Below are positions 1-64,000 of a DNA stretch of 64,000 nt, piece after piece. Positions within the stretch are counted from its first letter, which is position 1, and each line of letters starts with the position of its first letter. Origin of the DNA: Prevotella sp. CAG:279. Lineage in GTDB: Bacteria > Bacillota > Clostridia > Lachnospirales > Lachnospiraceae. The stretch is from contig CAVHNP010000001.1 in the NCBI GenBank assembly GCA_963637505.1, positions 36,879 to 100,878 on the forward strand. Direction: 5' to 3'. Below the pieces are notes generated by a model that saw only the letters and a program-made list of their open reading frames with translations, was not told where the DNA came from and searched no databases. Position numbers and translations under genes: made by a program.

Positions 1-1
1 C

Positions 2-1030
2 CTCTTTTGTATTCTATTGCTCATCGTTCTTATCATCACCAATCTTCTCGGCGTGGATATGTTTGCAAAGATCCAGAACTTTGTTGTTTATGGATTGATT
101 TTATCCCTTGTGATCATGGGCATTCTCGGAATTGCCGGCCTAGGAACAGGAGAAAGGATTCATCAGCAGATGAATTTGACCTCCGGGCTATCCGATAGCT
201 TTTCCCTGCTCGGTCTGGCCTTTTTCCTCTTTATCGGAAGTGAATTCGTCATTCCGATCTCCAGAAATGTAAAAAATGCAAGAAGAAACATTCCCCTCGG
301 TATGATCTTCAGTCTTCTCATCATATGCGTCATGCAGATCCTGGTCGTGATCGGCATGGGAAACTACACCCCCTGGCAGGAATTGGAAGAAAGTGCTTCT
401 CCCCATATTCTCTATGGCACAGCCCTTCTCGGTAGGATCGGTTCCTTATGGATGATCCTGGTTTCGGTCTTTGCCGTGATCAGTACCGTGAATTCTGCAA
501 TCAGTTTTCTTTCCTATATGTGTGCCGGAATGGCAAAAATCAATTTACTTCCGGAATTCTTTTTAAAGAAGAATAAGAGGGGCGCCTACTATGTCGGCAT
601 TCTGGGAATCGGCGCCATTATGATCCTTGTCAATGCGACTGGATTATCCACAAGTGATTCTTTATCCTTCATGATCCTGGTTGCCATTGTCTTCTGGATG
701 GTTTCCTATGTGATCTCGAATATCAATGTGATTCTCTTCCGCAAGAAGCTGCCCAAGGCACCAAGAACCTTCAAGGTACCGGGCGGAATCACCATTCCCC
801 TCATCGGGATCATCGGAAATCTCTTTATGATCTGGAATATATCGGGGGATGCTGCAACAAGACGGATGATCTACACGATTGACGGAATCATATTTTTAAT
901 ATTATGCCTATATGCCTTTCTCTGGTGCAAATATAAGCTGAAAAAGCCCATGTTTAAACCGGTTCCGTTGAAAGAGGTAATGGCAATGGAAAATCCATTA
1001 TATCTTTTGGCGCATAAAGAAAAGAAATAA
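2..1030 (+). CDS. APC-family amino acid permease, C-terminal part (5' end lies upstream of the window)
   Basis: The frame is open from the window edge; the track start at 17 is only a TTG. There is a string of hydrophobic helices and a charged C-terminal tail typical of APC permeases. Confidence 0.7.
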   Translation, partial: LFCILLLIVLIITNLLGVDMFAKIQNFVVYGLILSLVIMGILGIAGLGTGERIHQQMNLTSGLSDSFSLLGLAFFLFIGSEFVIPISRNVKNARRNIPLGMIFSLLIICVMQILVVIGMGNYTPWQELEESASPHILYGTALLGRIGSLWMILVSVFAVISTVNSAISFLSYMCAGMAKINLLPEFFLKKNKRGAYYVGILGIGAIMILVNATGLSTSDSLSFMILVAIVFWMVSYVISNINVILFRKKLPKAPRTFKVPGGITIPLIGIIGNLFMIWNISGDAATRRMIYTIDGIIFLILCLYAFLWCKYKLKKPMFKPVPLKEVMAMENPLYLLAHKEKK

Positions 1031-1068
1031 GAGTTTATGAAAAAGATTTTAGAAGAAAAGGAGAATGA

Positions 1069-2205
1069 ATGATGGAATATCCAAAAGTTGATTTTTTGTA
1101 TTTGAACGAAGATGATATGGTGGCAGCCGGTGTAAAGGATATGAAGGGCTGCGTAGAAGCGATGGAAGAGATGTTCAAGCTGATGAAGGTCGGAAACTAT
1201 CGTATGGGCGGGGCAAACGGCAATTCCCATGGCAGTATGGTCATGTTTCCGGAAAAATCAAAATTCCCGGAAATGCCGGTTGACGGCCCGGACCGGAGAT
1301 TTATGGCTATGCCGGCTTACCTTGGCGGTAAATTTGATATGGCAGGCGTAAAATGGTACGGATCCAATGTTCAAAATAAAGAAAAAGGACTTCCCAGATC
1401 CATTCTTATGCTGACTCTCAATGATAAAGATACAGGAGCACCCCTCGCTTATATGTCAGCAAATATCTTATCAGCCTACAGAACAGGTGCTGTTCCCGGC
1501 GTCGGATTCAAGTACTTTGCCAAAGAAAATGCAGAAAGCATCGGCATCGTAGGTCCCGGCGTTATGAGCAAGACAGCCCTTGCCGCAGCGCTCGCCGTCC
1601 GTCCGACCATTAAAAAGGTAAAGGTAAAAGGAAGAGGAAAGGCCTCCCTTGATAAATTCATTGCCTATGTAAAGAAAGAATATCCGAATCTTGAGGTTTC
1701 TGCGGTAGACAGTATCGAAGAAGCCGTTCGGGATTCCGATATCGTTTCCGTATCCACCTCTTCTCCGACAGGAGATCCCTCCCAGTATCCCTATATTGCA
1801 GAAGAATGGATCAAGCCGGGTGCGATCATAGAATCCACCGCCGCCTTACGCTTTGATGATGATTTTATCATTCACAGGGCAAGAACCGTTACCGACAATA
1901 TTATGCTCTATGAAGCCTGGGAAGAAGAGATGAAGCCGAATGCCTACAATACCATTCCCATTCCAGCTGTTCATGTAGAAGACCTGATCGCGGAAGGCAA
2001 AATGAAAGCAGAGCAGATCGATGATCTGGGCGATGTCCTGCTTGGCAATATTCCGGTACACAGAAAAAAAGATGAGATCGTGATCTACTCCGTAGGCGGC
2101 ATGCCGACAGAGGATGTTGCATGGGGAACCTGTGTCTACCGAAATGCCTTAAAGAAAGGCATCGGAACCAAGTTAAACCTTTGGAGTTCCCCCAAGATGG
2201 TATGA
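1069..2205 (+). CDS. Ornithine cyclodeaminase / mu-crystallin family NAD-binding protein
   Basis: 378-aa ORF with an AAGGAG RBS 5 nt upstream. It has a Rossmann motif (IGIVGPGVMSK) and an overall OCD-family layout. Substrate is unknown. Confidence 0.7.
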   Translation: MMEYPKVDFLYLNEDDMVAAGVKDMKGCVEAMEEMFKLMKVGNYRMGGANGNSHGSMVMFPEKSKFPEMPVDGPDRRFMAMPAYLGGKFDMAGVKWYGSNVQNKEKGLPRSILMLTLNDKDTGAPLAYMSANILSAYRTGAVPGVGFKYFAKENAESIGIVGPGVMSKTALAAALAVRPTIKKVKVKGRGKASLDKFIAYVKKEYPNLEVSAVDSIEEAVRDSDIVSVSTSSPTGDPSQYPYIAEEWIKPGAIIESTAALRFDDDFIIHRARTVTDNIMLYEAWEEEMKPNAYNTIPIPAVHVEDLIAEGKMKAEQIDDLGDVLLGNIPVHRKKDEIVIYSVGGMPTEDVAWGTCVYRNALKKGIGTKLNLWSSPKMV

Positions 2206-2267
2206 TACAAGAAAGAATCCTACTTGGTCGCATTGCTTCGCAACACGACATACCGCGAGCTGCGCAT

Positions 2268-2504
2268 CTATACCATACACTCCTGCAGGCCTTCTGCTTC
2301 CAAACCGGCTCCTTTCATCAAAGAAAGGAGCCTTTCTTTTTCTGCAGGATCGGCAGCCCAGGCCAGGCCACAGCCGGCAGAAATCTCCCTCGGAACCGGG
2401 ATCATTCTGCCATTTGCTCCTTTCTCCTTACATAGCTTTTCCATTGCCATGGATTCTGTTGTGGTATGAAAGGTGATGACCAGCTTTAATTCTTTTTTTC
2501 TCAT
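2268..2504 (-). CDS. DUF3343-type small protein (putative Se/S carrier-like)
   Basis: 78-aa ORF whose start overlaps the yedF stop by 4 nt (ATGA). Its size and its position next to yedF/selD are typical of DUF3343. Confidence 0.6.
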   Translation of the reverse strand: MRKKELKLVITFHTTTESMAMEKLCKEKGANGRMIPVPREISAGCGLAWAADPAEKERLLSLMKGAGLEAEGLQECMV

Positions 2505-3121
2505 GGTTTTATGATCTTTCCACCCTTGATCTGGGTTTCTACGATCTCATACATATTGGAAACAGAACCGACTGCTAATTTTTCCGTCAGACCATAGTGA
2601 TTCAGGCAGGTTCCGCAGGTGATGATCTTTGTTCCCTGCTCTTCCAAAAGCTTCAGATCTTCGAGAGAATCAGATCCCTCACAGGTCAGAAAGGCACCGG
2701 AGTTATAGCAGATCAAATTTTCCGGGATCTGATCCTGGCTGGTGAGGGCGAAAATAAAGGCCTTCATCAGGGCTTTTCCCAGATCATCATCACCGTTACC
2801 CATTCGGTTGGAAGAGAGGACCACGGTGAATTTGCCGGAAGTCTCTGCCGGAGAAGGAAGCTCAGTAACTTCCTCCGCAGCTTCTGCATTCGGATCTGCT
2901 TTAACCTGAATTTTCACCTGATACTCCTTTTCGCCCAGCTTTTCACTTGTGCTGGTAAAGTTTTTGGAATTTGCGAATTTTGTCAGATTTTTTACAGCGG
3001 TCTCGTTATCCACCTGAACCAGAAGACTGCCGTCCTCTGTAAATTCTTCAATCGTCTTTTTTGCTGTTACAACCGGAAGTGGGCATTCCATTCCTCTGCA
3101 GTCAATTGTTTTTTCCATCAT
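2501..3121 (-). CDS. yedF: YedF-type selenium metabolism protein (TusA/SirA-like N-domain + DsrE-like C-domain)
   Basis: The N-terminus has the TusA-type CPxP motif (DCRGMECPLPVV). The C-terminal half is DsrE-like. It lies in the selD operon. Confidence 0.75.
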   Translation of the reverse strand: MMEKTIDCRGMECPLPVVTAKKTIEEFTEDGSLLVQVDNETAVKNLTKFANSKNFTSTSEKLGEKEYQVKIQVKADPNAEAAEEVTELPSPAETSGKFTVVLSSNRMGNGDDDLGKALMKAFIFALTSQDQIPENLICYNSGAFLTCEGSDSLEDLKLLEEQGTKIITCGTCLNHYGLTEKLAVGSVSNMYEIVETQIKGGKIIKP

Positions 3122-3196
3122 AAACTCCTTTTTCTTATATAATTTATAATTTTGTATTGAAAGACTCTTTTATTATTTGTGCTTCGGGACTTTGGC

Positions 3197-4333
3197 TTAG
3201 GAAGCCGTCATTTCCAGAAGTGCCTTTATTGCACTATCTATTTCTTCCTCTGTATTGAAGTAAGAAAAGCTGAAGCGAACGGCTCCCTGCGAAACCGTGC
3301 CAAGACTTTCATGCATCAGAGGGGCGCAGTGGGCACCCGGCCTTGTGCAGATACCGTAGTCCTGAGCCAGCTCATCCGCCACCTCCGAGGAATCATAGTC
3401 AGCGATATTTAATGCCAGAATGGCACAGCGGTCAAAGCTCGAAAAATCTCCGTAGATCTTAATATCGGGCAGATCCTTGATTCCCTCATAAAAACGCTGC
3501 AGGAGACTCCTTTCCTTTTGCCGGATCTGCTCCAGACCGGTTCGCTTTAAAAATTCTACCGCGGCATGCAGGCCGGCAATCCCGTGTCCGTTTAAGGTGC
3601 CGGCTTCTAGGGCTGTCGGCATCTGATCGGGATGCTTTTTGGAGTAAGTCAGGATCCCGCTTCCTCCGCTTTTTAAGGGCCGGATCTGAATTCCCTTTCT
3701 GACACAGATCCCACCTGTTCCCTGGGGGCCAAGCAGACTTTTATGACCGGTAAAGCAGAGTACATCGATCTGCATCTTCTGCATGTCAATGTCCATCACC
3801 CCCGCCGTCTGGGACGCATCCAGAAGGAAGAGAAGACCATGCGCCTTGCAGATCCTTCCGATTCGTTCAATATCCAAAAGATTTCCGGTCAGATTAGAGG
3901 CATGGGTGCAGATAATGGCCTTCGTGTTTTTCCGGATCAGCTTTTCAAAGGCTTCATAGTCCGGAAGGCCTTTTTTATCCGCAGAAACAAAGGATAGCTC
4001 TAAGCCCTTTTCCTCCAGCTCATAGAGGGGGCGGAGAACGGAATTATGTTCCAAAACCGTAGTGATCACGTGATCCCCCGGGACAAATAGCCCCTTTATC
4101 GCTGTATTTAAAGCCTCTGTTGAGTTGGAACAAAAGGCCACGCCGGATGGATCTCCCAGACCAAAAAAGTCAGAGAGCAGGGCGCGGGTATCATAGATCG
4201 TCCTGGCACTTTCCAAGGAAGCAGCATGGGCTCCTCTTCCGGCATTTCCCATGCTTTGAAGAGCTTGACAGATGGCCTCTGCCACCTCGGGCGGCTTTGG
4301 CATACTGCTTGCCGCATTGTCAAAATAAATCAT
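3197..4333 (-). CDS. Class V aminotransferase: cysteine desulfurase / selenocysteine lyase-like
   Basis: Start placed at MIYFDNAASS (ATG 4333, GGAGG RBS upstream) rather than the longer track ORF that overlaps moaC. A PLP-lysine context (FTGHKSL) is present. Confidence 0.8.
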   Translation of the reverse strand: MIYFDNAASSMPKPPEVAEAICQALQSMGNAGRGAHAASLESARTIYDTRALLSDFFGLGDPSGVAFCSNSTEALNTAIKGLFVPGDHVITTVLEHNSVLRPLYELEEKGLELSFVSADKKGLPDYEAFEKLIRKNTKAIICTHASNLTGNLLDIERIGRICKAHGLLFLLDASQTAGVMDIDMQKMQIDVLCFTGHKSLLGPQGTGGICVRKGIQIRPLKSGGSGILTYSKKHPDQMPTALEAGTLNGHGIAGLHAAVEFLKRTGLEQIRQKERSLLQRFYEGIKDLPDIKIYGDFSSFDRCAILALNIADYDSSEVADELAQDYGICTRPGAHCAPLMHESLGTVSQGAVRFSFSYFNTEEEIDSAIKALLEMTAS

Positions 4334-4347
4334 AGCCTGCCTCCCCT

Positions 4348-4818
4348 TTAAAAATGAAAGTCCCCGCTCTTTCCTCCGCTCTTCTCGCAAAGATGAATAT
4401 CCGAAATGACCATGCGCTTGTCAATTGCCTTGCACATATCGTAAATGGTAAGAAGGGCAGTTGTCAGACCGGTTAAGGCTTCCATTTCCACGCCGGTTTT
4501 TCCGTCCGTTTTTACCCGGCAAAATGCCTTGATCTCCAGGGCTTCCTCATCCAGTTCAAAACGAATGGATGCGCCGGTAAGATGGAGAAGATGGCACATG
4601 GGGATCAGATCACTGGTTCTTTTGGTTGCCATGATGCCGGCTGTTGTGGCAACCGTCAGCACATCGCCCTTTTTTACCTTTTTCCCTAGGATGGCATCAA
4701 ATACCTCTTTGCTTACGGCAATTTTTCCTTCGGCAAGGGCTTCCCTATGGGTCACTTCCTTCTCCGACACATCCACCATATAGGCATTGCCGCTTTCATC
4801 AAAATGACTGAATTCCAT
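4348..4818 (-). CDS. moaC: Cyclic pyranopterin monophosphate synthase MoaC
   Basis: 156 aa with full-length MoaC-like sequence (MVDVSEK...TGVEMEALT...). Confidence 0.9.
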
Positions 4819-4839
4819 TTTCTTTCTGCCTTTCTCTTC

Positions 4840-5877
4840 TTATTCCAGATATATACTGCTTCCCTGAAATTCGCTTACATACCCGATCTTCGCAGCCTGG
4901 GGAATCTGCTCCTGCAGTTCCTTCAGCATAGCGTCTGCCTCCTTTTCCGGAAGAGAGATCAGAAGACCGCCTGATGTCTGGGGATCATAGAAAATGTCCT
5001 GCAGGGGCTGGGGAATCTCCCGGGTCAGCTTTACGCCCTTTCCGGCATAGTCCATATTCCGATAGGCTCCGGCAGGGATCAGTCCCATGTTGGCCAGATC
5101 AAAGGCTTCCTCATGATAGGGCACCTGGTCGGAGAGAATATGAATGCTGGTATTGCTTCCCTGGGCCATTTCATAGCTGTGACCCAGAAGGGCAAAGCCG
5201 GTAACATCCGTACAGCTGTTTACCGGATATTTTACCATAATATCCCTGGCTGTTTTATTTAAGCTAGCCATCTGCTGATAGATCTTCTTCATATCCGTTC
5301 TTTCTACCAGATCAACCTTAGCAGAAGTAGTCAGGATTCCGATGCCCAAGGGCTTGGTAAGAATCAGAGCATCTCCGGGTCTGGCACTACTGTTTGTCAG
5401 CACCTTATTCGGATCGACAAAGCCGGAAACAGCCAGACCATAGATTGGTTCTGATCCGGAAATGGTATGACCGCCTGTGATGATCGCTCCGGCCTCATAG
5501 GCCTTTGCATAGCCTCCGCGCAGAATTTCCTGAACCGTTTCCTTCTCCATCTCATCTGTGATACACATGATGTTCAGAGCCAGTTTCGGTTCTCCTCCCA
5601 TGGCATAGACATCGCTTAGGGCATTTGCTGCCGCGATCTGGCCGAAGAGAAAAGGATCATCTACGATCGGCGGGAAAAAATCCGTTGTCTGGATCAGGGC
5701 AGTTGTCTCATTGATCTTATAAACACTGGCATCATCGCTTTTGTCATAGCCAACCAGGAGGCGGGGATCACTATGGGTCTGAAAACCTTCCAAAAGCCTG
5801 GAAAGCGTACCCGCACCAACCTTCGCACCACAACCGGCACAGCCGGCCAGTTTTGTTAGTTTTACTTCTGTTTCCAA
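4840..5877 (-). CDS. selD: Selenide, water dikinase SelD (Cys-type, not a selenoprotein)
   Basis: 345 aa. The N-terminal glycine-rich loop LAGCAGCGAKVG carries Cys, not TGA. An AIR-synthase-like fold pattern is present. Confidence 0.9.
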   Translation of the reverse strand: METEVKLTKLAGCAGCGAKVGAGTLSRLLEGFQTHSDPRLLVGYDKSDDASVYKINETTALIQTTDFFPPIVDDPFLFGQIAAANALSDVYAMGGEPKLALNIMCITDEMEKETVQEILRGGYAKAYEAGAIITGGHTISGSEPIYGLAVSGFVDPNKVLTNSSARPGDALILTKPLGIGILTTSAKVDLVERTDMKKIYQQMASLNKTARDIMVKYPVNSCTDVTGFALLGHSYEMAQGSNTSIHILSDQVPYHEEAFDLANMGLIPAGAYRNMDYAGKGVKLTREIPQPLQDIFYDPQTSGGLLISLPEKEADAMLKELQEQIPQAAKIGYVSEFQGSSIYLE

Positions 5878-5941
5878 TGTATTCTCCTATATAATAAGTA
5901 GTCTCTTATAGGTCTCAGATAGTTTCTATTATAAAAGAATT

Positions 5942-5956
5942 TTTCTAAATCAGAAA
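5942..5956. promoter_or_regulatory. LTTR-type dyad TTTCT-N5-AGAAA (contains T-N11-A) in the selD/lysR divergent region
   Basis: The palindrome tttctaaatcagaaa was read directly. It sits between the divergent selD and LysR starts. Confidence 0.3.
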
Positions 5957-6036
5957 AAAAGATTATAATAAACACTCGATATTTATTAGAAAATATAATA
6001 AAATGAGAAAAAGAGCAAAAGAAAAGGAGGTAAGCC

Positions 6037-6933
6037 ATGGAATTTAAACAGCTTCAATCATTTGCCGCCTTAGTAAAATACAAAAGCTTCAGCAAGGTGG
6101 CCGATAAGCTTTATATCTCTCAGCCAACCGTCAGCACCCACGTACGGGATCTGGAAAAGGAACTGAAGACAAAGCTTGTCATCCGCAGCACCCACAGCGT
6201 GGAGATCACGGAAAAGGGCTATGAGCTCTACAACTTTTCCTGCCACGTCCTTGATATGAGGGATCATTTACTGGAACAATGGTCCAGCGAGGAGAAGGGC
6301 CTTTTGCATATCGCTGCTTCGACCATTCCGGCCGCCTATCTTCTCCCTCAGCTTCTGACCGGCTTTGAAAAGGAGCAGAAAAATGTCAGGGTTATCCTGA
6401 AGCAGGGAGACAGCCGGGACGTCATCGATGGCGTGCTGAAAGGCATTTTTGACCTTGGCTTTTCCGGCATGAAATCCGAGGACAGCGATCTGATCTTTTG
6501 GCCCATCTGCAAGGATCATATGGTTCTGATCACTCCGGTCAAAGAGCCCTTCCTGACCTGGAAGAAGGCGGGTGAGATCCCTGTGAATGAGCTGAAACGG
6601 ATTCCCTTTTTACGGAGAGAGGACGGAAGCGGAAGTCAGAAAAATGCCGACCGTTTTCTGGAGGAGATCGGTCTCAAAGAAGAAGAGCGTATTTCCGCCG
6701 GACAGGTAACAGAGCAGGAGTCTCTGAAAAAACTGGTAGAAGCCGGGATCGGTGTCGCAGTCTCTTCCCAGTGTTCTGTGCAGAGCGAAGCAGATCAGGG
6801 CAAATTACTCACCTTTGAACTGCCCGGCTGTGAAACCCAGAGAAATCTCTATCTCCTCTATCGAAAGGATGAAATTCGCAAATCTTCTGCCGAAGCCTTC
6901 ATCCGTTTTGTAAGAAATGAAGATGTTTTCTAA
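6037..6933 (+). CDS. LysR-family transcriptional regulator (selenium-metabolism-associated by context)
   Basis: 298 aa with an N-terminal wHTH (FSKVADKLYISQPTVSTHVRDLE) and a GGAGG RBS. It is divergent from selD. Confidence 0.85.
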   Translation: MEFKQLQSFAALVKYKSFSKVADKLYISQPTVSTHVRDLEKELKTKLVIRSTHSVEITEKGYELYNFSCHVLDMRDHLLEQWSSEEKGLLHIAASTIPAAYLLPQLLTGFEKEQKNVRVILKQGDSRDVIDGVLKGIFDLGFSGMKSEDSDLIFWPICKDHMVLITPVKEPFLTWKKAGEIPVNELKRIPFLRREDGSGSQKNADRFLEEIGLKEEERISAGQVTEQESLKKLVEAGIGVAVSSQCSVQSEADQGKLLTFELPGCETQRNLYLLYRKDEIRKSSAEAFIRFVRNEDVF

Positions 6934-6967
6934 AATTATTTGATAAAGTATAAAATTTATTTTAAAA

Positions 6968-6985
6968 TTGTGCAGTAAAACACAA
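6968..6985. promoter_or_regulatory. Dyad TTGTG-N8-CACAA (Rex / CRP-FNR-type half-site spacing) upstream of the Sec-FDH operon
   Basis: ttgtgcagtaaaacacaa was read directly; it has 5+5 perfect inverted half-sites. Confidence 0.4.
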
Positions 6986-7015
6986 ATGGAAAGGGGAAAT
7001 ATAGACTTCCTTCCA

Positions 7016-7044
7016 TTGAATTCACTTTTCTGCACATTTATAAT
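7016..7044 (+). promoter_or_regulatory. Sigma-70-type promoter of the Sec-FDH operon (-35 TTGAAT, 17 nt, -10 TATAAT)
   Basis: Hexamers and 17-nt spacer were counted in the sequence. The promoter is ~85 nt upstream of the ATG at 7129. Confidence 0.5.
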
Positions 7045-7128
7045 TTAGTACAGTAGCAGTATAGTCGGTTTTACTATGCAATTTTTTCTTCATTAAAATA
7101 ATTGCATAAAAATAAAGAGGTGTTACCT

Positions 7129-8973
7129 ATGGCAAAAATCTATTTGGCCGATCCCAACAATTGTGATGTCCGGATTGGCACAATGCTGGAAAAATTTGTC
7201 AATAAGGTGCTTAGTTACCCACCGGGAACCTGTCCTCTGACTGTGCAGTATTCACTTTTACTTGCATCTATGAACCAAACCTGCGGAAAATGTGTTCCCT
7301 GCCGTGATGGTCTGCCTCAGCTGTCCACCCTTCTGAAGAAGGTACTGGATGGAGAAGGCACACCGGAAACGGTAGAAGAGATCCGTTTTCTCGCAACCAT
7401 GATCAATGAAAGTGCAGACTGTGCGATCGGATATCAGGCTGCCGCTGAGGTGCTCAAGGGTCTGGATAATTTCAAACTGGAATATGAAAGCCATATTCAT
7501 GAGCATGTCTGTCCTTCTGATGTAGGACAGAAGGTACCTTGTATTAATTTATGTCCGGCACATGTTGATATTCCCGGATACATTGCCCTGGTCGGAGAGG
7601 GACGTTATGCAGATTGTATCAATCTGATCCGCAAAGACAACCCCCTGCCTACCTCCTGTGCAATGATCTGTGAGCATCCCTGTGAAAACAGATGCCGCCG
7701 CCGTCTGATCGATGATGCGATCAATATCCGCGGCCTCAAGAAATTTGCAGTCGATCAGATCCCTGTCGATCAGGTCAAGGTGCCCCGGCACCTGCCTTCT
7801 ACCGGTAAGAGTATCGGTATTATCGGAGGAGGTCCTGCAGGTCTTACCGCCGGATATTTCCTGGCTTTGATGGGACATAAGGTTATCATATATGAGCGCC
7901 AGCCCAAGCTGGGCGGTATGCTTCGTTATGGTATCCCGAATTACCGTTTCCCCAAAGATCGTTTGGATGAGGATATTAACGGTATTCTTTCCGCCGGTGA
8001 TATTGAAGTCAAATATGACACACATATCGATACGGCAGAGAAGATCCGTCAGGTTCAATCAGAGCATGATGCCATCTTTGTTGCGATCGGTGCCCAGGTC
8101 GGCAAAAAACTTCGCTTGGACGGCATCGATGCGGCGAATGTAGAATCCGCTGTAGATATGCTGGATCGTGTCGGAAAAGGAAACCGGCCGGATTATACCG
8201 GCAAGACCGTCTGTGTCATCGGCGGCGGAAACGTTGCCATGGATGCAGCCCGTTCTGCCCTTCGCTGCGGTGCGGATGATGTCCGTGTCATCTACAGAAG
8301 AAGACAGGAGGATATGACGGCTCTTGATTCGGAGATCGAGTCTGCTATGCAGGAGGGCATTGAATTTATGACCCTGCAGGCACCCAAGTCGATCGAAAAG
8401 GACAGCTACGGCAAATGTGCAGCCCTGGTTGTACAGCCCCAGATGATCGGTCCTTATGACAGGGCAGGAAGACCCAGTCCGACAGATGCCAAGAAGGATG
8501 CCCTTCGCATCCCCTGCGATGCGGTTCTGATCGCAGTCGGACAGGATATCGTCTCCGCTCCTTTTGAAGAATTCGGTATGCCGGCAAATCGAGGCGTCTT
8601 CCAGGGGAATCTGGACACCACGATCGATGACATGCCTGGCGTCTTTGTCGGCGGTGACTGTGCGACAGCACCGGCTACGGCAATCCGTGCAATTGCTGCA
8701 GGAAAAGTTGCAGCAAGAAATATAGATGAATATCTTGGTTATCATCATACCCAGCCATGTGATGTAGAAGCGCCCCTTCCGAGGGAGAATACCCGTGTTC
8801 AGATCGGACGCGCAAATATCACGGAAAGGCCGGCTTATATCCGAAAACATGACTTTGAGCATGTAGAAAATGCTTATACCTATGACGAAGCCATGCAGGA
8901 ATCCAGCCGCTGTCTCAGATGTGATCACTTTGGCTGCGGTGTTCTGAAAGGAGGTAGAGATTTTAATGATTAA
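7129..8973 (+). CDS. FDH electron-transfer subunit: NuoF-type 4Fe-4S module fused to GltD-like NAD(P)H/FAD oxidoreductase
   Basis: Start at MAKIYLADP, which has an AAAGAGG RBS and aligns with the start of the paralog at 21242. Motifs are CGKCVPCRDG, CEHPCENRC, GIIGGGPAGL and VIGGGNVAMDAAR. Confidence 0.85.
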   Translation: MAKIYLADPNNCDVRIGTMLEKFVNKVLSYPPGTCPLTVQYSLLLASMNQTCGKCVPCRDGLPQLSTLLKKVLDGEGTPETVEEIRFLATMINESADCAIGYQAAAEVLKGLDNFKLEYESHIHEHVCPSDVGQKVPCINLCPAHVDIPGYIALVGEGRYADCINLIRKDNPLPTSCAMICEHPCENRCRRRLIDDAINIRGLKKFAVDQIPVDQVKVPRHLPSTGKSIGIIGGGPAGLTAGYFLALMGHKVIIYERQPKLGGMLRYGIPNYRFPKDRLDEDINGILSAGDIEVKYDTHIDTAEKIRQVQSEHDAIFVAIGAQVGKKLRLDGIDAANVESAVDMLDRVGKGNRPDYTGKTVCVIGGGNVAMDAARSALRCGADDVRVIYRRRQEDMTALDSEIESAMQEGIEFMTLQAPKSIEKDSYGKCAALVVQPQMIGPYDRAGRPSPTDAKKDALRIPCDAVLIAVGQDIVSAPFEEFGMPANRGVFQGNLDTTIDDMPGVFVGGDCATAPATAIRAIAAGKVAARNIDEYLGYHHTQPCDVEAPLPRENTRVQIGRANITERPAYIRKHDFEHVENAYTYDEAMQESSRCLRCDHFGCGVLKGGRDFND

Positions 8974-11875
8974 TCTTACCATTGATGGCCGACAGCTTCA
9001 GGTTCCGGAGGGATATACTCTCCTGAATGCGGCCCGCCAGAATGGTATTAAGATACCTACTCTCTGTTATCTGGAGAAGGTCAATGAGATTGGCTCCTGC
9101 CGACTCTGTGTTGTAGAAGTGGAAGGAGAAAATAAGCTTTTAACCGCCTGCAATACGATCGCAAGAGACGGCATGATCGTTCATACCATGAGTGATAAGG
9201 TAGTTGCTTACCGAAAGATGGTATTGAATCTGCTTCTTTCCAATCATCATCAGGACTGCTTCTCCTGTGCCTCTAACGGCAAATGTGAGTTACAGGCAGT
9301 CTGTAATGAGTATGGTGTCTATCGTACCAGCTATAGCGGAACCCGATATAAGATCGAGGCCACCGAGAAAAATGCCCATCCTTTCCTGGGATACCGACCG
9401 ACTCTCTGTATTCAGTGTCAGAGATGTGTCGCTACCTGCGATAAAGTAAGCGGAAGAGGAGCGATCCAGCTCAGCAAAACAGGTATGTTCACCGTCATTG
9501 ACGCTCCTTTCGGAGAAAATTGGGAAAATACCACGATTTGCGAATCCTGCGGTAACTGTGCCGAAGCCTGTCCGACAGGCGCCCTTTATAAGAAGGCAGC
9601 CAAGAAATACCGTGAATGGGATCTGAAACGTGTCCGCACGACCTGTCCCCACTGTGCAGTCGGCTGCCAGATGGATCTTTTGGTTAAGAACAACCACATC
9701 GTTGGTGTGGAAGGTGCAGACGGACCGACAAACCATAATAGACTTTGCGTAAAAGGCCGTTTTGGTTCCTATAAGTTCGTAGAGTCTGGCGACCGTCTGA
9801 CAGATCCTCTGATCAAGGATAGAGAAACCGGCGAATTCAGAAAAGCAAGCTGGGATGAAGCACTTGATCTGGTTGCAAGTAAGTTTACTGCGATCCGAGA
9901 CGAATACGGCGGAGATGCACTTGCCGGATTTGCCTGCTCAAGAAGTGCAAATGAAGATATTTATATGCTTCAGAAAATGGTCCGCACAGTTTTCCAGACA
10001 AACAATACGGATAACTGTGCCCGTGTCTGACATGCCCCTACCGTCTCCGGTCTGGCGACAACATTGGGCTCCGGTGCGATGACGAACACCATTGCAGACA
10101 TTACCCAGGAATCTGACGTGATCATGATCGTTGGATCCAACTCTGAAGAAGCACATCCGGTACTCGGAATGCAGCTGAGAGCAGCTGTAAGAAGAGGTGC
10201 AAAGCTGATCGTAGCTGACCCGCGTGAGATCGACCTTGCAAAGAAAGCCAATGTGCACCTGAAATTACGCCCCGGTACAAACGTTGCCTTCATCAACGCC
10301 CTCCTTCATGTCATTATTGAAGAGGGAATGACAGATGAGGAATTCATCAAAGAACGTACTGAGGTAGAAGAATACGAAAAACTGAAAAAACTGGTTGAGA
10401 AATATACCCCTGAATATTCCGCTAAGATCTGTAATCTGGATCCGGACGATATTCGTGAGGCAGCCCGCCTTTATGCAAAGGCCGATAAGGCTCCGATCAT
10501 TTACTGTCTGGGTGTTACAGAGCATTCCACCGGTACAGAGGGCGTTATGTCCCTTTCCAATCTGGCCATGATAACCGGAAAACTCGGTCGTCCGGGCTGC
10601 GGTGTAAACCCGATCCGAGGTCAGAACAATGTACAGGGTGCCTGCGATATGGGTGCTATGCCGACCGACTTTACAGGATATCAGAAGGTTCATATCCCTG
10701 AGAATCGTGAGAAGTTTGAGAAAGCATGGGGCGTGAAGCTGAATCCGACCCCGGGTACAAAGGCAACCGAATGCTTCCCTGCTATGATCGAAGGCAAGAT
10801 CAAGGGACTCTTTATCTTCGGCGAGGATCCGATGCGTACCGATCCCGATACCCATCATGTTCTCCATGCCTTAGAAAGCCTTGATTTCCTGGTTGTAGAT
10901 GAGCTCTTTATGACAGAGACCGCAAAACTGGCTGATGTGGTTCTGCCGGGTCGCTCCTATGCGGAGAAGGAAGGAACCTTCTCTAATACAGAGCGTCGTG
11001 TGCAGCGTATCCGTAAGGCCATCACGGTTCCCGGCAACAGCCGTCTGGATACAGATATCTTTACCGATATCATGAACAGAATGGGTTATCCGCAGCCTTA
11101 CCTGACTGCAGCTGAGATCATGGATGAGATTGCTTCCCTGACACCGAGCTTTACCGGTATCTCCCATGCGAGACTGGATAGCGAGGAGATTGGCGGAAAC
11201 GGCATTCAGTGGCCCTGTCCTTCCAAGGATCATCCGGGTACACCGATCATGCATGTCGGCATGTTCAGCCGCGGAAAAGGTAACTATTACCTGGCAGAAT
11301 ATAAGCCTTCTCAGGAGCTTCCGGATGATGACTATCCGCTGATCATGATGACAGGCCGAAATCTCTATCACTACAATGCGATGGCGATGACAGATAAGAC
11401 ACCGGGACTGATGGAAATCTCCGGACACTCTTACATTGAGGTCAATACAAAGGATGCGGAAAAAGCCGGCATCCACGACGGAGAGCGTATTCGCGTTTCT
11501 TCCCGCCGAGGAACCATTTCCTCCGAGGCTCGCGTTTCGGATAAGACCAATCCGGGTGAATGCTGGATGCCTTTCCACTTCCTGGATGGTAATTCAAACT
11601 GGCTGACCAATGATGCACTCGACAGTATTGCCCGTGCACCGGAATATAAGGTTTGTGCCGTTAAGATCGAAAAGATTCCGGAAGAGGAAGCTTACACCAA
11701 GGATGGTGTATATATTACCCAGGCAATGATCGCCGAGAAGCGGAATCAGATCTATGCAGAACAGCTCGCAATTCCGACCCGCTGTGCAAACGGTGAGAGC
11801 GTAGCCATCACCAGAAGTGTGGATGATTATTCTACCCTGGTTACAGAAGGCTGTGACGGATGCTGCGGTGAGTAA
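8966..11875 (+). CDS. fdhA: Formate dehydrogenase alpha subunit, selenocysteine-containing (969 aa, U at codon 355)
   Basis: Track ORFs 8966..10030 and 10064..11875 are in the same frame and separated only by TGA 10028-10030. The Cys paralog reads NNTDNCARV-C-H at the same position. It has N-terminal 2Fe-2S/4Fe-4S clusters (CRLCVVEV, CIQCQRCVATC, CESCGNCAEACP, TTCPHCAVGC) and a MopB catalytic domain. Confidence 0.9.
10031..10069 (+). promoter_or_regulatory. Bacterial SECIS hairpin directly 3' of UGA-355
   Basis: Eighteen nt after the UGA there is an apical GGUCU loop closed by CC/GG. The stem continues GUC/GAC, and an outer GCCC/GGGC helix spans 10034-10069. I recall the same UGA-to-GGUC spacing for the E. 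coli fdhF SECIS. Confidence 0.65.
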
Positions 11876-11921
11876 GGCCATTCACAAAACGCCTTAGCGA
11901 AACCATTCCCTGTTATGGGTA

Positions 11922-11964
11922 AGGATTGGGGAATCGCAATGCGATTCCCCAATCCTATTATTAT
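11922..11964 (+). terminator. Rho-independent terminator after fdhA (16-bp perfect stem, AAT loop, T-rich tail)
   Basis: aggattggggaatcgc-aat-gcgattccccaatcct followed by attattat. Confidence 0.7.
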
Positions 11965-11967
11965 CAT

Positions 11968-12062
11968 GGGTGCAGAAGGGTGGCTGGTGTGCCCTCCGGT
12001 CTTCAAAACCGGTATGAGCTGATTTCGGCTCGGGTGGGTTCGATTCCCACCTGTACCCGCCA
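11968..12062 (+). tRNA. selC: tRNA-Sec (anticodon UCA)
   Basis: Hand-folded features: 8-bp acceptor stem (GGGUGCAG/CUGUACCC), anticodon arm CCGGU-CUUCAAA-ACCGG, 6-bp long variable arm (GAGCUG/CGGCUC), T arm GUGGG-UUCGAUU-CCCAC, discriminator G and encoded CCA. Confidence 0.9.
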
Positions 12063-12105
12063 AAAGAAATTCAATATGGATCAAACTATTTTCCATGTAT
12101 TCCCG

Positions 12106-12141
12106 GGAAGCCGCTTTCTTTTTCTAAAGCGGCTTCCTTTT
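12106..12141 (+). terminator. Rho-independent terminator after selC
   Basis: ggaagccgcttt / aaagcggcttcc 12-bp stem followed by tttt. Confidence 0.7.
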
Positions 12142-12145
12142 ATGA

Positions 12146-12247
12146 TATACTATATCGTACCGCGCTAGCGGTGCGATGCACAGCAGCTCCAAGCATTCGT
12201 AGAATGCTTCTAGTATGAGCTGCATGTCAGCGGTGCGATATAGTATA
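12146..12247 (+). repeat. Structured GC-rich palindromic module in the selC-selA spacer (18-bp outer stem plus two inner hairpins)
   Basis: tatactatatcgtaccgc pairs with gcggtgcgatatagtata (one G-U). Inner hairpins are ACCGC-GCUA-GCGGU and AGCAUUC-GUAG-GAAUGCU. The 5' 31 nt recur at 41946. Confidence 0.6.
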
Positions 12248-12261
12248 GGATAGGTAGCTGT

Positions 12262-13647
12262 ATGAATCAGAATTTATTACGACAAATTCCGAAAATGGAT
12301 AAATTATTAGAAAATGAGCAGATCGCTTCTGCGGCAGAAGGCCTTCCCCGGACGCTGGTTCGCAAGGCTCTCCAGGAAGAGCTTGATAAGCTTCGAAAAG
12401 AGCTCCTGCAGGGAGGTCTTATGCCGAAAGAAGAGGAATTATGCAAACGCATGAAGAAAGCCATCCAAAAAGCTTCTCTTTATCGTATGAGGAGGCTGAT
12501 CAATGCGACCGGCATTGTTCTTCATACCAATCTGGGCAGATCGCCCTTGGGAAAGGAAGCAGCAGAGCACGTTGCTTATACCGCAGCCGGCTACTCCAAT
12601 CTGGAATATGACCTCTCCAAGGGAAAAAGAGGCTCCCGCTATGATCTGATCGAGGATCTGATCTGCCAGATCACAGGAGCAGAAGCCGCCTTGGTGGTCA
12701 ATAATAATGCCTCTGCCGTTTTCCTCATGCTGAATACCCTTGCCAAAGGAAAGGAAGTTATTATTTCCCGGGGCGAGCTGGTCGAAATCGGCGGTTCCTT
12801 CCGAATTCCCGATATTATGGCTGCAAGCGGTACTCATCTGCATGAGATCGGAACAACCAATAAAACCCATTTGAAGGATTATGAGAAGGCTCTTTCTGAA
12901 AATGAAAACAGCCTTCTGCTGAAGGTACATACCAGTAATTTCAAATTAGTGGGCTTTTCCGAAGAGGTAGAAACAGCAGAACTGAGAAAACTGGCTGATA
13001 AATTTCAGGTTCCCCTCTTATTCGATCTGGGCGCAGGCTTTTTGATCAGACCGGAGGAGCTTGGTCTTCATGAGGGACTCTATGTGCCGGATGTCGTAAA
13101 GGAAACCGATCTTTGCTGCTTTTCCGGAGATAAGCTTTTCGGAGCAGGACAGGCCGGCATTCTGCTGGGTAAAAAAGAACTGATCGATGCCATGAAAAAA
13201 AATCAGCTCACCCGTATGCTTCGGGTAGACAAGATGACCTTAGCTGCCTTAGAAGCAAGCCTGCGTTCTTATCTGGATCCTGCCACTGCCAAGGAGCAGA
13301 TTCCGGTATTAAAAATGCTTTCTTCTTCAGAAGCAGACTTAAAAGAAAAGGCGGAAAAGATAGGGAAACTTTTGACCGAGGCCACGGCTTCCTTTCAGTT
13401 CAAAACCATTCCCTGTGAAGATGAACCGGGCGGCGGTTCCCTGCCGGCCATGACCCTTCCCGGATGGGCGATTGAAGTAAGTTCGGAAAACTATTCTCCG
13501 AATGAGTTGGAAAGCCTGCTTCGATCTGCTCCTCTTCCCGTGATCGGCCGCATCCACAAGGAACATCTGCTTCTTTCCGTCCGTACGATTTTAGAGGAGG
13601 ATATTTCCTCCTTAGTAGAAGCTTTTGTCTCTATTAAGGATCGCTGA
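12262..13647 (+). CDS. selA: L-seryl-tRNA(Sec) selenium transferase SelA
   Basis: 461 aa with a full-length SelA-like sequence (LINATGIVLHTNLGRSP..., FSGDKLFGAGQAGI). Confidence 0.9.
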   Translation: MNQNLLRQIPKMDKLLENEQIASAAEGLPRTLVRKALQEELDKLRKELLQGGLMPKEEELCKRMKKAIQKASLYRMRRLINATGIVLHTNLGRSPLGKEAAEHVAYTAAGYSNLEYDLSKGKRGSRYDLIEDLICQITGAEAALVVNNNASAVFLMLNTLAKGKEVIISRGELVEIGGSFRIPDIMAASGTHLHEIGTTNKTHLKDYEKALSENENSLLLKVHTSNFKLVGFSEEVETAELRKLADKFQVPLLFDLGAGFLIRPEELGLHEGLYVPDVVKETDLCCFSGDKLFGAGQAGILLGKKELIDAMKKNQLTRMLRVDKMTLAALEASLRSYLDPATAKEQIPVLKMLSSSEADLKEKAEKIGKLLTEATASFQFKTIPCEDEPGGGSLPAMTLPGWAIEVSSENYSPNELESLLRSAPLPVIGRIHKEHLLLSVRTILEEDISSLVEAFVSIKDR

Positions 13648-13692
13648 GCAAAGAAGAGCATTCATTTATGTATGTAATGGAAGGATCATCTT

Positions 13693-15630
13693 ATGAAACA
13701 TATTGTTTTGGGTACAGCCGGTCATATCGATCACGGCAAGACCCTCCTTACAAAAGCCCTGACCGGCATTGATACCGACCGCCTGGCAGAAGAGAAGAAG
13801 CGGGGCATTACCATCGAGCTGGGCTTTGCCCCCATGACCTTATCCGACGGAAATAAGATCAGCCTTGTTGACGTCCCCGGCCATGAAAAATTCGTCAAGA
13901 CCATGATGGCCGGCGCCTCCGGTATCGATGGTGTTTTGCTTATTATTGCTGCAGATGACGGTATTATGCCCCAGACCAGGGAACATCTGGATATCATTCG
14001 TCTCCTTCACGTACAAAAGGGTCTTCTTGTGATCACAAAATGCGATCTTGCAACAGAGGAAAGAATTTCCGAGGTAAAAGCTTCTCTCAAAGAGCTTACA
14101 AAGGGAAGCTGCCTGGAAAATGCCCCCATCTGCGAAGTATCTGCTCTGACCGGAAGCGGTATGGAGGAGCTGAAAAAAGAAATCGAAGCTCTGGTTGCCC
14201 AATTAGAAGAAAGAAAGGGCAATAAACCGGCCAGACTGCAGGCCGATCGGGCCTTTCCCGTCAGCGGCTTCGGTACGGTTGCAACCGGCACCTTAACAGA
14301 GGGCACTCTGCATGTAGGAGACAGTATCGAAATCTATCCGCAAAAAGAAGTCTGCCAGATCAGAAGTCTGCAAAATCATAATAAAAACGAGGATTCTGCC
14401 TTTGCAGGATCCAGAACAGCCATGAGTTTTTCCGGCTTGAAAAAGGATCTTCAGATCAAAGGCTCTGCCATTGCGGAGCCGGATTCCATGATCGTAACAA
14501 ATTTTCTGGATGTTTTCCTGCAGATCACACCGGATTGCAAGTATCAGATCAAGAATTCCTCCCAGCTTCATTTTTTCCATGGAACAGAAGAGGTCATAGC
14601 CAAGCTGCGCCTTCTGGACTGCGATAAACTCCTGCCCGGACAAAGCGGCTATGCCCAGATGAAACTCTCCAAGGGAATTGCTGTCCGCCTGGATGATTCC
14701 TTTCTTCTCCGCTTCTTTTCTCCGGTGATCACAATCGGAGGCGGAAAGATCCTATCCTGCCAGGGTAAGCGGCTTCGCCGTCATTATCAGCCGGTTCTGG
14801 AAAGACTGAAAAAACTAAATAGTAGAGATGAGGCCGAAAAGCTGGAGATCCGCATCGAAGAAGCCGGCATTCTTCCTATTTCCAGGCATCTGCTCCGGAC
14901 CAGAGCCAATCAGTCAGAAGAAGAATATCGCCCTGCTGAAGAAAAGCTTCTGCAAAGCGGCAGAATTTTTGAGATAAGAGACGGAAAACTGATCAGCCAG
15001 TCCGCCATTGAAGAAAGATGGGAAAAATGCAGAGAGCTTCTGCAGGCTTTTCATAAAAGCTATTCCCTCCAACCCGGCATGAAGATTGCCGAATGGAGAA
15101 AAAGACTCTTTCCGGAAGAAGGGGCTCCTTGTGATCAGCTCTTAGAGATCTGGTGCGAAAAAGGATTGCTGAAAGCAGAAAATGCCTATCTTTCCCTGGC
15201 TGATTTCGAGCCGGAATTCACCCAGCAGCATAAGATCATGCAAAGAAAGCTCCTGCATTATTATAAGGATGCCTGGCTCATGCCTCCGGAACAGAAGATC
15301 GTGGATAAAAAATTCGAAAAAAGGGGACCGATCTATAAGCAGATCCATATCAACATGCGAATGAACGGCCTGCTGATCGGTCTTTCGCCCAGCTATTATG
15401 TACATCACGAGGCTTATGCAGAGGCCCTGCGCATCTTCACTGAGCTATGTGAAAAGCAGGGCGGAAGTGCCAGTCTGGCGCAATTTCGAACAGCAGCGGA
15501 GATCTCCAGAAAATATTCCCAGCTTTTCCTGGAGTATTGGGATAAACACGGCATTAGCCGCAGGGTGGGGGATGAGCATGTTTTGATTTCAAAAGGCCGA
15601 GATGTTCTGCCCAGGATCAAAAGCCGTTGA
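13693..15630 (+). CDS. selB: Selenocysteine-specific elongation factor SelB
   Basis: GTPase motifs GHIDHGKT, DVPGHEKF and TKCD, plus long C-terminal winged-helix domains. The last 11 codons and the stop lie inside repeat copy A. Confidence 0.9.
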   Translation: MKHIVLGTAGHIDHGKTLLTKALTGIDTDRLAEEKKRGITIELGFAPMTLSDGNKISLVDVPGHEKFVKTMMAGASGIDGVLLIIAADDGIMPQTREHLDIIRLLHVQKGLLVITKCDLATEERISEVKASLKELTKGSCLENAPICEVSALTGSGMEELKKEIEALVAQLEERKGNKPARLQADRAFPVSGFGTVATGTLTEGTLHVGDSIEIYPQKEVCQIRSLQNHNKNEDSAFAGSRTAMSFSGLKKDLQIKGSAIAEPDSMIVTNFLDVFLQITPDCKYQIKNSSQLHFFHGTEEVIAKLRLLDCDKLLPGQSGYAQMKLSKGIAVRLDDSFLLRFFSPVITIGGGKILSCQGKRLRRHYQPVLERLKKLNSRDEAEKLEIRIEEAGILPISRHLLRTRANQSEEEYRPAEEKLLQSGRIFEIRDGKLISQSAIEERWEKCRELLQAFHKSYSLQPGMKIAEWRKRLFPEEGAPCDQLLEIWCEKGLLKAENAYLSLADFEPEFTQQHKIMQRKLLHYYKDAWLMPPEQKIVDKKFEKRGPIYKQIHINMRMNGLLIGLSPSYYVHHEAYAEALRIFTELCEKQGGSASLAQFRTAAEISRKYSQLFLEYWDKHGISRRVGDEHVLISKGRDVLPRIKSR

Positions 15631-15743
15631 AAAACCCCAGTGCTTAGCAAGAGGTGCATGGAACATGTGCCTCGAGCTTAGCATCTGCTGGGTTTTTCCC
15701 CGAGCGAAAGCGTGCTTTAGATCCGGCAGAATCATTCTCGGCC
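15595..15743 (-). repeat. Long-hairpin intergenic repeat, copy A (149 nt, inverted relative to copies B and C)
   Basis: Bounded by ggccgaga...tctcggcc. Its reverse complement aligns to copy C with 10 substitutions over 147 positions (hand alignment). Confidence 0.85.
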
Positions 15744-15812
15744 TTTGTGGCTCTAGGAATAACCATCCACACAATCCTGTAACCTCGTATTTAAGTAAAT
15801 TCTCCAAGGTTT

Positions 15813-16691
15813 TCAAGTATACTGCTCATAAACCTGCGTCCGGCATTTGCCCAGAAGGGTCAGTCCGTATTCCTCCGCCAGCTCGATCGCCGCATCGGAT
15901 ACGCTGGCTTTGCTTGCAAGGATAGGGATTCCGGCCTGAATTGCCTTCATAGCCATATCGGTCGGGATTCGTCCGCTGGAAAAGGCGATGCACTTTTTCG
16001 GATCGATTCCATGTCTTAGGGCATAGCCGATCGCTTTATCCAGGGCATTATGCCTGCCGATGTCTTCACAGGTAAAGAGGATTTCCCCTTCCCGCATGAG
16101 AAAACAGCTGTGTGTCGCCCCCGTCTGGGAATGGAGCGGCATTCCCTCTTCAAAACGCTTCGAAAGGGCATAGATCCAGTCGGCTTTCCAGTCGATGGGG
16201 TCTATTTTTTTTAGGGGAAGATCTTTTACAAAATAATCGTTTAAGATCCGGTTTCCGGTACAGCAGGAGGGTGTCACTTCTACATAGGCTTCCTCTGCTT
16301 TTTTCGCCTCCGGGATATCCCCATCCCTTGTCAGCCTTCCATCACCGTCTTTTTCCCTTCTAAAGGACTGCTCTGTACTGTCTTCTCCGCCTTCCTTTAA
16401 GGTTACAAAGGCCTGTTTGCCATATCTGCAGATATAGATCTCCTCCACATCCTCCGCTCCGGAGATGATTCCCTCTGTCAGAAGCCTTCCTAAAACAAGT
16501 TCGGTAAGCTGGGTTGGAATGCAGATCAGCTTCATGGTATGCAGATTGTTAATATAGACATCAATTGCATGCTCAACAAGAACAGACCGCCTTTTGATTG
16601 CGGTCTGTCCATCTGAGCCTACAGCTCTGTATTCTGTTTCTTTGATTGTTTCCGGTTGAAATTCAGTGTATAATTCACGAATTTTCATCAC
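15813..16691 (-). CDS. fdhD: Formate dehydrogenase accessory sulfurtransferase FdhD
   Basis: 292 aa with a C-terminal FdhD signature region (GATHSCFL..., CEDIGRHNALDKAIGYAL). It overlaps the fdhA(Cys) stop by 17 nt. Confidence 0.85.
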   Translation of the reverse strand: MMKIRELYTEFQPETIKETEYRAVGSDGQTAIKRRSVLVEHAIDVYINNLHTMKLICIPTQLTELVLGRLLTEGIISGAEDVEEIYICRYGKQAFVTLKEGGEDSTEQSFRREKDGDGRLTRDGDIPEAKKAEEAYVEVTPSCCTGNRILNDYFVKDLPLKKIDPIDWKADWIYALSKRFEEGMPLHSQTGATHSCFLMREGEILFTCEDIGRHNALDKAIGYALRHGIDPKKCIAFSSGRIPTDMAMKAIQAGIPILASKASVSDAAIELAEEYGLTLLGKCRTQVYEQYT

Positions 16692-19407
16692 TTATCTTCT
16701 CCACCTTGATCGCGCATACCTTATATTCCGGAATCCTGCAGATGGGGTCTAAGGCAGAGTTTGTCAGCCAGTTTGCATTGCCATCCGGGAAGTGGAAGGG
16801 CATCCAGGTTTCTCCTTCCGAAACCTTCTTTCCGACACGGGCAGTGGACTGAATACTTCCTCGTCTGGAAGAAACCCTTACCAGCTCTCCGTCCTTGATT
16901 CCGATTCTTGCGGCATCCATTTCGTTGATCTCGATAAAGGATTTTCCGGAAATCTCCATCATACCCGGAGTACGGCCTGTCATGGCACGGGTTGTGTAAT
17001 GATAGAGAATACGGCCTGTCATCAGATAGAGGGGATAATCCTTATCCGGAAGCTCGATCGGGTCTGAATATTCTGTCGGATAGAGCCAGCCGAGACCACG
17101 GGAGAATTTACCCACATGCATAATCGGTGTGCCCGGATGATCCTTGGTCGGGCAGGGCCACTGCAGGCCGTTTCCGGCAACCTCCTCGCTATCCAGCCTC
17201 TCGTGGGAAATACCGCCGAAGCTCGGTGTGAGAGAAGCAACCTCATCCATGATCTGGGCAGAAGTCAGATGCGGCTGCGGATAACCCATACGATTCATCA
17301 GATCAATGATGATATCGGTATCCAGACGGATATCGAATTCCGGATCCTTGGTCAGATCAACCGCCTTACGAACACGGCAGACCCTTCTTTCTGTATTGGA
17401 GAAGGTTCCTTCCTTTTCCGCATAGCTCATACCTGGCAGGATAACATCTGCGAATTCTGCTGTTTCCGTCATGAAAAGCTCCTGCACAACAAAGAAGTCC
17501 AGGCTGGAAAGAGCCTTACGGATATGAGTTGTATCCGGATCTGTAACCACAGGATCCTCTCCATAAATATAAAGTCCGCGGATTTCCTTCTTAATTGCTT
17601 TCGGGAATACATCGGTTGCAAAGGTACCGATATTCGGATCCAGTTCCACGCCCCAGGCCTTTTCGAATTTTGCACGGATGGCATCATCTGTTACATCCTG
17701 ATAGCCCGGGAACTTATTCGGCATAGCGCCCATATCGCAGCCACCCTGTACATTGTTCTGGCCACGAAGAGGGTTGACACCACAGCCGGACCGACCGATC
17801 TTACCGCAAAGCATAGCCATATTGGACATGGACATAACGCCAACCGTACCATTCGAGTGCTCTGTTACACCCAGACAGTAAATGATCGGTGCCTTGTCTG
17901 CTGTGGCATACATACGGGCAGCCTCGATCAGCTGATCCTTATCGATATGGCAGGCCTCTGCAACAACTTCCGGTGTATAATCCTTTACGATCTCCTTGAG
18001 AGTCTCATAGCCTTCTGTTCTTTCTGCAATGAACTTTTCGTCTACAAGACCTTCCTCGATCATAACATGCATCATACCGTTTGCGAACATAATATCTGTT
18101 CCCGGCTTTAATTTCAGATGAATATCGGCATACTTGGTAAGGCCGATATCTCTCGGATCTACAACGATCAGCTTGGTTCCCTTTCGAACCGCTTCACGGA
18201 TCTGCATACCGACTACCGGATGAGCTTCTTCCGGATTGGAACCAACCAGAAGGATACAGTCTACATCATGAGTGATATCGTAGATCGGATTTGTCATGGC
18301 ACCGGATCCGAGGGTAATGGCCAGTCCGGATACGGAAGCAGAATGGCAGACGCGGGCGCAGTTATCGGTATTATTATTTCCGAAGCAGCATCTTACCATC
18401 TTCTGAACCATGTAGATATCCTCATTCGGGGAACGGGAGCAGGCAAAACCGGCCAGAGAGCTGGAGCCATACTTCTTCTTGATCTCCATGAATTTAGAAG
18501 CGACCAGATCCAGGGCTTCATCCCAGGAAGCTCTTTCAAATTCACCTGTTTCCTTATTCTTGATCAAAGGATATTTGATACGATCCTTGGAATGAACAAA
18601 ATCAAAGCTGGCGGAACGTCCCTTGACACAGAGTCTGCCATGGTTGCTTGGTCCGTCTGCAGGCTCACAATCTACGATTTTATTATCTTTGACGATCAGA
18701 TCATACTGACAGCCTGTTGCGCAGTGGGGACAGGTGGTACGTACACGCTTGATTTCCCATTCACGATATTCTTTTCTTCTTTTTTCTTTTAAAGCACCGG
18801 TCGGACAGGCCATTGCACAGTTACCGCAGGATTCGCAAAGGGTATTCTTCCAGTTTTCTCCAAAGGGAGCATCGATTACGGTAAACATACCTGTCTTATC
18901 CAGTTCGATCGCGCCTCGTCCGGAAACATGATCACAGGTGCTGACACAGCGCATACAATGGATGCAAAGATTGGGATCATAGCTGAGGAAGGGATGCTCA
19001 TCCTTGGGTGCCGGATTGATCTTATAGCGGGTTCCCTCATAGCTGGTATAGTTTACGCCATAGTCATTGCAATATCTCTGCAGATCACAGATACCGTTAT
19101 TCGGACAGGAAAAACAATCCTGATGGTGGTTGGAGAGGAGAAGATCGAGCACGGTTTTTCTTGCTGCTACAACTCTCTCTGACATAGTATCGATCACCAT
19201 TCCTTCCTGCACTAAGGTATTGCAGGCCGGCGGCATTTTTTCCATTCCTTCTACATCAACAATACAAAGGCGACAGGAGCCGATCTCGTTTACTCCCTCC
19301 AGATAGCAGAGGGTCGGGATCTCGATGCCGGCGGATCTGGCTGCCTTTAAGATGGTCGTTCCTTCTTCTGCCTCAATGGCAATTCCGTTTATCGTTACAT
19401 GAATCAT
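16675..19407 (-). CDS. fdhA: Formate dehydrogenase alpha subunit, Cys-type paralog (910 aa)
   Basis: Colinear with 8966..11875 and shares blocks IPTLCYLE, NEIGSCRLC, LLLSNHHQDCFSC, GMFTVIDAPFGENW, RVRTTCPHCA, ASWDEALDLVASKF and NNTDNCARV. Cys replaces Sec. Confidence 0.9.
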   Translation of the reverse strand: MIHVTINGIAIEAEEGTTILKAARSAGIEIPTLCYLEGVNEIGSCRLCIVDVEGMEKMPPACNTLVQEGMVIDTMSERVVAARKTVLDLLLSNHHQDCFSCPNNGICDLQRYCNDYGVNYTSYEGTRYKINPAPKDEHPFLSYDPNLCIHCMRCVSTCDHVSGRGAIELDKTGMFTVIDAPFGENWKNTLCESCGNCAMACPTGALKEKRRKEYREWEIKRVRTTCPHCATGCQYDLIVKDNKIVDCEPADGPSNHGRLCVKGRSASFDFVHSKDRIKYPLIKNKETGEFERASWDEALDLVASKFMEIKKKYGSSSLAGFACSRSPNEDIYMVQKMVRCCFGNNNTDNCARVCHSASVSGLAITLGSGAMTNPIYDITHDVDCILLVGSNPEEAHPVVGMQIREAVRKGTKLIVVDPRDIGLTKYADIHLKLKPGTDIMFANGMMHVMIEEGLVDEKFIAERTEGYETLKEIVKDYTPEVVAEACHIDKDQLIEAARMYATADKAPIIYCLGVTEHSNGTVGVMSMSNMAMLCGKIGRSGCGVNPLRGQNNVQGGCDMGAMPNKFPGYQDVTDDAIRAKFEKAWGVELDPNIGTFATDVFPKAIKKEIRGLYIYGEDPVVTDPDTTHIRKALSSLDFFVVQELFMTETAEFADVILPGMSYAEKEGTFSNTERRVCRVRKAVDLTKDPEFDIRLDTDIIIDLMNRMGYPQPHLTSAQIMDEVASLTPSFGGISHERLDSEEVAGNGLQWPCPTKDHPGTPIMHVGKFSRGLGWLYPTEYSDPIELPDKDYPLYLMTGRILYHYTTRAMTGRTPGMMEISGKSFIEINEMDAARIGIKDGELVRVSSRRGSIQSTARVGKKVSEGETWMPFHFPDGNANWLTNSALDPICRIPEYKVCAIKVEKISDENS

Positions 19408-21242
19408 TCGTCTCTGCCTCCTTTCAATACACCACAGCCAAAGTGGTCACATCTCAGACAGCGGTTTGCTTCCTGCATGGCTTCTGCATGGGTCAGTTCT
19501 ACTTCCACGCCTTCAAAATCACATTTTCTGATGAAGGCCGGACGCTCCGTTACATTAACCCTTCCGGTCGGAACACGGTTATTTTCCTTCGCCGGCGGTA
19601 CCTCCACATTACAGGGGAGCTTATGATGATAGCCAAGGTATTCATCGATATTGTGGGCAGCAACCTTTCCTGCCGCAATGGCGCGAATAGCAGTAGAGGG
19701 GCCTGTTGCACAGTCACCTCCGACAAATACGCCTTCCATATCCTCCACTCTGGTAGTAAGAGAGGCCTCAAAAACGCCTCTGTTTGCCTTCATGCCGAAT
19801 TCTTCAAAAGGAGCGGAGATGATATCCTGGCCGACAGCGATCAGAACGATCTCACAGGGAACCCGGATCTCATCCTTCTCTGTATCCATAGGGCTGGGTC
19901 TTCCGGCACGATCATAAGGTCCGATCATCTGCGGCTTAACAAAGAGGGCAGTGGTATTGCCATTTTCATCCGCTTCAATGGACTTTGGTGCCATCAGGGT
20001 CATAAATTCAATACCCTCCTGCATGGCGGATTCGATCTCAGACTCTAATGCCGTCATATCTTCCTTTCGACGACGGTAGATAACACGGACATCCTTTGCT
20101 CCGCATCTGACAGAAGAACGGGCCGCATCCATGGCAACGTTTCCGCCACCAATGACACAGACGGTCTTGCCGGTATAATCCGGCTTTATGCCATTGCCGA
20201 TGCCATCCAGCATATCTACCGCAGAGTCAACACCCTTGGCATCTACATTGTCCAGACGAAGCTTTTTACCCTCCTGAGCGCCGATCGCAACAAAGAGGGC
20301 ATCATATTTTTCATGTAATTCCGCAATTTTTTCCGCTGTATCAATATGGGTATTGTATTTTACCTCGATATCACCTGCAGACAGAATGGCATTAGTATCC
20401 TCCTCCAAGCGGTTCTTCGGGAAACGGTAATTCGGAATACCATAGCGAAGCATGCCGCCCAGCTTATCATGGCGCTCATAGACAGTCACCTTATGTCCCA
20501 TCTGACCTAAGAAATAAGCACAGGTCAGACCTGCCGGGCCTCCGCCGATCACACCGATATGCTTGCCGGTGGAAGGATTTGCCTTTGGAACCTCGACCTT
20601 ATCTGCTGCGACCTGGTCGACTGCATATTTTTTCAGTCCTCGGATATTTACGGCATCATCGATCAGATTTCTCCTGCATCTTTCCTCACAGGGATGCTCA
20701 CAGATCATGGCACAGGCCGTCGGGAAAGGATTGTCCTTCCGGATCATATTAATAGAAGCGGCATAGTCCTCCTGACCGATCAGGGCAATATAGGCCGGTA
20801 CATCTACATGAGCCGGACACTGATGGATACAGGGCACCATCTGACCAGATTCACTCGGACAGACATGCTTCTTGATATGACTTTCGTATTCCTCTGCAAA
20901 GGTATCCAGTCCAGCCAGAACCTCCGCTGCGGACTGATAACCGATCGCACAATCAGAGGACTGGGTGATCATGGTTGCCAGACTTCTCATCTGATCTAAG
21001 GTCGTTTCATCAGCATCTCCATCCAGGATCTTCTTGAGAAGATTGGACAGCTGCGGCAGACCGTCCCTACAGGGTACACACTTTCCGCAGGTCTGGTTCA
21101 TGGAAGCCAGAAGAAAAGAATACTGTACCGTCAAAGGGCAGGTTCCCGGCGGATAAACCTCTACCTTTGTACTAAACTTATTCAAGATATTTTTAATTTT
21201 TACATCCGTGCTTTTGGGATCAGCTAGATATAGTTGACTCAT
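19404..21242 (-). CDS. FDH electron-transfer subunit paralog (NuoF-type FeS + GltD-like oxidoreductase)
   Basis: 612 aa, colinear with 7129..8973 and with the same motifs. It overlaps the fdhA(Cys) start by 4 nt. Confidence 0.85.
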   Translation of the reverse strand: MSQLYLADPKSTDVKIKNILNKFSTKVEVYPPGTCPLTVQYSFLLASMNQTCGKCVPCRDGLPQLSNLLKKILDGDADETTLDQMRSLATMITQSSDCAIGYQSAAEVLAGLDTFAEEYESHIKKHVCPSESGQMVPCIHQCPAHVDVPAYIALIGQEDYAASINMIRKDNPFPTACAMICEHPCEERCRRNLIDDAVNIRGLKKYAVDQVAADKVEVPKANPSTGKHIGVIGGGPAGLTCAYFLGQMGHKVTVYERHDKLGGMLRYGIPNYRFPKNRLEEDTNAILSAGDIEVKYNTHIDTAEKIAELHEKYDALFVAIGAQEGKKLRLDNVDAKGVDSAVDMLDGIGNGIKPDYTGKTVCVIGGGNVAMDAARSSVRCGAKDVRVIYRRRKEDMTALESEIESAMQEGIEFMTLMAPKSIEADENGNTTALFVKPQMIGPYDRAGRPSPMDTEKDEIRVPCEIVLIAVGQDIISAPFEEFGMKANRGVFEASLTTRVEDMEGVFVGGDCATGPSTAIRAIAAGKVAAHNIDEYLGYHHKLPCNVEVPPAKENNRVPTGRVNVTERPAFIRKCDFEGVEVELTHAEAMQEANRCLRCDHFGCGVLKGGRDE

Positions 21243-21349
21243 AACCCCTCCTTAATAATTTTTAATAAATAGTAAATATTTATAATAAACAAAAGAAAAG
21301 AAAAAAGATTCCTTCTCTTGTTCTTTTCCTAAAAAATGCAGGCAAATAG

Positions 21350-21387
21350 AATGCGAGAAAACAGGCCTTTGAAAAGACCTGTTCTCT
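21350..21387 (-). terminator. Terminator after the formate transporter gene
   Basis: A 12-bp stem that pairs fully only in the minus-strand RNA (two G-U pairs would be A-C/C-A on the plus strand), followed by a U-rich stretch. Confidence 0.5.
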
Positions 21388-21457
21388 GCGAGATGTACTT
21401 TTGTTATGCTGCCTTCTGTTCCGGCAAAGCCTGCCGCTTTCTGTCAGCCTTTGCTTT

Positions 21458-22282
21458 TTATGATTTTTTACCCTTCAGATAGCAGAACCAGTATACACCA
21501 CCGACCAGAACGGCACCACCGATAATGTTACCGAGCGTTACCGGCAGAAGGTTTGCTCCGAAATAATTAGCAACCGTAAGATTTGTCATATCCACACCGG
21601 CTTCCTGTGCTGCCTGTGCGTAAGCCGGAATCGTCTTTGCGAAAAGACCGGCACCGATATAATACATATCTGCAATGCTATGCTCAAATCCGCACAATAC
21701 GAACATCATGATCGGGAAGAAAAGTCCGACGATCTTACTTACAACGTCCTTTGCCGCAAAGGAGATCCATACGGCAATACAGACAAGGAAGTTACAAAGG
21801 ATACCCTTGATCAGCGCATCGCTAAAAGGCATGGAGCACTTTGTGGCTGCGGTAGAAATAACAGAAACAGCAAGCCCGTTGTTAAAGAGACTGATCTGAT
21901 GGCTGTATACCACACCTGCCGCAAGCAGAAGACTTCCGATCAGGTTTCCGATATAAACAAAAACCCAGTTCTTCAGCATACCTCCAAGGGAGATCTCCTT
22001 CTGCAGAAGCGGAATCGTCAGAAGACAGTTTCCGGTAAAAAGCTCGCTTCCTGCGATCAGTACCATGGTCAGTCCGCCCGGGAATACACAGGCTCCGACG
22101 AATTTACCTACCGAGGCCAGAGGGATGGAAACCGCAACCGTAGTAGAGCTGATTCCTCCGACTCCGATAAAGATCCCTGCAAAAATGCCCAGAAGAATCA
22201 TCTTCGGAATGGGCGTATTAACTTTTGCCTTTCCTGTTGCTATATAATTTGCTGCAACGTCAGCTGGTGAAAAAAAGTTCAT
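21458..22282 (-). CDS. focA: Formate/nitrite transporter (FNT) family channel
   Basis: 274-aa polytopic membrane protein with an FNT-like sequence. The formate assignment rests on context next to FDH. Confidence 0.75.
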   Translation of the reverse strand: MNFFSPADVAANYIATGKAKVNTPIPKMILLGIFAGIFIGVGGISSTTVAVSIPLASVGKFVGACVFPGGLTMVLIAGSELFTGNCLLTIPLLQKEISLGGMLKNWVFVYIGNLIGSLLLAAGVVYSHQISLFNNGLAVSVISTAATKCSMPFSDALIKGILCNFLVCIAVWISFAAKDVVSKIVGLFFPIMMFVLCGFEHSIADMYYIGAGLFAKTIPAYAQAAQEAGVDMTNLTVANYFGANLLPVTLGNIIGGAVLVGGVYWFCYLKGKKS

Positions 22283-22322
22283 TTCGTTTGACTCCTTTCG
22301 ATGTTATGTCTTTCTTTTTCAA

Positions 22323-22340
22323 ATTATATCATGCTATAAT
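22323..22340. promoter_or_regulatory. Back-to-back extended -10 elements (minus TGATATAAT for focA, plus TGCTATAAT for pucR)
   Basis: attatatca|tgctataat was read directly. It forms an imperfect palindrome centred on CATG. Confidence 0.45.
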
Positions 22341-22350
22341 GACCTAATAA

Positions 22351-22366
22351 TTGTGCAGAATGTCAC
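22351..22366. promoter_or_regulatory. Second copy of the TTGTGCAG-N5-CAC motif
   Basis: ttgtgcagaatgtcac. The 9-mer attgtgcag is identical to 6967-6975. Confidence 0.35.
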
Positions 22367-22439
22367 CTAATTCAAAAAAATAATGTGCACATTTATAACT
22401 CTTGGTTATATTTATAACAAGCAAACGGAACTATATGTT

Positions 22440-24074
22440 ATGAAACTTTCTATTGGTACACTTTTTAATAAATTATGTTCAACTACAGATTATGATGCCT
22501 ATGGGATCGATCCGGAGCAGAAGATCGAAGGCATTAAGCTTTTTTCCTCCGATGAGGAATACCATGAACCGGATGATTGTCTTTATCTGGTCTCCAATTC
22601 CTTTGTAAAAAGTCATATTTCGACCCTGATCAGCCGGCAGGTGCTTTCCCATCACATCTATCTCTGCATCCTTCCGGAGAGGGAAGAGCTGCCAAAGGAA
22701 ATAACTGACAGTCTTTCCATTCTTTTCTTATATTCAAAGGATTCTTCTATTGTCGTATTTAATCAGATCCTGAATCTTTTCCATAAATTCACAAAATGGG
22801 AGTCTGCCTTATCCGATGCCATGCTGCAGAATCTGGAGCTGCAGGAGATCATAGAGGTCTGTCAGGACATTCTTTCCTGTCCCCTGGTCATTCTGGATCG
22901 AAGCTATCGGGTGATCGGTTCTTATAAGCCGGAGGATATCAATCCGCCCATTTTCCGGGATGTGGAAGAAAAGGGCTATCTAAGCTCCGAAACGGTTCAT
23001 ACCCTGATCCGTCTGGGGGTCATTCCCCTTTCGAATTCTCTTGGTCAGTCTGCCAGCCGGCAGACGCTTAGCAATACAGCAAACGGAGAATTCTTCAGTT
23101 ACTGGGAGCCCCTTCAGGTCAACGGGCATATCGTTGCTTACATGCTTTGGCTCCTTGCCGATGAGAAGGCCTATGAAAATGAAAAATATCTGATCTCTTA
23201 TTTTACGGAAAATATCAGCCGTTATTTCAGAAACGGTCGTTATAATTCCTCGGCTTCCTCTGATATGAAAGAATCCCTTTTGATCGATATCCTGGATCAT
23301 CCTCATGACCCGGCCGCTTCCTACGAAGAAAGGGTGAAGATGATCATGTATTGCGAGATGGAAGGCTCCTTTATTCTCTCTAAGATTGAATATGACAATA
23401 TGAACCGCCTTCCCTTTGATATCCTGAGCTGGCATCTTCATAATCTCTCCCCGGATTATGTGCCCTTTGTTCACAACAATTCTCTCTATCTTTTCCGGCC
23501 CTATGTGCCCGGTGACAGCGGGGAGCAGCTGTCTGATACAGCTGTCAAAAAAAGAAATGAGATTGGGGAGCTTTTTCAGGATATTTCCTTCGCTGTCGGA
23601 ACGAGTGATCCCTTCTATTCCCTGATGGATCTGTCAAAGGCGGCGGAGCAGTGCAACATTGCCCTGCGTTACCGCAACCTTTCTCATAAAAGGAAGGAGC
23701 CTTTCATTGCCTTTCGGGATATTTATCTCCTCTATCTGGCAAAGAAATCCGCAGATGCCTTTCATGGAGAGATGCTGATCACCTCAGAGTATAAAATGCT
23801 CAAGCAGTTCGACAAGGATCACAAGAATAATCTTACCGATGTGATGTTTGTCTATCTGTCGAACCGGCAAAATATCAATAAGACGGCCGAAAAGATGTTT
23901 ATGCACCGCAATACGGTGATGAATAAAATCAAAAAGGCTTATGCCGTTGTAAATAATGATTTTGAGAACTTCCACGATTCCGCTTCCTTTATCATTTCCT
24001 ATTATCTGGATGTGATGGAGAAGGACAGCAACAGTCTGGATGACACTACCATGTATTTATTGCGAAATATATAG
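22440..24074 (+). CDS. PucR/CdaR-family transcriptional regulator
   Basis: C-terminal PucR HTH (NKTAEKMFMHRNTVMNKIKKAY). Start placed at MKLSIG; the start is uncertain because the RBS is weak. Confidence 0.75.
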   Translation: MKLSIGTLFNKLCSTTDYDAYGIDPEQKIEGIKLFSSDEEYHEPDDCLYLVSNSFVKSHISTLISRQVLSHHIYLCILPEREELPKEITDSLSILFLYSKDSSIVVFNQILNLFHKFTKWESALSDAMLQNLELQEIIEVCQDILSCPLVILDRSYRVIGSYKPEDINPPIFRDVEEKGYLSSETVHTLIRLGVIPLSNSLGQSASRQTLSNTANGEFFSYWEPLQVNGHIVAYMLWLLADEKAYENEKYLISYFTENISRYFRNGRYNSSASSDMKESLLIDILDHPHDPAASYEERVKMIMYCEMEGSFILSKIEYDNMNRLPFDILSWHLHNLSPDYVPFVHNNSLYLFRPYVPGDSGEQLSDTAVKKRNEIGELFQDISFAVGTSDPFYSLMDLSKAAEQCNIALRYRNLSHKRKEPFIAFRDIYLLYLAKKSADAFHGEMLITSEYKMLKQFDKDHKNNLTDVMFVYLSNRQNINKTAEKMFMHRNTVMNKIKKAYAVVNNDFENFHDSASFIISYYLDVMEKDSNSLDDTTMYLLRNI

Positions 24075-24134
24075 CCAACTCCCCCGGATAAGGGCAGTGG
24101 GCTTTCGTCTACGAGAAAGGAAAGGCTTTTATTT

Positions 24135-25340
24135 ATGAAAGAAAGAATCAGCTGGCAGGAGGCAAGAGACCTCCTCCTCGAAAAAACATCCCCCATTTCC
24201 TCCGAACTTCTTCCTTTAGAAGAAGCTTACGGTCGGATCTGTGCGGAGGATCTTGTCGCAAGAAGCTCTGTCCCGCCCTTTGACCGCTCTCCCTTTGACG
24301 GCTACGCCTTTCGAAGTGCAGATACCAAGGGAGCTCTTCCTGTTACCCTTTCCATTTTGGAGGAAATTCCGGCAGGCTCTGTGCCCGGCAAAAAGGTAAC
24401 AGAGGGAACTGCATCCAAGATCCTGACCGGCGCTCCCATGCCGGAAGGAGCCGATGCCGTTACAAAGTTCGAGGAAACAGACTTTACCGAGCAGGAGGTA
24501 ACCCTGAAAAGAGCCTATGCCTATGATGAAAATGTGATCCATAAGGGAGAGGATATTCAGGAAGGAGATTTGCTTGCTTCAAAGGGGCAGGAGATTGACG
24601 GTCCCCTTGCAGGTACCTTCGCTTCCCAGTCTATTCCGACCGTTCGGGTCTTTGCCCGCCCCAGGATCGGTATCATTACCAGCGGAAGCGAGCTTTTTGA
24701 AGCAGGAAGCAGGGCAGAAGAGGGACAGATTCCCAACTCCAACCGCTATTCCTTTGAAGGTGTCATCCAAAAGGCCGGCTGCATTCCGGTCTATCTGGGA
24801 ACGCCCGGCGATTCTGTAGAAGAGATTTCTGCTCTGATCCAAAAAGGCCTTTCCGAATGTGATGCGATCCTTACCACCGGCGGCGTTTCCGTGGGAGATT
24901 ATGATCTGACCAAGGCTTCTTATGAAGCACTGGGCACGGAGATTCTCTGCGGCAACCTGAAGCTGAAACCGGGCGGAAAAAGCTGGTACGGTCTTCTGGA
25001 CGGAAAGTTTCTCTTTGGTTTATCCGGAAACCCTGCTTCTGCCTTAACGAATTTTTATGCGGTTGTTCTGCCGGTACTTCGCAAATTAAGCGGCAGAAAT
25101 CCCTACTATCCGGAAGTTTCCGCCTATCTGGCAGAGGACTTCGGGAAAAAGAGTAAACAGCCCCGCCTTCTTCGCGGAAACCTGGATTTTCAGGAAGGAA
25201 AGCTCTATTTTAAGGCAGCAAAACAACAGGGAAACGGTGCACTGCATACCATGTCCGGTGCAAATGCCATGGCCTATATCGAGGCCGGCAGCTCTCCGAT
25301 CCCTGCAGGCAGTCTGCTGAAGGTCTTTTATATCGGATAA
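24135..25340 (+). CDS. moeA: Molybdopterin molybdotransferase MoeA
   Basis: 401 aa with full-length MoeA architecture (PPFDRSPFDGYA..., TTGGVSVGDYD). Confidence 0.9.
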   Translation: MKERISWQEARDLLLEKTSPISSELLPLEEAYGRICAEDLVARSSVPPFDRSPFDGYAFRSADTKGALPVTLSILEEIPAGSVPGKKVTEGTASKILTGAPMPEGADAVTKFEETDFTEQEVTLKRAYAYDENVIHKGEDIQEGDLLASKGQEIDGPLAGTFASQSIPTVRVFARPRIGIITSGSELFEAGSRAEEGQIPNSNRYSFEGVIQKAGCIPVYLGTPGDSVEEISALIQKGLSECDAILTTGGVSVGDYDLTKASYEALGTEILCGNLKLKPGGKSWYGLLDGKFLFGLSGNPASALTNFYAVVLPVLRKLSGRNPYYPEVSAYLAEDFGKKSKQPRLLRGNLDFQEGKLYFKAAKQQGNGALHTMSGANAMAYIEAGSSPIPAGSLLKVFYIG

Positions 25341-25405
25341 AATAGGGGCTTAAACCATAAAAGCACCTACACATAAAGGCTCTTTTTTAGAGAAAGGATT
25401 TAACG

Positions 25406-26434
25406 ATGAAAAAAATAAAAACAAAGGATGCCGTCGGACAGATTCTCTGTCACGACATTACCGGTATCGGAAAAGATTTTAAAGGTCCTGTTTTCAAGCG
25501 GGGCCATGTGATTCAGGAAGAGGATCTGGAAAGGCTCTATGATCTGGGCAAGCAGAATATCTTTGTCTGGGAGGAAAATGCCGGAGAGATTCACGAAGAG
25601 GATGCTGCCTTAAGGCTGGCAGAGATCTCCAAGACAGAGGGTGCAAGCTTTACCGGTCCCTCCGAGGGTAAAATGGTGCTGACTGCAGACCGCCCCGGCA
25701 TGCTCCGCGTAAATGTAGACCTCTTAAACCGGATCAATTCCATCGGAGATATCACCATCTCCACCCTGCCGGATCACTATCCCTGTCATAAGGGATCCAA
25801 GCTGGCAGCCATGCGAATCGTTCCCCTTGTCACAGAGGAAAGCCAGATCATCGAGGCGGAAAAGATTGCCAAAGAGGCAGATCGTCCCCTGATCGACTTT
25901 TTACCCTATCAGGAAAAGAAGATCGGTATCATTATTACCGGCAGCGAGATCTATAACGGCCGTATTGAAGACCTCTTCGAAGAAGTCATCAGGAGAAAGG
26001 CAGCTCAGTATCCGACTCAGATTCTCGGCGCTAAGATCTGTGACGATGATCTGGATATGTTAGATCAGGCCATCGCTTCTTACCTGGAAGAGGGAGCCGA
26101 CATCATTGTCATGACAGGCGGTATGTCCGTGGATCCGGATGACCTGACCCCGACCGCTATTCGCCGATCCGGTGCAAAGATCGTCCGTCACGGAACTCCT
26201 TCCCAGCCGGGCAACATGCTTCTGGTATCCTATTTAAATGATACAGCCATCATCGGTGTTCCGGGTGCGGCCGTAAGACAGCCAACCACCACCTTTGATG
26301 TCATCCTTCCTCAGCTGATGACAGGCTTAAAGCTGACCTACGAGGATCTGGTTCATCTCGGAGACGGCGGCTTTTGTCAGAGCTGCGGAACAGAGGCCTG
26401 TCAGTGGCCCAACTGTACCTTCGGCAGATATTAA
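25406..26434 (+). CDS. MoeA-related molybdopterin-binding protein with a C-terminal 4-Cys motif
   Basis: 342 aa with a MoCF-biosynthesis domain (MTGGMSVDPDD). The C-terminus reads CQSCGTEACQWPNC. Confidence 0.7.
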   Translation: MKKIKTKDAVGQILCHDITGIGKDFKGPVFKRGHVIQEEDLERLYDLGKQNIFVWEENAGEIHEEDAALRLAEISKTEGASFTGPSEGKMVLTADRPGMLRVNVDLLNRINSIGDITISTLPDHYPCHKGSKLAAMRIVPLVTEESQIIEAEKIAKEADRPLIDFLPYQEKKIGIIITGSEIYNGRIEDLFEEVIRRKAAQYPTQILGAKICDDDLDMLDQAIASYLEEGADIIVMTGGMSVDPDDLTPTAIRRSGAKIVRHGTPSQPGNMLLVSYLNDTAIIGVPGAAVRQPTTTFDVILPQLMTGLKLTYEDLVHLGDGGFCQSCGTEACQWPNCTFGRY

Positions 26435-26448
26435 AGGATTTCTTTATC

Positions 26449-27399
26449 ATGAAAGATCATTTCAATCGAAGGATTTCTTATCTTCGCATTTCAGTGACCG
26501 ACCTTTGCAATCTGCGCTGCCGTTACTGTATGCCGGAATGCGGTGTCGATAAAAAAGACCACGGGCAGATCCTTAGTCTGGAAGAGATTGCCGAGATTGC
26601 CGCAGCTTCCGCAAATCTCGGTGTAAAAAAGATCAGAATCACCGGGGGAGAGCCCCTGATCCGAAAGGGCATCTGCTCCCTGATCGAACAGATCTCTGCC
26701 ATTGAGGGGATCGAAGAGATTGCCTTAACAACAAACGGCCTTCTTTTAGAAGACATGGCAGAAAATCTTGCAAAAGCAGGCCTGCAAAGGGTAAATATTT
26801 CCCTGGATACTCTTCAGGCGAACAAGTTCCTGCAAATGGCAAGGGGCGGCTCCCTAGAGCAGGTCTTTCGGGGGATTCAGGCTGCAAGGAAAGCCGGTCT
26901 TAATCCCCTTAAGATCAATACGGTTCTGATCGGTGGCTTTAACGAGGAAGAGATCCCGGACTTTGTAAAACTGACAGAAGAAGAGGAGATTGAAGTACGC
27001 TTTATTGAACTGATGCCCTTAGGGCCGGCAGCTTCTTTTTCAGAAAGTGCCTTTTTGCCCTGTAAGAGCGTTCTGGAAAGGATTCCTGCTCTTCAGCCCT
27101 GTGGGAATTCCGGCGTTGCCAGCTTATACCGCCTGCCAAATGGAAAGGGAAGGGTCGGTCTGATCACGCCCATCAGCCATGATTTCTGTGAGCAGTGTGA
27201 CCGAATCCGACTGACCAGTGACGGCAAGATCAAGCCCTGCCTTCACTCTTCCGAAGAAATCCCCATTCGGGGTTTACATGGAAATGAGCTGGTCGACAAA
27301 CTGGCAGCTGCCATCGGCCAAAAGCCGCAGCAGCATCCAGATTTTGTTTCCGGACAGGCCAGTGCCGGCGGCCGGAGTATGAACCGGATAGGTGGTTGA
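26449..27399 (+). CDS. moaA: GTP 3',8-cyclase MoaA (radical SAM)
   Basis: Start at MKDHFNRR. It has the CNLRCRYC radical-SAM motif and a C-terminal cluster region (CEQCDRIRLTSDGKIKPC). Confidence 0.9.
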   Translation: MKDHFNRRISYLRISVTDLCNLRCRYCMPECGVDKKDHGQILSLEEIAEIAAASANLGVKKIRITGGEPLIRKGICSLIEQISAIEGIEEIALTTNGLLLEDMAENLAKAGLQRVNISLDTLQANKFLQMARGGSLEQVFRGIQAARKAGLNPLKINTVLIGGFNEEEIPDFVKLTEEEEIEVRFIELMPLGPAASFSESAFLPCKSVLERIPALQPCGNSGVASLYRLPNGKGRVGLITPISHDFCEQCDRIRLTSDGKIKPCLHSSEEIPIRGLHGNELVDKLAAAIGQKPQQHPDFVSGQASAGGRSMNRIGG

Positions 27400-27486
27400 C
27401 ATAATTATCATCATTGTTTCCTTGACACATTGAAAAAAAATAAAGCACATTTAGCTTTAAGCTATTTTTATACACAGAGGTGAAAG

Positions 27487-27993
27487 ATGAACTACACAGC
27501 AGCAGTACTTACCATCAGCGATAAGGGCAGCATCGGAGAAAGAGAAGATACCTCCGGTCCCGCTCTTTGCAAGATGCTGGAAGAAGCCGGCTATCAGATT
27601 GCCGAAAAAGATATTCTTCCGGATGACTATGATAAAATCCGTGAGAAACTGATCGAATTTACAGATCTAAAAGGCTACGCCCTCATTCTGACAACAGGCG
27701 GAACTGGTTTTTCCAAACGTGACGTCACACCGGAAGCCACTCTTTCCGTTCTGGAGAAGGAAGCCCGCGGTATCCCGGAGGCCATGCGCTATGCCTCCCT
27801 TCAGATCACGCCCAGAGCCTGCCTTTCCCGAGAGGTTGCCGGCATCAGGGGCGAAAGTCTGATCATCAACCTTCCCGGCAGTAAAAAGGCATCTACTGAA
27901 AATTTAGCAGCCGTTCTGGATTCCTTAGGACATGGTCTTGATGTCTTAAAAGGAAATACCCATGACTGCGGAGAGGAGCACCATCATGGCTAA
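27487..27993 (+). CDS. moaB: MogA/MoaB-family molybdenum cofactor biosynthesis protein
   Basis: 168 aa with the TTGGTGFSKRD motif. Confidence 0.85.
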   Translation: MNYTAAVLTISDKGSIGEREDTSGPALCKMLEEAGYQIAEKDILPDDYDKIREKLIEFTDLKGYALILTTGGTGFSKRDVTPEATLSVLEKEARGIPEAMRYASLQITPRACLSREVAGIRGESLIINLPGSKKASTENLAAVLDSLGHGLDVLKGNTHDCGEEHHHG

Positions 27994-28420
27994 GGTACTT
28001 GCAGTCTGTACAAGTGAGATCAAGGGCGTATTAAAAAAGCCGGTTGAGGAAGTTCATTTACTCCCCAATCACGGTATAGAAGGAGATGCCCATGCCGGAA
28101 ACTGGCACAGACAGGTCAGTCTTCTGGCCCAGGAAAGCGTTGATGTTATGCAGAAAAGCGGGATCAAGATTCAGCTTAAACCGGGAGATTTTGCGGAAAA
28201 TATCCTGACAGAAGGCATTGAGCTCAAAATTCTTCCCGTCGGAACAAAGCTGAAGGTCGGAAGCGCTCTCTGCGAAGTGACGCAGATCGGCAAGGAATGT
28301 CATAAGGACTGTGCTATCCGTCAGCAGGTGGGCGACTGTGTTATGCCCCGAGAGGGAATCTTTGTAAAGGTGCTGGAAGAAGGCTATGTTCATCCCGGCG
28401 ATGAGGTCTGTCCGCTCTAA
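27986..28420 (+). CDS. MOSC domain protein
   Basis: Start at MAKVLAV, with a GGAGAGGAG RBS; it overlaps the moaB stop. The sequence is MOSC-like (GDFAENILTEG..., conserved Cys). Confidence 0.75.
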   Translation: MAKVLAVCTSEIKGVLKKPVEEVHLLPNHGIEGDAHAGNWHRQVSLLAQESVDVMQKSGIKIQLKPGDFAENILTEGIELKILPVGTKLKVGSALCEVTQIGKECHKDCAIRQQVGDCVMPREGIFVKVLEEGYVHPGDEVCPL

Positions 28421-28439
28421 GGCATTTCCTGCCAACAAA

Positions 28440-28453
28440 GGCCGAGAATGATT
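28440..28453 (+). repeat. Remnant of the long-hairpin repeat (5' arm only)
   Basis: ggccgagaatgatt is an exact 14-mer match to the 5' arm of the repeat (the reverse complement of copy A). Nothing follows it. Confidence 0.45.
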
Positions 28454-28466
28454 AGTGTGTTCTAAC

Positions 28467-28496
28467 AAAAAAAGCTTGCATTTGCAAGCTTTTTTT
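28467..28496. terminator. Bidirectional terminator between the MOSC gene and mobAB
   Basis: aaaaaaagcttgca-tt-tgcaagcttttttt, a perfect stem flanked by an A-run and a T-run. Confidence 0.75.
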
Positions 28497-28694
28497 GTTA
28501 TGGTATTCCCAATTGAATTATTTACTCCGATCCTTTTGGCCTAAGGCAGAACTGCTTCTATGATCTCTGCTATGGTGACTGGGACGGGATTTCTGGAATC
28601 CCCGGGGTGGCAGAGGAAACTAAGCTGCCTTCCATTTATCGAAAAGGAGCAAAGAAAAAGCAGCCCCAGGTTGCTCTTTTATTCTGCATATTCA

Positions 28695-29747
28695 TCAGCA
28701 GAGAAAAAGATCGCAGATCAAATCTGCGCATTTTTCATACTCAGTAAGACTGTATTGCTTTGCATCTGTCTCGAGAACTTCATCCGTAAAAACAGCCAGA
28801 AGGCTATCGTCTGTATTGACGAGCGGTTTTTGGTTTGCCTTTCGATGAATCTCGATCTTCGGCAAATCCCCCATCTTGTATCCTTCCACAAGGATCAGGT
28901 CACAGGAGGGCATGGCAGCCCGCATCTGATTCAGATCATAGTTTCCTTTTCCATACATCGCCCACTTATTCGGGCCAATGATGCCGACCGATTCTACGCC
29001 GGCTTTCGCAAATTTCCAGGTATCCTTTCCCTCTTTATCCATTTCAAATCCATGTGCATCATGCTTTATGGCAGAAACCCTGTATCCTCTTTGTATGAGA
29101 AGGGGGATCAGCCTTTCCATGAAGGTTGTTTTACCGGATCCGGACCAGCCCATGATTGAGATCATAGGAGGGTAGCCTGCACGGGCTCTTTGAAGCTCCT
29201 CGATGGTATTGAGGTTGTCAAAAAGATGCTTTCTTGCAGGAGGAAGAGAAAAATAAGAGGTTTTCACCTGATCGAGCAAAGCTCGCATCCGGTTATTTCC
29301 GCTTTCCAACAGCTTTTTTGCTTCTGTCTGAATGCTTCTCTTATATACTCCGAACAAAGGCTCAATCCTGCCCTCATTTTTATAGACGGCAACATCGGCC
29401 TCCTCCGGTATCGGAAGAAGAAGACCTTCCATGAGATTCGGCATATCCACTGCACTTACATAGAGAACATCCGCATCGGTTTTCTCAAAAGCAGACAGAA
29501 TCCCTACCATAGGACCTTTCCCTTCGTAGAGATCCGAAACAGGCTCTGTATGCTCCGGCAGATCCGTAAAATGATTTTCCGGGCCTACCGAGATCAAGAC
29601 TTTGTCAACGATTCCTGTATTCTGCCAAAAAGAAACAGCTCTTTGAAGCATGGTGACTCCACCAAGCTTGATCATGGCTTTATCCATACCCATGCGGCTG
29701 GATTTTCCACCGGCCAGGATCAGGGCGTAAGTGTTCAATTTATTCAT
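28695..29747 (-). CDS. mobA: MobA-MobB fusion (Moco guanylyltransferase + MGD biosynthesis protein B)
   Basis: The N-terminus is LILAGGKSSRMG (MobA). The C-terminal half has a P-loop GWSGSGKTT and AIKHDAHGF (MobB). Confidence 0.8.
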   Translation of the reverse strand: MNKLNTYALILAGGKSSRMGMDKAMIKLGGVTMLQRAVSFWQNTGIVDKVLISVGPENHFTDLPEHTEPVSDLYEGKGPMVGILSAFEKTDADVLYVSAVDMPNLMEGLLLPIPEEADVAVYKNEGRIEPLFGVYKRSIQTEAKKLLESGNNRMRALLDQVKTSYFSLPPARKHLFDNLNTIEELQRARAGYPPMISIMGWSGSGKTTFMERLIPLLIQRGYRVSAIKHDAHGFEMDKEGKDTWKFAKAGVESVGIIGPNKWAMYGKGNYDLNQMRAAMPSCDLILVEGYKMGDLPKIEIHRKANQKPLVNTDDSLLAVFTDEVLETDAKQYSLTEYEKCADLICDLFLC

Positions 29748-29839
29748 AAGTAACCTCCATCGTTTCTCTCATTATAGAGGTCTTGCCATGTGCAGACAAG
29801 GATGGACGTCACACTTTGTTATGAAAAAGGAGACTAGAA

Positions 29840-30787
29840 ATGAAAAAGAAAATTATCGCAGGTTTATTAACAGCTGCTATGGCACTCAGCCTGACAGCAT
29901 GCGGTGCTTCCAGCACAACTGAGACAACAGCATCCGCTGACGCTTCTTCTAACGCAGCAGTTGAAACAGCAGACGCTTCCGCAGATGCTTCTGCTGATGC
30001 ATCAGGATCTGCTACAGAGCTTGAAGATGCAACAATCTACATCGATATCGCAGCTTCTCTTGAGGAAGTATTCAAGAATGAGATCATTCCGGAATATGAG
30101 TCCAAGCACCCGAACATCAAGATCGAATACAACACAGGTTCTTCAGGAACACTTCTTCAGGGAATTGAAGAAGCAAACGGCAGCGGACATGACCTTTTCT
30201 TCTCAGCAGGAAAGGCTCAGGTTACAACACTTGACGAGACAGACCACATGGTTAAGGAAGGTTCTATCGTAAACCTTGTTTCCAACGAGCTTTGCCTGGT
30301 TAAGGGTAACGATGTTGAGACAGCTGTAACAGGATGGGATAACATCAGCGATGCTAAGACTGCAGCAATCTGCGCAGGCAGCGTACCGGTTGGTAAATAT
30401 ACAAGAATCGCTCTGATCAAGCTTGGCCTTCTGGACGAGTCCGATGATCCGGCAAGCTACACATCTGATGATATTTCCAAGGCTCTCGGCGGTGTAAGCA
30501 TCGACGAAGCAGATGACGTAGAAGTAGCAGCAGCAAAGGCTGCAGAAGGTTCTGTAGAGATCGCTACCATCTACTACTCTGATTACTACAATCACCAGAA
30601 CGATCTGACCATCATCGCTCAGGATGACGGAACACTGACAGGCGACATTGTATATCCGATGTGCCTCGTTGAGAACCCGGATGCTGATGATGCAGAGATC
30701 GCAGCAGCAGCTGACTTCGCTTCCTTCCTTCAGACAGACTTCTGCCTGAACGCTTACGAAGCATACGATTTCATCGTAAATAAATAA
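29840..30787 (+). CDS. modA: Molybdate ABC transporter substrate-binding lipoprotein ModA
   Basis: Lipobox LTAC, an (ADAS)n linker, and a ModA-like core (AASLEEVF..., NTGSSGTLLQGIE..., DLFFSAG). Confidence 0.8.
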   Translation: MKKKIIAGLLTAAMALSLTACGASSTTETTASADASSNAAVETADASADASADASGSATELEDATIYIDIAASLEEVFKNEIIPEYESKHPNIKIEYNTGSSGTLLQGIEEANGSGHDLFFSAGKAQVTTLDETDHMVKEGSIVNLVSNELCLVKGNDVETAVTGWDNISDAKTAAICAGSVPVGKYTRIALIKLGLLDESDDPASYTSDDISKALGGVSIDEADDVEVAAAKAAEGSVEIATIYYSDYYNHQNDLTIIAQDDGTLTGDIVYPMCLVENPDADDAEIAAAADFASFLQTDFCLNAYEAYDFIVNK

Positions 30788-30834
30788 TTAAAAAACAAAG
30801 CAGAGCTATCCGGCTCATTGCTTCTGTCAAAGCG

Positions 30835-30864
30835 AGGGATCCTTTTAAAGGATCCCTTGTTTTT
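30835..30864 (+). terminator. Intra-operon hairpin/terminator between modA and modB
   Basis: agggatcc-ttttaaa-ggatccct followed by tgttttt. Confidence 0.6.
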
Positions 30865-30953
30865 CACCTAACAGGAGAGTTTATCCCTTTCCTATTCGGT
30901 GAAAAGCACAGAGATGCGCAAAATTAACAGATTTACAAGAAAAAGGAGAAGCC

Positions 30954-31652
30954 ATGATTAAATTTTTTGAATTGGCCTCAAAGTTCGACTGGACTCCCTT
31001 TTGGATCTCCCTGAAAACAGGTATCGTTGCAACGATCATCTGCTTTTTCCTCGGACTTTGGACAGCCAGAAAAGTACTCAAACTCGGACCAAAAAGCAGA
31101 GCCGTTGTCGACAGTATTCTTACCCTGCCGATGGTTATGGCACCTACCGTTTCCGGTTTCTTCCTTCTTTTATTGTTTTCTTTAAGAAGACCCCTCGGCA
31201 GCTTCTTGTACAATGAACTCAATATTCAGGTCGTTCAGACCTGGCTGGGCTGTATTATTGCAGCTTCTATGATTTCCTTCCCTTTGATGTACAGAAATGC
31301 CCGTTCTTCCTTCGAGATGGTCAATCCTGACCTGATCTATGCCGCAAGAACCCTGGGTATGTCCGAAACAAAAATCTTCTGGAAGGTCACTCTTCCGGCT
31401 GCCGGTCCCGGCATTGCTTCCGGAACCGTTCTGACTTTTGCAAGAGCCCTGGGAGAGTATGGTGCAACCTCCATGCTCGCAGGAAATATCGCCGGTAAAA
31501 CCGGTACGATTTCCCAGAGAATCGCGAATGTCATCAAGGACGGAGATTATGCAACCGCAGGTGTCTGGGTTATCATCATGCTGGTAATCGCTACCGCGAT
31601 CATGATCGTGATCAACCTGCTTTCCGGCCGTAAGAACAAGAGGAGGTGGTAA
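30954..31652 (+). CDS. modB: Molybdate ABC transporter permease ModB
   Basis: 232-aa membrane protein with an EAA-like loop (AARTLGMSETKIFWKVTLP). Confidence 0.85.
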   Translation: MIKFFELASKFDWTPFWISLKTGIVATIICFFLGLWTARKVLKLGPKSRAVVDSILTLPMVMAPTVSGFFLLLLFSLRRPLGSFLYNELNIQVVQTWLGCIIAASMISFPLMYRNARSSFEMVNPDLIYAARTLGMSETKIFWKVTLPAAGPGIASGTVLTFARALGEYGATSMLAGNIAGKTGTISQRIANVIKDGDYATAGVWVIIMLVIATAIMIVINLLSGRKNKRRW

Positions 31653-31654
31653 GA

Positions 31655-32713
31655 ATGTCCTTATACGTTAATATCAAAAGACACATCGGATCCTTTTCCC
31701 TGGATGTTTGTTTTGAAGCAGAAGATGATACCTTATCCCTTCTGGGTGATTCCGGCTGCGGAAAATCCATGACTCTTCGCTGTATCGCGGGAATCGATAC
31801 CCCGGATGAGGGCAAGATCGTGATCAACGCCAAGACCGTTTTTGATTCCGTGAAGAAGATCAATCTCAAGCCCCAGGAAAGAAGAGTCGGCTATCTTTTC
31901 CAGGATTATGCCCTTTTCCCGAATATGACCGTAGAAGAAAATATCATCGCCGGTATGGAAAGGGATAAAAAGCATTCCAAAGAAGAAAAAAGAAAGCTGG
32001 CTGCAGAATATGTTGAGAAGCTGCAGCTGACCGGTCTTTCCAAGCAGTACCCGGATCAGCTCTCCGGCGGACAGAAGCAGCGCTGTGCCCTGGCCAGGAT
32101 CCTTGCCTCCGATCCCGATATCATCCTGCTGGATGAGCCCTTTTCTGCCCTTGATGCAGCCCTTCGCTGGGATATGGAACAGGTCGTAAGAGATACTATC
32201 CGCAAGTTCAAAGGCAGTTCTGTTTTGGTTTCTCATGACCGGGATGAGGTTTACCGCCTCAGCGACAAAATCGCCGTTTATAACAAGGGAAGAATTGACA
32301 CCTTTGATGATAAATGGACCCTCTTCGAGCATCCAGGCACCATGACGACAGCCCGTCTTACCGGCTGTAAGAACCTGTCTCCGGCTCACAGAGAGGGAGA
32401 CCGGATCCTTGCAGATGACTGGCAGATCAGCTTTCCCTGTGATAAGGAAGGGGACTGGGATTACCTGGGTATCCGGGCTCATAGATTTATGCCGGCCCAG
32501 GAAGGAGAAGCTTACAGCTTTCCTTATGAAGTGGTCAATAAGATCGAAGATACCTTTTCCTATATTTTCCAGATCCGAAAGGCCGACGCAGCAGATGCAA
32601 AGCCCCTTCGCTGGGAAACCGAAAAGGAGCTCGGCGCTAGCGTGGCAGACCGGGGTTACCTTAAAATCGATCCCTCCGAGCTTCTGCTTTTAAAAGAAAA
32701 ATCAGGAAACTAA
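31655..32713 (+). CDS. modC: Molybdate ABC transporter ATP-binding protein ModC
   Basis: ATG 31655 sits 8 nt after an AGGAGG. Motifs are Walker A GDSGCGKS, LSGGQKQR and ILLDEP. A C-terminal regulatory (TOBE-like) extension is present. Confidence 0.85.
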   Translation: MSLYVNIKRHIGSFSLDVCFEAEDDTLSLLGDSGCGKSMTLRCIAGIDTPDEGKIVINAKTVFDSVKKINLKPQERRVGYLFQDYALFPNMTVEENIIAGMERDKKHSKEEKRKLAAEYVEKLQLTGLSKQYPDQLSGGQKQRCALARILASDPDIILLDEPFSALDAALRWDMEQVVRDTIRKFKGSSVLVSHDRDEVYRLSDKIAVYNKGRIDTFDDKWTLFEHPGTMTTARLTGCKNLSPAHREGDRILADDWQISFPCDKEGDWDYLGIRAHRFMPAQEGEAYSFPYEVVNKIEDTFSYIFQIRKADAADAKPLRWETEKELGASVADRGYLKIDPSELLLLKEKSGN

Positions 32714-32789
32714 AGCATTCGGATTTTCCTTGCTTTGCTCCTAAAAAAAAGTATAAATGGGAAAATCTGCCTACTTTACGAAAGAATCC

Positions 32790-32818
32790 TTGACCAATAA
32801 AAAAATGCACTTTATACT
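32790..32818 (+). promoter_or_regulatory. Sigma-70-type promoter (-35 TTGACC, 17 nt, -10 TATACT)
   Basis: Counted directly. It is followed by a ~100-nt leader with two hairpins (32833-32852, 32871-32893). Confidence 0.5.
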
Positions 32819-32917
32819 TTTACAATTAGAGAATGCAAACTTTGCTTTGCATCCATGTAGTAAAAAGGTTTCTGCCGGCAAAAGAGCGGCAGAAGAGTAT
32901 AAAAGGTAAGGAGAAAA

Positions 32918-33484
32918 ATGAGCGACGCAGATCAATTGTCTACGGTAAGAGAAACGATTACAAAGGGAATGGAAGCCATTCTGACCCTAGGAGAAGAGGC
33001 AAAATTTATTTATGAAAAGGATATTCAGTCCCTTCCGGAATTAGAAGAGCAGATGGAAGATGTGGTAAAAAGAATGCTGCCGGATCTGATTGCTTTTTAT
33101 CAGTCCAATGGCTTAGGCATCGGCCTTTTATCCATGTCCTACGGCACCTGGTGTGCCTATGCGGGAATCGGTGCAGCCTATCTTTGGAGAGAAGCACCGG
33201 AAGAGATCCGTGAGATCAACATTTATGATGCCATCACCCAGCCCGCCGGGATCGATGCCGTAGATGAATATGTTCTTGATATGATGGGCATCCAGCTCCA
33301 GTCAGATGAGATGCAGGAACTGAATGATCATTTGATGAATGGCTATTCTGCCGTCAGTACGATCGTAGTGGAAAACAGCTCGGGAGACCGAAATCTGGAC
33401 ATGTATACGGCAGGTGCCGTCATGTACCGATACGGCATAGAAATCGGTCTCACAAGGCAAGATGAGGGCTACTTACCGAGATAG
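32918..33484 (+). CDS. Hypothetical protein (188 aa, no family recognised)
   Basis: Good RBS (AAGGTAAGGAG). It is acidic with one hydrophobic central segment. Its 3' end overlaps the convergent SDR gene by 16 nt. Confidence 0.55.
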   Translation: MSDADQLSTVRETITKGMEAILTLGEEAKFIYEKDIQSLPELEEQMEDVVKRMLPDLIAFYQSNGLGIGLLSMSYGTWCAYAGIGAAYLWREAPEEIREINIYDAITQPAGIDAVDEYVLDMMGIQLQSDEMQELNDHLMNGYSAVSTIVVENSSGDRNLDMYTAGAVMYRYGIEIGLTRQDEGYLPR

Positions 33485-34233
33485 CCTCCGTCCACCGGGA
33501 TGATCGCCCCTGATATATAGTCGCTGGCGGAAGAAGAAAGGAAGATCACAATACCGGCAAGATCTTCTGCTTTTCCCCAGCGCTTTGCCGGAATCCGGTT
33601 GCAAACTTCTTCGTATTGCGCCGGATTTTTTTCTTTCAGATCAGAGGTAAGTTCCGTTTCCATATAGCCGGGCGCAATGGCATTCACGGTGACACCGTAT
33701 TCTGCCCATTCATTGGAAAGTGCCTTTGTCAGCTGCATGATTCCTCCCTTACTCGCCGTATAAGCCGGGATCAGCTGGCTTCCGAAAAAGGAAGTCATAG
33801 AGGCAATGTTAATGATCTTTCCGGTTCTTTGTTTGATCATGACTTTTGCAGCCAGCTGAGCCATAAAAAAGCTGGAGCTGAGATTCAGATTCAGGATGGA
33901 AGACCACGCTTCTTCCGGAAAGTCTATCGCCGGGCAGCGGTATTGAATGCCGGCGCAATTCACCAGAACATCCAGTCTTCCTCCCAATAGAGCAAGCGCC
34001 TCAGAAAAGGCCTCTGTAAGTGCCTCCTTCTCGGCCAGATCCACCGCCACATAATAAAGGGGAGCGGTATGATCCTCTAATTCGGCTACGCATTCCTGCA
34101 GCCGCTTTTCATTTCTTGCAATGATAACAAGGCTGGCACCTCCTTCGTGAAGTGCCTTTGCCATTCCGAAACCTAAGCCCTTTGAGCCCCCGGTTATGAT
34201 GATCTTTTTCCCTTTCACGCTGAAATCTGTCAT
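33469..34233 (-). CDS. SDR-family oxidoreductase (KduD / gluconate-5-dehydrogenase-like)
   Basis: TGGSKGLG cofactor motif and a YTASKGG catalytic motif. Confidence 0.85.
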   Translation of the reverse strand: MTDFSVKGKKIIITGGSKGLGFGMAKALHEGGASLVIIARNEKRLQECVAELEDHTAPLYYVAVDLAEKEALTEAFSEALALLGGRLDVLVNCAGIQYRCPAIDFPEEAWSSILNLNLSSSFFMAQLAAKVMIKQRTGKIINIASMTSFFGSQLIPAYTASKGGIMQLTKALSNEWAEYGVTVNAIAPGYMETELTSDLKEKNPAQYEEVCNRIPAKRWGKAEDLAGIVIFLSSSASDYISGAIIPVDGGYLGK

Positions 34234-34247
34234 AGGATTCCTCTTTC

Positions 34248-35561
34248 TTATTCTTCTTCACACAGTTCGAAGAGAACCTGATCCGCAACCTCTAAGGTGC
34301 GCCTGATGTCTTCGTCTGTCATGGCAGTAGAAAGATATTCCCTGCCCCGCCTGTCTGTAAAGCGTACTCCATATTCCTCTGCTTTTGCAATAAATTTTTC
34401 ATACATGGGAATATCCGCCAGGCTGAGCCATTCCCTGAAATCCGCAGGATCCTCCTCAAAACCGAAGAATAAAATAAAGACGCTGCCAACATGTCGAATA
34501 TACATTTTTATCTGATATTTGCCTGCTAATTTTCGGAAGCCATCTTCCAGCATCAGAGCATGGCGCTCAATATCTTCATAAACGCCGGGCTCTGACAAGG
34601 CCTCGATCGTTGCCAGAGCAGCTGCTGTTCCGATGGGATTTCCGTTGAAGGTGCCGGAGGCATGAATTCCGCATTCCATAATTTCCTTTTTTCCGACAAC
34701 GGCGCCAAAGGGATATCCGTTTGCAATCGCCTTTGCAAAGGTGGAAAGATCCGGCGTTACTCCATAATATTGCTGGGCACCTCCAAGGGAAAGACGGAAG
34801 CCGGTAATGACCTCATCGAAGATCAGAAGCACCCCATATTCCTTGGTCAGCTCCCTTACCCTTTCCAGATAGCCCTCCTTGGGCAGGATCGGACCGGAGT
34901 CACACATCAGAGGCTCCATGATGACAGCGGCAATGTCATCCTCTTCTTTTAATGTTTTTTCCAGAAGCTCCGCATCATTCCAGGGCAGAACGATCAGATC
35001 ATCGGCAGAAGAGAGGCGCTGTCCTTTTGTATGAATGATCTTATTGGGATGTTCCCGGTCACCCAGTTCTTCCACATTTTTGGCATCTATACTGATTTTT
35101 TCCTCATCTGACCAGCCATGATACTGACCTTCGAATTTAATGATCTTATATTTACCCGTATAGGCTCTGGCCAGGCGAAGGGCATACATCACAACCTCTG
35201 TTCCGGAATTCTGAAAGCTGACCGCCTCCGCAGAAGGAATGATCTCTGTCAGTTTTTTTGCCAGCTGTCCCAGCTCCGGATTCGGTGCACTAAAATGTGT
35301 TCCCTTTTTCAGCTGTGCCTCCACTGCCTGATCTACCTTTTCATTACAGTAGCCCAGGAGCATAGGGCCAAAGCCCAAAACATAGTCAATATATTCATTC
35401 CCGTCCAGGTCATAAAGGTGGGCATCCTTTCCATGCGTCATGGCAATAGGATAGGGGCTGTAGGAATTAATATGAAAATAGCTTCCGACGCCGTCTACAA
35501 GGTATTTGCTGTTTTCTTCATATAATTTTTTCGATTTTTCGGTAGCATACTTTTTCAGCAT
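34248..35561 (-). CDS. Class III (PLP) aminotransferase, glutamate-1-semialdehyde aminomutase-like
   Basis: 437 aa with LIFDEVITGFR and STFAKAIANG (PLP-Lys) motifs. Confidence 0.8.
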   Translation of the reverse strand: MLKKYATEKSKKLYEENSKYLVDGVGSYFHINSYSPYPIAMTHGKDAHLYDLDGNEYIDYVLGFGPMLLGYCNEKVDQAVEAQLKKGTHFSAPNPELGQLAKKLTEIIPSAEAVSFQNSGTEVVMYALRLARAYTGKYKIIKFEGQYHGWSDEEKISIDAKNVEELGDREHPNKIIHTKGQRLSSADDLIVLPWNDAELLEKTLKEEDDIAAVIMEPLMCDSGPILPKEGYLERVRELTKEYGVLLIFDEVITGFRLSLGGAQQYYGVTPDLSTFAKAIANGYPFGAVVGKKEIMECGIHASGTFNGNPIGTAAALATIEALSEPGVYEDIERHALMLEDGFRKLAGKYQIKMYIRHVGSVFILFFGFEEDPADFREWLSLADIPMYEKFIAKAEEYGVRFTDRRGREYLSTAMTDEDIRRTLEVADQVLFELCEEE

Positions 35562-37063
35562 CAGTTTTCACCTCCGACCATCTTATTTGCAGAGAATTTA
35601 CCGGCTTCTTTTTTGGATGCGGAAACAGAAGAATGCAGGATTTCTTCCCGGGCATAGTCCTCTCCAAAGAGAAGCAGTTCTCTTTCCTTCTCTGAAACAT
35701 TTTTATGCTTGATCGCATTACTGATCGCAAAGATGACACCAAGAATAACCCAGACAAGAACCATGATCCATTCATGCAGGCCAAGAGAGCTTGATCCGAA
35801 AGGCATATAGAGGCTGATAAATACGGCGCAGGCAAAAATACCAAGACCTGCCATCAGCTTCCAATGTCTGATCTTCCAGGGTCTGCTCAGTTCCGGCTCC
35901 TTCCTTCTGATCTGGATAAAGGAAATTACAACGCAGAGATAAGCAACAACGGCACCCAGGGAGCTGGCATCTACAAACCAGCCAAGGGCATTTTTGCCAA
36001 GAAGGGGAGCAATAAAACCGACCAGGCCACAAAGGGCAAGGGCTGCGGAAGGCGCATTGGCTTTGTTGGTTTTGGCGAAAATTTCGGGAAGCATTTTCGC
36101 ACGGGCCATTCCAAAAAGAATTCTGCTTGCACCGACAAGCATGGCATTCCAGCTGGTCAGGATTCCGCCGATTCCGGCGACGATCAGGATATAACCTGCA
36201 ATTTTGGAACCAAAGAGGAGAGAGGCTGCATCCGCAAGAGGAATGTCCATATCTGCCAATGCTTCATTCGGAACCGCAAAACCAACACCGACAATCATAG
36301 CAATATACCAGGCCGCACCAAGTGCGATGGCAAAGATTACCATCCAGCCGATCTGCTTCAAAGGAATATCCATTTCTTCTGAAGCCTGAGGAATGACATC
36401 AAAGCCGATAAACATGGCCGGTGCAGCCATCATAACCAGCTCGATTCCGGCAATTCCATTGTTAAAAAGGGGTTTTGTATTCGCAATGTCTCCTAATGTA
36501 AGACCACCTCCAAAGAAGACGAGGCCGCCAAGAACCAGAGCTAAGGCAGCACAGGTATTAAAGATCGCGGTTAATTTCATGCCGCTCAGATGACAAAAGA
36601 GGGTAAAGGCAAGACCGATCATGCTGATGCTGACCCAGGAGAGGCTGACATCAAAACCGGCAATATTCCATAAGATGATGCTGTCCGGTAAGGGAATCAG
36701 ATAGGAAACCGCCGTTGCAAAGGCAGGTCCCTCCCAGGCAGCAACCGCCAGATAGGCAAAGCAGATGGCCCAGCCGGTAAACCAGCTGAATTTATATCCG
36801 CAGCCCCGGTAGGCCCAGACCATTTCACCGCCGGACAAGGGGAGCATAGGCGTCATCTCTGCATAGATGATACCGACGATTCCGGCCATGGCTGCCCCGA
36901 TCAAAAGGGCAATGATCGCGCCGACAGTTCCGGCATTGGTCACCCAGCTTCCGGTCAGCATGATCCAGCCCCAGCCGACGATGGCACCGAAGGCAAAGGC
37001 CCAGATATCTTTTCTTTTCAAGGTTTTTCCCAAGGAAGTACGTTCTTTTTCATAAGCATTCAT
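35561..37063 (-). CDS. APC-family permease
   Basis: 500 aa with ~12 hydrophobic helices. Its stop overlaps the aminotransferase start. Confidence 0.8.
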   Translation of the reverse strand: MNAYEKERTSLGKTLKRKDIWAFAFGAIVGWGWIMLTGSWVTNAGTVGAIIALLIGAAMAGIVGIIYAEMTPMLPLSGGEMVWAYRGCGYKFSWFTGWAICFAYLAVAAWEGPAFATAVSYLIPLPDSIILWNIAGFDVSLSWVSISMIGLAFTLFCHLSGMKLTAIFNTCAALALVLGGLVFFGGGLTLGDIANTKPLFNNGIAGIELVMMAAPAMFIGFDVIPQASEEMDIPLKQIGWMVIFAIALGAAWYIAMIVGVGFAVPNEALADMDIPLADAASLLFGSKIAGYILIVAGIGGILTSWNAMLVGASRILFGMARAKMLPEIFAKTNKANAPSAALALCGLVGFIAPLLGKNALGWFVDASSLGAVVAYLCVVISFIQIRRKEPELSRPWKIRHWKLMAGLGIFACAVFISLYMPFGSSSLGLHEWIMVLVWVILGVIFAISNAIKHKNVSEKERELLLFGEDYAREEILHSSVSASKKEAGKFSANKMVGGEN

Positions 37064-37090
37064 ATAACTTCTCCTTTCTCCTTTCTCCTT

Positions 37091-37134
37091 ACAAAAAAGG
37101 AGCCGGCCTTATTTAAAATAAGACCAGCTCCTTT
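37091..37134 (-). terminator. Intrinsic terminator / attenuator hairpin ~30 nt upstream of the permease start
   Basis: A 13-bp stem that is fully paired only in minus-strand RNA (two G-U pairs), followed by UUUUUUG. Confidence 0.6.
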
Positions 37135-37344
37135 GCTTGAAGGTATCATAAAAAATTACAAGGGCTCTGACAATAGGGAGCAAAATACGACAGTAGGATT
37201 ATTTTTCAGCCCTAGCCACAAAGTGAAAAGGGAAGAATCGCCCGAAAAAAGGCAGAAAGTCCAAGAAAAAAAGTGCCTCTGACAGGACAGATCTCCTTTA
37301 GAAGCTCTTTTGAAAATTTGTGAAAATATACAAAAACAAGGAAG

Positions 37345-38532
37345 TTATTTTGTAGTCTGATACAAACGATAGAGGCTGCAGCAAAGTTCCAGCTGAAAGA
37401 GTTTTTTTCCATCTTCCAGGGAAATATCCAATAATTTTTCAATTCTGCTAAGCCGGTAATGAATGGTATTCACATGAACATAAAGACTCTCTGCCGTTTT
37501 TTTGATATTTCGATCACAGTTAAAAAAACTGCAAAGGGTCTCAAAAAGTTCTCCCTTATCCTCATCCAGAAGACTGCCTAAAGTATAAGAAACATTCTGA
37601 AAAAGTTCCTCCCGATCCGGATAATGATGAAAAAGCTGTGCCAGAATATCATCCGAATAATCAACGATTCCTTCTTCCTCCGAAGAGAGCAGAAGATTAC
37701 GGGTAATCTCGTAAGCACTCTTTATCTCTCTGACCTGATCAAAACGACTGCCGATCAGGATGGTCACTTTTCCCTTTATGGCCTTTTGAAGAAGGGCATA
37801 GACTTCCTCCAGCCCTTTTCTGACAGAAGAATAGTCCAGATCAGAGAGAAGCAAGAGGAGAAGGCCATCATCCGGCATATAAAAAAACTGATGAAAATTC
37901 TCCTGATAATAACGGTGGAGAAGGTCTTCCATATCCTGAATCAGAGAGTAGGCATCCCCCGCATCATAAAGTTTGGACTGCTGGGGCAGCTCTTCGGAAA
38001 AGGGAGTCGCCTTTAGCGCGATCATCCGATAGCTTTTATCATTGCTGATTCCGATCGAGCGTAGATGCTCCATCCTTCTCTCCGTGATACGCTGTCCATA
38101 GATAATCTCACGAATGGCATTTGCATTCTGCTGTTCTACCTGCTGGGACTGGAAGAGGGCATAACAAATGCTCTGACTAATATCTACGATTCGGATCTGA
38201 GCGGCCATCTCAAAAAGAGGAAGCTCCAGCTCGTCTGCTTCCCGAATCACCGACTGAGGGATCTCCCGGATATAGGGACTCAGATTAATAATGATTCCCG
38301 CAATATGATACTCATACAGACTGTTCATCAGGCGGATCAATTTTTCGGTATTATCCTGAATCACGGAGCCGGATATGATAATCAGCTCACCGCCTTTTAA
38401 CCATTTTACATAGGCCGGATCCTCCAGATAGTGTACCCAGCGAATGCTGTTCGAAGCTCCCTTTTTTCCGGCGATGAATTTAAGCTGGTTGGCGTAGGGC
38501 AGATCCAGTATTTTATTACAGCTAAGAGCCAT
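37345..38532 (-). CDS. PucR-family transcriptional regulator
   Basis: C-terminal HTH (IKKTAESLYVHVNTIHYRLSRIEKLL). Confidence 0.8.
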   Translation of the reverse strand: MALSCNKILDLPYANQLKFIAGKKGASNSIRWVHYLEDPAYVKWLKGGELIIISGSVIQDNTEKLIRLMNSLYEYHIAGIIINLSPYIREIPQSVIREADELELPLFEMAAQIRIVDISQSICYALFQSQQVEQQNANAIREIIYGQRITERRMEHLRSIGISNDKSYRMIALKATPFSEELPQQSKLYDAGDAYSLIQDMEDLLHRYYQENFHQFFYMPDDGLLLLLLSDLDYSSVRKGLEEVYALLQKAIKGKVTILIGSRFDQVREIKSAYEITRNLLLSSEEEGIVDYSDDILAQLFHHYPDREELFQNVSYTLGSLLDEDKGELFETLCSFFNCDRNIKKTAESLYVHVNTIHYRLSRIEKLLDISLEDGKKLFQLELCCSLYRLYQTTK

Positions 38533-38595
38533 AGACAGCCTCCTTTAAACTATTCGCGAAAGTCTTGTTTTACGAATAGTTATGTCGTTTGCAAA

Positions 38596-38634
38596 GAAAA
38601 GCGGAGAAATCTGTTTGGCCTTTTCTCCGCTTTT
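38596..38634. terminator. Bidirectional-looking terminator after the DUF1275 gene
   Basis: gcggagaaa / tttctccgc stem flanked by A- and T-runs. Confidence 0.6.
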
Positions 38635-38671
38635 CCTCTGCATTTCTTTTGTATTCCTTTGTTTTTCCCTT

Positions 38672-39448
38672 TTAATGTCCCCGGGGAACATTTCCTAAAA
38701 GTCCCTTTTCATAAGTCAGATCTGCGATCAAAAGTTTGATAAAGATCAGTAAAAGGAAGGGCAAGGCTCCCCAGATCGCCCTTGTCGCGAAAAAGGCACA
38801 ACAAATCGATGAGATAATGCCTCCCAGTAAAAACATCAGGATCATGGAAGCATGCATTTTCCAACGATAAGAAGCTTGGGGATCATGCTTTCGGATGGCT
38901 TTTACCAAAAAACTGCCGGTCTGCCGGAAATGATTGGTCACAAAGGTCGTTGCCATGGGAATGCCTTCATTCTGCCGATAGGTATTAAACTGCATGGAAC
39001 AGATAAAGTTCAGGGTAATCTGACAGATCTGATCCGGTGCTTTTGCCGGCAGGGCTCCCAGAAAAATGATGGCCAGCATTTCAATCCCGGCCAGAATGGT
39101 ATCCCAGCGGATCAGTTGTAATTTTTTGATTGATTTTGCAAGAATTTCAGAAACAATGGCACCCATCAGATATGCTGAAATGGGGACGAGAAGATATAAG
39201 GCATGATGCCAGTCTCTTGTACCGATTGCCATAGATAAAAGAACCACGTTTGCGGTCTGGGCATTACAGAAAACGCCTCCTCTGACCGTATAGGTATAAG
39301 CTCCGTAAAAGCCTCCGACCAAGGTCAGTGCCCAGAAAAGCCAATGCTTTTCACATTCCAGAAAAAAAGATTTTTCTTCCTTTTTTATTTCCTTCAGTTC
39401 CTGCTGAAGTTCTGCCTTTATTTCTTCTTCAGCTTCTTTGATCTCCAT
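38672..39448 (-). CDS. YoaK/DUF1275-family membrane protein
   Basis: Start placed at MEIKEAEEE (GGGAGGAA RBS). Hydrophobic core typical of DUF1275. Confidence 0.6.
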   Translation of the reverse strand: MEIKEAEEEIKAELQQELKEIKKEEKSFFLECEKHWLFWALTLVGGFYGAYTYTVRGGVFCNAQTANVVLLSMAIGTRDWHHALYLLVPISAYLMGAIVSEILAKSIKKLQLIRWDTILAGIEMLAIIFLGALPAKAPDQICQITLNFICSMQFNTYRQNEGIPMATTFVTNHFRQTGSFLVKAIRKHDPQASYRWKMHASMILMFLLGGIISSICCAFFATRAIWGALPFLLLIFIKLLIADLTYEKGLLGNVPRGH

Positions 39449-39516
39449 AAAAAATTCCTCCCTTCCCAGATCCATTATTTTTTTGCCATAAAGAAGTTTA
39501 TGACGATTTGGCGGAT

Positions 39517-39545
39517 TTGGCAAGGGAGGATTTATCTGCTATGAT
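39517..39545 (+). promoter_or_regulatory. Sigma-70-type promoter (-35 TTGGCA, 17 nt, -10 TATGAT)
   Basis: Counted directly. Confidence 0.45.
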
Positions 39546-39603
39546 GGATTCGATTTTGCCCTATGATTAAAAATCCAGGGATATATTTTTATCAGATATA
39601 AAA

Positions 39604-39650
39604 GTATGCGCTTGCGCATACGCCCGCGCGAGCGGAATGCGAAGCGAAGA
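39604..39650 (+). repeat. GC-rich double hairpin related to the 12146 module
   Basis: GUAUGCGC-UU-GCGCAUAC, then CCGC-GCGA-GCGG. CCGCGCGAGCGG matches 12160-12171 at 11 of 12 positions, followed by a GCGA(A/T)GC match. Confidence 0.4.
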
Positions 39651-39680
39651 TCACCTAAAGCAAAGAAAGCTGAGAATAAG

Positions 39681-40292
39681 ATGCTCTATAACCTGACAAA
39701 CAAGATCATTTTCTATTTGAATATTCCTTCTAATATAGCAATAAAGGCCGCGATCAGTACCCTTCTCCTACTGGCTCTCCTACTCGCCCTGGGCTGGCTG
39801 ATTCGCTTGATTTCCGACATGATCACCGGCATCATCGCCTTTCTCCTCGGGGACAGAATTGCCTTTTTTGTCAGGAATTATCTGACCTATGCCGGCACCA
39901 TTCACCATGAGCTCTCCCATGCCCTCTTTATTACGATCACAGGAGGCAAGGTTAAGAAGATCACCCTGCTTCCCAAGGGAAAGAAGCTGGGCAGTGTGGA
40001 TTTCAGCTGCCGGGGAAATTTCTTTTTCCGGGGACTGCAATTATCCCTTTCCGCGATCGCTCCGGTCTTATGCGGAATCTGCAGCCTCTGCCTTATGTAT
40101 CGTTTTGTCTGGCCCTCCTGCCGGCTGAACTGGCAGATCGCCCTCTATTATTATTTCTTTATCAGCATCTTCTTTCATATGACTCTAAGTAAGCAGGATA
40201 TGGAAAATTTTCGGGATGGACTCTTCTCCCTTCTTCTCCTGCTTTTCCTTCTGAATCTTTTGAATCTCTACTTTGGCATAAGCCTTTTTTAG
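39681..40292 (+). CDS. Membrane protein with a zincin HExxH motif (DUF3267-like)
   Basis: HELSH motif flanked by hydrophobic helices. The start is uncertain: the track start 39606 reads through the GC-rich hairpin module, and no good RBS precedes either ATG. Confidence 0.5.
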   Translation: MLYNLTNKIIFYLNIPSNIAIKAAISTLLLLALLLALGWLIRLISDMITGIIAFLLGDRIAFFVRNYLTYAGTIHHELSHALFITITGGKVKKITLLPKGKKLGSVDFSCRGNFFFRGLQLSLSAIAPVLCGICSLCLMYRFVWPSCRLNWQIALYYYFFISIFFHMTLSKQDMENFRDGLFSLLLLLFLLNLLNLYFGISLF

Positions 40293-40298
40293 CTGACC

Positions 40299-41804
40299 CT
40301 ATCTTTTTTTCTTGAATACTTTACTCATCATCTGCTTCTCTAATTCCAGGACCAGCTTCTCCTTGCAGATGGTAAGCACCAGGAGATAGGCTCCAAAGAA
40401 AAGAATGGCCGAGATCAGAAGGGTAATGAAGCAGTCAAAAGAACCGCTGCCCAGAGGCAGAAGCTTAACCCAGAGGGAAGCTGCCACGCTCAAAACACAG
40501 GCAAGGCCGATCGGCAGATATTGAATCTTCTGATAGGCCTCTTTTACGGTATCCCTCAGCATCACATACTGAACGATCCAGACAACCGCTTCCGCAACCA
40601 AAGTACCGATGGCCGCACCGGCAGAAGCATATTTGGGAATTAAGATCAGATTAATCAAAAGATCAACAATTGCTCCGGCAATCTCAGAAAGAAGGACAAT
40701 CTTCTCCTTGCCCAAGGGCACCAGCATCTGGATTCCCATGATATTAGTCAGACCGATAAAAAAGATGGTCGGCATGATGATCTGCATGGGAAGAATGGAG
40801 CCTGCATAGGCATTACCGGACAGGAAATAAATCCCCTCTTTTGCAAAGAGAATAAAATAGATGGTCATGGGTAAAGAGATCAGAAAGACGAAATTAATGG
40901 CCTTTTTGGAAATATCCATGAATTTATCCATCAGTCCCTGCTCTACATAGTAGGAAACTCTCGGAAGCAGAACGGCACCGAGGGAGGTTACGATCGTCGT
41001 CAAAATGCTTTTGATCTTTACCGCCGCATTATAATAGCCGACATCCGCATCTGTTTTCATAAAGCCGAGCATAACCGTATCCAGATTCAGATAAACCGTT
41101 GTCGCACAGGACATGGCAAAGAAAATGATGACTGCCTTTAAATGCTGCTTCAGGTTATAGCCGCCGATTGGCTTATAGCTGATATAACGACGGCCATGAA
41201 AGAAATTGCAGACACTCGATGCAGAAGCCGCAAAGATCGTGATCGCACCATAGATCACGTAATCTTCCTGCTTATGGATCAGAAGGAACATGGCAATGAC
41301 TGCGATGAACTTAAAGATCAAAGACCGGATTGTAATATATGAATACTGCTCCAGTCCCTTATAAAGCCATTCCATACCGATCAGGTTAAAGACCATAGTC
41401 GTGGAAATGATCAAAAGGAGGGTTCTTTCTGATTGAAATTTGGGAACCGCAAAAAGAGTGACAAGGAAGACCAGATAGGTCAAAATCGTCATGACCATAT
41501 TAATGATAAAAATCTCCTGAACGGTTCTGGTGAGCTTCTCCTTATCATCTCTTACCCTGGCACAGGCCCGGATACCATAAGTCGGAATTCCAAGCTGAGC
41601 AAACATGGCAAAATAGGTGATGACAGAAGTCGCGAATGACACTCTTCCTGTTCCGACCGGCAGTAGCACACGGGAAACATAAGGAAAGGTGATCAAAGGA
41701 AAGATGAATGACGACATGGATAAGATCGTATTCATGATAAAATTCACTGTTAAAGATGGTTTCTTCTGATTCATAACTTTATTCAAAATCCCTTCTGAAA
41801 GCAT
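40299..41804 (-). CDS. MOP-superfamily oligosaccharide flippase (Wzx-like)
   Basis: ~500 aa with 12-14 helices and a polysaccharide-biosynthesis-protein pattern. The start is ambiguous (41804 or 41774). Confidence 0.7.
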   Translation of the reverse strand: MLSEGILNKVMNQKKPSLTVNFIMNTILSMSSFIFPLITFPYVSRVLLPVGTGRVSFATSVITYFAMFAQLGIPTYGIRACARVRDDKEKLTRTVQEIFIINMVMTILTYLVFLVTLFAVPKFQSERTLLLIISTTMVFNLIGMEWLYKGLEQYSYITIRSLIFKFIAVIAMFLLIHKQEDYVIYGAITIFAASASSVCNFFHGRRYISYKPIGGYNLKQHLKAVIIFFAMSCATTVYLNLDTVMLGFMKTDADVGYYNAAVKIKSILTTIVTSLGAVLLPRVSYYVEQGLMDKFMDISKKAINFVFLISLPMTIYFILFAKEGIYFLSGNAYAGSILPMQIIMPTIFFIGLTNIMGIQMLVPLGKEKIVLLSEIAGAIVDLLINLILIPKYASAGAAIGTLVAEAVVWIVQYVMLRDTVKEAYQKIQYLPIGLACVLSVAASLWVKLLPLGSGSFDCFITLLISAILFFGAYLLVLTICKEKLVLELEKQMMSKVFKKKR

Positions 41805-41903
41805 TATAACTAATGAATTTTACCACAATCAGGCGGAATGCACCAGAGTAACGCAAGGAAACAGGCTTTGGAGCTAATAAGAATTGAGATGCATTGAGAA
41901 TAA

Positions 41904-42133
41904 GGCTGAGAATGATTCTGCCGGATCTAAAACACGCTCTCGCTCTATATCGTATCGCCCTGGCGATGCGATGCACGCGAGGCGCCATCGTGCAAAGCAC
42001 GATTTAAAATGGCGCCGGAGTCCCGAACGGAAAAACCCAGCAGATGCTAAGCTCGAGGCACATGTACCATGCACCTCTTGCTAAGCACTGGGGTTTTTCA
42101 ACGGTTTTTGATCCTGGGCAGAACATCTCAGCC
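41904..42133 (+). repeat. Long-hairpin intergenic repeat, copy B (230 nt, carries a nested 83-nt insertion)
   Basis: Bounded by ggctgaga...tctcagcc. Outside 41946-42028 it is colinear with copies A and C. Confidence 0.85.
41946..42028 (+). repeat. Nested GC-rich hairpin module inside copy B
   Basis: The first 31 nt match 12151-12181 at 27 of 31 positions. It contains the hairpins AUCGC-CCUG-GCGAU and GGCGCCAU...AUGGCGCC. Confidence 0.65.
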
Positions 42134-42156
42134 CTTTTTAATTACAAAACATCCTG

Positions 42157-42192
42157 AATCAAACAGGGGAGATGGCTAACTCCATCTCCCCT
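42157..42192 (-). terminator. Hairpin/terminator after the rubrerythrin gene
   Basis: 11-bp stem aggggagatgg / ccatctcccct. The U-tract is weak. Confidence 0.45.
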
Positions 42193-42214
42193 CATAAAGG
42201 TATTTTTTCAGTGT

Positions 42215-42793
42215 TTACTTACCAAAGTATCTCTTCAGCAGACCCTCGAAAGCTTTTCCGTGTCTTGCCTCATCTCTTGCCATTTCATGAATGGTGTCAT
42301 GAAGGGCATCCAGGTTAAGTTCCTTGCATTTCTTTGCAAGTTCTGTCTTTCCTGTAGTTGCTCCGTTCTCAGCTGCAACACGTGCTTCCAGATTCTCCTT
42401 GGAAGAAGCGGAAACGACCTCGCCTAAAAGCTCTGCATAGCGAGATGCATGATCTGCCTCTTCAAAAGCTGCCTGGCGATAATACATACCGATCTCCGGA
42501 TAGCCCTCTCTCATTGCTGCACGGCTCATTGCCAGATACATACCAACCTCTGAGCATTCCCCTGCGAACTCTGCACGAAGGGATTCTTTGATCTCTTCCG
42601 GAACCTCTGATGCAACGCCAACAACATGCTCAGATGCCCAGGACAGCTCTGCGCTCTCCTCTACCAGCTCGAATTTGGACTTCGGAACCTTACAGATCGG
42701 ACAGACCCAATCCTCGGGAAGATCTGCGAATAAAACGCCTTCCTTTTCCTCATCATAAATATGTCCACATACTGTACATCTGTACTTTGCCAT
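42215..42793 (-). CDS. Rubredoxin-rubrerythrin fusion (reverse rubrerythrin type)
   Basis: N-terminal CxxC...CPxC rubredoxin (CTVCGH...CPICK) followed by a ferritin-like diiron domain with ExxH motifs. Start at MAKYRC. Confidence 0.85.
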
Positions 42794-42856
42794 AATAATT
42801 ACCACCTTTCTTCTTACCTTTTTATATAATTTCCTTGCTGCCTTCAGTTCTTGCTC

Positions 42857-43252
42857 TTACAGCTCCCGGCAATCCTTGCAGATGCCATAGAAGCTGATCT
42901 TGCAATCTTCGATTATTCCATCAAAGCTCTCCTGCGCCAAGGTCTTTACCTCTGACATATCAATATTGTTCAGATCCAGAACATGTCCGCATTTCTTACA
43001 AATGAAATGGTTATGAGGCTGAACATTTCCGTCGTAGCGGCTGGAGCCATCTATCAGGGGAAGCTTCAGGATCTCTCCCAGTTCTTCCAGAACTGCAAGA
43101 TTACGATATACCGTACCAAGGCTGATATTGGGATGCTCCTCCTTGATATCACTGTAGATCATATCTGCGGTTGGATGATCAGTCCTATGAATCAGATTCT
43201 CACGAATCGCTTCTCTTTGCTTTGTATTTCTAAGCTTTACTGCCTGAGCCAT
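42857..43252 (-). CDS. Fur-family regulator, PerR-like by context
   Basis: 131 aa with two CxxC pairs (CKKCGH, CKDC). It lies upstream of the rubrerythrin gene. Confidence 0.8.
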   Translation of the reverse strand: MAQAVKLRNTKQREAIRENLIHRTDHPTADMIYSDIKEEHPNISLGTVYRNLAVLEELGEILKLPLIDGSSRYDGNVQPHNHFICKKCGHVLDLNNIDMSEVKTLAQESFDGIIEDCKISFYGICKDCREL

Positions 43253-43275
43253 CCGGATCCCTCGCTTTCATTAAT

Positions 43276-43288
43276 AAGAATAATTCTT
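43276..43288. promoter_or_regulatory. Fur/PerR-type operator, perfect 6-1-6 palindrome AAGAAT-A-ATTCTT
   Basis: Read directly. It sits 7 nt downstream of the predicted -10. Confidence 0.55.
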
Positions 43289-43294
43289 GTTATT

Positions 43295-43323
43295 ATAATA
43301 ATGCTTGCCTGGCTATTAGTCAA
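43295..43323 (-). promoter_or_regulatory. Promoter of the perR-rbr operon (-35 TTGACT, 17 nt, -10 TATTAT)
   Basis: Counted on the minus strand. Confidence 0.5.
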
Positions 43324-43366
43324 TCATAACCTTTGTCTTACTTTTTAACGTCTGTTTGTTGAAATT

Positions 43367-44485
43367 TTATCTATGAACGGAATAGAGATAAACCTCGTGT
43401 TCCTCCTCATTAAAGCCCTCATAAAAGCCCTGCTTTGCCCCGTCTACAATTCTCTGCCCAAAGTTATAAAGAACCAGCAACTGCTTCCGTCCCTCATCAA
43501 AGGAAAGTCCCTCTATCTCCCCCTGTCTTGTCACCTCGGCAATGCCTTTTTCCGCCTCAAGGCTTGACCTTCCATCTTCAGACAGCGTTACCCTGTAGAT
43601 ATGGTCTGCTTCTCCCTGATCCGCATCCCCATCATCCGCAGAAAGGTAATAGTCTCCCTGATAATAGGTAATCCCCTGAATCCGTTCCGGTGCATTACCC
43701 ATATAGATTTTTCTCAAAAATGCCCCTGTTGCAAGGTCATATTCATAAAGATACTTTGCTGCTTCTCCTTCTCCCCATTCACAGGCCATCAGAATTCCCT
43801 GCTCTTCATTGACGCAGATACCGGCTCCCTCTTCCTGACCGCTCTCTCCGTCAAGAGGCTGACTGCTCAGGAGCTGCAGGCTTTCTGCATCATATACCGC
43901 CAAATGAAGATTAGAAGCCTGTCCTTTCGAAAATTTCTCTACAAGACAATATAACTTTCCTCCACTGACATCGAGATCACCGATATGATTTACCTTTTCC
44001 TCATAGCCCCAGGCAAAGGGATCGGTGTTTTCTGTGATCAGATTCCAATCCTTGTCATATTTGGCAAGAGCCTTGCTGCTGCTGACATAATAATAGTCTG
44101 CCGAAGCGCAAATGCCCTGCCTGCCCTCTACCTTTACAACGTTGAAGAGGGAATAGATATTCTGCTTTGCCTCTGCACTTGTATCCGTGTTTTCTTCTGC
44201 TTGTGAATCTGTCTGCTTCTCTGTCTGAAGTTCCGATCCATCCGCTACGTTCTCCGACAAATCCGCGGATGCATCCGAGGCAGTGGAATCAGAACTTGTT
44301 ATGCTTTCTGCCTTCTCTGTCCTATTCTCCGCCTCTGTTTCGGAAGCGCTGCTTTTCTGCCCGGCAGTTTCCGGAGCTTCCGGAGCTTTTCTTCCGATAA
44401 GAGAATGGCAGATTGCCAGAAGAATCAGAAGCAGGAGGATGACCTCTGCAAGAAGTATGAAATTTTTTCTTTTCCTATTTTTCAT
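43367..44485 (-). CDS. Membrane-anchored/secreted hypothetical protein with a probable beta-propeller-like C-domain
   Basis: N-terminal signal anchor, an acidic S/T/E-rich linker, then repetitive beta-rich sequence. No family was recognised with confidence. Confidence 0.5.
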   Translation of the reverse strand: MKNRKRKNFILLAEVILLLLILLAICHSLIGRKAPEAPETAGQKSSASETEAENRTEKAESITSSDSTASDASADLSENVADGSELQTEKQTDSQAEENTDTSAEAKQNIYSLFNVVKVEGRQGICASADYYYVSSSKALAKYDKDWNLITENTDPFAWGYEEKVNHIGDLDVSGGKLYCLVEKFSKGQASNLHLAVYDAESLQLLSSQPLDGESGQEEGAGICVNEEQGILMACEWGEGEAAKYLYEYDLATGAFLRKIYMGNAPERIQGITYYQGDYYLSADDGDADQGEADHIYRVTLSEDGRSSLEAEKGIAEVTRQGEIEGLSFDEGRKQLLVLYNFGQRIVDGAKQGFYEGFNEEEHEVYLYSVHR

Positions 44486-44597
44486 TTTAATTTCTGATTC
44501 TAAGTTACCCTTCTGTTTCTAAGTTACGTATCAGTAACTTTTCATGTAGACAAGAAGATTTGCCCCTCTGCTCGCACAAGTAAAAAGAAAGACCAGA

Positions 44598-44996
44598 TCA
44601 TATGACCCAGTCTTCCACTTTTAGATTTGGCACTCTGCTGAACTCACCAACATTATGGGTAATCAGAGTAACGCCAGCAGTCAGAGCCTGCGCTGCAATC
44701 TGAACGTCATATGGTCCGATTGGTGTCCCCTGCTTTTCAAGATAGCCTCGTAACCTTCCCGCAGAAACAGCATCATCTGACGAAAAAGGTAAAATAGTAA
44801 ATGGAGCTAAAAACATAGCAAGCTTTTCCCTGGTTCGATCCCCCCAGTTACTTTTCTCTGCCCCATACTCCAATTCAAAGACCGTAATAGAGGAAATCAG
44901 GAACTCAGATGGACTGTGTGCCAGGATTTTCTGTGAAAGTAAGGGATACCGATCTTTCATGAAATAAATACAGATATTGGTATCCAATAAGTACAT
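44598..44996 (-). CDS. vapC: PIN-domain toxin VapC
   Basis: 132 aa beginning MYLLDTNICIYF with conserved acidic residues. It overlaps the antitoxin stop. Confidence 0.85.
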   Translation of the reverse strand: MYLLDTNICIYFMKDRYPLLSQKILAHSPSEFLISSITVFELEYGAEKSNWGDRTREKLAMFLAPFTILPFSSDDAVSAGRLRGYLEKQGTPIGPYDVQIAAQALTAGVTLITHNVGEFSRVPNLKVEDWVI

Positions 44997-45232
44997 CAGA
45001 ATTCCTCTCTTTCAGCCACATCATCCCAGGACGGCTGCTTTCTCTCCTCCATAAATTCCTCGGAGAAAGTACCGATCACCTGACGAACCGGTGCCCACGG
45101 ATCCTTCACGGGATAAGCTATAAAAATCTCTCCCACCTTGTTGATGCAATATTCGTTTTCTTCCGTTCGCAACTCTTGCGGGATGCGAATCGCCTGACTG
45201 TTGCCGTTTTTGAAAACACGGGTCGTCATCAT
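44996..45232 (-). CDS. vapB: AbrB/SpoVT-fold antitoxin VapB
   Basis: Start at MMTTRVFKNGNSQAIRIP with an AGAGGTG RBS. Confidence 0.8.
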   Translation of the reverse strand: MMTTRVFKNGNSQAIRIPQELRTEENEYCINKVGEIFIAYPVKDPWAPVRQVIGTFSEEFMEERKQPSWDDVAEREEF

Positions 45233-45248
45233 ATGAATCACCTCTTTC

Positions 45249-45269
45249 GTGTGTACGATATGTGTGTAC
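45249..45269. promoter_or_regulatory. Direct repeat GTGTGTAC x2 (13-nt period) between the vapB promoter and RBS; candidate TA operator
   Basis: Read directly. The second copy forms the palindrome TGTACA. Confidence 0.4.
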
Positions 45270-45358
45270 ATCTATATTATATATTATCGTGGTGAAAAAA
45301 CAATCAAATTCTAATCATCTTGCAGTTTTTAAGCAAAAGTGTCTGATTGGTCGTTAAT

Positions 45359-45406
45359 CGAACACTTTAGATACTTTTCGAACACTATCGGTCACTTTAC
45401 GAACAC
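45359..45406. repeat. Three CGAACAC direct repeats at 20- and 21-bp spacing
   Basis: Copies are at 45359, 45379 and 45400. The third is part of the near-palindrome CGAACAC-CTA-GTGTCCG. Confidence 0.5.
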
Positions 45407-45439
45407 CTAGTGTCCGATAAACAAGAATCTCCTTCCCCC

Positions 45440-46435
45440 CTACTGCAGTAAAGCAAACTCATATCCCTTTTCCCTTGCCTGGTCGATAAAATCTCCCAGG
45501 ATCTGCGTATTGGTAGAACCGCTCAGATGAAGGAGATAGATTGCGCCCGGATGTAAGTCGTCCAGCAAAAGATCTAAAGCCGCCGCCGGCTCCATCTGCT
45601 TATTTGCATCATAATCATGATAAAAACTGCTGTAGAACACGGATTTATAATTGCAATTATTTACAATCGCCAGCCCTCTTTCAGACCAGTTGCCCGAAGG
45701 AAAACGGAAGAGATGCATACTGTAATCAAAATTCTCCAAAATATAATTATGAAGATCCATGACATCTTCTTCTGTAATCGCTACCGCTCCTTCCGCATCT
45801 GTCGGATGGCTCATCCCATGGTTTCCAAGTTCATGCCCTTCCGCGATCATCCTCTTTACCAAATCCGGGGCGCTTTTCGCATAATAACCAACGATAAAAA
45901 AGACTGCCGGAACCTCTTTTTCTTTTAAGATATCAAGCGCCTTGGCTGTATATCCCCCTTCATACCCAAGATCAAAGGTCAGATAAAGAAGAGGCGGCTC
46001 CGTATCTTCGCCGATAAAACAGGCCTGATACTTATCCCCGTATTTTTCCTGCATTTCCAGAGCCTCTATGGGTCTGTTTTTTTCATCGCTTGCCTTGCCA
46101 AGGCCCCATTCTCTGACCGTATTATCGAGACTATCTATATTTTCGATCGGTGTATTTTCAATGTAAATAGAGGTAACATTTCCCTTCGCATCCACACTTC
46201 CCTTGAGGCTTTCCGCCTCTGCCTTTTCTTCTCCGCTTCTCTCCCCGGCATCTGCACTGAGCATTTCTCCTGTCTGTCCCGCTGACTTTTTTTCCGCTTT
46301 TTGTATCTTTCCTACGATGAAATGGATTCCAAAAATCAGTAAGAAGAGAAATAAGGCCATCTCAGCTATGAGCAAACGCCTGCGAAGAATAGCCCTTCTT
46401 CTGCGCTCCCGCTTGCTCAGTCTTCTTTTTTTCAT
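45440..46435 (-). CDS. Polysaccharide deacetylase family protein (PdaA-like), N-terminal membrane anchor
   Basis: NodB-type motifs (TFDLGYEGG, HELGNHGMSH). Confidence 0.8.
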   Translation of the reverse strand: MKKRRLSKRERRRRAILRRRLLIAEMALFLFLLIFGIHFIVGKIQKAEKKSAGQTGEMLSADAGERSGEEKAEAESLKGSVDAKGNVTSIYIENTPIENIDSLDNTVREWGLGKASDEKNRPIEALEMQEKYGDKYQACFIGEDTEPPLLYLTFDLGYEGGYTAKALDILKEKEVPAVFFIVGYYAKSAPDLVKRMIAEGHELGNHGMSHPTDAEGAVAITEEDVMDLHNYILENFDYSMHLFRFPSGNWSERGLAIVNNCNYKSVFYSSFYHDYDANKQMEPAAALDLLLDDLHPGAIYLLHLSGSTNTQILGDFIDQAREKGYEFALLQ

Positions 46436-46552
46436 ACTGCTTTTCTCCCGATTGGTTTAACCCTAACATTTTGATTTTATCAAACCCATGGCATATGCTC
46501 AATTATTTTACGGTTTAAAAACAAGGAAAAATATGGAGGTTAGTCCTATACG

Positions 46553-46587
46553 AAAAAAGAGGAAGTGAACCTCCGTCCACTTCCTCT
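46553..46587 (-). terminator. Rho-independent terminator after the lipoprotein gene
   Basis: 10-bp stem agaggaagtg / cacttcctct followed by a T-run on the minus strand. Confidence 0.7.
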
Positions 46588-46635
46588 GCCCTGCCATGCT
46601 ATGGCAAATACGCTTTTCTAATATTCCTCTCTTTT

Positions 46636-48405
46636 CTAATCCTCCTGCTCCGCCGTCGGATCTTCCGTCTGAATAATATATCTTAGGCTCGACTTTGTCC
46701 CCTCTGCCGCACCTGAGAAGGAAATGCTTTGCCCCTCTGCTTCTCTCTGTTCCCGAATCTTCTGCACAATCTCTTTTAGATCATCTCCTGCCAGATCGCT
46801 CAGCTCCTGTATTGCTTCCCGATCGAACTCCTCAAAGCCGTCAGCCAGAGAATAAAGGCCGGCATTCAGACTGCTGTAACTCTCATTTAAGACAGCTCCC
46901 GCCGAAATCAAACTGTCCACACCGGACTGCAGGCTCTGCCACTCTTCCTCTGTAAAAAGACTGGCGGAATCCCTACTGCCCGTCTCTTTTCCGTCTTCCT
47001 TACTGCCGCTTCCTGTCAGGGAAGAGAGGCTCTCCAGCCGAGTCTGCATATCGCTGACTGCAGAAGTAATGCTTTCGATCTTTTCTGTATTCAAAAGACC
47101 CTCTTTTGCAGCTGCAATATCGGAATCTGCTCCGACAAGAGCCTCTTCTAAAGCAGCATAGTCTTCTGCCGGAATCTCTGTATGGAACTCCTTGAAGCTG
47201 CTGAGCGCATCCTTGGCTTCTGTAACATGGGATGAAGCCAGATCCAATTTACTGATCGCTGTCTGCTCCTCTGTTACCAGACTGGAAATGCTTGCTGCAT
47301 CGGCCGCGATGGCAGTCAGAGAGGCGGAGGCCTCTGTCAGCTGCGTCCCGGAGCTTTCCATTGCCGCAGATACCTGGCTCTTGATCGTATCCAGGCTGGT
47401 CAGCATGGTAGACAAGGCCTTATTTACACCGGAAACATACTGGTCTAAATAGCTGCCAAAGAGATCTGCCCCGCTTGCCAACTCATTGCTTCCGTCAAGG
47501 ATCTTAGAAGAAGCCTCGGAAAGATCCTCCATGTCATCTGTCATTTCATCGACATCCTCCAGATCCTCCTCTTCCAGCTCATTGAATAGACCGTCTGTCA
47601 CCAGAGTTGCCGAAAAATCCAGGCTGAAGTCTTCTGCATGGGCAGTGAATTCGACATATTCCGGAAGCTCCGTATTCTCTGTCACTTCCCAGTCATTCAG
47701 CTTCAAGGAATCCATAAATCCCGGCACGGCATAGCCGATCACGGCCTGAGTTCCGCTCAGCTCGGCCAGGCTGCCGTTTTCCACCTTTACATCCGTGAAA
47801 ACATCCTCCGGCAGGACCACCATGGTCATAAAGAGATAGGGCATCGTGACAGACTTCATTTCCCCATCCTTCTCAATCTCCACGCTTTGCCTATTCGTAT
47901 AATCAAAGCGAACCTTCACCTCACCGCTTGCTCCGGCGATCTCTTCCGGGCTAACCTTTTTCCCATTTAGATAATAACTCACGCTGACGCCGACCGGAAG
48001 AGAAGCATCTGACTCCCCTTCATAATGAATATCTTCTCCAAGGCTCTGCCAGATCAGCTGTCCATCATCGGAAAGCTGAAACTCCTCATCTCCCTCTGTA
48101 TTCCGAATCTCCTTCAGATTCGTCTGATCCAGGATAAAATCGCCACTTTCCGTCCCTTTCAGCAGGTCGCTGACGGTAATCTTTTTCGGATTACCCTCCG
48201 CATCTGCTTTTACCTTTACCGTCTCCTCTTTTTCTGTGGCTGGAACTGCTTTTTCGGCAGAAAAGACGATCTGCTTTTCTTCTGCAACAGCATTTCCTGA
48301 TGCACTGTCCCCACTTGCCGAGGCAGAGCCGCAGGCGGAAAGGAGCAGGGAAATCCCCAGCAGGGCAGCCAGAGGGATCGGATTTTTCTTTTTTCTATTC
48401 CACAT
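46636..48405 (-). CDS. Lipoprotein with a YhgE/Pip-like coiled C-terminal region, partner of the ABC exporter
   Basis: Lipobox LLSAC and repeated LxxGxxxL segments. It overlaps the permease gene by 11 nt. Confidence 0.6.
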   Translation of the reverse strand: MWNRKKKNPIPLAALLGISLLLSACGSASASGDSASGNAVAEEKQIVFSAEKAVPATEKEETVKVKADAEGNPKKITVSDLLKGTESGDFILDQTNLKEIRNTEGDEEFQLSDDGQLIWQSLGEDIHYEGESDASLPVGVSVSYYLNGKKVSPEEIAGASGEVKVRFDYTNRQSVEIEKDGEMKSVTMPYLFMTMVVLPEDVFTDVKVENGSLAELSGTQAVIGYAVPGFMDSLKLNDWEVTENTELPEYVEFTAHAEDFSLDFSATLVTDGLFNELEEEDLEDVDEMTDDMEDLSEASSKILDGSNELASGADLFGSYLDQYVSGVNKALSTMLTSLDTIKSQVSAAMESSGTQLTEASASLTAIAADAASISSLVTEEQTAISKLDLASSHVTEAKDALSSFKEFHTEIPAEDYAALEEALVGADSDIAAAKEGLLNTEKIESITSAVSDMQTRLESLSSLTGSGSKEDGKETGSRDSASLFTEEEWQSLQSGVDSLISAGAVLNESYSSLNAGLYSLADGFEEFDREAIQELSDLAGDDLKEIVQKIREQREAEGQSISFSGAAEGTKSSLRYIIQTEDPTAEQED

Positions 48406-50728
48406 TTTTCAAAGCCTCCTCCATCGGGATTTTTTTGATCTTCCGATATTCCAGAAAGGCAACCAGAAGATAGGTACCAAATCCCAAGGCGATCATTTCC
48501 AGATAGATCTTATTATCGATATACGGCGGGATCCAGCCGCTCATCTGTGTTGCAACGTAAGCCTTCCATACCCAGCTGACGGAAACAGCCTCAATCGGCA
48601 AGGACAGCAGGATCAGAAGAAAGGTTACGATTGTAGTCGGTCGGATATAGAGACTTCGGATCTCCGCATCCGTCATACCGAGAATCTTGGCCATGGAAAT
48701 GGACTGGGTATTTTTCTCAATGATCACCTTGGAAAGGAGGTAGATCAGGATCATAAACATAAGGATGCCAAAGGCATCCATGAGATACATGATTCCTCCC
48801 ATAGAGGTCAGCAGCTGTCTGGAGACCTTGGTCATGGACTCATAACTGATCACACTTCCGATATACTCCTGAGGAATATCCCTGATCTCCGTATCGGAAA
48901 AATAGCCGGAAAAGGTATCTTTCCCCAGATCAAAGGTCTCATTCAGCTCTTCCTGCGGCAGGAAAAGGGCAAGGGCGCTGTCCAGATCATAAATGCCCCC
49001 TACGACAAAGTCATAGCTCTTATCTTCAAAGCTCTCCTTCAGGCTGATCCGGTCTCCGATCTTTATCCCATACTTGTCCGCATAGGCAGAGGTGATCAAG
49101 ACCTCTCCCTTCTTCAGGTCGGCTTTAACATAGCGGCTGTCTTTTTGAATGCCGTAAAGGAGGATGGAATCCACAATATTCCCCTCCTTAGCCGGAATGG
49201 TATCCAGAGAATAGGCCGTGAATTTTTCGGCATCCTCGTTCTCTGTTTCTGCCTTTTGGGCATATTCGAGGAGATTCAGCATGCTGGACAGCTGATCATC
49301 CTCATCCAAGGCCGCAGAGGGAATCTGCAGGATATACTGATATTGGGCAATCATCATATCCGGAATACTCTCCTGATAATGGTTCAGGAGACTCGGCAGA
49401 ATCAAGCCATAGATCAATAGCAGATTTGCGAATAAGATCCCGACTGCCATCGTGACATAATTCGGAATATTCTGCAGGATTACCCTGATCCGGTATCGGG
49501 TGAAAAGCTTCATGCTTTCATTTAAATGAAGGGATCTGCTCTGCCTCTTTTTCTTCAGATCCCTTTTCAGAAATTTAAGAGGAGAAAGTGCCAGCTTCCT
49601 TCTCAGCATGAAATAAGTGATGAAAAGCATGAGCAGAATCGGCACCAGGGTCGTTTTCCAAAAGGCCTCCCCATTCCAGACCGTAACATAGGTCGGCAGG
49701 GAATAGCTTCCATAATAAATATCCGCACAGATATCTTTTAACAGGGTATAACCCAGAGCATTCCCCACAAGAGCCGAAAAAAGCGTAACCAGGAAGGGCA
49801 CCCTCATATAATGACGGATCAGTTCATTTTTGGTATAACCGGTTGCACGCAGGGTTCCGATCACGGCTGCTTCCTTTGTAATGGAAGCACTGATGGTCAC
49901 GGCAAATACAAAGGCCAGGATCCCGATAATGATATAGAGAAATACTGCCATCATGGCTGCATCTCCGCTGATATCCTCCCCTGCAAAGGTAATGGCCTGA
50001 TTGCTGTATTCCGGCGTAAAATCAAGAAGAGAGACCTGATCATTCAAGTCTTCCAGAAACTCTTCTGCCATCTCCTTCGCTTCTGTCTTATCCGCCGGAG
50101 ACTTCTGATATTTCCAGGCATACCGATACTTTACGCTTCCGCTGTCATAAGAGGCAAACTCCTCTTCCGATACAACTGCCACGCCAAAGAGGGTAGCATC
50201 AAACATGGTATCGCTGTTCTTCTCAAAGAGACAGCTGTAATCCGAAAAGGCCAAAAGACCCGTAATGGTCCAGCTCCTCTCTCCGGATCGAATCTCCTCT
50301 CCGACAGAAAGACCGTTATTATCCGCAAACATCCTGTCAATAGCGATCTCCCCTTCTTTTTCCGGCATTTTCCCCTTCATGATACAGATCTTATCTACCT
50401 GCTCTCTATCTTTGAAAAGGCGAAGCTTTGCCCCCGTATCCAGCTCCTTTTCCGTATAAAAAAGGTCATAGATGGACACCCCAAGCTTCTCTATCTGCTG
50501 CTTGGAATTGGCATTCAGCTTTCTTTCCGAGGTGAAATTTCCATCTTCTATATTGTATTTTTCAAATCCCTCCTGATAGGCAAGAACCATGCTCTTATCC
50601 GCCACCAAAAAGCCGGAAATGAGGCCGATCGAGGAAATCATCAAAAAGAAGATCACAAGGTACTTTCCCAGATCCTCCCTCAGCTCTCTCCAAACCCTGC
50701 CGTTCAGAGGGTTCCTTCTTTTCTTCAT
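48395..50728 (-). CDS. FtsX-family ABC transporter permease (two FtsX modules, MacB-like)
   Basis: 777 aa with two 4-helix bundles separated by large extracytoplasmic domains. Confidence 0.8.
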   Translation of the reverse strand: MKKRRNPLNGRVWRELREDLGKYLVIFFLMISSIGLISGFLVADKSMVLAYQEGFEKYNIEDGNFTSERKLNANSKQQIEKLGVSIYDLFYTEKELDTGAKLRLFKDREQVDKICIMKGKMPEKEGEIAIDRMFADNNGLSVGEEIRSGERSWTITGLLAFSDYSCLFEKNSDTMFDATLFGVAVVSEEEFASYDSGSVKYRYAWKYQKSPADKTEAKEMAEEFLEDLNDQVSLLDFTPEYSNQAITFAGEDISGDAAMMAVFLYIIIGILAFVFAVTISASITKEAAVIGTLRATGYTKNELIRHYMRVPFLVTLFSALVGNALGYTLLKDICADIYYGSYSLPTYVTVWNGEAFWKTTLVPILLMLFITYFMLRRKLALSPLKFLKRDLKKKRQSRSLHLNESMKLFTRYRIRVILQNIPNYVTMAVGILFANLLLIYGLILPSLLNHYQESIPDMMIAQYQYILQIPSAALDEDDQLSSMLNLLEYAQKAETENEDAEKFTAYSLDTIPAKEGNIVDSILLYGIQKDSRYVKADLKKGEVLITSAYADKYGIKIGDRISLKESFEDKSYDFVVGGIYDLDSALALFLPQEELNETFDLGKDTFSGYFSDTEIRDIPQEYIGSVISYESMTKVSRQLLTSMGGIMYLMDAFGILMFMILIYLLSKVIIEKNTQSISMAKILGMTDAEIRSLYIRPTTIVTFLLILLSLPIEAVSVSWVWKAYVATQMSGWIPPYIDNKIYLEMIALGFGTYLLVAFLEYRKIKKIPMEEALKNVE

Positions 50729-51426
50729 TACCAGTCCAGCTCCTCCGCCTTCACTTTCTCCCTGTTCAGCTGATCCGAACGAATTCTGCCGTCCTTCAGA
50801 TGAATCACCCGGTCTGCCATATATTTGATCGCATCATTATGTGTCACCATCAGAATGGTATTTCCATAGGTCCGGTTCAGGGTCTCGATCAGCTTCAGGA
50901 TCTCGATGGAGGTATGAAAATCCAGAGCGCCCGTCGGCTCATCGCAAAGCAGAATATCCGGATTCTTGATAATGGCACGACCAATCGCACATCTTTGCTG
51001 CTGTCCTCCGGAAATCTGATTGGGCAGCTTTCTCTGATGCTCCCAGAGTCCCAGGGTGTGAAGGAGTTCATCCGTATCCAGAGGCTTCTCGCTCAGATAG
51101 GCTCCAACCTCGATATTTTCACGCACTGTCAGGTTGGGAATGAGATTATACATCTGGAAAATATAACCCAGATGCTTTCTTCTGTATCCGGTGAGGGCTT
51201 TTTCTGTCATTTTGCCGACCTTTTCTCCCTCTATGCTGATTTCTCCACAGTCCGGCTGATCGATGCCGCCGATAATGTTCAATAATGTTGATTTTCCGGA
51301 GCCGGAAGGTCCTAGGAGAAGGCAAAATTCTCCTTTATTGCAAGCAAAGTCGATGCCCTTTAGGACATCGACCTTACTTTGACCTTCTCCGAAAGATTTT
51401 TTCAGATTTCTAACTTCGAGAAACAT
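50728..51426 (-). CDS. ABC transporter ATP-binding protein (MacB/LolD-type)
   Basis: Start at MFLEVRNL (GAGGAGAGA RBS). Motifs are GPSGSGKST, ISGGQQQR and ILLCDEP. Confidence 0.85.
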   Translation of the reverse strand: MFLEVRNLKKSFGEGQSKVDVLKGIDFACNKGEFCLLLGPSGSGKSTLLNIIGGIDQPDCGEISIEGEKVGKMTEKALTGYRRKHLGYIFQMYNLIPNLTVRENIEVGAYLSEKPLDTDELLHTLGLWEHQRKLPNQISGGQQQRCAIGRAIIKNPDILLCDEPTGALDFHTSIEILKLIETLNRTYGNTILMVTHNDAIKYMADRVIHLKDGRIRSDQLNREKVKAEELDW

Positions 51427-51516
51427 TTTTTCTCTCCTCATCGAAGATATCACTATTTCCATGGAATGAATCTTCAAGCAGCGCATTTCCAAAAGAAAAG
51501 GCTTTGCTCCGCTCTC

Positions 51517-51939
51517 TTATGATGCAACTGCTGCACCAAGGGCATTGCATTCTGCGATCGCGTCATCATCCGGTGCTTCATTTGCGATCACGCAGTCGTA
51601 GCATAACTGAACACCCAGATCGTCGCATTCGGATTCCCAGTTTCTCATCCACTCGCCGTCTCCCCAGCCATAGGATCCGAAAAGAGCTACCTTCTTACCA
51701 TTCAGCTTGCCCTTTACATCATCCCACATCGGCTGGAACTCGCTCTCCTCCAGAACCTCGCATCCCATGGAGGGGCAGCCAAAAGCAATGCCTGTATAAT
51801 CAGCAATCTTAGCTGCGGTAAAATCACCTGCAAAGATCAGATCCGCTTCAACGCCTTTTCCCTTTGCTCCGTCTGCAACCGCATTCGCCATTGCCTCTGT
51901 GTTTCCGCCGCCTGTCCAAAATACAACTGCTACTTTCAT
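51517..51939 (-). CDS. Flavodoxin
   Basis: 140 aa beginning MKVAVVFWTGGGNTE, with a short-chain flavodoxin pattern. Confidence 0.85.
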   Translation of the reverse strand: MKVAVVFWTGGGNTEAMANAVADGAKGKGVEADLIFAGDFTAAKIADYTGIAFGCPSMGCEVLEESEFQPMWDDVKGKLNGKKVALFGSYGWGDGEWMRNWESECDDLGVQLCYDCVIANEAPDDDAIAECNALGAAVAS

Positions 51940-51963
51940 TTTCTTTTTCCTTTCAATTTAAAC

Positions 51964-52515
51964 TCAGATCGATACGAGCAGGCCTTCTAAGCTGGTTCCC
52001 CTTCCCGAGCGCTCCTGATAATTTCTTGTACATCTGCGATAACGCTCAAAGGTACGTTCTGCCTCTTCCTGATTCCCGTATACTTTCCAGGTTCCCACGC
52101 TCTTACAGTTGCGCGCACTGTTTTCTATAAAGCCTTTTACATCTTCCGGAGGATAGCTCAAAAACAAGCCGATCTCATGAGGAAAATCCGCACTCTCCCT
52201 CAGCCTTCTTTTCAGCTCACATAGGCATTTTCCTACGCTCTCACAGGCATAACCCCTTTCCCGAAGCAGTTCCTGCACTTCCTTTCTGCAAAGGTCATCC
52301 TTTAACCTGCCCGGACGGTAAAGATATAAAAGTACTCTGCCCTTATCATAGTGCAAGGGGATCAGACAGATTCCCTTGGCACGAAGCCGCCTGTTATAGG
52401 TCTTCAGTTCATCTAAAAATACGGCACGATCCTCGGCCCGGACAGAAAAAAGGCTTCCTGTTTTGATGCCAGCCAGAGTTGGTGCTCCATGATCTATCAA
52501 TGTCTGATCTGACAT
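51964..52515 (-). CDS. DUF3793-family protein
   Basis: 183 aa; the sequence type is commonly found next to flavodoxin in Clostridia (family recognised from memory). Confidence 0.6.
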   Translation of the reverse strand: MSDQTLIDHGAPTLAGIKTGSLFSVRAEDRAVFLDELKTYNRRLRAKGICLIPLHYDKGRVLLYLYRPGRLKDDLCRKEVQELLRERGYACESVGKCLCELKRRLRESADFPHEIGLFLSYPPEDVKGFIENSARNCKSVGTWKVYGNQEEAERTFERYRRCTRNYQERSGRGTSLEGLLVSI

Positions 52516-52538
52516 AGAACCTCCGATTTTCAGGGGGG

Positions 52539-52566
52539 ATGTGGGTTAGAAAAATCTAACCCACAT
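52539..52566 (-). promoter_or_regulatory. 11-bp perfect hairpin in the 5' UTR of the DUF3793-flavodoxin operon
   Basis: atgtgggttag-aaaaat-ctaacccacat. No U-tract follows on either strand. Confidence 0.5.
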
Positions 52567-52615
52567 ATAAAAAAATAAAGATATCAGGTACTGTTAGCTC
52601 TCGCTAACTGTCGTT

Positions 52616-52643
52616 AGTATATCACATCTTTCGAAAAGGTCAA
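52616..52643 (-). promoter_or_regulatory. Promoter (-35 TTGACC, 16 nt, extended -10 TGATATACT)
   Basis: Counted on the minus strand. Confidence 0.5.
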
Positions 52644-52699
52644 TAGGTTTTTTAAGATTTTTTGCAAGTCCTTATGATAGCTATTTCCCTGGCCAGGCC

Positions 52700-52728
52700 T
52701 TGAAAGCAGCTTCTATCCGTGCTATTAT
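52700..52728 (+). promoter_or_regulatory. Promoter (-35 TTGAAA, 17 nt, -10 TATTAT) firing antisense into the 3' end of the 49-codon ORF
   Basis: Counted on the plus strand. No plus-strand protein gene lies downstream. Confidence 0.45.
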
Positions 52729-52734
52729 GATTCA

Positions 52735-52838
52735 TAAATAAAGAAGGTGCTACCGATAGACGGCTAGCCCTATGCTAAATCAAAACGACGGTCGTTCTAA
52801 TCTTTGCTAGGGATTTTCTAACGGCGGTCGTTTTTGTG
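52735..52838 (+). ncRNA. Candidate ~100-nt antisense RNA (putative type I antitoxin)
   Basis: Inferred from the promoter at 52700 and the weak hairpin + T-run aacggcggtcgttttt at 52820-52835. It overlaps the last ~20 nt of the small ORF and its 3' UTR. Confidence 0.3.
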
Positions 52839-52967
52839 TGCATCTCGATGTCCTTCGCCTTCCTTCTCGCTGATATATCTTACAATCTTTTCAACGAGTT
52901 TTCCGACTGTGATTCCAAAACCAAATACTGCAAGGATAAATCCTGCTAATGATATGCAATCCATCAT
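52818..52967 (-). CDS. Unannotated 49-aa hydrophobic peptide (candidate type I toxin / small membrane protein)
   Basis: Hand translation gives MMDCISLAGFILAVFGFGITVGKLVEKIVRYISEKEGEGHRDAHKNDRR. An AAGGAGGG RBS lies 10 nt upstream. It falls below the 60-aa track cutoff. Confidence 0.5.
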   Translation of the reverse strand: MMDCISLAGFILAVFGFGITVGKLVEKIVRYISEKEGEGHRDAHKNDRR

Positions 52968-53097
52968 ATTTGCATCACCCTCCTTTCTTTATCAGCTATT
53001 GCTGCCAGGAGGGCTTTTCACATCCCTCCTTCATATAAAAGAAGGGCCAGCCGCCTACCGTTTCATGGTAGCACCCTGTCTCTTTCGAGACTCTTAC

Positions 53098-53126
53098 AGA
53101 ATATCAAATTTTATAGCCATTGGCAA
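53098..53126 (-). promoter_or_regulatory. Promoter for the small-ORF mRNA (-35 TTGCCA, 17 nt, -10 TATTCT)
   Basis: Counted on the minus strand, immediately after the degV stop. Confidence 0.4.
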
Positions 53127-53127
53127 T

Positions 53128-54021
53128 TTATTGTTTATGCTCGTAAGCATATTTGGTCTTCACGGCAAGACCGATGCCTCTTCCGCCGGGACCGGTATGA
53201 CAGCAGACACCCATAGAAAGCTCATCTCCGATCACATCATAACCCGGAAACTCCTTCTCGATCTCCCTGATCCATTCCGCTTCCTCTTCCTTGGTCGCAG
53301 AAACTGCCGACATGAGATAGATCTCTCCGGCTTCCGCGGCGTCTTTGAATCTTCCTTCCAGTTCCTCATGGATCTGGTCAAACATCACCTTCTGTGCCTT
53401 CTTCAGGCTTCTGGCATTCTTCCAGGAATGAAGAACTCCTGTATCCAGCTGCAGGATCGGTTTGATATGAAGGGCTGTTCCCACCGTTGCCTTGGCCTTT
53501 GAAATACGGCCACCTGCTTTGAGGTACTCTAAGGTATCTAAAACAATATAGATTGAGACGTCCTCTGCCGTTGCTTCCAGCATCTCCTGCAACTTCTTCG
53601 CCTCATAGCCTTCCTTGATCAGCTCAATCGTATCTAAGATCGTCACATGCATCGGTGTGGAGGTACGACCGTTATCAACAACGAAGACCCGGTCCAGATA
53701 CTTTTCTTCCTGAGACAGGAGCTTTGCTGTATTGGCAGAACCACTAAGGCCTCTTGAGATCGGGAAATATAGGATCTGCTCATATTCCTCTAAAGCAGCA
53801 TCCCAGAAATCCATCAGTTCTGTCGGCGTTGCCTGAGAGGTTGTGATCTTTGCCCCCTCTGCCTGCAGCTGAAAGAACTCTTCTCTATTGATAGAGATAT
53901 CTTCATAATAGGTTTTGTCATTGATATGATATGGCATGGGCAGAACCCTGATTCCCAATTCCTTTGCCATCTCCTGGCTGATGCTGGAATGTGAATCCGC
54001 CGTAATTCCGATCTTCTTCAT
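53128..54021 (-). CDS. DegV-family fatty-acid-binding protein
   Basis: 297 aa with a full-length DegV-like sequence. Confidence 0.85.
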   Translation of the reverse strand: MKKIGITADSHSSISQEMAKELGIRVLPMPYHINDKTYYEDISINREEFFQLQAEGAKITTSQATPTELMDFWDAALEEYEQILYFPISRGLSGSANTAKLLSQEEKYLDRVFVVDNGRTSTPMHVTILDTIELIKEGYEAKKLQEMLEATAEDVSIYIVLDTLEYLKAGGRISKAKATVGTALHIKPILQLDTGVLHSWKNARSLKKAQKVMFDQIHEELEGRFKDAAEAGEIYLMSAVSATKEEEAEWIREIEKEFPGYDVIGDELSMGVCCHTGPGGRGIGLAVKTKYAYEHKQ

Positions 54022-54186
54022 CCTACGATCCCTCGCTTTGTGAATTTATTAACCTAACTATATTAGCAAAAAAAATTGAGAAAATAAATCCTTTTTTCCT
54101 GCCGCTCCTGTTACATTTTTTTATAAATGTTCCCGGCAAACGCTTTTGCTTTTCTGCTTCAAGCTTCAAAAAATCCGGACCGGCAC

Positions 54187-54759
54187 TTACATAATTTCCG
54201 AAAAAACACCTGCCTCTGTTACCACCTTACGGAAACGATAATCCGTCTCTTCCATGGGAATGTAGTCTTCTATTAAAGCCTCCCGACAGATCATAACCTC
54301 TCCCGTCTCCAGCCCCCTGAAATAACGGTCGTAAAAGCCTGCTCCATGGCCAAGGCGGTTTCCCTTATGATCACAGGCCAGACAGGGAATGACCGCCAGA
54401 TCCTCTTTTCCAAGAAGAAGCGTTTTCGCCGTATGCGGCGGCTCCATGATGTCATAATATCCTCTCTCCAGCTCCCCCAGACTCTTCACGATCTTCGCCT
54501 CCATGATCCCCTTTCCGATACATAAGGGAAGGGCAAGCGTTTTCCCGTCAGATAAAACCTGCTCTAAAAAGGGTCTGGTATCAATCTCAGACTCCATTCC
54601 GGCAAAGGCAAAGACCCGCTTCGCCTTCTTATACTCCGGCAGATCCAGAAGATATTCTATGATTTTCCTGTCTGCTTCTTTTTTATACTTCTCCTCTAAG
54701 GCAGCTGTTTTTTCCCTGATTTTTCTTCTCAGCTCTTTCTTTTCTTCCTTTATGGTCAT
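54187..54759 (-). CDS. 5-formyltetrahydrofolate cyclo-ligase
   Basis: 190 aa with the GHGAGFYDRYF motif. Confidence 0.85.
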   Translation of the reverse strand: MTIKEEKKELRRKIREKTAALEEKYKKEADRKIIEYLLDLPEYKKAKRVFAFAGMESEIDTRPFLEQVLSDGKTLALPLCIGKGIMEAKIVKSLGELERGYYDIMEPPHTAKTLLLGKEDLAVIPCLACDHKGNRLGHGAGFYDRYFRGLETGEVMICREALIEDYIPMEETDYRFRKVVTEAGVFSEIM

Positions 54760-54888
54760 TTTCTCTTCCTTTTTATAAGAAAATCCAATATTTCTTTGTA
54801 TCTTAATTAAAAATATGGTAGGATTTTGTTTGTTGACAATCTATTACATTATATAGAAGAAAACCATATTCCGAAAGGACATAAAATC

Positions 54889-56202
54889 ATGAAAAAGGTA
54901 GTTAAATTCGGCGGAAGCTCTCTTGCTGATGCAAACCAGTTCAAAAAAGTTGCTGCGATCATCCACGCGGACGAGTCCCGCGTCTATGTTGTACCGAGTG
55001 CACCGGGAAAACGTTTCTCCGGCGATACAAAGGTAACAGATATGCTGCTGAAGGCATATGATATCGCTGTGAACGGTGGCGATCTTGATGCTCAGCTGAA
55101 GGCGATCAAGGCCCGCTACGATGAAATCATCAGCGGTCTGGGACTGGATTTTTCTCTCGATAAAGATTTTGAAGAAATCAAAAAGACCCTGGAAGAAGAT
55201 CCCTACCAGGACTATGCTGCTTCCAGAGGCGAATATCTGAACGGCAAGGTTCTTGCCAATTATCTGGGCTTTGAATTTATCGATGCCTATGAAGTCATCT
55301 TCTTCAATGAAGAAGGAAATGCCAACCTCTATAAGACACAGAAGGTGCTTGGCAAACGTCTTGAGACTATGCCGAATGCCGTTATCCCCGGCTTCTATGG
55401 CTGCGGAAAGGACATGAAGATCAAGACCTTCTCCAGAGGTGGTTCTGATGTAACCGGTTCCATCGTTGCTGCTTCCACCAGAGCAGAGACCTATGAGAAC
55501 TGGACCGATGTTTCCGGCTTCATGCTTACAGATCCGAGAGTCATCAAGGATCCTGTTACCATCGATACCATCACCTACAGAGAACTTCGAGAGCTCTCTT
55601 ACATGGGTGCTTCCGTTCTTCACGAGGATGCTATCTTCCCTATTCGTGCAAAGGGTATTCCAATCAATATCCGCAATACCAACGATCCGGAAGCAGATGG
55701 TACCTGGATCGTAGAAAGTACAGCCAAAAAACCGACCAATACCATTACCGGTATTGCCGGCAAGAAGGGCTTCTGTACCATTCTGGTAACCAAGGCAATG
55801 ATGAATTCCGAGATTGGCTTCTGCCGCAAGGTTCTTCAGGCCTTTGAAGAATACGGCATTTCCATCGAGCATATGCCCTCCGGTATCGATACCATGACCG
55901 TTGTTGTTCATGAGGATGAGTTCATGTGCAAGGAGCAGAAGGTCGTTTCTGCCATCCACCGCAATGCTCAGCCGGATTCCGTAGAGATCGAATCCGGCCT
56001 TTCCCTGATCGCCGTTGTAGGCCGCGGCATGAAGTCTACCAGAGGCACTGCTGCGAGGATCTTTACCGCTCTTGAGAGAGTCGGCATCAACATCCGCATG
56101 ATCGACCAGGGTTCTTCTGAACTCAATATCATTGTCGGTGTGGATGACAGCGATTTCGAGAGAGCCAGCCAGGCGATCTATGATGCTTTTATCACGAAAT
56201 AA
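54889..56202 (+). CDS. Aspartate kinase
   Basis: Start at MKKVVKFGGSSLA. A kinase domain and C-terminal ACT domains are present. Confidence 0.85.
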   Translation: MKKVVKFGGSSLADANQFKKVAAIIHADESRVYVVPSAPGKRFSGDTKVTDMLLKAYDIAVNGGDLDAQLKAIKARYDEIISGLGLDFSLDKDFEEIKKTLEEDPYQDYAASRGEYLNGKVLANYLGFEFIDAYEVIFFNEEGNANLYKTQKVLGKRLETMPNAVIPGFYGCGKDMKIKTFSRGGSDVTGSIVAASTRAETYENWTDVSGFMLTDPRVIKDPVTIDTITYRELRELSYMGASVLHEDAIFPIRAKGIPINIRNTNDPEADGTWIVESTAKKPTNTITGIAGKKGFCTILVTKAMMNSEIGFCRKVLQAFEEYGISIEHMPSGIDTMTVVVHEDEFMCKEQKVVSAIHRNAQPDSVEIESGLSLIAVVGRGMKSTRGTAARIFTALERVGINIRMIDQGSSELNIIVGVDDSDFERASQAIYDAFITK

Positions 56203-56270
56203 GGCTTGGGGCTTCGCATTTTGAGAAGAGCTAAACAACTTAGTTAACTCACATAAACCAATATGAAAAA

Positions 56271-56417
56271 GACGAGAATGATTCTGTCGGATCTAAAACA
56301 CGCTCCCGCTCGGGGAAAAACCCAGCAGATGCTAAGCTCGAGGCGCATGTTCCATGCCCCTCTTGCTAAGCACTGGGGTTTTTCAACGGTTTTTGATCCT
56401 GGACAGAACATCTCGTC
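56271..56417 (+). repeat. Long-hairpin intergenic repeat, copy C (147 nt)
   Basis: Bounded by gacgaga...tctcgtc. It lies between the convergent aspartate kinase and sbcC genes. Confidence 0.85.
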
Positions 56418-56488
56418 TTTTGCTTTACTTTTGCAAGATAGCAAAAGCTCCGGCTGAGTATTTCTGTTAAAAATTCAGACACTCGCTC

Positions 56489-59400
56489 TCACATGCCCAG
56501 CTCCACGCTGAGCGAGCTCCCCTCTCTCGTCTTCTTCACCCGAATCTGCTGGGGAATATTCTCCGTCAGCTCCTCCCGGTGGCTGATAATGCCAACCAGC
56601 TTACTGCTTCCGGACAGATTGATCAGGATATCCATGGCACCCTCTATGGATTTGCGATCCAGGGTACCAAAGCCCTCATCAATGAAAAGGGCATCCATCT
56701 GGATTCCGCCAAGATTAGAAGAAATGGTATCCGACAGACCAAGAGCCAGGCTCAAGGAAGCCTTAAAGCTCTCCCCTCCGGAGAGATTGCCCACCGGTCT
56801 TCTGTGGCCGGTATAATGATCCAGCACCTCAAGATCCAGGAAGTTACTGCTTTGTTTTCCAAGTAGATTCTCCTGTCGGTAAAGCTCATACTGCCCCTCA
56901 CTCATGGGAAGCAGCCGTCTGTTTGCCGCCGCAATGATCCCATCAAAGCCGGCTGCCTGAATATACTGCTCTAAGGTAATCTTTCCGTTTCCGGTCGTAC
57001 CCCTCACTAACTTATAGAGCCTGCTTGAAATCTCGTATTCCTTTGCTGACTTTTCCAGTTCCGGTGCCTGAGCTGTAATCTTTTCCTTCTTATCTGTATT
57101 GATCTGCAGACGGTTTTTGATCCTGTTGACCTCTTCTCTTTTGCCTTTGAGGACGAGCTGTCCCTGCTCGCAGCTTTCCTGCAGCTCTTCCAGATTGACG
57201 CGTATCTTTCCCTTGGTATTATTTTCCGCATCTTCCAGCTGCTTTTTGTTTACGAGTACAGCCTGTTTGTAAGCATTGATTCCTTCCTCTGCTTCGGAAA
57301 GCGCCTGCTCGGAAAGAAGAAATCCCTTAAGCTCCTCTTCTGAGACAAAGCCCTGCTTTTCCATGACAGAGTCCAGTTTCTCTTTTTCCGCCTTTTCCTC
57401 TGCCCGAGCCTCTTCCAGAAAACTCTTTCTGGTTTTTACAGAAGCCTTCACGGAAGCAAGAGCCTCATCTGCCGCCTTTTTCTCCTCCTCTCTTTTTTCC
57501 AGAAGGGCAAGGATCTGCTTTGCCTTCTTCTCTGCCTTGCTGCTTTCTGCCGCAGCCTTTTGCCAGCTGTCAAAGCCTAGGCCCGTCAGAGTCTTAAGCA
57601 CAGCCTCTTTCTCGGCTAGTTTTGTCAGACTTTCCTGCTTTCGAACAGTAAAGTCCTCCTTTTCCTTAGCGAGGCTCTCTCGTTCTGCTCCTCTGGCCTT
57701 TTCCAGATCTCTTTCTGCCTTCTCGAGAGCCACCTTCTCCCGGATCAGAAATTTCTCCTCGTTTTTCTTTTTCCCTAAATACTCTTCTAAAAGCGCTTTA
57801 TCCTCCGCCAAAGTCAAAAACAAAGAATCCAGGTCCTTCTTCGCCAACTCTGCGCTCGCAAGCCGCTCTACTTTCTCCGCTGAATTCGTACTCTCAAGTT
57901 TCTCTGCTTTCTCCGTTGAATCCGCGCTCGCAAGCTGCTCTGTCCTCTCCACTGCCCTCGAATACGCAAACTGCTCCGTATCCTTCTCCGCCAGCTTAGC
58001 ATATGCAAACGGTTCTTTTTTTCCCCAAGTACTTTCCTTCATGCAGGACAGAACCTGCTCCAGAAGCTGCTCCTCATATTGCATAAGGGCAGTTTTTGCC
58101 CTGATTGCCTGTGTATTAGCCTCTGTCTTTTTTTTCTGCAGCTGCTCTTCCTTCTCCTTTAATTTTTGAAAAGCTTCCTCGCTGACAGCTTCCCCCGGCA
58201 TAGTAGCCAGCTCCGGGTGATGGAGGGAGCCACAGACCGGGCATTTCATGCCCTCTTCCAAGCCTTCTGCCAGAATACCGGCCCGGCAATTATCCAGGAT
58301 TCTCTCTGCCCGAAGTTTCTCCTGACTGGCCGCTTCATAGGCATCAAAAGCTCTGCGATAGACTTTTTGTCTGTCAGCCAGCTCCTTCTCTTTTTCCTGC
58401 CGGATCCTTGCCTTGCTGACCAGGAGCTCCTTCATCTCCTTCTGCAGCCGCTCCAGCTTCTCCTTTTCTGCCAAAAGCCGGCTCAGCTGCTCCGGCAGAT
58501 CCTTTCGACTCCTTTGAAACACCTCCAGGCTCTTGATCTTCTCCTGTAAAGCCCTTTCTTTCTCCTCAAGAGACTTTTCTTCTTCTGCAAAGCCTTCGGT
58601 GCTTTTTCTTAAAGCACTCACTTCCGCTGACAGCTGGTCTCTTTGCTGATACTTAGGTTCTTCTTCCCGGATATGGTCTGCACGTTTTTGCTGGCTCTCT
58701 GCCTCCGGTCTTGCCTCTTCGGACTCTGTCAGAGCCCTTCCGGCTTCCTTCGCCTTTTTGTCGGCATTTTCCGCCTTTTTCTCCTCTTCTTTTAGTTTTC
58801 CCTCTTCTTCTCTAACCGCCTGAGCCTTTGTCAGATAGGAGAGACGGATGGGATTCAGCTCCCTGCTTGCCAGCTTCTGTCTGCCTAGCAGTTTTTCCCT
58901 CTCAGCAACTTCTTCCTTTTTTTCCTCCAGCTCTTTTTCCTTCGCTTTCAGTTCCTCAAGACGGTGAAAAAGCTGATTCACGCTCTCTCCTCTGGCAAGC
59001 TCTCCTTCTAACTTTTTCTGTCCTTCTTCGGCAGTCTCCAGCTCCGCAGAAGCCTTCTCCAGCTTCTCCTCCTCTGTTCGGATCAGATCACCGATCAGGC
59101 TCAGGATTTCTTCCAGATTCCAAAGGCTCTTTGTCTCCCCGGCCTGCTCCTGCAGCTCTGCCAGCTGCTCCGCCAGTTCTCCTTCCGGATCTGCCTCTAT
59201 ATCATCAAAATACTGGAGAATGCTGGCCTCGCTTCTTTCCTTCCGCTTGCCTCCGGCATCCATCCTTTCCTTTAGCTTAAATTCTATGCTGTTATAGCCG
59301 CCGGTCTGAAAAATGGTCCGTAAGATCTTGGTTCTTTCCTCCGTCGAGGCATTCAAAAGACTGCGAAATTCTCCCTGGGCGATCATAACGATCTGCTTAA

Positions 59401-59836
59401 ACTGCTTCTCATCGATGTGGAGCAGCTCTTTTATTGCATTGTTGACATCCTTCAGTCCTTCAATCGGTGCTTCCTGTCCCGGATAAAGGCTGGCCTTTTC
59501 ACTGACCGTGATAGTTCCGCTTCCCCTCTGCTTTTTTCTCTCATAGGAGGGGCTTCTTCGAATATGATAGTCCCGTCCCTGATGACTGAAATAAAAATCC
59601 ACAAAGGTCTCACGGCTTTCCTTTGCATACTCACTGCGCAAATTCTTTGTATCCCGGTAGGAACCGCTGGTCTTCCCATATAAGGCAAAGCAGATCGCAT
59701 CAAAAAGAGTCGTCTTTCCGGCACCGGTATCTCCGGAGATCAGGAAAAGACCTCTTTCTTCAAATTTCGTAAAATCAACCGTCACTTCGTCCGCATAAGG
59801 CCCGAATGCACTCATGATCAATTTAATCGGCTTCAT
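56489..59836 (-). CDS. sbcC: SbcC (Rad50-like) exonuclease ATPase subunit
   Basis: Walker A GDTGAGKTT, zinc hook CPVCGS, LSGGESF, LFIDEGFG and a long coiled coil. Confidence 0.9.
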   Translation of the reverse strand: MKPIKLIMSAFGPYADEVTVDFTKFEERGLFLISGDTGAGKTTLFDAICFALYGKTSGSYRDTKNLRSEYAKESRETFVDFYFSHQGRDYHIRRSPSYERKKQRGSGTITVSEKASLYPGQEAPIEGLKDVNNAIKELLHIDEKQFKQIVMIAQGEFRSLLNASTEERTKILRTIFQTGGYNSIEFKLKERMDAGGKRKERSEASILQYFDDIEADPEGELAEQLAELQEQAGETKSLWNLEEILSLIGDLIRTEEEKLEKASAELETAEEGQKKLEGELARGESVNQLFHRLEELKAKEKELEEKKEEVAEREKLLGRQKLASRELNPIRLSYLTKAQAVREEEGKLKEEEKKAENADKKAKEAGRALTESEEARPEAESQQKRADHIREEEPKYQQRDQLSAEVSALRKSTEGFAEEEKSLEEKERALQEKIKSLEVFQRSRKDLPEQLSRLLAEKEKLERLQKEMKELLVSKARIRQEKEKELADRQKVYRRAFDAYEAASQEKLRAERILDNCRAGILAEGLEEGMKCPVCGSLHHPELATMPGEAVSEEAFQKLKEKEEQLQKKKTEANTQAIRAKTALMQYEEQLLEQVLSCMKESTWGKKEPFAYAKLAEKDTEQFAYSRAVERTEQLASADSTEKAEKLESTNSAEKVERLASAELAKKDLDSLFLTLAEDKALLEEYLGKKKNEEKFLIREKVALEKAERDLEKARGAERESLAKEKEDFTVRKQESLTKLAEKEAVLKTLTGLGFDSWQKAAAESSKAEKKAKQILALLEKREEEKKAADEALASVKASVKTRKSFLEEARAEEKAEKEKLDSVMEKQGFVSEEELKGFLLSEQALSEAEEGINAYKQAVLVNKKQLEDAENNTKGKIRVNLEELQESCEQGQLVLKGKREEVNRIKNRLQINTDKKEKITAQAPELEKSAKEYEISSRLYKLVRGTTGNGKITLEQYIQAAGFDGIIAAANRRLLPMSEGQYELYRQENLLGKQSSNFLDLEVLDHYTGHRRPVGNLSGGESFKASLSLALGLSDTISSNLGGIQMDALFIDEGFGTLDRKSIEGAMDILINLSGSSKLVGIISHREELTENIPQQIRVKKTREGSSLSVELGM
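57852..57959. repeat. 3 x 36-nt imperfect tandem repeat inside the sbcC coiled coil
   Basis: The units begin at 57852, 57888 and 57924. They encode EQLASADSTEKA / EKLESTNSAEKV / ERLASAELAKKD. Confidence 0.6.
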
Positions 59837-60968
59837 GTAATACCCCCGCCTCTCTTGCCGCCTCTCTCATGACATCCATTTCCTCTTCCCCGATCTCCGT
59901 GCCGTAGATCTGTCTGTAGAAATCCGCGATCAGCTCCTCAAAAGATCTATTTTCCGCAATCTGGGAAATATCCACCTGCTCAATCTGTCTGGTTCTGGAG
60001 TTGTCATAGTCAATCTTGACCGTATTAGGATAGGTCTGCTGAAAAATGCCCATGGCATCATTGATGATCTCCTCATCCGTCAGCGTTGCATAGATAAAAT
60101 CCTCTGTATTCCTTACATTGGCAGGATCCAGAAGTTCTTTCAGCTTACCCCGGATATGTCTCAGATCCCGCATGGGCTTTATGGGAAGAAGCTCAATCTC
60201 TATTTCACCCTTTTCCTCAATCGTGATCAGGGGAAGGGATTTTTCATTATTTACCTCACTGAGAGAATATTTTAAAGGCGAACCGGAATATCTGACCTCT
60301 CTCCGACCGACCTGCTGGGGAGAATGAATATGCCCCAAGGCCACATAGTCAAAGGCATCAAAGCAGTCATAGCCGATCTTCTCCACCAATCCCACGCTTA
60401 CCGTACCTAGGCTCTCCGAACCGCTTAAGGTCGGATCCTCGCTCTTTCCTGTTACAAACTGATGAGCAAGAAGTATATTTGTCCTAGAGAGATCTATTTT
60501 CTCTTTCTCCAGAATGGCTCTTACCGCATCCTCATAGGATTCGATCTTTGCCTCCGGCAGATAATGCCTTACCTGAGAAGCCTTGACAAAGGGCAGAAGA
60601 TAAAGATCTGCCTCTTCCTCCCTCCTTTTATAAAGTTCTCCCTCGTATTTACTGGCAATAAAGATCCCATTTGTCTCAAAAAGGCTACTGCCGTAGTTCA
60701 GTCTTTCATCCGAATCATGATTTCCGCTTATGATATAAACGAAGATTCCCTTCTCTGCCAAACGGCTCAGAAAAGAATCCAGCAATCTCGTTGCCGCCTC
60801 ACTGGGCACCGCCTTATCATAAAGGTCCCCTGCGATCAAAAGGGCATCTACCTTTTTCTCCTCAATGATCCCCAGGATCTGCTCCAGCAAATAGGCCTGA
60901 TCCTCGATCAGATCGAAATCTCCCAATGATTTGCCCAGATGCAGATCACTCATGTGTAAGAGTTTCAT
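59823..60968 (-). CDS. sbcD: SbcD (Mre11-like) exonuclease subunit
   Basis: Start at MKLLHMSDLHLG. Metallophosphatase motifs (GDLYD, GNHD) are present. Confidence 0.9.
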   Translation of the reverse strand: MKLLHMSDLHLGKSLGDFDLIEDQAYLLEQILGIIEEKKVDALLIAGDLYDKAVPSEAATRLLDSFLSRLAEKGIFVYIISGNHDSDERLNYGSSLFETNGIFIASKYEGELYKRREEEADLYLLPFVKASQVRHYLPEAKIESYEDAVRAILEKEKIDLSRTNILLAHQFVTGKSEDPTLSGSESLGTVSVGLVEKIGYDCFDAFDYVALGHIHSPQQVGRREVRYSGSPLKYSLSEVNNEKSLPLITIEEKGEIEIELLPIKPMRDLRHIRGKLKELLDPANVRNTEDFIYATLTDEEIINDAMGIFQQTYPNTVKIDYDNSRTRQIEQVDISQIAENRSFEELIADFYRQIYGTEIGEEEMDVMREAAREAGVLHEAD

Positions 60969-61146
60969 TCTCTTCCTTTCCTCCTTCAACAGGCGCTTCC
61001 CTTTTCACTTTGTTTACAGCCACGCCAAGTAAACTACCCACAATAATACTATGATATTCCGACTTCCTGTAAAAATCGAGGCTTTTTCTTCCGATTTTTA
61101 CACTAAACTACACGAACATTTTTGGATTTTTCACACTAAATGACAG

Positions 61147-61178
61147 GAAAAGGGCAGGAGACCTTTTCATCTCCTGCC
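61147..61178 (-). terminator. Terminator after the Rpn-type gene
   Basis: 10-bp perfect stem gggcaggaga / tctcctgccc, with TTTT following on the minus strand. Confidence 0.65.
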
Positions 61179-61233
61179 CCTCTTTGCTATTTTTCAGTTA
61201 CTACCCTTCGATCTTACACGATCTACCTGCCGG

Positions 61234-62213
61234 CTATACAAGCAAAAATTCTTTCTCTTTTATGATCTTTTCAATTTCTTCCGTACTCTTTTTTGTTGCC
61301 AAGGCGATCTGCTCTAAAGAGAACTTATTTTCATACATGTTCAGAATGATATTCTCTGTCGTTTTTTCTGTTGCTCTTTCTTCGATTCCTGTACTCAGAT
61401 TACACATAATTCTCACGTCCTCTCTGAACTCATTGTTGATTGGGATATTATATTCCTGTTCTATGATTTCTAACTTTTCCTCTTCTTTCAGATCACTGGA
61501 AAGCAAGGTTCCTATCAAACGATGCATCTCATAAGCTTTCTCCTGTTCCGGTATCTCATTCGTAATTCCAATCATTACGATATTCAGCAAATCCAGATTG
61601 CCCTTCCAGTCATAGGGCGTCAGCATCTCATCCTTGGTAAGATGAATGTGACTTAAACTGTTACAATCCATATTCATACAGATCCAGATGCTGAATACCT
61701 GTTTGATATCATCATAATTTGAATTCACGAAGTCTCTTTCTTTTTGCGACGAAACAAATCTGCTCACATAAAAAATAGCTCTGTTTAATATTTTATATGC
61801 AGATGGCTCATCCTTCTGGCACTCTATGTTCACGATGATCTGTGACAATCCATTTTTCATGCGTACGTAGAAAATGATATCAAACCGTATCAAGCCCTCA
61901 TTTATTTCGGCACTTTCCGTATTGAAGCCAATGATTCTTTCTCCTGCCTTATTCGCTTGCCCTGTATTGGTCAGTCCCGGTTCTATCGGATGACTCCTAC
62001 CTGCGGTTCTCCCTCGATATATTGCACCACATTTTCTGGCTTCATTCCTTTAAATTCATCAACTGTCTTGACTAGAATGTGTGCCAGTATCATTTTCTGT
62101 GCCAATAATCTTTTTACACGTGCATCATACTGTGCCTTGTCTCCCGCTGCGTTTACGGCATTTGCTATTTCAGTATTCATCCAGTAGACCTCCTTTTGTG
62201 TTGCATATAGCAT
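61234..62213 (-). pseudogene. PD-(D/E)XK nuclease family transposase / Rpn-type protein, interrupted by a frameshift near 61980-61990
   Basis: The 76-aa ORF (61983..62213) and the 219-aa ORF (61234..61893) are two parts of one protein. The downstream frame stays open back to ...PGLTNTGQANKAGERIIGFNTESAEINEGL, immediately after the upstream stop. Confidence 0.65.
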
Positions 62214-62377
62214 TTTTGCTCACAGCTGTGAAACTTCTTATCTGTAACTTTCTTTCAATGCATTACAACAAAAAAGAATCTCTACTCTACTATTATAATA
62301 ATCAAGGCCCTCCTTTGAATCAACCGAATTTTCCATCATACAGAAAGAGATCCTATATCCTTAAAGATCGAATAAAA

Positions 62378-62411
62378 GGCTGAGAATGATCCTGGGCAGA
62401 ACATCTCAGCC
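62378..62411. repeat. Short (34-nt) derivative of the long-hairpin repeat
   Basis: ggctgagaatgat + cctgggcagaacatctcagcc, i.e. the outer 5' and 3' ends of copy B joined at a shared GAT. It is followed by tttt. Confidence 0.7.
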
Positions 62412-62451
62412 TTTTGTGGCATTGCCATCCATAATTTTATCGTATAGAAAT

Positions 62452-62483
62452 CCCGATAAAGGGCATCCCCTCCGGGATGCCCT
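62452..62483 (-). terminator. Terminator after the small surface-protein gene
   Basis: agggcatccc-ctcc-gggatgccct stem, U-rich afterwards on the minus strand. Confidence 0.55.
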
Positions 62484-62524
62484 CCATCATCTTCAGTATC
62501 TCTACTGTCTCTTACTTTTGTTTC

Positions 62525-63016
62525 TTACTTACTTCTGTCTGTCTCTTTTTTCCCAAACAGTACCAGCAGCAAAGCTGCTCCCGCAGCCAGCAGGATCATC
62601 TCAAAAACGATCGAAGAAAAATCTTCTCCCGTCTTGACTCCGCCTGCCTTTTGCAGCAGGGAAGCTATACTATCCTTCTTCTGGCTCTTCTGCGGCAGGT
62701 TTTTCGGTTCGGAATAGGCAGCCACCAAGGTCAGATGCTCGGTCACCGGCTTACTGAAATCCCAGAACAGTCCGCTTTTCTCATCCTTCCAGCCGTAAAA
62801 GCTGCAGCCTTCCTTTCCCTTGGCCTCCGGCGCCTTTAAGAGGCTTCCGACCTCCACCTTCTGGGTGGTCGAGCTGCCGTCATAATCCTTATAGGTTACC
62901 GTAGCCGGAACAGAATAGCTGATCAGGCTGGCTCTCGTGTCCGCGAAAACCGTCACCCTTGTCATGCAGGAAAGAAGAAGCAGCATGCACAGAAGCGATA
63001 AAAATACTTTTTTCAT
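62525..63016 (-). CDS. Small cell-surface protein with one Listeria-Bacteroides (Flg_new) repeat and a sorting-signal-like C-terminus
   Basis: Start at MKKVFLSLL (GAGGAGG RBS) with a signal peptide. It has the motif GCSFYGWKD...LTLVAAY. The C-terminus is GVKTGE + a hydrophobic helix + KKETDRSK. Confidence 0.65.
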   Translation of the reverse strand: MKKVFLSLLCMLLLLSCMTRVTVFADTRASLISYSVPATVTYKDYDGSSTTQKVEVGSLLKAPEAKGKEGCSFYGWKDEKSGLFWDFSKPVTEHLTLVAAYSEPKNLPQKSQKKDSIASLLQKAGGVKTGEDFSSIVFEMILLAAGAALLLVLFGKKETDRSK

Positions 63017-63049
63017 AGATTGCCTCCTCAACAAACTTTCCTCTTTCTA

Positions 63050-64000
63050 TTAGGGTCCTGCCTTTTTGTCCTCCGGAAGAAGGACTTCTGCTCCCGTCTC
63101 CGCCTGATCGCCGGACTCACTTGCTGTGCTGACCGGCGAGGAAGTATTTGCTGTTACCGCTTTATTGAGCAGACGAAGGCTCTTACCTAAGCTGCTGTCC
63201 GAGGAAACGCTGCTATCACTTCCGCCATCCTCATCAGAAACAATATTTATCGCATTCGAATTTTCAGTCTCTGACGAACTGCCGCTCTCTCCGGAACTAC
63301 TGCCGGAACTATCGGAACCATTGCTTGAGCCTGAGCTATCGGTCGACTCCGTGCTCTCGCTATCCTCCTTCTCAAAGGCGAAGTAGATGGAAGTATACTG
63401 CGTTAAGGTTACCTCTATCGTCTCATCCTGCTTAAGCATGCCATAAGTAAGAGAAAGCTCCTCTCCTGCTCTGTAAGGACGATAGGCTATGTAGTAGCCC
63501 AGATACCTATAGCCGGCATTTGCCGTTACATTGCTGATCTTGATAACCGTATCTTTATCGAACTGCTGATAATCCACATACTGCTGAGTACCATTCACCG
63601 TAACCGTCGCAGAACCATAATCCGATAAAAGCTCATGATGAGCCTGCTCTTCCCCTTCCGCATCCATATTGTAACTATTGATGTCGAAATAGTAGGAGTG
63701 TGTTTCAGAATCATCCTCTTTGCTCCAATGGGCATAAAGATTTCGATAATCAGACACCATCAGGGCATTCTCTGCCGTTATCTCCGTTGCACCTTTGATT
63801 CCATCCTCTGATGTCCACCAGCCTTCAAATTTGTAGCCCTCTCTGGTCGGTGTCGGAAGCTTATCATAATAATTCTTCTGATCAATCGTAATCGTGGTCG
63901 TACTCGATGTACTTGTACTGCCATCGGCATTCGTGCTCGTAATGATACCATCGCAGGCATTGAGTGTCATGTCGTAATTTGTCATAAAAGGCAGATCCAC
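63050..64000 (-). CDS. Surface/secreted protein fragment (N-terminus beyond the window) with a Flg_new repeat and a Ser-rich tract
   Basis: EGYKFEGWWTSEDG...LYAHW repeat and a serine-rich low-complexity C-terminal region. The ORF is open to the window edge. Confidence 0.6.
   Translation of the reverse strand: MDLPFMTNYDMTLNACDGIITSTNADGSTSTSSTTTITIDQKNYYDKLPTPTREGYKFEGWWTSEDGIKGATEITAENALMVSDYRNLYAHWSKEDDSETHSYYFDINSYNMDAEGEEQAHHELLSDYGSATVTVNGTQQYVDYQQFDKDTVIKISNVTANAGYRYLGYYIAYRPYRAGEELSLTYGMLKQDETIEVTLTQYTSIYFAFEKEDSESTESTDSSGSSNGSDSSGSSSGESGSSSETENSNAINIVSDEDGGSDSSVSSDSSLGKSLRLLNKAVTANTSSPVSTASESGDQAETGAEVLLPEDKKAGP

Follow-up and report, generated by a model that had tools for sequence, protein, structure and literature searches.

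The window (the whole stretch of DNA analysed here, 64,000 nt in length) carries two old, intact versions of an NAD(P)H-linked formate dehydrogenase (FDH), one with selenocysteine (Sec) and one with cysteine (Cys), which lie around the Sec machinery in a gut host of Lachnospiraceae type. The best reading of this arrangement, and the one we hold to be probable, is that of a selenium-contingent backup pair of isoenzymes.

Organisation of the locus

Two fdhB-fdhA operons, at 7129-11875 (+) and 16675-21242 (-), point inward at tRNA-Sec, selA, selB and fdhD. An earlier note on this DNA had described both as a NuoF/GltD-like subunit followed by an FDH alpha subunit, one using Sec and the other Cys, converging on the Sec-insertion machinery, with fdhD in the Cys operon alone and with selD, its own LysR and a formate channel packed nearby. 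Gene content and coordinates agree with these points, all of it falling within ~21 kb, and Moco biosynthesis and Mo/W-type ABC transporter genes stretch the block to ~32.7 kb. The selA, selB, selC and selD genes are all inside the window, in one copy each, and fdhD, which shares 17 nt with the 3' end of fdhA-Cys, is the sole copy found by tblastn of the host's own, 98%-complete genome. We considered the following features:

2501..3121 (-): yedF, selenium-metabolism sulfurtransferase-like (TIGR03527, 216.7 bits, cut-off 110)
3197..4390 (-): class-V cysteine desulfurase / selenocysteine-lyase-like, SclA-like (TIGR01977, 441 bits; NF040779 SclA, 369 bits, under cut-off)
4348..4818 (-): moaC (TIGR00581, 193.8 bits)
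4840..5877 (-): selD, selenophosphate synthetase (TIGR00476, 389.8 bits), without in-frame stop codon
5968..5986 (unstranded): candidate LysR_Se operator 1, dyad ATAAA-N9-TTTAT, in the selD/lysR divergent promoter region
6037..6933 (+): LysR-type regulator, putatively of the LysR_Se / HrsM-like subfamily (NF040786, 284 bits, cut-off 250)
6934..7128 (+): Sec operon promoter region, with a -35 TTGAAT / -10 TATAAT pair at 7016-7044
7129..8973 (+): fdhB1, beta subunit of the Sec operon (PF10589, PF14691, PF07992; NF009410, 606 bits)
8966..11875 (+): fdhA-Sec, catalytic subunit (TIGR01591, 838.8 bits), UGA at 10028-10030
10043..10059 (+): apical SECIS hairpin, with covariation among Sec-type genes
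11922..11956 (+): 16-bp hairpin 3' of the fdhA-Sec stop codon and 5' of selC, with a poor U-tract
11968..12062 (+): selC, tRNA-Sec with anticodon UCA (ARAGORN; Rfam, 73.4 bits)
12262..13647 (+): selA (TIGR00474, 579 bits)
13693..15630 (+): selB (TIGR00475, 343.5 bits)
15813..16691 (-): fdhD, sulfurtransferase for FDH maturation (TIGR00129, 148 bits)
16675..19407 (-): fdhA-Cys, catalytic subunit (TIGR01591, 820.1 bits), TGC at 18348-18346
19404..21242 (-): fdhB2, beta subunit of the Cys operon (PF10589, PF14691, PF07992)
21265..21283 (unstranded): candidate LysR_Se operator 2, dyad ATAAA-N9-TTTAT, upstream of fdhB2
21458..22282 (-): focA-like FNT formate channel (TIGR04060, 224 bits, E 1.6e-66, under the cut-off of 290)
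22283..22396 (unstranded): focA/pucR divergent control region, with TGCACA boxes
22383..24074 (+): PucR-family regulator with C-terminal HTH_30 (PF13556), divergent from focA
24135..32713 (unstranded): Mo/W cofactor supply genes (moeA, a moeA-like gene, moaA, mog/moaB, a MOSC gene and others), including the next three features
28513-28665 (+): Moco riboswitch
28695-29747 (-): mobAB
29840-32713 (+): ModABC-type transporter

The hairpin between fdhA-Sec and selC could be either a weak terminator or a processing signal; a strong terminator lies 3' of selC, at 12105-12138. The focA-like gene is upstream of fdhB2 on the same strand, and gene maps show that the pairing of pucR with focA-fdhBA-fdhD cassettes is kept in many relatives. 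Transcribed away from selD and lying immediately 5' of the Sec operon, lysR is the only one among the ~26 LysR-type genes of the genome to pass NF040786 (the runner-up scores 142 bits); this score and its position by selD suggest that it belongs to the selenium-associated LysR_Se/HrsM subfamily.

The two enzyme versions, their age and their recurrence

The FdhA copies are colinear over 913 aa (68% identity) and the FdhB copies over 611 aa (74% identity). Of the colinearity with long identical blocks claimed before, the first part holds; the blocks exist in the proteins only (up to ~23 aa) and not at the DNA level, at which operon-versus-operon identity is 72-87%, patchy and restricted to coding sequence, the comparison detecting no similarity that reaches flanks or promoters. 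Both FdhA are full-length, exceed the TIGR01591 cut-off of 666.25 bits and match PF04879, PF00384 and PF01568 (Fe4S4, molybdopterin and dinucleotide-binding domains); FdhA-Sec has a 60-aa C-terminal extension, ending in CDGCCGE, that is absent from FdhA-Cys. Precisely, fdhA-Sec has one in-frame TGA (own-genome search), corresponding to residue 355 (U355) in the motif CARVUH, to which the TGC of fdhA-Cys, in the motif CARVCH, is aligned, and the motif formed by the Sec/Cys metal ligand and His was found in all 146 relatives extracted. Both FdhB combine a NuoF-type 4Fe-4S region, a dicluster domain and a GltD-like FAD/NAD(P)H domain. In GltD-type sites an Arg-rich stretch would point to NADPH preference; the same stretch follows the second Rossmann strand in both FdhB (VRVIYRRRQ in one, VRVIYRRRK in the other), so nothing suggests different cofactor specificities, and VRVIYRRR is the sole hint that the window's FDH may be specific for NADP(H).

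The SECIS element (GUCUCC-GGUCU-GGCGAC) is a 6-bp stem with a GGUCU loop that starts 12 nt 3' of the UGA. Over 20 Sec-type genes, pairing holds in 96.7% of cells and covariation is seen at two pairs (U-A/C-G in 7 genes, C-G/A-U in 3), a level that none of 500 shuffles reached, and 112 Cys-type genes yielded no consensus fold. The stem of the window's subclade has one U.C mismatch, which we also counted against the backup-pair reading. With its in-frame UGA and a predicted SelB-binding hairpin at a fixed distance, fdhA-Sec fits a bacterial selenoprotein gene.

All four fdhA and fdhB genes are under strong purifying selection (dN/dS 0.015-0.036 relative to the sister genome). The operons contain a true Sec/Cys isoenzyme pair, as the earlier note had it: two intact paralogues that differ at the catalytic position, both selected, with the complete Sec machinery adjoining.

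The earlier note had also proposed a phylogeny of both subunits for separating in-situ duplication from acquisition. If one operon had recently been copied in place in inverted orientation, its codon then changing from Sec to Cys or from Cys to Sec, this would be in keeping with the colinear operons in mirror orientation, and a truly recent sister Sec/Cys pair is known elsewhere (L042/L073). For the window, though, the tree and the synonymous-site divergence rule it out for all practical purposes: the paralogues have reached saturation at synonymous sites (pS 0.63-0.71), the two FdhA copies belong to separate deep clades (SH-aLRT support of 100), and a tree forcing them together is 416 lnL units worse (p-AU 3.4e-5). 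Moreover, FdhB1 clusters with the FdhB of other genomes (L016, L019, L020) and apart from FdhB2, DNA identity is only 72-87%, and the flanks and promoters share no similarity. The histories given by the FdhB tree and by the N-terminal domain of FdhA differ from that of the catalytic domain. The operons are old paralogues of different FdhA lineages, fixed side by side with the Sec machinery.

The same pairing of a clade-A Sec copy and a clade-B Cys copy adjoins sel genes in Bilifractor porci, in the order fdhB, fdhA(Sec), fdhD, selC, fdhA(Cys), selA, selB, with a single fdhB common to both fdhA. It is also present in L142, convergent around selA-selB as in the window, and in L117/L054. In genomes with one member per clade, clade A is always Sec and clade B always Cys, usually beside sel genes. 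In a 201-genus sample, Sec and Cys copies co-occur in about 3 of the 18 carrier genera; in the family sample, all 4 of the near-complete (at least 90%) Sec-type FdhA carriers checked have selA, which the Cys-only carriers and an FDH-less congener lack. Pairs of Cys/Cys paralogues also occur (L013, L075, L004), so the retention of two copies does not need a selenium reason. The arrangement is not unique and, since acetogens already show such a layout, it is tidy but unsurprising.

Candidate control sites and rival explanations

The promoter regions of the two operons (6934-7128 and 21243-21349), whose comparison had been suggested before, have nothing detectable in common. Instead, boxes of the Sec promoter recur in the focA/pucR region, and the fdhB2 leader has a dyad in common with the selD/lysR region. 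In the Sec promoter the TGTGCA/TGCACA boxes are at 6964-6977 and 7028-7041, the upstream one being kept in L086 and the downstream one not; in the focA/pucR region TGCACA boxes are at 22347-22360 and 22383-22396, the second overlapping the first ATG of the longest pucR-like ORF. These two promoters hold 4 of the 7 matches to TTCTGCACAWTTAT-type boxes in the window (1.1 expected), and boxes of the type ATGTGYR..GCAY are found again between pucR and focA in distant relatives. The Sec promoter contains also a TTGTG-N8-CACAA dyad at 6968-6985, and Rex is encoded in the genome.

The ATAAA-N9-TTTAT dyad lies 51 nt upstream of the lysR ATG, with its half-sites kept and its spacer different in the sister genome L086, and again 23-41 nt upstream of the fdhB2 ATG, where it is kept, with different spacers, in the sister genomes L001 and L002. 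For pairs of AT-rich windows drawn at random, the probability of sharing such a dyad is ~0.001 (N9 only) to 0.01 (N5-N13); the dyad was found post hoc and is not enriched genome-wide (10 observed against ~8 expected), and none corresponding to it was detected in the L142 genome, where LysR_Se is also present. Sec/Cys pairs occur as well in Bilifractor porci and the L073 genome, both of which lack LysR_Se; the regulator is therefore dispensable to pairs of this kind, and a similar-looking dyad in L042/L073 cannot be a LysR_Se site. In the literature we found no bacterial LysR_Se with a demonstrated target or operator; HrsM, of the same subfamily, represses Cys isogenes under selenium sufficiency (PMC5322559, PMC11097638). 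We consider both dyads as candidate LysR_Se operators only.

On the backup-pair reading, the block would encode a cytoplasmic Mo/W formate dehydrogenase of two subunits, linked to NAD(P)H, in two alternative versions; in this enzyme FdhB would move electrons among NAD(P)H, FAD and Fe-S clusters and FdhA would hold Fe-S clusters and the bis-PGD metal site. The metal would be ligated by Sec in one alpha subunit, UGA-355 being decoded via selC-selA-selB with selenophosphate from selD, and by cysteine in the other. With selenium the Sec enzyme would be made; without it, translation of fdhA-Sec would halt at the UGA and the formate/CO2 flux would be carried by the Cys enzyme. Formate would be supplied by pyruvate formate-lyase (PFL) and transported via FocA; the host genome has Fhs, FocA and two PFL-like genes. 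We infer a selenium-dependent switch of the window's operons within two layers of control. A common layer would act on the TGTGCA/TGCACA boxes of the Sec and focA/pucR promoters, with the PucR-family protein as the obvious candidate regulator. In a selenium-specific layer, LysR_Se would bind the ATAAA-N9-TTTAT dyads at its own/selD promoter and just upstream of fdhB2; with selenium at hand it might, by analogy with archaeal HrsM, repress the Cys operon. A further contribution could come from fdhA-Sec expression being lost at the UGA, through translation-coupled polarity of the kind known from Treponema primitia.

The place of the sole fdhD argues against a strict on/off switch, because the Sec enzyme would be left without its maturation factor FdhD if selenium fully repressed the Cys operon, and the boxes common to both transcription units suggest co-regulation more than reciprocal control. 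We give accordingly a real but minor chance to an explanation with no transcriptional selenium switch, in which both operons would follow formate or redox state via a common regulator, the Cys enzyme being constant and the Sec enzyme adding capacity with selenium; selenium would matter only for finishing the Sec polypeptide, which requires it. The recurrence of similar boxes in distant relatives, the presence of Rex and of a TTGTG-N8-CACAA dyad, and the pairs without LysR_Se in Bilifractor porci and L073 point the same way. This explanation leaves aside, however, the LysR_Se gene directly between selD and the Sec operon and the dyad shared by the lysR promoter and the fdhB2 leader, kept in sister genomes; moreover, the second Sec-promoter box is not kept in L086, and in T. 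primitia and Methanococcus the transcription of Sec/Cys FDH paralogues has been documented to depend on selenium (PMC3892789, PMC11097638).

It is rather unlikely that the two enzymes are kept for a reason other than selenium, such as Mo versus W, the direction in which they work (reducing CO2, or oxidising formate in a reaction coupled to FocA) or pyridine-nucleotide preference, with Sec/Cys incidental. Such a reason would suit copies that come from two deep lineages and co-occur in several genomes, the Cys/Cys pairs, the linkage of focA and a PucR-type regulator to the Cys operon only, and the discordant FdhB and FdhA N-terminal histories. Nevertheless, both FdhB have the same Arg-rich stretch, the two alpha genes of Bilifractor porci share one fdhB, the block holds just one set of Mo/W transport and cofactor genes, and clades A and B, when both are present, are invariably Sec and Cys, respectively, usually beside sel genes.

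Comparison with known systems

The earlier note had likened the subunit architecture to the two-subunit NADP-dependent FDHs of acetogens. The FdhB domain set (PF10589, PF14691, PF07992) supports the likeness; the host is not an acetogen, since acetyl-CoA synthase is missing (no match to AcsB/CdhC in the 98%-complete genome), and a role as CO2 reductase in the Wood-Ljungdahl pathway was rejected on this basis. The beta subunit of the Moorella thermoacetica NADP-FDH has a 4Fe-4S region, a dicluster domain and a GltD-type NAD(P)H/FAD domain (PMC5736913). That enzyme (Moth_2312 to Moth_2314) is, like the window's, two-subunit, cytoplasmic and with a Sec-containing alpha subunit, a likeness of architecture only: it acts in the Wood-Ljungdahl pathway, whereas the window's genome has no AcsB.

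Selenium control of transcription was shown experimentally for fdhF(Sec)/fdhF(Cys) of Treponema primitia (PMC3892789; Matson et al. 2010 cited there), with control of fdhF(Sec) via translation-coupled elongation across the UGA/SECIS (PMC3892789). In both cases a gut bacterium carries paralogous FDH genes, one with Sec and one with Cys; T. primitia is a spirochaete with an FDH-H type enzyme used in acetogenesis, and the window's enzyme is of another class. In Methanococcus, HrsM represses Cys isogenes at selenium sufficiency by binding an intergenic region (PMC11097638; PMC5322559). A LysR_Se-subfamily regulator appears to be encoded with selenium genes in both, but HrsM is an archaeal protein, shown to act on hydrogenase operons (frc/vhc), whereas the window's sites are candidates.

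The HDCR cluster of Acetobacterium woodii has the order fdhF1 (Cys) - hycB1 - fdhF2 (Sec) - hycB2 - fdhD, with sel genes adjoining, and its FDH was reported as the sole selenoprotein of the genome (PMC3315566). As in the window, one FDH occurs as neighbouring Cys and Sec isoenzymes, each with its own duplicated electron-transfer partner, a single fdhD serves both, and Sec biosynthesis genes adjoin the cluster. The A. woodii enzymes are hydrogenase-linked FdhF with HycB partners, whereas the window pairs a GltD-like FdhB with an NAD(P)H-linked FdhA whose N-terminus is NuoG-like. In A. woodii the copies stand in tandem and are 79% identical; in the window they are 68% identical, from two deep clades, and converge on selC-selA-selB. 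Finally, A. woodii is an acetogen, whereas the window's host is a non-acetogen with a putative LysR_Se gene beside the pair.

The gene block and its two formate dehydrogenase operons

The ORF map, the tRNA scan and the family searches gave one unbroken functional block in the window, in which fdhB1 and fdhA-Sec form the Sec operon and fdhB2, fdhA-Cys and fdhD form the Cys operon.

Features of the block (window positions, strand, feature)
2501-3121, minus, yedF
3197-4390, minus, SclA-like desulfurase gene
4348-4818, minus, moaC
4840-5877, minus, selD
6037-6933, plus, LysR gene
7129-8973, plus, fdhB1
8966-11875, plus, fdhA-Sec
11968-12062, plus, tRNA-Sec
12262-13647, plus, selA
13693-15630, plus, selB
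15813-16691, minus, fdhD
16675-19407, minus, fdhA-Cys
19404-21242, minus, fdhB2
21458-22282, minus, focA-like channel gene
22383-24074, plus, PucR-family regulator gene
after the PucR-family regulator gene, plus, Moco biosynthesis genes
28513-28665, plus, Moco riboswitch (RF01055, 68 bits)
28695-29747, minus, mobAB (mobA/mobB fusion)
29840 (ModA-like gene) to 32713, plus, ModABC-type transporter genes

A 16-bp hairpin whose U-tract is poor (11922-11956) lies between fdhA-Sec and selC, and a strong terminator is present 3′ of selC. The interval from the tRNA-Sec terminator to the selA ribosome-binding site holds a structured element (12141-12252), made of a pair of 23-nt inverted repeats that are 87% complementary and 66 nt apart. 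The Moco riboswitch has no gene directly 3′ on its strand: the next 1.17 kb or so run antisense to the mobA/mobB fusion, up to the ModA-like gene. It belongs either to a very long leader of the transporter operon or to riboswitch-controlled antisense transcription across mobAB.

With its TGA read as Sec, fdhA-Sec is a single frame of 969 aa with U355 in the motif CARVUH, and the motif at the aligned position of fdhA-Cys is CARVCH (TGC at 18348-18346). Both FdhA copies pass the FDH-alpha equivalog model, and the end-to-end alignments gave 68% identity for the FdhA pair and 74% for the FdhB pair. On these grounds, the paired Sec and Cys operons described in the earlier note were correctly observed. 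The interpretation attached to them was partly supported. Two details are to be corrected: DNA identity amounts to just 72-87%, in patches restricted to coding sequence, and the Sec protein has a C-terminal tail of 60 aa that the Cys protein lacks. This tail is encoded at 11678-11875; its first half (IPxxEAYxxxGxYITQAM) is also present in a subclade with Cys-type enzymes among its members (L015, L016, L019, L020, L035, L100), and its Cys-rich end (CDGCCGE) was seen in L086 and L098 only.

The SECIS region of the window was uninformative when folded singly (z = -0.08), and the signal came from the comparative test only, for which the region was taken from 20 distinct Sec-type relatives. In these 20 genes we found a stem of 6 bp with the loop GGUCU, which starts 12 nt past the UGA; 96.7% of the cells are paired, and two pairs show compensation (U-A to C-G in seven sequences, C-G to A-U in three). 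The signal was matched by none of 500 shuffles, the pairing collapsed when the partner was slid by 1-3 columns, and no consensus structure was found over the same codons in 112 Cys-type genes. In the window's subclade an Ala-to-Ser codon change has put a U.C mismatch into the stem; the mismatch is common to the window's closest relatives, among which the three longer loci (L002, L087, L098) have selA and selB alongside. The TGA is kept in the fdhA-Sec orthologue of the sister genome L086. Considering this conservation, the covarying hairpin and the adjacent selC, selA and selB, fdhA-Sec is, on sequence evidence, a true selenoprotein gene.

We also scanned the whole genome for TGA-bridged ORFs by codon-usage score. 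Real genes and off-frame ORFs were not told apart by this score, and the top candidates were adjacent same-frame genes or junk. GrdA and GrdB had no match in the genome, in searches that were also empty in every control genome.

Descent, distribution and role of the pair

We fetched 147 related loci and extracted 146 FdhA genes, which were classed by their active-site codon. Both FastTree and IQ-TREE returned two deep groups: clade A, with most of the Sec genes and several independent Cys conversions, and clade B, which is Cys almost throughout. The Sec copy of the window belongs to clade A, with L086, L098 and L087, and the Cys copy to clade B, beside the Cys copy of Bilifractor porci. A constraint that put the two copies and their sister-genome orthologues in one clade cost 416 log-likelihood units (p-AU 3.4e-5), and the synonymous sites of the paralogues are saturated (pS 0.63-0.71). 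Recent duplication in situ, which the earlier note had proposed to distinguish from separate acquisition by phylogeny, is thus ruled out in favour of two deep FdhA lineages. Each gene, compared with its sister-genome orthologue, had a dN/dS of 0.015-0.036 (dS 0.7-0.96); this low ratio and the saturated synonymous sites indicate that the pair is ancient and that all four genes are functional.

FdhB and FdhA gave incongruent trees: FdhB1 falls in one group with FdhB from L016, L019 and L020, three loci whose FdhA are of clade B. A sliding-window comparison showed that the N-terminal Fe-S domain of FdhA tracks FdhB and not the catalytic domain. These two results point to a modular history of the operons and suggest domain-level recombination among them. 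The Fe-S domain regions, whose history differs from that of the catalytic domain, are at 8966-9800 in the Sec copy and at 18600-19407 in the Cys copy. The domain of the Sec copy is equally close to clade-B L016/L019 and to its own Sec clade, in agreement with the FdhB tree; the N-terminus of L087 is strongly divergent.

The pairing of a clade-A Sec gene with a clade-B Cys gene was found in several other genomes, including L117/L054. The two genes are convergent around selA-selB in L142, as in the window, and far apart in strain TWA4. In Bilifractor porci (L006/L009) the order is yedF-sclA-selD-fdhB-fdhA(Sec)-fdhD-selC-fdhA(Cys)-selA-selB, with a single upstream fdhB common to both alpha genes. 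Its tRNA-Sec is located between fdhD and the Cys-type fdhA (L006, 9775-10003), so that the gene of the Cys isoenzyme is embedded within the Sec machinery cluster. A truly recent sister Sec/Cys pair occurs in L042/L073, and Cys/Cys pairs occur in L013, L075 and L004.

For the distribution within the family we considered an evenly drawn sample of 201 genera. This FdhA type was carried by 18 of them, three of which, the window's genome among them, had both Sec and Cys copies. We found selA in all four near-complete (≥90%) Sec-type carriers checked, in two of them a few kb from the Sec gene. It was not found in three Cys-only carriers, nor in one genome, 84% complete, with a TGA-containing FdhA. 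Another species of the window's genus (98% complete) had neither this FDH type nor selA, hence the FDH/selenium block is variable within the genus. From the distribution of selA and Sec-type FdhA in the sampled genomes, the block behaves as an accessory unit and Sec decoding tracks Sec-type FDH in this family. This suggests that the Sec-decoding trait as a whole may be maintained mainly for Sec-type FDH, and that the block may be gained or lost as a unit.

In FdhB, a NuoF-type 4Fe-4S region and a dicluster domain are joined to a GltD-type FAD/NAD(P)H domain. Among solved structures, the GltD-like parts of Stn/Nfn-type transhydrogenases came closest to FdhB, and Rhodobacter FdsA to FdhA. The resemblance to acetogen NADP-dependent FDHs, put forward in the earlier note, holds for the architecture of FdhB, which is like that of the Moorella enzyme, but not for the pathway (PMC5736913): the acetyl-CoA synthase beta subunit was not found in the genome (2.33 Mb, 98% complete), which rules out acetogen physiology and a role as acetogen CO2 reductase. 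The genome encodes formyl-THF synthetase as well as two glycyl-radical enzymes that are PFL-like. The likely job of the enzyme is formate/CO2 interconversion with NAD(P)(H) in a fermenter, in which PFL makes formate and FocA moves it. Elsewhere in the genome (C6:1042-3491) lies the gene of a third full-length paralogue of FdhB (50% identity), and the protein encoded after it matches FdhA only in the NuoG-like N-terminal 210 residues; this paralogue is probably part of an NAD(P)H-linked hydrogenase or of another Fe-S enzyme with the same electron-input module.

Candidate control of the two operons

The LysR protein scored 284 bits on NF040786, the model of the selenium-associated LysR_Se subfamily (cut-off 250), and was the sole one to pass among about 26 LysR-type regulators of the genome, the next scoring 142. 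The subfamily was defined by comparative genomics, and its archaeal member HrsM acts, under sufficient selenium, as a repressor of Cys isogenes (PMC5322559, PMC11097638). As candidate operator we considered the dyad ATAAA-N9-TTTAT, present three times in the window against 0.09 expected. One copy is in the selD/lysR divergent region (5968-5986) and another 23-41 nt upstream of the fdhB2 start codon (21265-21283). At both, the half-sites and not the spacers are kept in the sister genomes (L086; L001, L002), where intergenic identity is 54-69%. The probability that random AT-rich pairs of 200-nt windows of the genome have the dyad in common is 0.0013 for N9 only and 0.010 for N5-N13.

On these data the LysR_Se protein could be a bacterial counterpart of HrsM with the dyad as its operator, a reading that we hold only tentatively and consider rather improbable as a whole. 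As a sensor of selenium status, the protein would autoregulate the selD/lysR region and, at the candidate site 23 nt upstream of fdhB2, switch the Cys-type FDH operon off; UGA-dependent polarity would tie the Sec operon and selC to selenium. Against the operator reading count the post hoc discovery of the dyad, its genome-wide number, which is not enriched (10 observed against a naive expectation of about 8, with no spacing favoured), the L142 genome, in which LysR_Se is present and the shared dyad was not found, and the Sec/Cys pairs of the Bilifractor porci and L073 genomes, in which LysR_Se was not found. A version of the dyad with one mismatch precedes the Cys gene of L042/L073, in a genome without LysR_Se; the dyad could not be carried over to other lineages.

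A strict on/off switch is argued against by the sole fdhD of the genome: it overlaps the end of fdhA-Cys, so that the Cys transcription unit must be on, if only in its last part, when the Sec enzyme is made.

The promoter comparison proposed in the earlier note, run on the Sec promoter and the fdhB2 leader, detected no repeat or shared motif. The Sec promoter and the focA/pucR intergenic region have instead TTCTGCACAWTTAT-type boxes in common (four of the seven matches in the window, against 1.1 expected), and each of the two places has one box located after a TTGAAT -35 element and before the -10 element. Distant relatives, with FdhA of either Sec or Cys type, also have related ATGTGYR..GCAY boxes in their pucR-focA regions. 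The shared boxes and this recurrence point to a common, selenium-independent control layer, for which the PucR-family protein, encoded divergently from focA, is the obvious candidate regulator and a Rex or CRP-type factor another possible one. A TTGTG-N8-CACAA element occupies 6968-6985, and the genome encodes Rex; the Rex-box reading was set aside, and the regulator left unnamed, because the focA-side boxes differ in spacing. The longest PucR-like ORF has its first ATG on the box ATGTGCACATTTAT (22383-22396), and the true start of the gene may be further downstream.

Comparison with known systems

Among gut microbes, formate is one of the main carriers of electrons from one to another, and the selenium supply of the gut varies with diet. 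Non-acetogenic Lachnospiraceae too keep Sec and Cys NAD(P)H-linked FDHs beside the Sec machinery. The locus is a small test bed for the uncharacterised bacterial LysR_Se, with two candidate sites and two target operons, and the cultured Bilifractor porci, with the same pair and without LysR_Se, is a natural contrast. Were the proposed control true, it would be, as far as we searched, the first bacterial selenium-sensing transcription switch with known target and site, and it would sit in a portable block of 21 kb.

The window is no new kind of system, and a specialist would not be surprised by it. The closest known case is A. woodii, in which fdhF1 (Cys) has 79% identity to fdhF2 (Sec) and a separate HycB comes after each of the two, with a single fdhD for both and the sel genes adjacent (PMC3315566). 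The precedent for selenium control of a Sec/Cys pair is T. primitia, where this control was demonstrated, including translation-coupled control at the UGA (PMC3892789), and that for LysR_Se/HrsM is Methanococcus. From these three systems the window differs in the enzyme class (NAD(P)H-linked FdhAB), in the host (a non-acetogenic Lachnospiraceae-type gut bacterium), in the age of the paralogy, in the convergent geometry around selC-selA-selB and in a bacterial LysR_Se with candidate sites.

Follow-up and report, generated by a model that had tools for sequence, protein, structure and literature searches.

The window (the whole 64,000-nt stretch of DNA that was analyzed) contains a selB gene whose reading frame ends within a palindromic repeat, here called copy A. 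The gene is convergent with fdhD, the stop codon of which lies 66 nt past copy A. The window also encodes a Sec-dependent fdhA, in which a TGA (10028-10030) is followed by a SECIS with a GGUC loop, and the genome also keeps tRNA-Sec and selA. The 3′ end of selB and its surroundings comprise:

13693..15630, + strand: selB coding sequence, 645 amino acids (open reading frame list, Pfam, PDB match)
15595..15630, + strand: element-encoded tail GRDVLPRIKSR, 11 codons and TGA (sequence, translation)
15591..15746, + strand: copy A of the palindromic repeat, from A-run to T-run (repeat search, alignments, covariance model, fold)
15813..16688, - strand: fdhD, convergent with selB (open reading frame, Pfam FdhD-NarQ)

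The selB gene is intact, since all the SelB domains were found by Pfam (GTP_EFTU, domain 2 (D2), the SelB beta-barrel, SelB-wing_2, and SelB-wing_3). The gene is native through residue 634 and takes the codons for residues 635-645, as well as its stop, from the repeat; the protein ends in ...GISRRVGDEHVLISKGRDVLPRIKSR*. The SelB-wing_3 match ends at residue 631, and a fragment of SelB from M. thermoacetica (PDB 1LVA) was aligned up to I632, which corresponds to position 256 of the 258 in that fragment. Among 149 more distant SelB homologues, the tail after the K634 column has 0-23 amino acids, and 63 of the 149 have none at all. We suggest that an insertion is tolerated here because the tail starts past the last winged-helix domain, where the length of the SelB tail varies. 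A sequence-only reading of this DNA had instead linked tolerance to open frames on both strands of all copies. Only one of the three frames per strand is open, and about one in four random 150-nt stretches would have such a frame. selB reads a different frame, with three stops (the TGA after 11 codons and two further in), and the position past the last domain is the better explanation.

Copy A is about 156 nt long, with a core at 15595-15743. The covariance-model match (186.6 bits) covers 15588-15750, and different methods place the extent of the repeat from 15588/15595 to 15746/15750. Its outer ends are ACAAAAnnTGTTGATG, and it is made up of the following parts:

15591..15628, + strand: 5′ arm of the lower stem (“chassis”), with the A-run, a variable G+C clamp, and the conserved end GAGATGTTCTG (consensus fold)
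15629..15698, + strand: upper hairpin module P2, 70 nt (fold, site-B alignment)
15699..15712, + strand: junction with a small side hairpin, GC-GNRA-GC, the insertion point of the 83-nt module X of copy B (alignments)
15713..15746, + strand: 3′ arm of the lower stem, with the conserved end CAGAATCATTCTC, then the clamp, then the T-run (consensus fold, alignments)

Codons 635-645 and the TGA (15628-15630) fall in the 5′ arm of the lower stem, and the TGA spans the junction between this stem and the upper hairpin. P2 folds at -39 kcal/mol (z = -5.7) and is optional in the family, being missing in conspecific alleles of site B and in a collapsed copy. The loop of the side hairpin is GAAA, GAGA, or GGGA across copies. 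Similarity between copies begins at an A-run (AAAA, 15591-15594 in copy A) that precedes every copy and is mirrored by the 3′ T-run. The closest relative with this locus (L001) also has AAA at the codon where the A-run lies. Because the A-run is common to the copies and AAA is present in the relative, the junction of selB and repeat can be placed only within 15590-15595. The start of the repeat, earlier said to fall exactly at codon 635, is thus fuzzy by 4-5 nt.

The selB-side (5′) junction of copy A is known only from the window sequence, and the fdhD-side junction is the same in an independent Logan contig (L025) that then breaks within the repeat. Exact-protein look-ups in conspecific genomes gave no match for SelB, the long-start rubrerythrin, or 5-FTHF cyclo-ligase. 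Those of FdhA-N, FNT, and FdhD gave short Logan contigs only, none of which reaches the selB-side junction in conspecific MAGs. A GGAATAA at 15756-15762, in frame with selB, was considered as a possible relic of the displaced original stop region and was dropped, as its similarity to the stop region of L001 is not significant (p = 0.38); the element may either have landed in the selB 3′ end or have taken its place.

The repeat belongs to a family. Besides copy A, the window contains two further full copies and one collapsed copy of 48 nt at unrelated loci, and copy sizes range from 48 to 244 nt. A 54-nt probe from the repeat gave two matches, versus none in 100 shuffles. There are no further solo ends of the repeat in the window. 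The other copies, and a site that lacks the repeat in the window, are:

41897..42140, - strand: copy B, chassis with P2 and the 83-nt module X, 93% match (repeat search, covariance model)
56263..56425, - strand: copy C, 92% match, between convergent sbcC and aspartate kinase genes
62371..62418, - strand: collapsed “mini” copy, 48 nt, with the 5′ and 3′ ends fused at an ATCA microhomology (covariance model)
46534..46551, - strand: site without the repeat, where a conspecific genome (L013) has a repeat-containing insertion of about 210 nt

Copy B lies 68 nt after rubrerythrin, downstream of the terminator of that gene. Copy C has an identical copy in GCA_963649105.1, and the mini copy is also identical in another genome. 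Conspecific assemblies contain extra copies, as does one other Clostridia MAG (L003), where a copy with about 90% similarity and paired substitutions adjoins V-ATPase genes. The latter was the one real extra copy in a 20-mer core scan of a genome contig collection that lies apart from the window's own genome; the scan also gave one chance match (L002). Two metagenome scans (with a core 21-mer and with both conserved ends separated by a gap) and one viral scan found no copies, and blastn against plasmid and phage collections found no match. The repeat appears to be non-coding, with no frame consistently coding across copies, and a protein search for spurious gene calls using the peptide of its open frame found no match. 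Rfam 15 gave no match at the gathering threshold; raising E up to 10 gave only meaningless microRNA and lncRNA matches.

Copy A folds at -86.4 kcal/mol, versus -48.9 +/- 3.9 for shuffles (z = -9.5), and 98.1% of the cells in the consensus structure are paired. Nine pairs are changed on both sides, versus 3.5 +/- 1.3 in shuffles (0 of 500 reach nine) and 0-2 in slid controls. Eight of them are in helix 1, the lower stem, which has 34 pairs and is 99.3% paired. These compensatory changes indicate that the structure is kept. GAGATGTTCTG and CAGAATCATTCTC, the conserved ends, pair with each other except for two bulges, and the lower stem is inverted-complementary over its full length. In six of eight copies, G-U pairs make the fold of the sense strand 5-10 kcal/mol more stable than that of the antisense strand.

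Family members vary between genomes of one species, in that modules are exchanged and copies collapse to terminator-like stubs. Three different alleles exist at site B, and the conspecific ones lack P2 or contain the 3′ end only. An alignment of the window with three conspecific sequences (L011, L013, and L014) at the 46.5-kb site finds no repeat there in the window or in L011, a filled site in L013 (covariance-model match at 6076-6210), and a partly filled one in L014. The L013 insertion exceeds the hairpin and is flanked by TATAGGA(C) direct repeats. As a third copy of TATAGGA(C) lies inside it, deletion between repeats is equally possible at this site, and could have been mediated by the direct repeat; transposition of the family is therefore not proven. 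Neither a target-site duplication nor a direct repeat could be seen at copies A, B, C, and mini or at the L003 copy. The L013 copy is antisense to both neighbor genes, and a rule by which the element has the sense of the upstream gene was rejected on this basis. We also rejected the idea that the G+C clamp is a pre-existing terminator with the element inserted in its loop, as the clamp GGCT/AGCC is common to copies B and mini, which lie at different loci.

At selB, the site is filled in the window and empty in L001, the sole close relative that provides an empty site. SelB is about 81% identical in L001, the gene order is the same, and the repeat is absent. Comparison of the spacer between selB and fdhD, suggested in the sequence-only reading as a way to find an empty site, found 38 nt in L001, with a covariance-model score of only 5.6 bits. 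The claim that the tail and stop of selB come from the element and are not ancestral is borne out by the proteins that lack the repeat: SelB of L001 ends ...GDEHVLIRKTKAE (...VLIRKTKAE), and none of the 149 more distant homologues has a tail similar to GRDVLPRIKSR. The selB gene of L001 is split by a frameshift in the MAG, which could be an assembly error or a sign of a decaying gene. The possibility that its end is an eroded copy of the repeat was dropped, given the low model score and a fold with z = -0.6.

Several features of the repeat resemble terminators. An A-run and a T-run border every copy, and the sequence after the base stem GGCCGAGA/UCUCGGCC is UUUGUGG in copy A, UUUUU in copy C, UUUUUUU in L003, and UUUUAUU in the mini copy. 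The mini copy has a 12-bp stem followed by its U-run (-24.7 kcal/mol, z = -3.0) and resembles a classic terminator. The outer stem of the covariance model cross-matches ordinary terminators. At site C, the repeat is all that the window has in the position that an ordinary bidirectional terminator occupies in a related species. Copy A has a weak U-run and was not called by a simple consensus terminator scan because of the length of its stem. Copy B and the L013 insertion sit directly after native terminators that are intact, so termination at those two sites does not require the repeat. For selB, a terminator role of copy A is plausible and would fit its anatomy and the situation at site C.

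We consider it probable that copy A is a hairpin repeat of the MITE or REPIN type within the last codons of selB and that the tail is element-derived, with a predicted role in termination or at the 3′ end that we infer from its features. This reading rests on what was observed: how copy A is built, the existence of a repeat family, an orthologous site that lacks the repeat, differences in occupancy between genomes, and a tail that is not conserved. From these we also infer that an insertion, as opposed to another type of rearrangement, took place at selB. A family of small non-coding hairpin repeats would have spread through an uncultured Clostridia lineage, in which it still varies. The selB frame would leave native sequence at about codon 634, read 11 codons of the 5′ arm, and stop at a TGA that every full copy carries at the junction of lower stem and upper hairpin. 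GRDVLPRIKSR would take the place of a short unconserved tail (TKAE in L001). When transcribed, the hairpin may act as a bidirectional terminator or 3′-end protector between the convergent selB and fdhD, and its length of about 65 bp, the basal G+C clamp, the A-run before it, and the U-run after it are the features that would suit it for this.

Alternatively, the repeat could be a functional structured RNA (a 3′-end module acting in cis or a small RNA), with selection on the RNA fold and with the selB overlap a by-product of the location of the RNA gene. The strong covariation of the lower stem points in this direction, as do the better fold of the sense strand, the side-hairpin loop that stays GNRA between copies, and the roughly 90% identity to the copy in a different MAG. 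We regard this as unlikely. Compensatory changes also occur in REPIN-type DNA repeats (PMC3116915), and the GNRA variation consists of A/G transitions only in four sequences. No Rfam family was matched even at E = 10, one copy is antisense to the flanking genes, and whole-module differences and deletion collapse within a species typify unstable palindromic DNA rather than a conserved RNA gene.

The covariation, the G-U bias of the sense strand, and the GNRA-capped side arm also hint at a wider reading, in which the family is a mobile, modular “3′-end cassette”. The lower stem and the A- and U-runs would serve as a portable bidirectional terminator or RNA stabilizer that is selected at the RNA level, overwrites native gene ends, replaces native terminators (selB/fdhD, ask/sbcC), and is tuned by modules P2 and X. 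We hold this to be distinctly improbable.

It is also doubtful that the hairpin lowers SelB output. RNase III might cut the lower stem and leave a non-stop mRNA, the product of which would be tagged for degradation. The 5′ arm of the near-perfect helix of about 34 bp does cover codons 634-645 and the TGA, and the same scenario was proposed for enhC extended by QMITE2 in Coxiella (PMC5896051). Against it, selB is intact, and the retention of a Sec-dependent fdhA, tRNA-Sec, and selA means that SelB must still be made.

The reading of the tail as original coding sequence of selB, with the other copies arising by duplication of its 3′ end, has nothing in its favor except the overlap itself and is effectively refuted by L001, which has neither tail nor repeat, by the 149 homologues without the tail, by the repeat beside V-ATPase genes in another MAG, and by the 8-nt ATGTTTTG motif being the only part of the selB flank common to other copies.

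In E. coli, SECIS-like elements that bind SelB regulate selAB, and the UGA of selB, directly followed by a -39 kcal/mol hairpin, could be thought to mimic a bacterial SECIS, either for autoregulation by SelB binding or for Sec read-through that would add 16 codons. P2 was rejected as a SECIS element and the idea is extremely improbable: in both the window and L001, the SECIS of fdhA is a small stem with a CGGUC apical loop, whereas P2 lacks this loop, is far longer, and has a GGA/GGAAC apex on a 30-pair stem. Copies B and C also have the UGA with P2, at unrelated sites that are not coding, so the arrangement is a property of the repeat and not of selB. Short-read contigs break inside the repeat, which would fit a repeat-induced misjoin, yet an assembly artifact at copy A is very unlikely given the identical junction of fdhD, spacer, and repeat in the independent Logan assembly, the continuous selB frame with a clean end, and the identity of copies C and mini in another genome.

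The selB case is a clean new instance of something already seen with other bacterial mini-repeats and does not represent a new kind of system. MITEs and REPIN-like repeats are the known kinds that come closest to it. As in MITEs, which measure about 50-500 bp, the copies are small, non-coding, and dispersed, have terminal inverted repeats, and are present or absent at orthologous sites; neither the window nor the phage and plasmid collections yielded an autonomous partner element or a transposase that has the same ends.

Several copies of QMITE1 and QMITE2 of Coxiella burnetii overlap the last 1-50 bp of functional genes, and in one strain QMITE2 encodes the final 33 residues of EnhC, whose stop codon lies just past the element (PMC5896051). 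Like the selB repeat, they are small multi-copy hairpin repeats with inverted ends that overlap gene 3′ ends, and full-size and small deletion forms occur side by side (PMC5896051). Their sequence is unrelated, and the hosts are Gammaproteobacteria rather than Clostridia. QMITEs have recognizable direct repeats, whereas most copies of the selB repeat have none; the selB repeat, unlike QMITEs, contains the stop codon within the element and has internal modules that are swapped between alleles.

REPINs (REP doublets), which RAYT transposases mobilize, share with the selB repeat two conserved inverted ends and a spacer that form one long hairpin with compensatory changes, an extragenic position near gene 3′ ends, and singlet or collapsed forms that arise by internal deletion (PMC3116915). 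REPIN-RAYT systems are known mainly from Proteobacteria (PMC3116915). The arms of the selB repeat are not themselves short REP palindromes, unlike those of REPIN/REP-RAYT systems, in which REPs flank a single-copy RAYT gene, and no RAYT-like gene was seen in the window.

The Correia elements of Neisseria and the ERIC repeats of enterobacteria are imperfect palindromes of 100-160 nt that are transcribed with neighbor genes. Reported effects concern termination, processing by RNase III, and the stability of mRNA, and in some cases the repeats reach into the ends of open reading frames. A TA duplication and defined inverted-repeat ends characterize Correia elements. Neither kind has sequence similarity to the selB repeat (no Rfam match).

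Rickettsia palindromic elements (Ogata et al. 2000, cited in PMC5896051) lie inside protein-coding genes without destroying them and are translated in frame as internal peptide insertions. The selB repeat is not translated throughout; it truncates and re-caps SelB, as the frame meets a stop after 11 codons.

The SelB C-terminus is chimeric in this lineage, and automated annotation can be expected to mis-trim it or to overlook that its last 11 residues are repeat-derived. Palindromic repeats can be absorbed by an unconstrained tail past the last domain and by the spacer of convergent genes, here with empty and filled states that can be compared. The finding adds a hairpin repeat that had not been described, present in uncultured Clostridia of gut or rumen type and changing rapidly within one species; it leaves the understanding of selenocysteine decoding and of mobile elements unchanged.

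The family could also be a compact model of how long palindromes decay into, or substitute for, terminators. Like intrinsic terminators, the selB repeat has a G+C-rich stem base with a U-run (weak after copy A) and a preceding A-run, which is a bidirectional design, and lies directly after stop codons and between convergent genes. Its stem has about 65 pairs with bulges and a branch, versus the usual 5-14 pairs of intrinsic terminators, and the mini copy is indistinguishable from a classic one.

The 3′ end of selB is best read as the result of insertion of a palindromic repeat, MITE- or REPIN-like, into the final codons of the gene. The insertion would have given SelB a new end, made up of 11 neutral residues and a TGA that belongs to the element. 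The gene and the repeat copies matched in the window by covariance model R1, which was built from four copies, are:

13693-15630, + strand, selB ORF, 645 aa, ending ...GISRRVGDEHVLISKGRDVLPRIKSR*
15591-15746, + strand, copy A, over the end of selB
41897-42140, - strand, copy B
56263-56425, - strand, copy C
62371-62418, - strand, mini copy, 48 nt, with its 5′ and 3′ ends directly fused at an ATCA microhomology

The selB product has the full SelB architecture by Pfam (GTP_EFTU, domain 2, SelB beta-barrel, wing_2, and wing_3, which ends at residue 631), with selA and tRNA-Sec just upstream and a convergent fdhD downstream. A 54-nt probe from 15595 matches a second repeat copy with 2 mismatches (0 matches in 100 shuffles), and a repeat-finder run aligns 15592-15746 to 56267-56421 (92%) and, with an interruption, to 41902-42147 (93%). 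Copy A folds into a single long hairpin (-86.4 kcal/mol vs -48.9 ± 3.9 for shuffles, z = -9.5). Its 5′ arm contains the last 11 selB codons and the TGA (15628-15630), which straddles the junction of lower stem and upper hairpin. The ORF, the repeat matches, and the fold bear out the sequence-only reading that a repeat is fused to the selB end and supplies its last 11 codons and stop.

All copies have an A-run of 3-5 A on the 5′ side and a T-run of 2-7 T on the 3′ side, and the two runs pair. Within them is a short variable G+C clamp (GGCC/GGCC, GGCT/AGCC, GAC/GTC or GC/GC), and inside the clamp are the conserved ends GAGATGTTCTG ... CAGAATCATTCTC. Because runs and clamp belong to the copies, the repeated unit in copy A spans about 15591-15746. 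A start exactly at codon 635, as first proposed, is not robust: the A-run is common to the copies and codon 634 is also AAA in the syntenic relative contig L001, so the junction with selB can be placed only to 15590-15595. The 8-mer ATGTTTTG occurs 6-7 nt upstream of the A-run in copies A and B (15581-15588; 42140-42147). At copy A it is native selB sequence (codons EHVL, conserved in L001), and the outer end (CATCAACATGTTTTGTAC) of an insertion in the conspecific genome L013 (about 6240-6250) is formed by it as well. It could be a target motif, part of the element, or a coincidence.

Searching proteins with the C-terminal half of SelB identified one close relative, on L001 (GCA_963626635.1), which has the gene order of the window (fdhA, selA, selB, then convergent fdhD, fdhA and so on). 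Over the part they share, the two proteins have about 81% identity; in L001 the homology extends through ...GISRRVGDEHVLI(R)K, after which the protein ends TKAE*. There is no repeat at the L001 selB end; the selB and fdhD stop codons are just 38 nt apart, and the spacer scores 5.6 bits with R1. This empty-site comparison covers one close relative, whose selB is frameshift-split in that MAG. The L001 gene (4996-6917) is called as two ORFs (434 and 206 aa), so that either the assembly is wrong or the gene is decaying.

HMMER, run exhaustively against 1.84 billion representative proteins, yielded 150 SelB homologues, and the C-termini of 149 were aligned. The stretch beyond the K634 column is 0-23 aa, with none in 63 of the 149 and a longer one in only 4. 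The solved C-terminal fragment of Moorella thermoacetica SelB (1LVA) aligns to I632, position 256 of its 258. Together with L001, the homologue C-termini and the 1LVA alignment show that the tail is repeat-encoded and outside the last winged-helix domain, in a region constrained neither in length nor in sequence. That the tail is element-derived rather than ancestral also held when repeat-free orthologues were checked: no GRDVLPRIKSR-like tail occurs in L001 or in any of the 149 aligned homologues. The element may have landed in the selB 3′ end or may have replaced it. GGAATAA at 15756-15762, which is in frame with selB, may be what is left of the original stop region after displacement; its similarity to the L001 stop region is not significant (p = 0.38).

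The suggestion that open frames make such insertions tolerated did not hold. Each copy has one + frame and one - frame open throughout, for which the chance is (61/64)^50, about 0.09 per frame, or about 0.25 for at least one open in three. The frames of the two strands are correlated because the element is a palindrome, and the selB frame is a different one, with three stops. The open frames are thus not out of the ordinary and have no bearing on tolerance.

The consensus structure comprises 65 pairs, with 98.1% of cells paired. Nine pairs are changed on both sides (3.5 ± 1.3 in shuffles, 0/500 reaching 9; 0-2 in a slid-partner control), and eight of the nine fall in the lower stem. In 6/8 copies the fold of the sense strand is 5-10 kcal/mol more stable than that of the antisense strand, and a GNRA loop is kept in a small side hairpin. 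A scan of the genome collection added one complete copy, in an Oscillospiraceae-labelled MAG (L003). It has about 90% identity and follows a V-type ATPase operon; at a distance of 350 nt is a 73-nt shorter relative whose ends are the same. Between these copies two further sequences, ATATGCCATGACCTTTGAGGC and GCCTCAAAGTCATGGCATAT, form an inverted pair with a spacing of about 200 nt (2127-2150 vs 2365-2390). Rfam families, plasmids, phages, metagenome contigs, and viral contigs contain no match to the repeat. The repeat model gives 15 bits to a terminator-like hairpin at 38592-38639 (AAAAGCGGAGAAATCTG...TTTTCTCCGCTTTT), whose ends are faintly like the repeat's; the hairpin is either an ordinary terminator or an old copy that has collapsed and degenerated. 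Adjoining the mini copy is a 219-aa ORF (61234-61893, - strand) without a Pfam match (best E = 0.08, unrelated family). Its IVNIECQ motif may resemble those of PD-(D/E)XK Rpn/transposase-like nucleases.

Exact-protein look-ups with three proteins of the window (rubrerythrin, a Fur-family protein, and a DUF3793 protein) recovered five conspecific MAGs and several Logan contigs. At the locus of copy B, the window has the lower stem, P2 (the 70-nt upper hairpin module), and an 83-nt module X; three MAGs have the lower stem and X without P2, and one Logan contig retains no more than the final 21 nt at the 3′ end. A site at 46534-46551 (-) is empty in the window and in L011, holds a collapsed remnant in L014, and in L013 contains a roughly 210-nt insertion with the repeat in opposite orientation and a different inner module. 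Gain and loss of the family, its remodelling, and its collapse thus take place within the time span of one species. GCA_963649105.1 has identical versions of copies C and mini. L025, a Logan contig of another sample, reproduces the fdhD stop, a 66-nt spacer, and the first 24 nt of the copy A 3′ arm, and then ends; several short-read contigs break within the repeat, as expected for multi-copy DNA.

Module X (41947-42029 (-); L011 10695-10780) occupies the repeat junction and has two hairpins of its own, GGCGCCAT...ATGGCGCC and ATCGCC-AGG-GCGAT. Its presence without P2 in conspecific genomes, and a shorter variant in the L013 copy, imply that inner modules act as interchangeable cargo. The L013 insertion (6030-6260) exceeds the hairpin and has outer inverted arms (ACAAAAAGTGTTGATG ... 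CATCAACATGTTTTGTAC), which suggests a nested or composite element. Three direct copies of TATAGGA(C) there could reflect insertion or deletion. We found no target duplication at copies A, B, and C and no transposase for the repeat. The downstream flank of copy A (15751-15769, CTCTAGGAATAACCATCCA) resembles the empty target at 46534-46551 (CTATAGGACTAACC-TCCA) at 16/19 positions (shuffle p = 0.006 for one of six comparisons), which may reflect a target-site preference.

We infer that the repeat may act as a bidirectional terminator or 3′-end protector. The copies have an A-run, G+C clamp, U-run design, the mini copy resembles a classic terminator, and the spacer between selB and fdhD in L001 lacks a convincing terminator. 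In a related species (L004, whose aspartate kinase is 98% identical), an ordinary terminator, AAAAACGGGGCTGTCGCATGCGACAGCCCCGTTTTTTTTT, stands at exactly the position where the window has copy C alone. Against this role, the U-run after copy A is weak, a consensus terminator scan does not call copy A, intact native terminators precede copy B and the L013 insertion, and repeat orientation is not fixed. Alternatively, RNase III might cleave the stem holding the selB stop codon, as proposed for Coxiella enhC (PMC5896051). A Rickettsia-type read-through element and a SECIS mimic were rejected for the selB-site repeat.

The repeat family is previously undescribed, but its kind is already known. The closest published parallel to the selB-capping repeat is Coxiella QMITE1/QMITE2, which extend over the final 1-50 bp of pntAA, mutT, nagZ, recN, and ruvB, among other genes, and encode 33 residues at the EnhC C-terminus (PMC5896051). 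Like REPINs (PMC3116915), the repeat has a hairpin between conserved ends with compensatory changes; it differs from them in that neither arm is a REP palindrome, and no RAYT gene was found.

Gene order in the window (56203-56488) and L004 (3259-3370) breaks exactly at copy C, with sbcC/sbcD beyond it in the window and nadA/nadC/nadB in L004; copy C may mark a rearrangement junction. Two paralogous formate-dehydrogenase clusters (7417-11623 vs 16747-20954, 72-82% DNA identity) flank tRNA-Sec/selA/selB/fdhD in inverted orientation, an arrangement shared by L001. An in-frame TGA (10028-10030), with a GGUC-loop SECIS after it, interrupts the left fdhA ORF, and the right fdhA is a 910-aa ORF without interruption. 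A Moco/tungsten-cofactor riboswitch (28513-28665, 68 bits) upstream of molybdenum-cofactor-related genes fits the formate dehydrogenase/selenium island.

Follow-up and report, generated by a model that had tools for sequence, protein, structure and literature searches.

A modular hairpin repeat with a nested 83-nt module in an uncultured Clostridia species and its variation among strains

Genes and large hairpin repeats in the window

The window (the whole stretch of DNA analysed, 64,000 nt) belongs to an uncultured Clostridia species known only from a few MAGs. Its selC-selA-selB-fdhD genes are flanked by two inverted paralogous sets of formate-dehydrogenase/NADH-oxidoreductase genes (7102-11875 and 16675-21242), which were 72–82% identical. 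One fdhA carries an in-frame TGA (10028-10030, selenocysteine); the other is an uninterrupted 910-codon ORF. At Rfam gathering thresholds, the whole window gave tRNA-Sec and a Moco riboswitch only (the latter at 28513-28665, 68.2 bits). Four copies of a large hairpin repeat, 150–236 nt in element size, were found within the 64 kb by repeat finding and alignment.

15581-15746, minus strand: copy A, plain form
41902-42137, plus strand: copy B, nested form
56267-56421, plus strand: copy C, plain form
62377-62416, plus strand: copy D, collapsed form, outer 5′ end joined to outer 3′ end (AAAGGCTGAGAATGAT/CCTGGGCAGAACATCTCAGCCTTTTG; here and below, a slash within a sequence marks a junction)

Copy A lies between the convergent genes selB and fdhD, copy C between the convergent genes for aspartokinase and sbcC, and copy D after a gene. 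Copy B was made up of the following parts, all on the plus strand.

41902-41945: 5′ outer arm (AAGGCTGAGAATGATTCTGCCGGATCTAAAACACGCTCTCGCTC), pairing with the 3′ arm
41946-42028: nested small module (alignment, fold, pattern search)
41949-41972: hairpin 1 of the module (ATCGTATCGC-CCTG-GCGATGCGAT), then GCAC
41981-42016: hairpin 2 of the module (GGCGCCAT-CGTGC-AAA-GCACG-ATTTAAA-ATGGCGCC)
42026-42030: AACGG, first of the 5-nt direct repeats bracketing the central hairpin (read from the sequence)
42031-42099: central hairpin module (AAAAACCCAGCAG...CTGGGGTTTTTC), common to copies A and C and missing at site B in four other strains
42100-42137: 3′ outer arm, starting with the second AACGG and ending GCCCTTTTT

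The 5′ arm of copy B was 93–95% identical to the arms of A and C, and its central hairpin was 98.6% identical to that of A and 95.9% identical to that of C. The second AACGG (42100-42104) forms the inner end of the 3′ arm. AACGG on both sides of the central hairpin was found only in copy B; A and C have GGGG on the left. Segment 41902-41945 pairs almost fully with 42100-42137, and the same holds for A and C, so that the repeat has the terminal inverted repeats of a MITE. It is also small, noncoding, and multicopy, as MITEs are. As for a target-site duplication of fixed length, a further MITE feature, the strains compared held no true empty site (L014 at site A and L005 at site B keep one-arm remnants), and the repeat ends merge into A/T runs.

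All copies folded far better than shuffled sequence. Relative to shuffled controls, whole copy B (−116.2 kcal/mol) had z = −10.4 and copy C had z = −8.8. The outer stems covaried among copies (GGCCGAGA/TCTCGGCC, GGCTGAGA/TCTCAGCC, and AGACGAGA/TCTCGTCT). The junction of copy D is a TGAT microhomology. Copy D retains GGCAGAA, and the partner of this segment in full copies, TTCTGCC, is gone; copy D thus arose by deletion and is no precursor. In L017, the most divergent strain, copies C and D were unaltered. Copy C is not considered specially conserved, because it sits within a 421-nt block that is identical throughout anyway.

The right flanks of A (15747-15790) and D (62417-62450) both contain TTTGTGGC ... 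CCATCCA ... TCGTAT, and the flanks of two further copies described below, P0122 (AFVAVTSH) and P0129 (AFAARIAITWH), resemble them. The segment common to A and D may be an additional 3′ module of the repeat family.

The 3′ end of selB, approximately 11 codons together with the stop codon (15590-15630), lies in an arm of copy A. Up to the stop codon, the SelB C-terminus reads HVLISKGRDVLPRIKSR in the window and HVLIRKRRET or similar in relatives. It varied by strain (GRDVLPRIKSR vs. GRDVLPSIL, the latter in L014 at 13330-13363), and related species end in RKRRET or RKTKAE. A coding role for the frame open in A and C was rejected: the insert of copy B breaks this frame, and the substitutions lack a synonymous bias (copies A and C differ by 5 nonsynonymous and 3 synonymous changes in the one frame that is open).

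The outer stem is at least 8 bp long and is followed by T4–T5, with A2–A5 on the opposite side; a consensus terminator scan does not call the long hairpins. Judged from this layout and from the gene arrangement around copies A, C, and D, the repeats could plausibly serve, at most, as a bidirectional terminator or 3′-end stabilizer at gene ends. No transposase, and no IS with matching ends, was found in the 64-kb window (Pfam).

The nested module and its counterparts upstream of selA

A sequence-only reading had reported that copy B is colinear with the other two long copies, A and C, apart from an 83-nt insert with its own hairpins, and alignment confirmed this (A taken as reverse complement; insert at 41946-42028). 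The insert comes after ...CACGCTCTCGCTC. Copies without it have CGCTC/GGGGAAAAACCC at this point, and copy B has CGCTC/TATATCG...CCCGAAC/GGAAAAACCC, which leaves two G missing. Both hairpins that had been proposed for the insert appeared in the minimum-free-energy fold, and the insert alone folded with z = −4.05 on the plus strand and z = −2.35 on the minus strand. The module ends with the tail GGAGTCCCGAAC. In copy B it reads into the rubrerythrin gene from the 3′ side, antisense to that gene, and has no gene downstream. A search for a target-site duplication at the insert gave nothing convincing (TCTCGCTC vs. TCCCGAAC, 5/8).

The first 31 nt of the module (41946-41976) recurred, as had also been noticed, in the selC-selA spacer at 12151-12181 (27/31, E = 7e-5 within the window). 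A degenerate hairpin-1 pattern was present at two places only in the window, copy B and this spacer, with 0 expected in shuffles. The spacer features are as follows.

11968-12062: tRNA-Sec
12147-12246, plus strand: small module (spacer copy), between the selC terminator and selA
12262: selA start

In the spacer copy, hairpin 1, GCAC, and hairpin 2 are followed by a repeat of the 3′ half of hairpin 1. This duplicated half gives an 18-nt terminal inverted repeat (TATACTATATCGTACCGC...GCGGTGCGATATAGTATA) and makes two mutually exclusive pairings possible; the insert of copy B has no such right-hand inverted repeat. Hairpin 2 of the spacer was wholly different in sequence from that of copy B, but its architecture was kept (outer stem, inner stem, 3-nt loop, and a 7-nt bulge on the 3′ side). 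In strain L014 (GCA_963611805.1; 9797-9989) the spacer module was tandemly duplicated as two units of approximately 84 nt that were approximately 94% alike.

A related species (L022/L023, SelA 74% identical) carried the small module in its own selC-selA spacer. The order in L022 was terminator, hairpin 1, hairpin 2, an exact second hairpin 1, and then GAGGTGATT-ATG, with hairpin 1 adjoining the ribosome-binding site. The L022 module is flanked by two identical, directly repeated 29-nt imperfect hairpins, and its hairpin 2 contains an extra 27-nt hairpin. The outer stem and tail of hairpin 2 in L022 (GGCGCC...GCGCCGGTGTCC) were like those of the copy B insert, and its inner stem (AAGCGTTC/GAACGCTT) was that of the window spacer (AAGCATTC/GAATGCTT) with one compensatory pair. 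The module was not found in the same spacer of three other related species. In its place, L015 had an unrelated structured leader, L024 had an IS200-like tnpA (1181-1534) directly upstream of selA, and L026 had a different hairpin, yet with a selC terminator matching that of L022. A selA leader conserved across the genus was thus rejected; because the module is missing in these three species, its distribution is patchy.

Other insertions and repeats were seen in the same neighborhood. L022 has a hipBA-like toxin-antitoxin cassette between selB and fdhD (13584-15079), and another short hairpin repeat (ACCGTATAGGAACGAAGTTTCCTATACGGT, ATGTAATAGGAACGAAGTTCCTATTACAT) occurs near selC in L022 (approximately 9620-9660 and 9700-9725) and L026 (approximately 1230-1260). 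The selA/selB neighborhood is an insertion hot spot in the related species, whose genomes hold several hairpin families.

In a comparison of seven sequences, in which covariation support is weak, hairpin 1 was paired in 94% of cells and had one compensatory pair. RNAalifold gave 5 pairs with double changes in a run in which L022 was misaligned. Rfam E-value scans of each repeat gave nothing beyond a subthreshold match to GA-cis (RF02987), which covers hairpin 2 and the tail of the B-type module (41974-42041). The match scored 24.2 bits on L001 (E = 0.002–0.003) and 21.9 bits on the window (E = 0.0065), both below the gathering score of 34.7 bits; L022 gave a 12.8-bit partial match and the spacer copy gave none. 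The GA-cis signal is a lead, not membership. A SECIS-like, SelB-binding hairpin was rejected as an identity for the module, since the SECIS of fdhA (TGA at 10028-10030) shares no loop or stem features with hairpins 1 and 2.

Alleles at orthologous sites and further loci

Contigs of at least five strains (approximately 97–99% nucleotide identity) were obtained through exact-protein look-ups. One further contig of 8,321 nt (L018, Logan SRR13434599) was 100% identical to window positions 44449-52769, which indicates the same strain in that sample.

Site B showed three allelic states among six strains. The window has the arms, the small module, and the central hairpin. L001–L004 have the arms and the small module but lack the 69-nt central hairpin and one AACGG (junction ...GGAGACCTAACGG/TTTTTGATCC). 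L005 retains only a one-arm remnant (AAAAAGGGC/AGAATCATTCTCAGCC, joined at a GGC microhomology). Strains thus vary at this orthologous site, and the variable piece is the central hairpin, not the small module. The alternative that had been raised for the direction of the event, in which deletion from the 230-nt form at identical boundaries produced the 147- to 149-nt forms, was not observed. At site A, L014 kept one arm (AAAAGGCCGAGATGTTCTGCCCAG) and was missing 158 nt; this loss stops exactly after the A/D-type right-flank segment.

The alleles at site B differed by more than presence or absence of modules. In L001–L004, approximately 6 linked positions of the 83-nt module differed from the window (ACATGAGG vs. 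ACGCGAGG, one A fewer, and GGAGACCT vs. GGAGTCCCG), compared with less than 1% in the flanks, so that simple insertion or deletion in place is insufficient to account for the alleles. The loop of hairpin 1 was CCTG in the window and L001 and TTTA in L002, L003, and L004 (positions 3746-3769 of L001–L004). Flanks of L003 and L001 differed at only 0–7 sites, and the three clustered changes in the 4-nt loop look like conversion from another, unseen copy. The flank phylogeny was ((window,(L001,L003)),(L002,L004)), with 34 informative sites in support; the other flank agreed weakly. On its own, this phylogeny favors the view that the window lineage gained the central hairpin. An ancestral nested form at site B would mean that the hairpin was lost twice or that its loss spread by recombination. 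Together, the phylogeny and the linked substitutions require conversion or recombination between copies, whichever direction is assumed.

Spurious ORFs that read through repeat copies gave access to more loci. The frame that is open through plain copies, with an ATG within the 5′ arm, was used as query in an exhaustive protein search leading to NCBI MAG contigs. At least six further loci were recovered, of which at least five were plain (P0121, P0122, P0123, P0124/P0128, and P0129, each with its own flanks) and one was nested (P0125). P0121 reads through a full-length copy and then through the same 18-nt flank as copy D (AFCGIAIH, that is, TGTGGCATTGCCATCCAT).

P0125 (MILLDQKHALALYRIALAMRCTRGAIVQSTIYNGAGVQRKTQMLSS...) has the same left junction as copy B (KHALA/LYRIALAM, equivalent to CGCTC/TATATCG) and a slightly shorter right junction, and it carries the window-type diagnostic sites. 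Its arms differ from those of copy B at four residues and its flank reads AFFV, not ALFNYKTS, before the stop codon. On these differences in a protein sequence, P0125 is probably a locus other than site B. The identical left junction bears out the suggestion that the small module is tolerated in the stem of the larger repeat. Plain loci outnumbered nested loci 7 to 2, and the form with arms and small module only was seen at site B alone.

An exact 20-mer of the 3′ arm was absent from GTDB species representatives and JGI metagenomes, in which only chance matches within hflX and acylase genes were found. Six scans of viral contigs (central hairpin, 5′ arm, both hairpin-2 types, and hairpin-1 patterns) gave 0 hits, BLAST against plasmids and phages gave no match, and a concatenated six-frame peptide query against an index of 5.8 billion proteins gave nothing.

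Origin of the composite form and comparison with known repeats

Arms, central hairpin, and small module were independently present or absent among loci and strains, as is the case in composite repeats of the BOX/BIME type. We consider copy B to be a composite, noncoding small interspersed repeat that has been remodeled by hairpin-promoted deletion, duplication, and conversion (probability approximately 0.65). The repeat is built of three modules that can be separated: inverted arms of approximately 45 nt, which form a long stem with A and T runs on either side; the 69-nt central hairpin; and, as an option, the 83-nt two-hairpin unit, which lies where the 5′ arm ends on its inner side. Most of the loci seen have the plain form (arms and central hairpin). 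The nested form would have arisen in a single event, or in several events at one site, in which the small module was inserted beside CGCTC or joined there by template switching. The nested composite would then have been propagated or conserved at no fewer than two loci.

The order of events that we favor is that a plain repeat gained the module once, that the composite was copied or retained, and that a later loss between the AACGG repeats removed the central hairpin from site B. The 7 plain and 2 nested loci fit this order, with the plain repeat first and the small module later. Slipped-strand deletion across a hairpin, between very short direct repeats (AACGG, TGAT, and GGC), could remove modules or one arm; units could duplicate in tandem, and dispersed copies could convert one another. 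Conversion between copies would account for the linked differences and for the conflict with the phylogeny. The repeats may have spread through a transposase acting in trans or through recombination. The sequence-only reading had concluded from the nesting that at least one of the two families is mobile or recombinogenic. The two families are indeed separable, and strains differ by whole modules at orthologous sites, but a clean transposition into copy B was not supported.

An opposite polarity at site B, which we regard as unlikely, would make the central hairpin the newcomer: an older form with arms and small module, as in L001–L004, would have acquired the 69-nt hairpin in the window lineage, either through an insertion that duplicated the 5-nt AACGG or through template switching onto a plain copy, with GG as the microhomology. 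In favor of such a gain, the hairpinless form occurs in four strains from both sides of the deepest split and the window is nested with L001 and L003 in the flank phylogeny. The bracketing of the hairpin by AACGG in copy B only, its near identity to the hairpin of copy A, and the presence of TCCCG in the window, as in plain copy C, where L001–L004 have ACCT, point the same way. However, the GGGG found in place of AACGG on the left side in A and C indicates that the hairpin is no duplication-making transposon, and the second nested copy, P0125, probably lies elsewhere and has the window-type diagnostic sites. Moreover, the form with arms and small module occurs at no other locus, and all other polymorphisms found were losses.

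Two further explanations concern the nature of the small module. It may be a functional, GA-cis-related RNA that acts as a cis-regulatory selA leader, with the copy in B a displaced and possibly active paralogue; we find this improbable. Its position between the selC terminator and the selA start in both the window species and L022/L023 agrees with such a role, as do the compensatory changes in hairpin 1 (CCGC/GCGG vs. TCGC/GCGA) and in the inner stem, the fit of every wobble pair to the plus strand, the extended −10-like box (TGATATAAT / TGATATACT) directly 5′ of the module, and GA-cis as the only Rfam match (E = 0.002–0.007). Yet these scores are below threshold and the spacer copy lacks the match, the same spacer has no module in L015, L024, and L026, module copy number differs between strains, the copy in B is antisense to the 3′ end of rubrerythrin with no downstream gene, and the covariation support from 7 sequences is weak. 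Less credible still, the module may be a PATE-like miniature element of the IS200/IS605 type, mobilized in single-stranded form by a Y1 transposase. This would explain why it entered a hairpin-prone arm with neither terminal inverted repeats nor a target duplication. The two identical direct 29-nt hairpins that bound the L022 module (in L022 only), the IS200-like tnpA in the same selA-upstream spacer of L024, and the lack of a clean target duplication at B are compatible with this origin. Nevertheless, the left flanks (CGCTC, ATATAC, ATATAA, and CTTTTT) have no common target motif, the hairpin downstream of the L024 tnpA is unrelated to hairpin 1, the window contains no Y1 transposase, and the window spacer copy has an 18-nt terminal inverted repeat instead.

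The data document a family of modular hairpin repeats that had not been described before, in a gut-type Clostridia lineage that is poorly known. The strain snapshots show its decay and remodeling through deletions at 3- to 5-nt microhomologies, tandem duplication of units, and conversion-like tract swaps. The repeats also reshape genes: the SelB C-terminus comes from a repeat arm, and the selA leader varies by strain. Spurious ORFs are called across copies, and knowledge of the family may help annotation as well as strain typing. Understanding of this class of elements is unchanged, and wider interest could come only from a possible link of the small module to GA-cis RNA and selA regulation. 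A speculative proposal of low probability is that the 83-nt module is a portable structured RNA cassette, a distant GA-cis relative that serves as the leader of selA (selenocysteine synthase) in at least two species and is carried inside terminator-like repeats. If true, then a regulatory RNA would be hitch-hiking on a MITE-like vehicle.

Length variants of ERIC and Correia elements reportedly arose through internal deletions or through insertions at fixed internal sites (Wilson and Sharp in 2006, and the Correia literature, are said to describe them), a point of likeness with the present repeat. The present repeat has no sequence relationship to BOX, RUP, SPRITE, ERIC, Correia, or REPIN. Hairpin 2 and its tail align with GA-cis RF02987 (GAGGnGCC ... 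C(G/A)AAG loop ... UUAnAAUGGCnCCG) and share its asymmetric 3′ bulge, although the scores stay below the gathering score and the spacer paralogue gives no match. Like ERIC/IRU and Correia (NEMIS) elements, which are 100- to 160-nt imperfect intergenic palindromes that affect transcript ends, the repeat can be fused in frame with gene ends, as copy A is with selB (Delihas 2008, PMC2229807); unlike these MITEs, which have TA target duplications and defined terminal repeats, its ends merge into A/T runs. With REPIN/BIME elements it shares two inverted units that form a long hairpin, mosaics of palindromic units, vertical persistence, and conversion and decay (Bertels and Rainey 2011, PMC3116915), but no RAYT gene was seen and the arms are not short GC-rich REP palindromes.

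The BOX, RUP, and SPRITE repeats of Streptococcus pneumoniae (Croucher et al. 2011, PMC3049150) offer a further comparison. BOX elements are composite and differ in how many boxB units they contain; BOX, RUP, and SPRITE have been found nested in each other, and SPRITE is terminator-like (PMC3049150). Unlike BOX, the present repeat has arms that are mutual inverted repeats and an optional module that is a two-hairpin unit, not tandem boxB; its sequence is not similar to that of the three families, and its host is a Clostridia MAG species. Like them, it is shorter than 250 nt, intergenic, tightly folding, and modular, with an internal module that varies or is absent by strain, enrichment at the 3′ ends of genes, and spurious ORFs across its copies.
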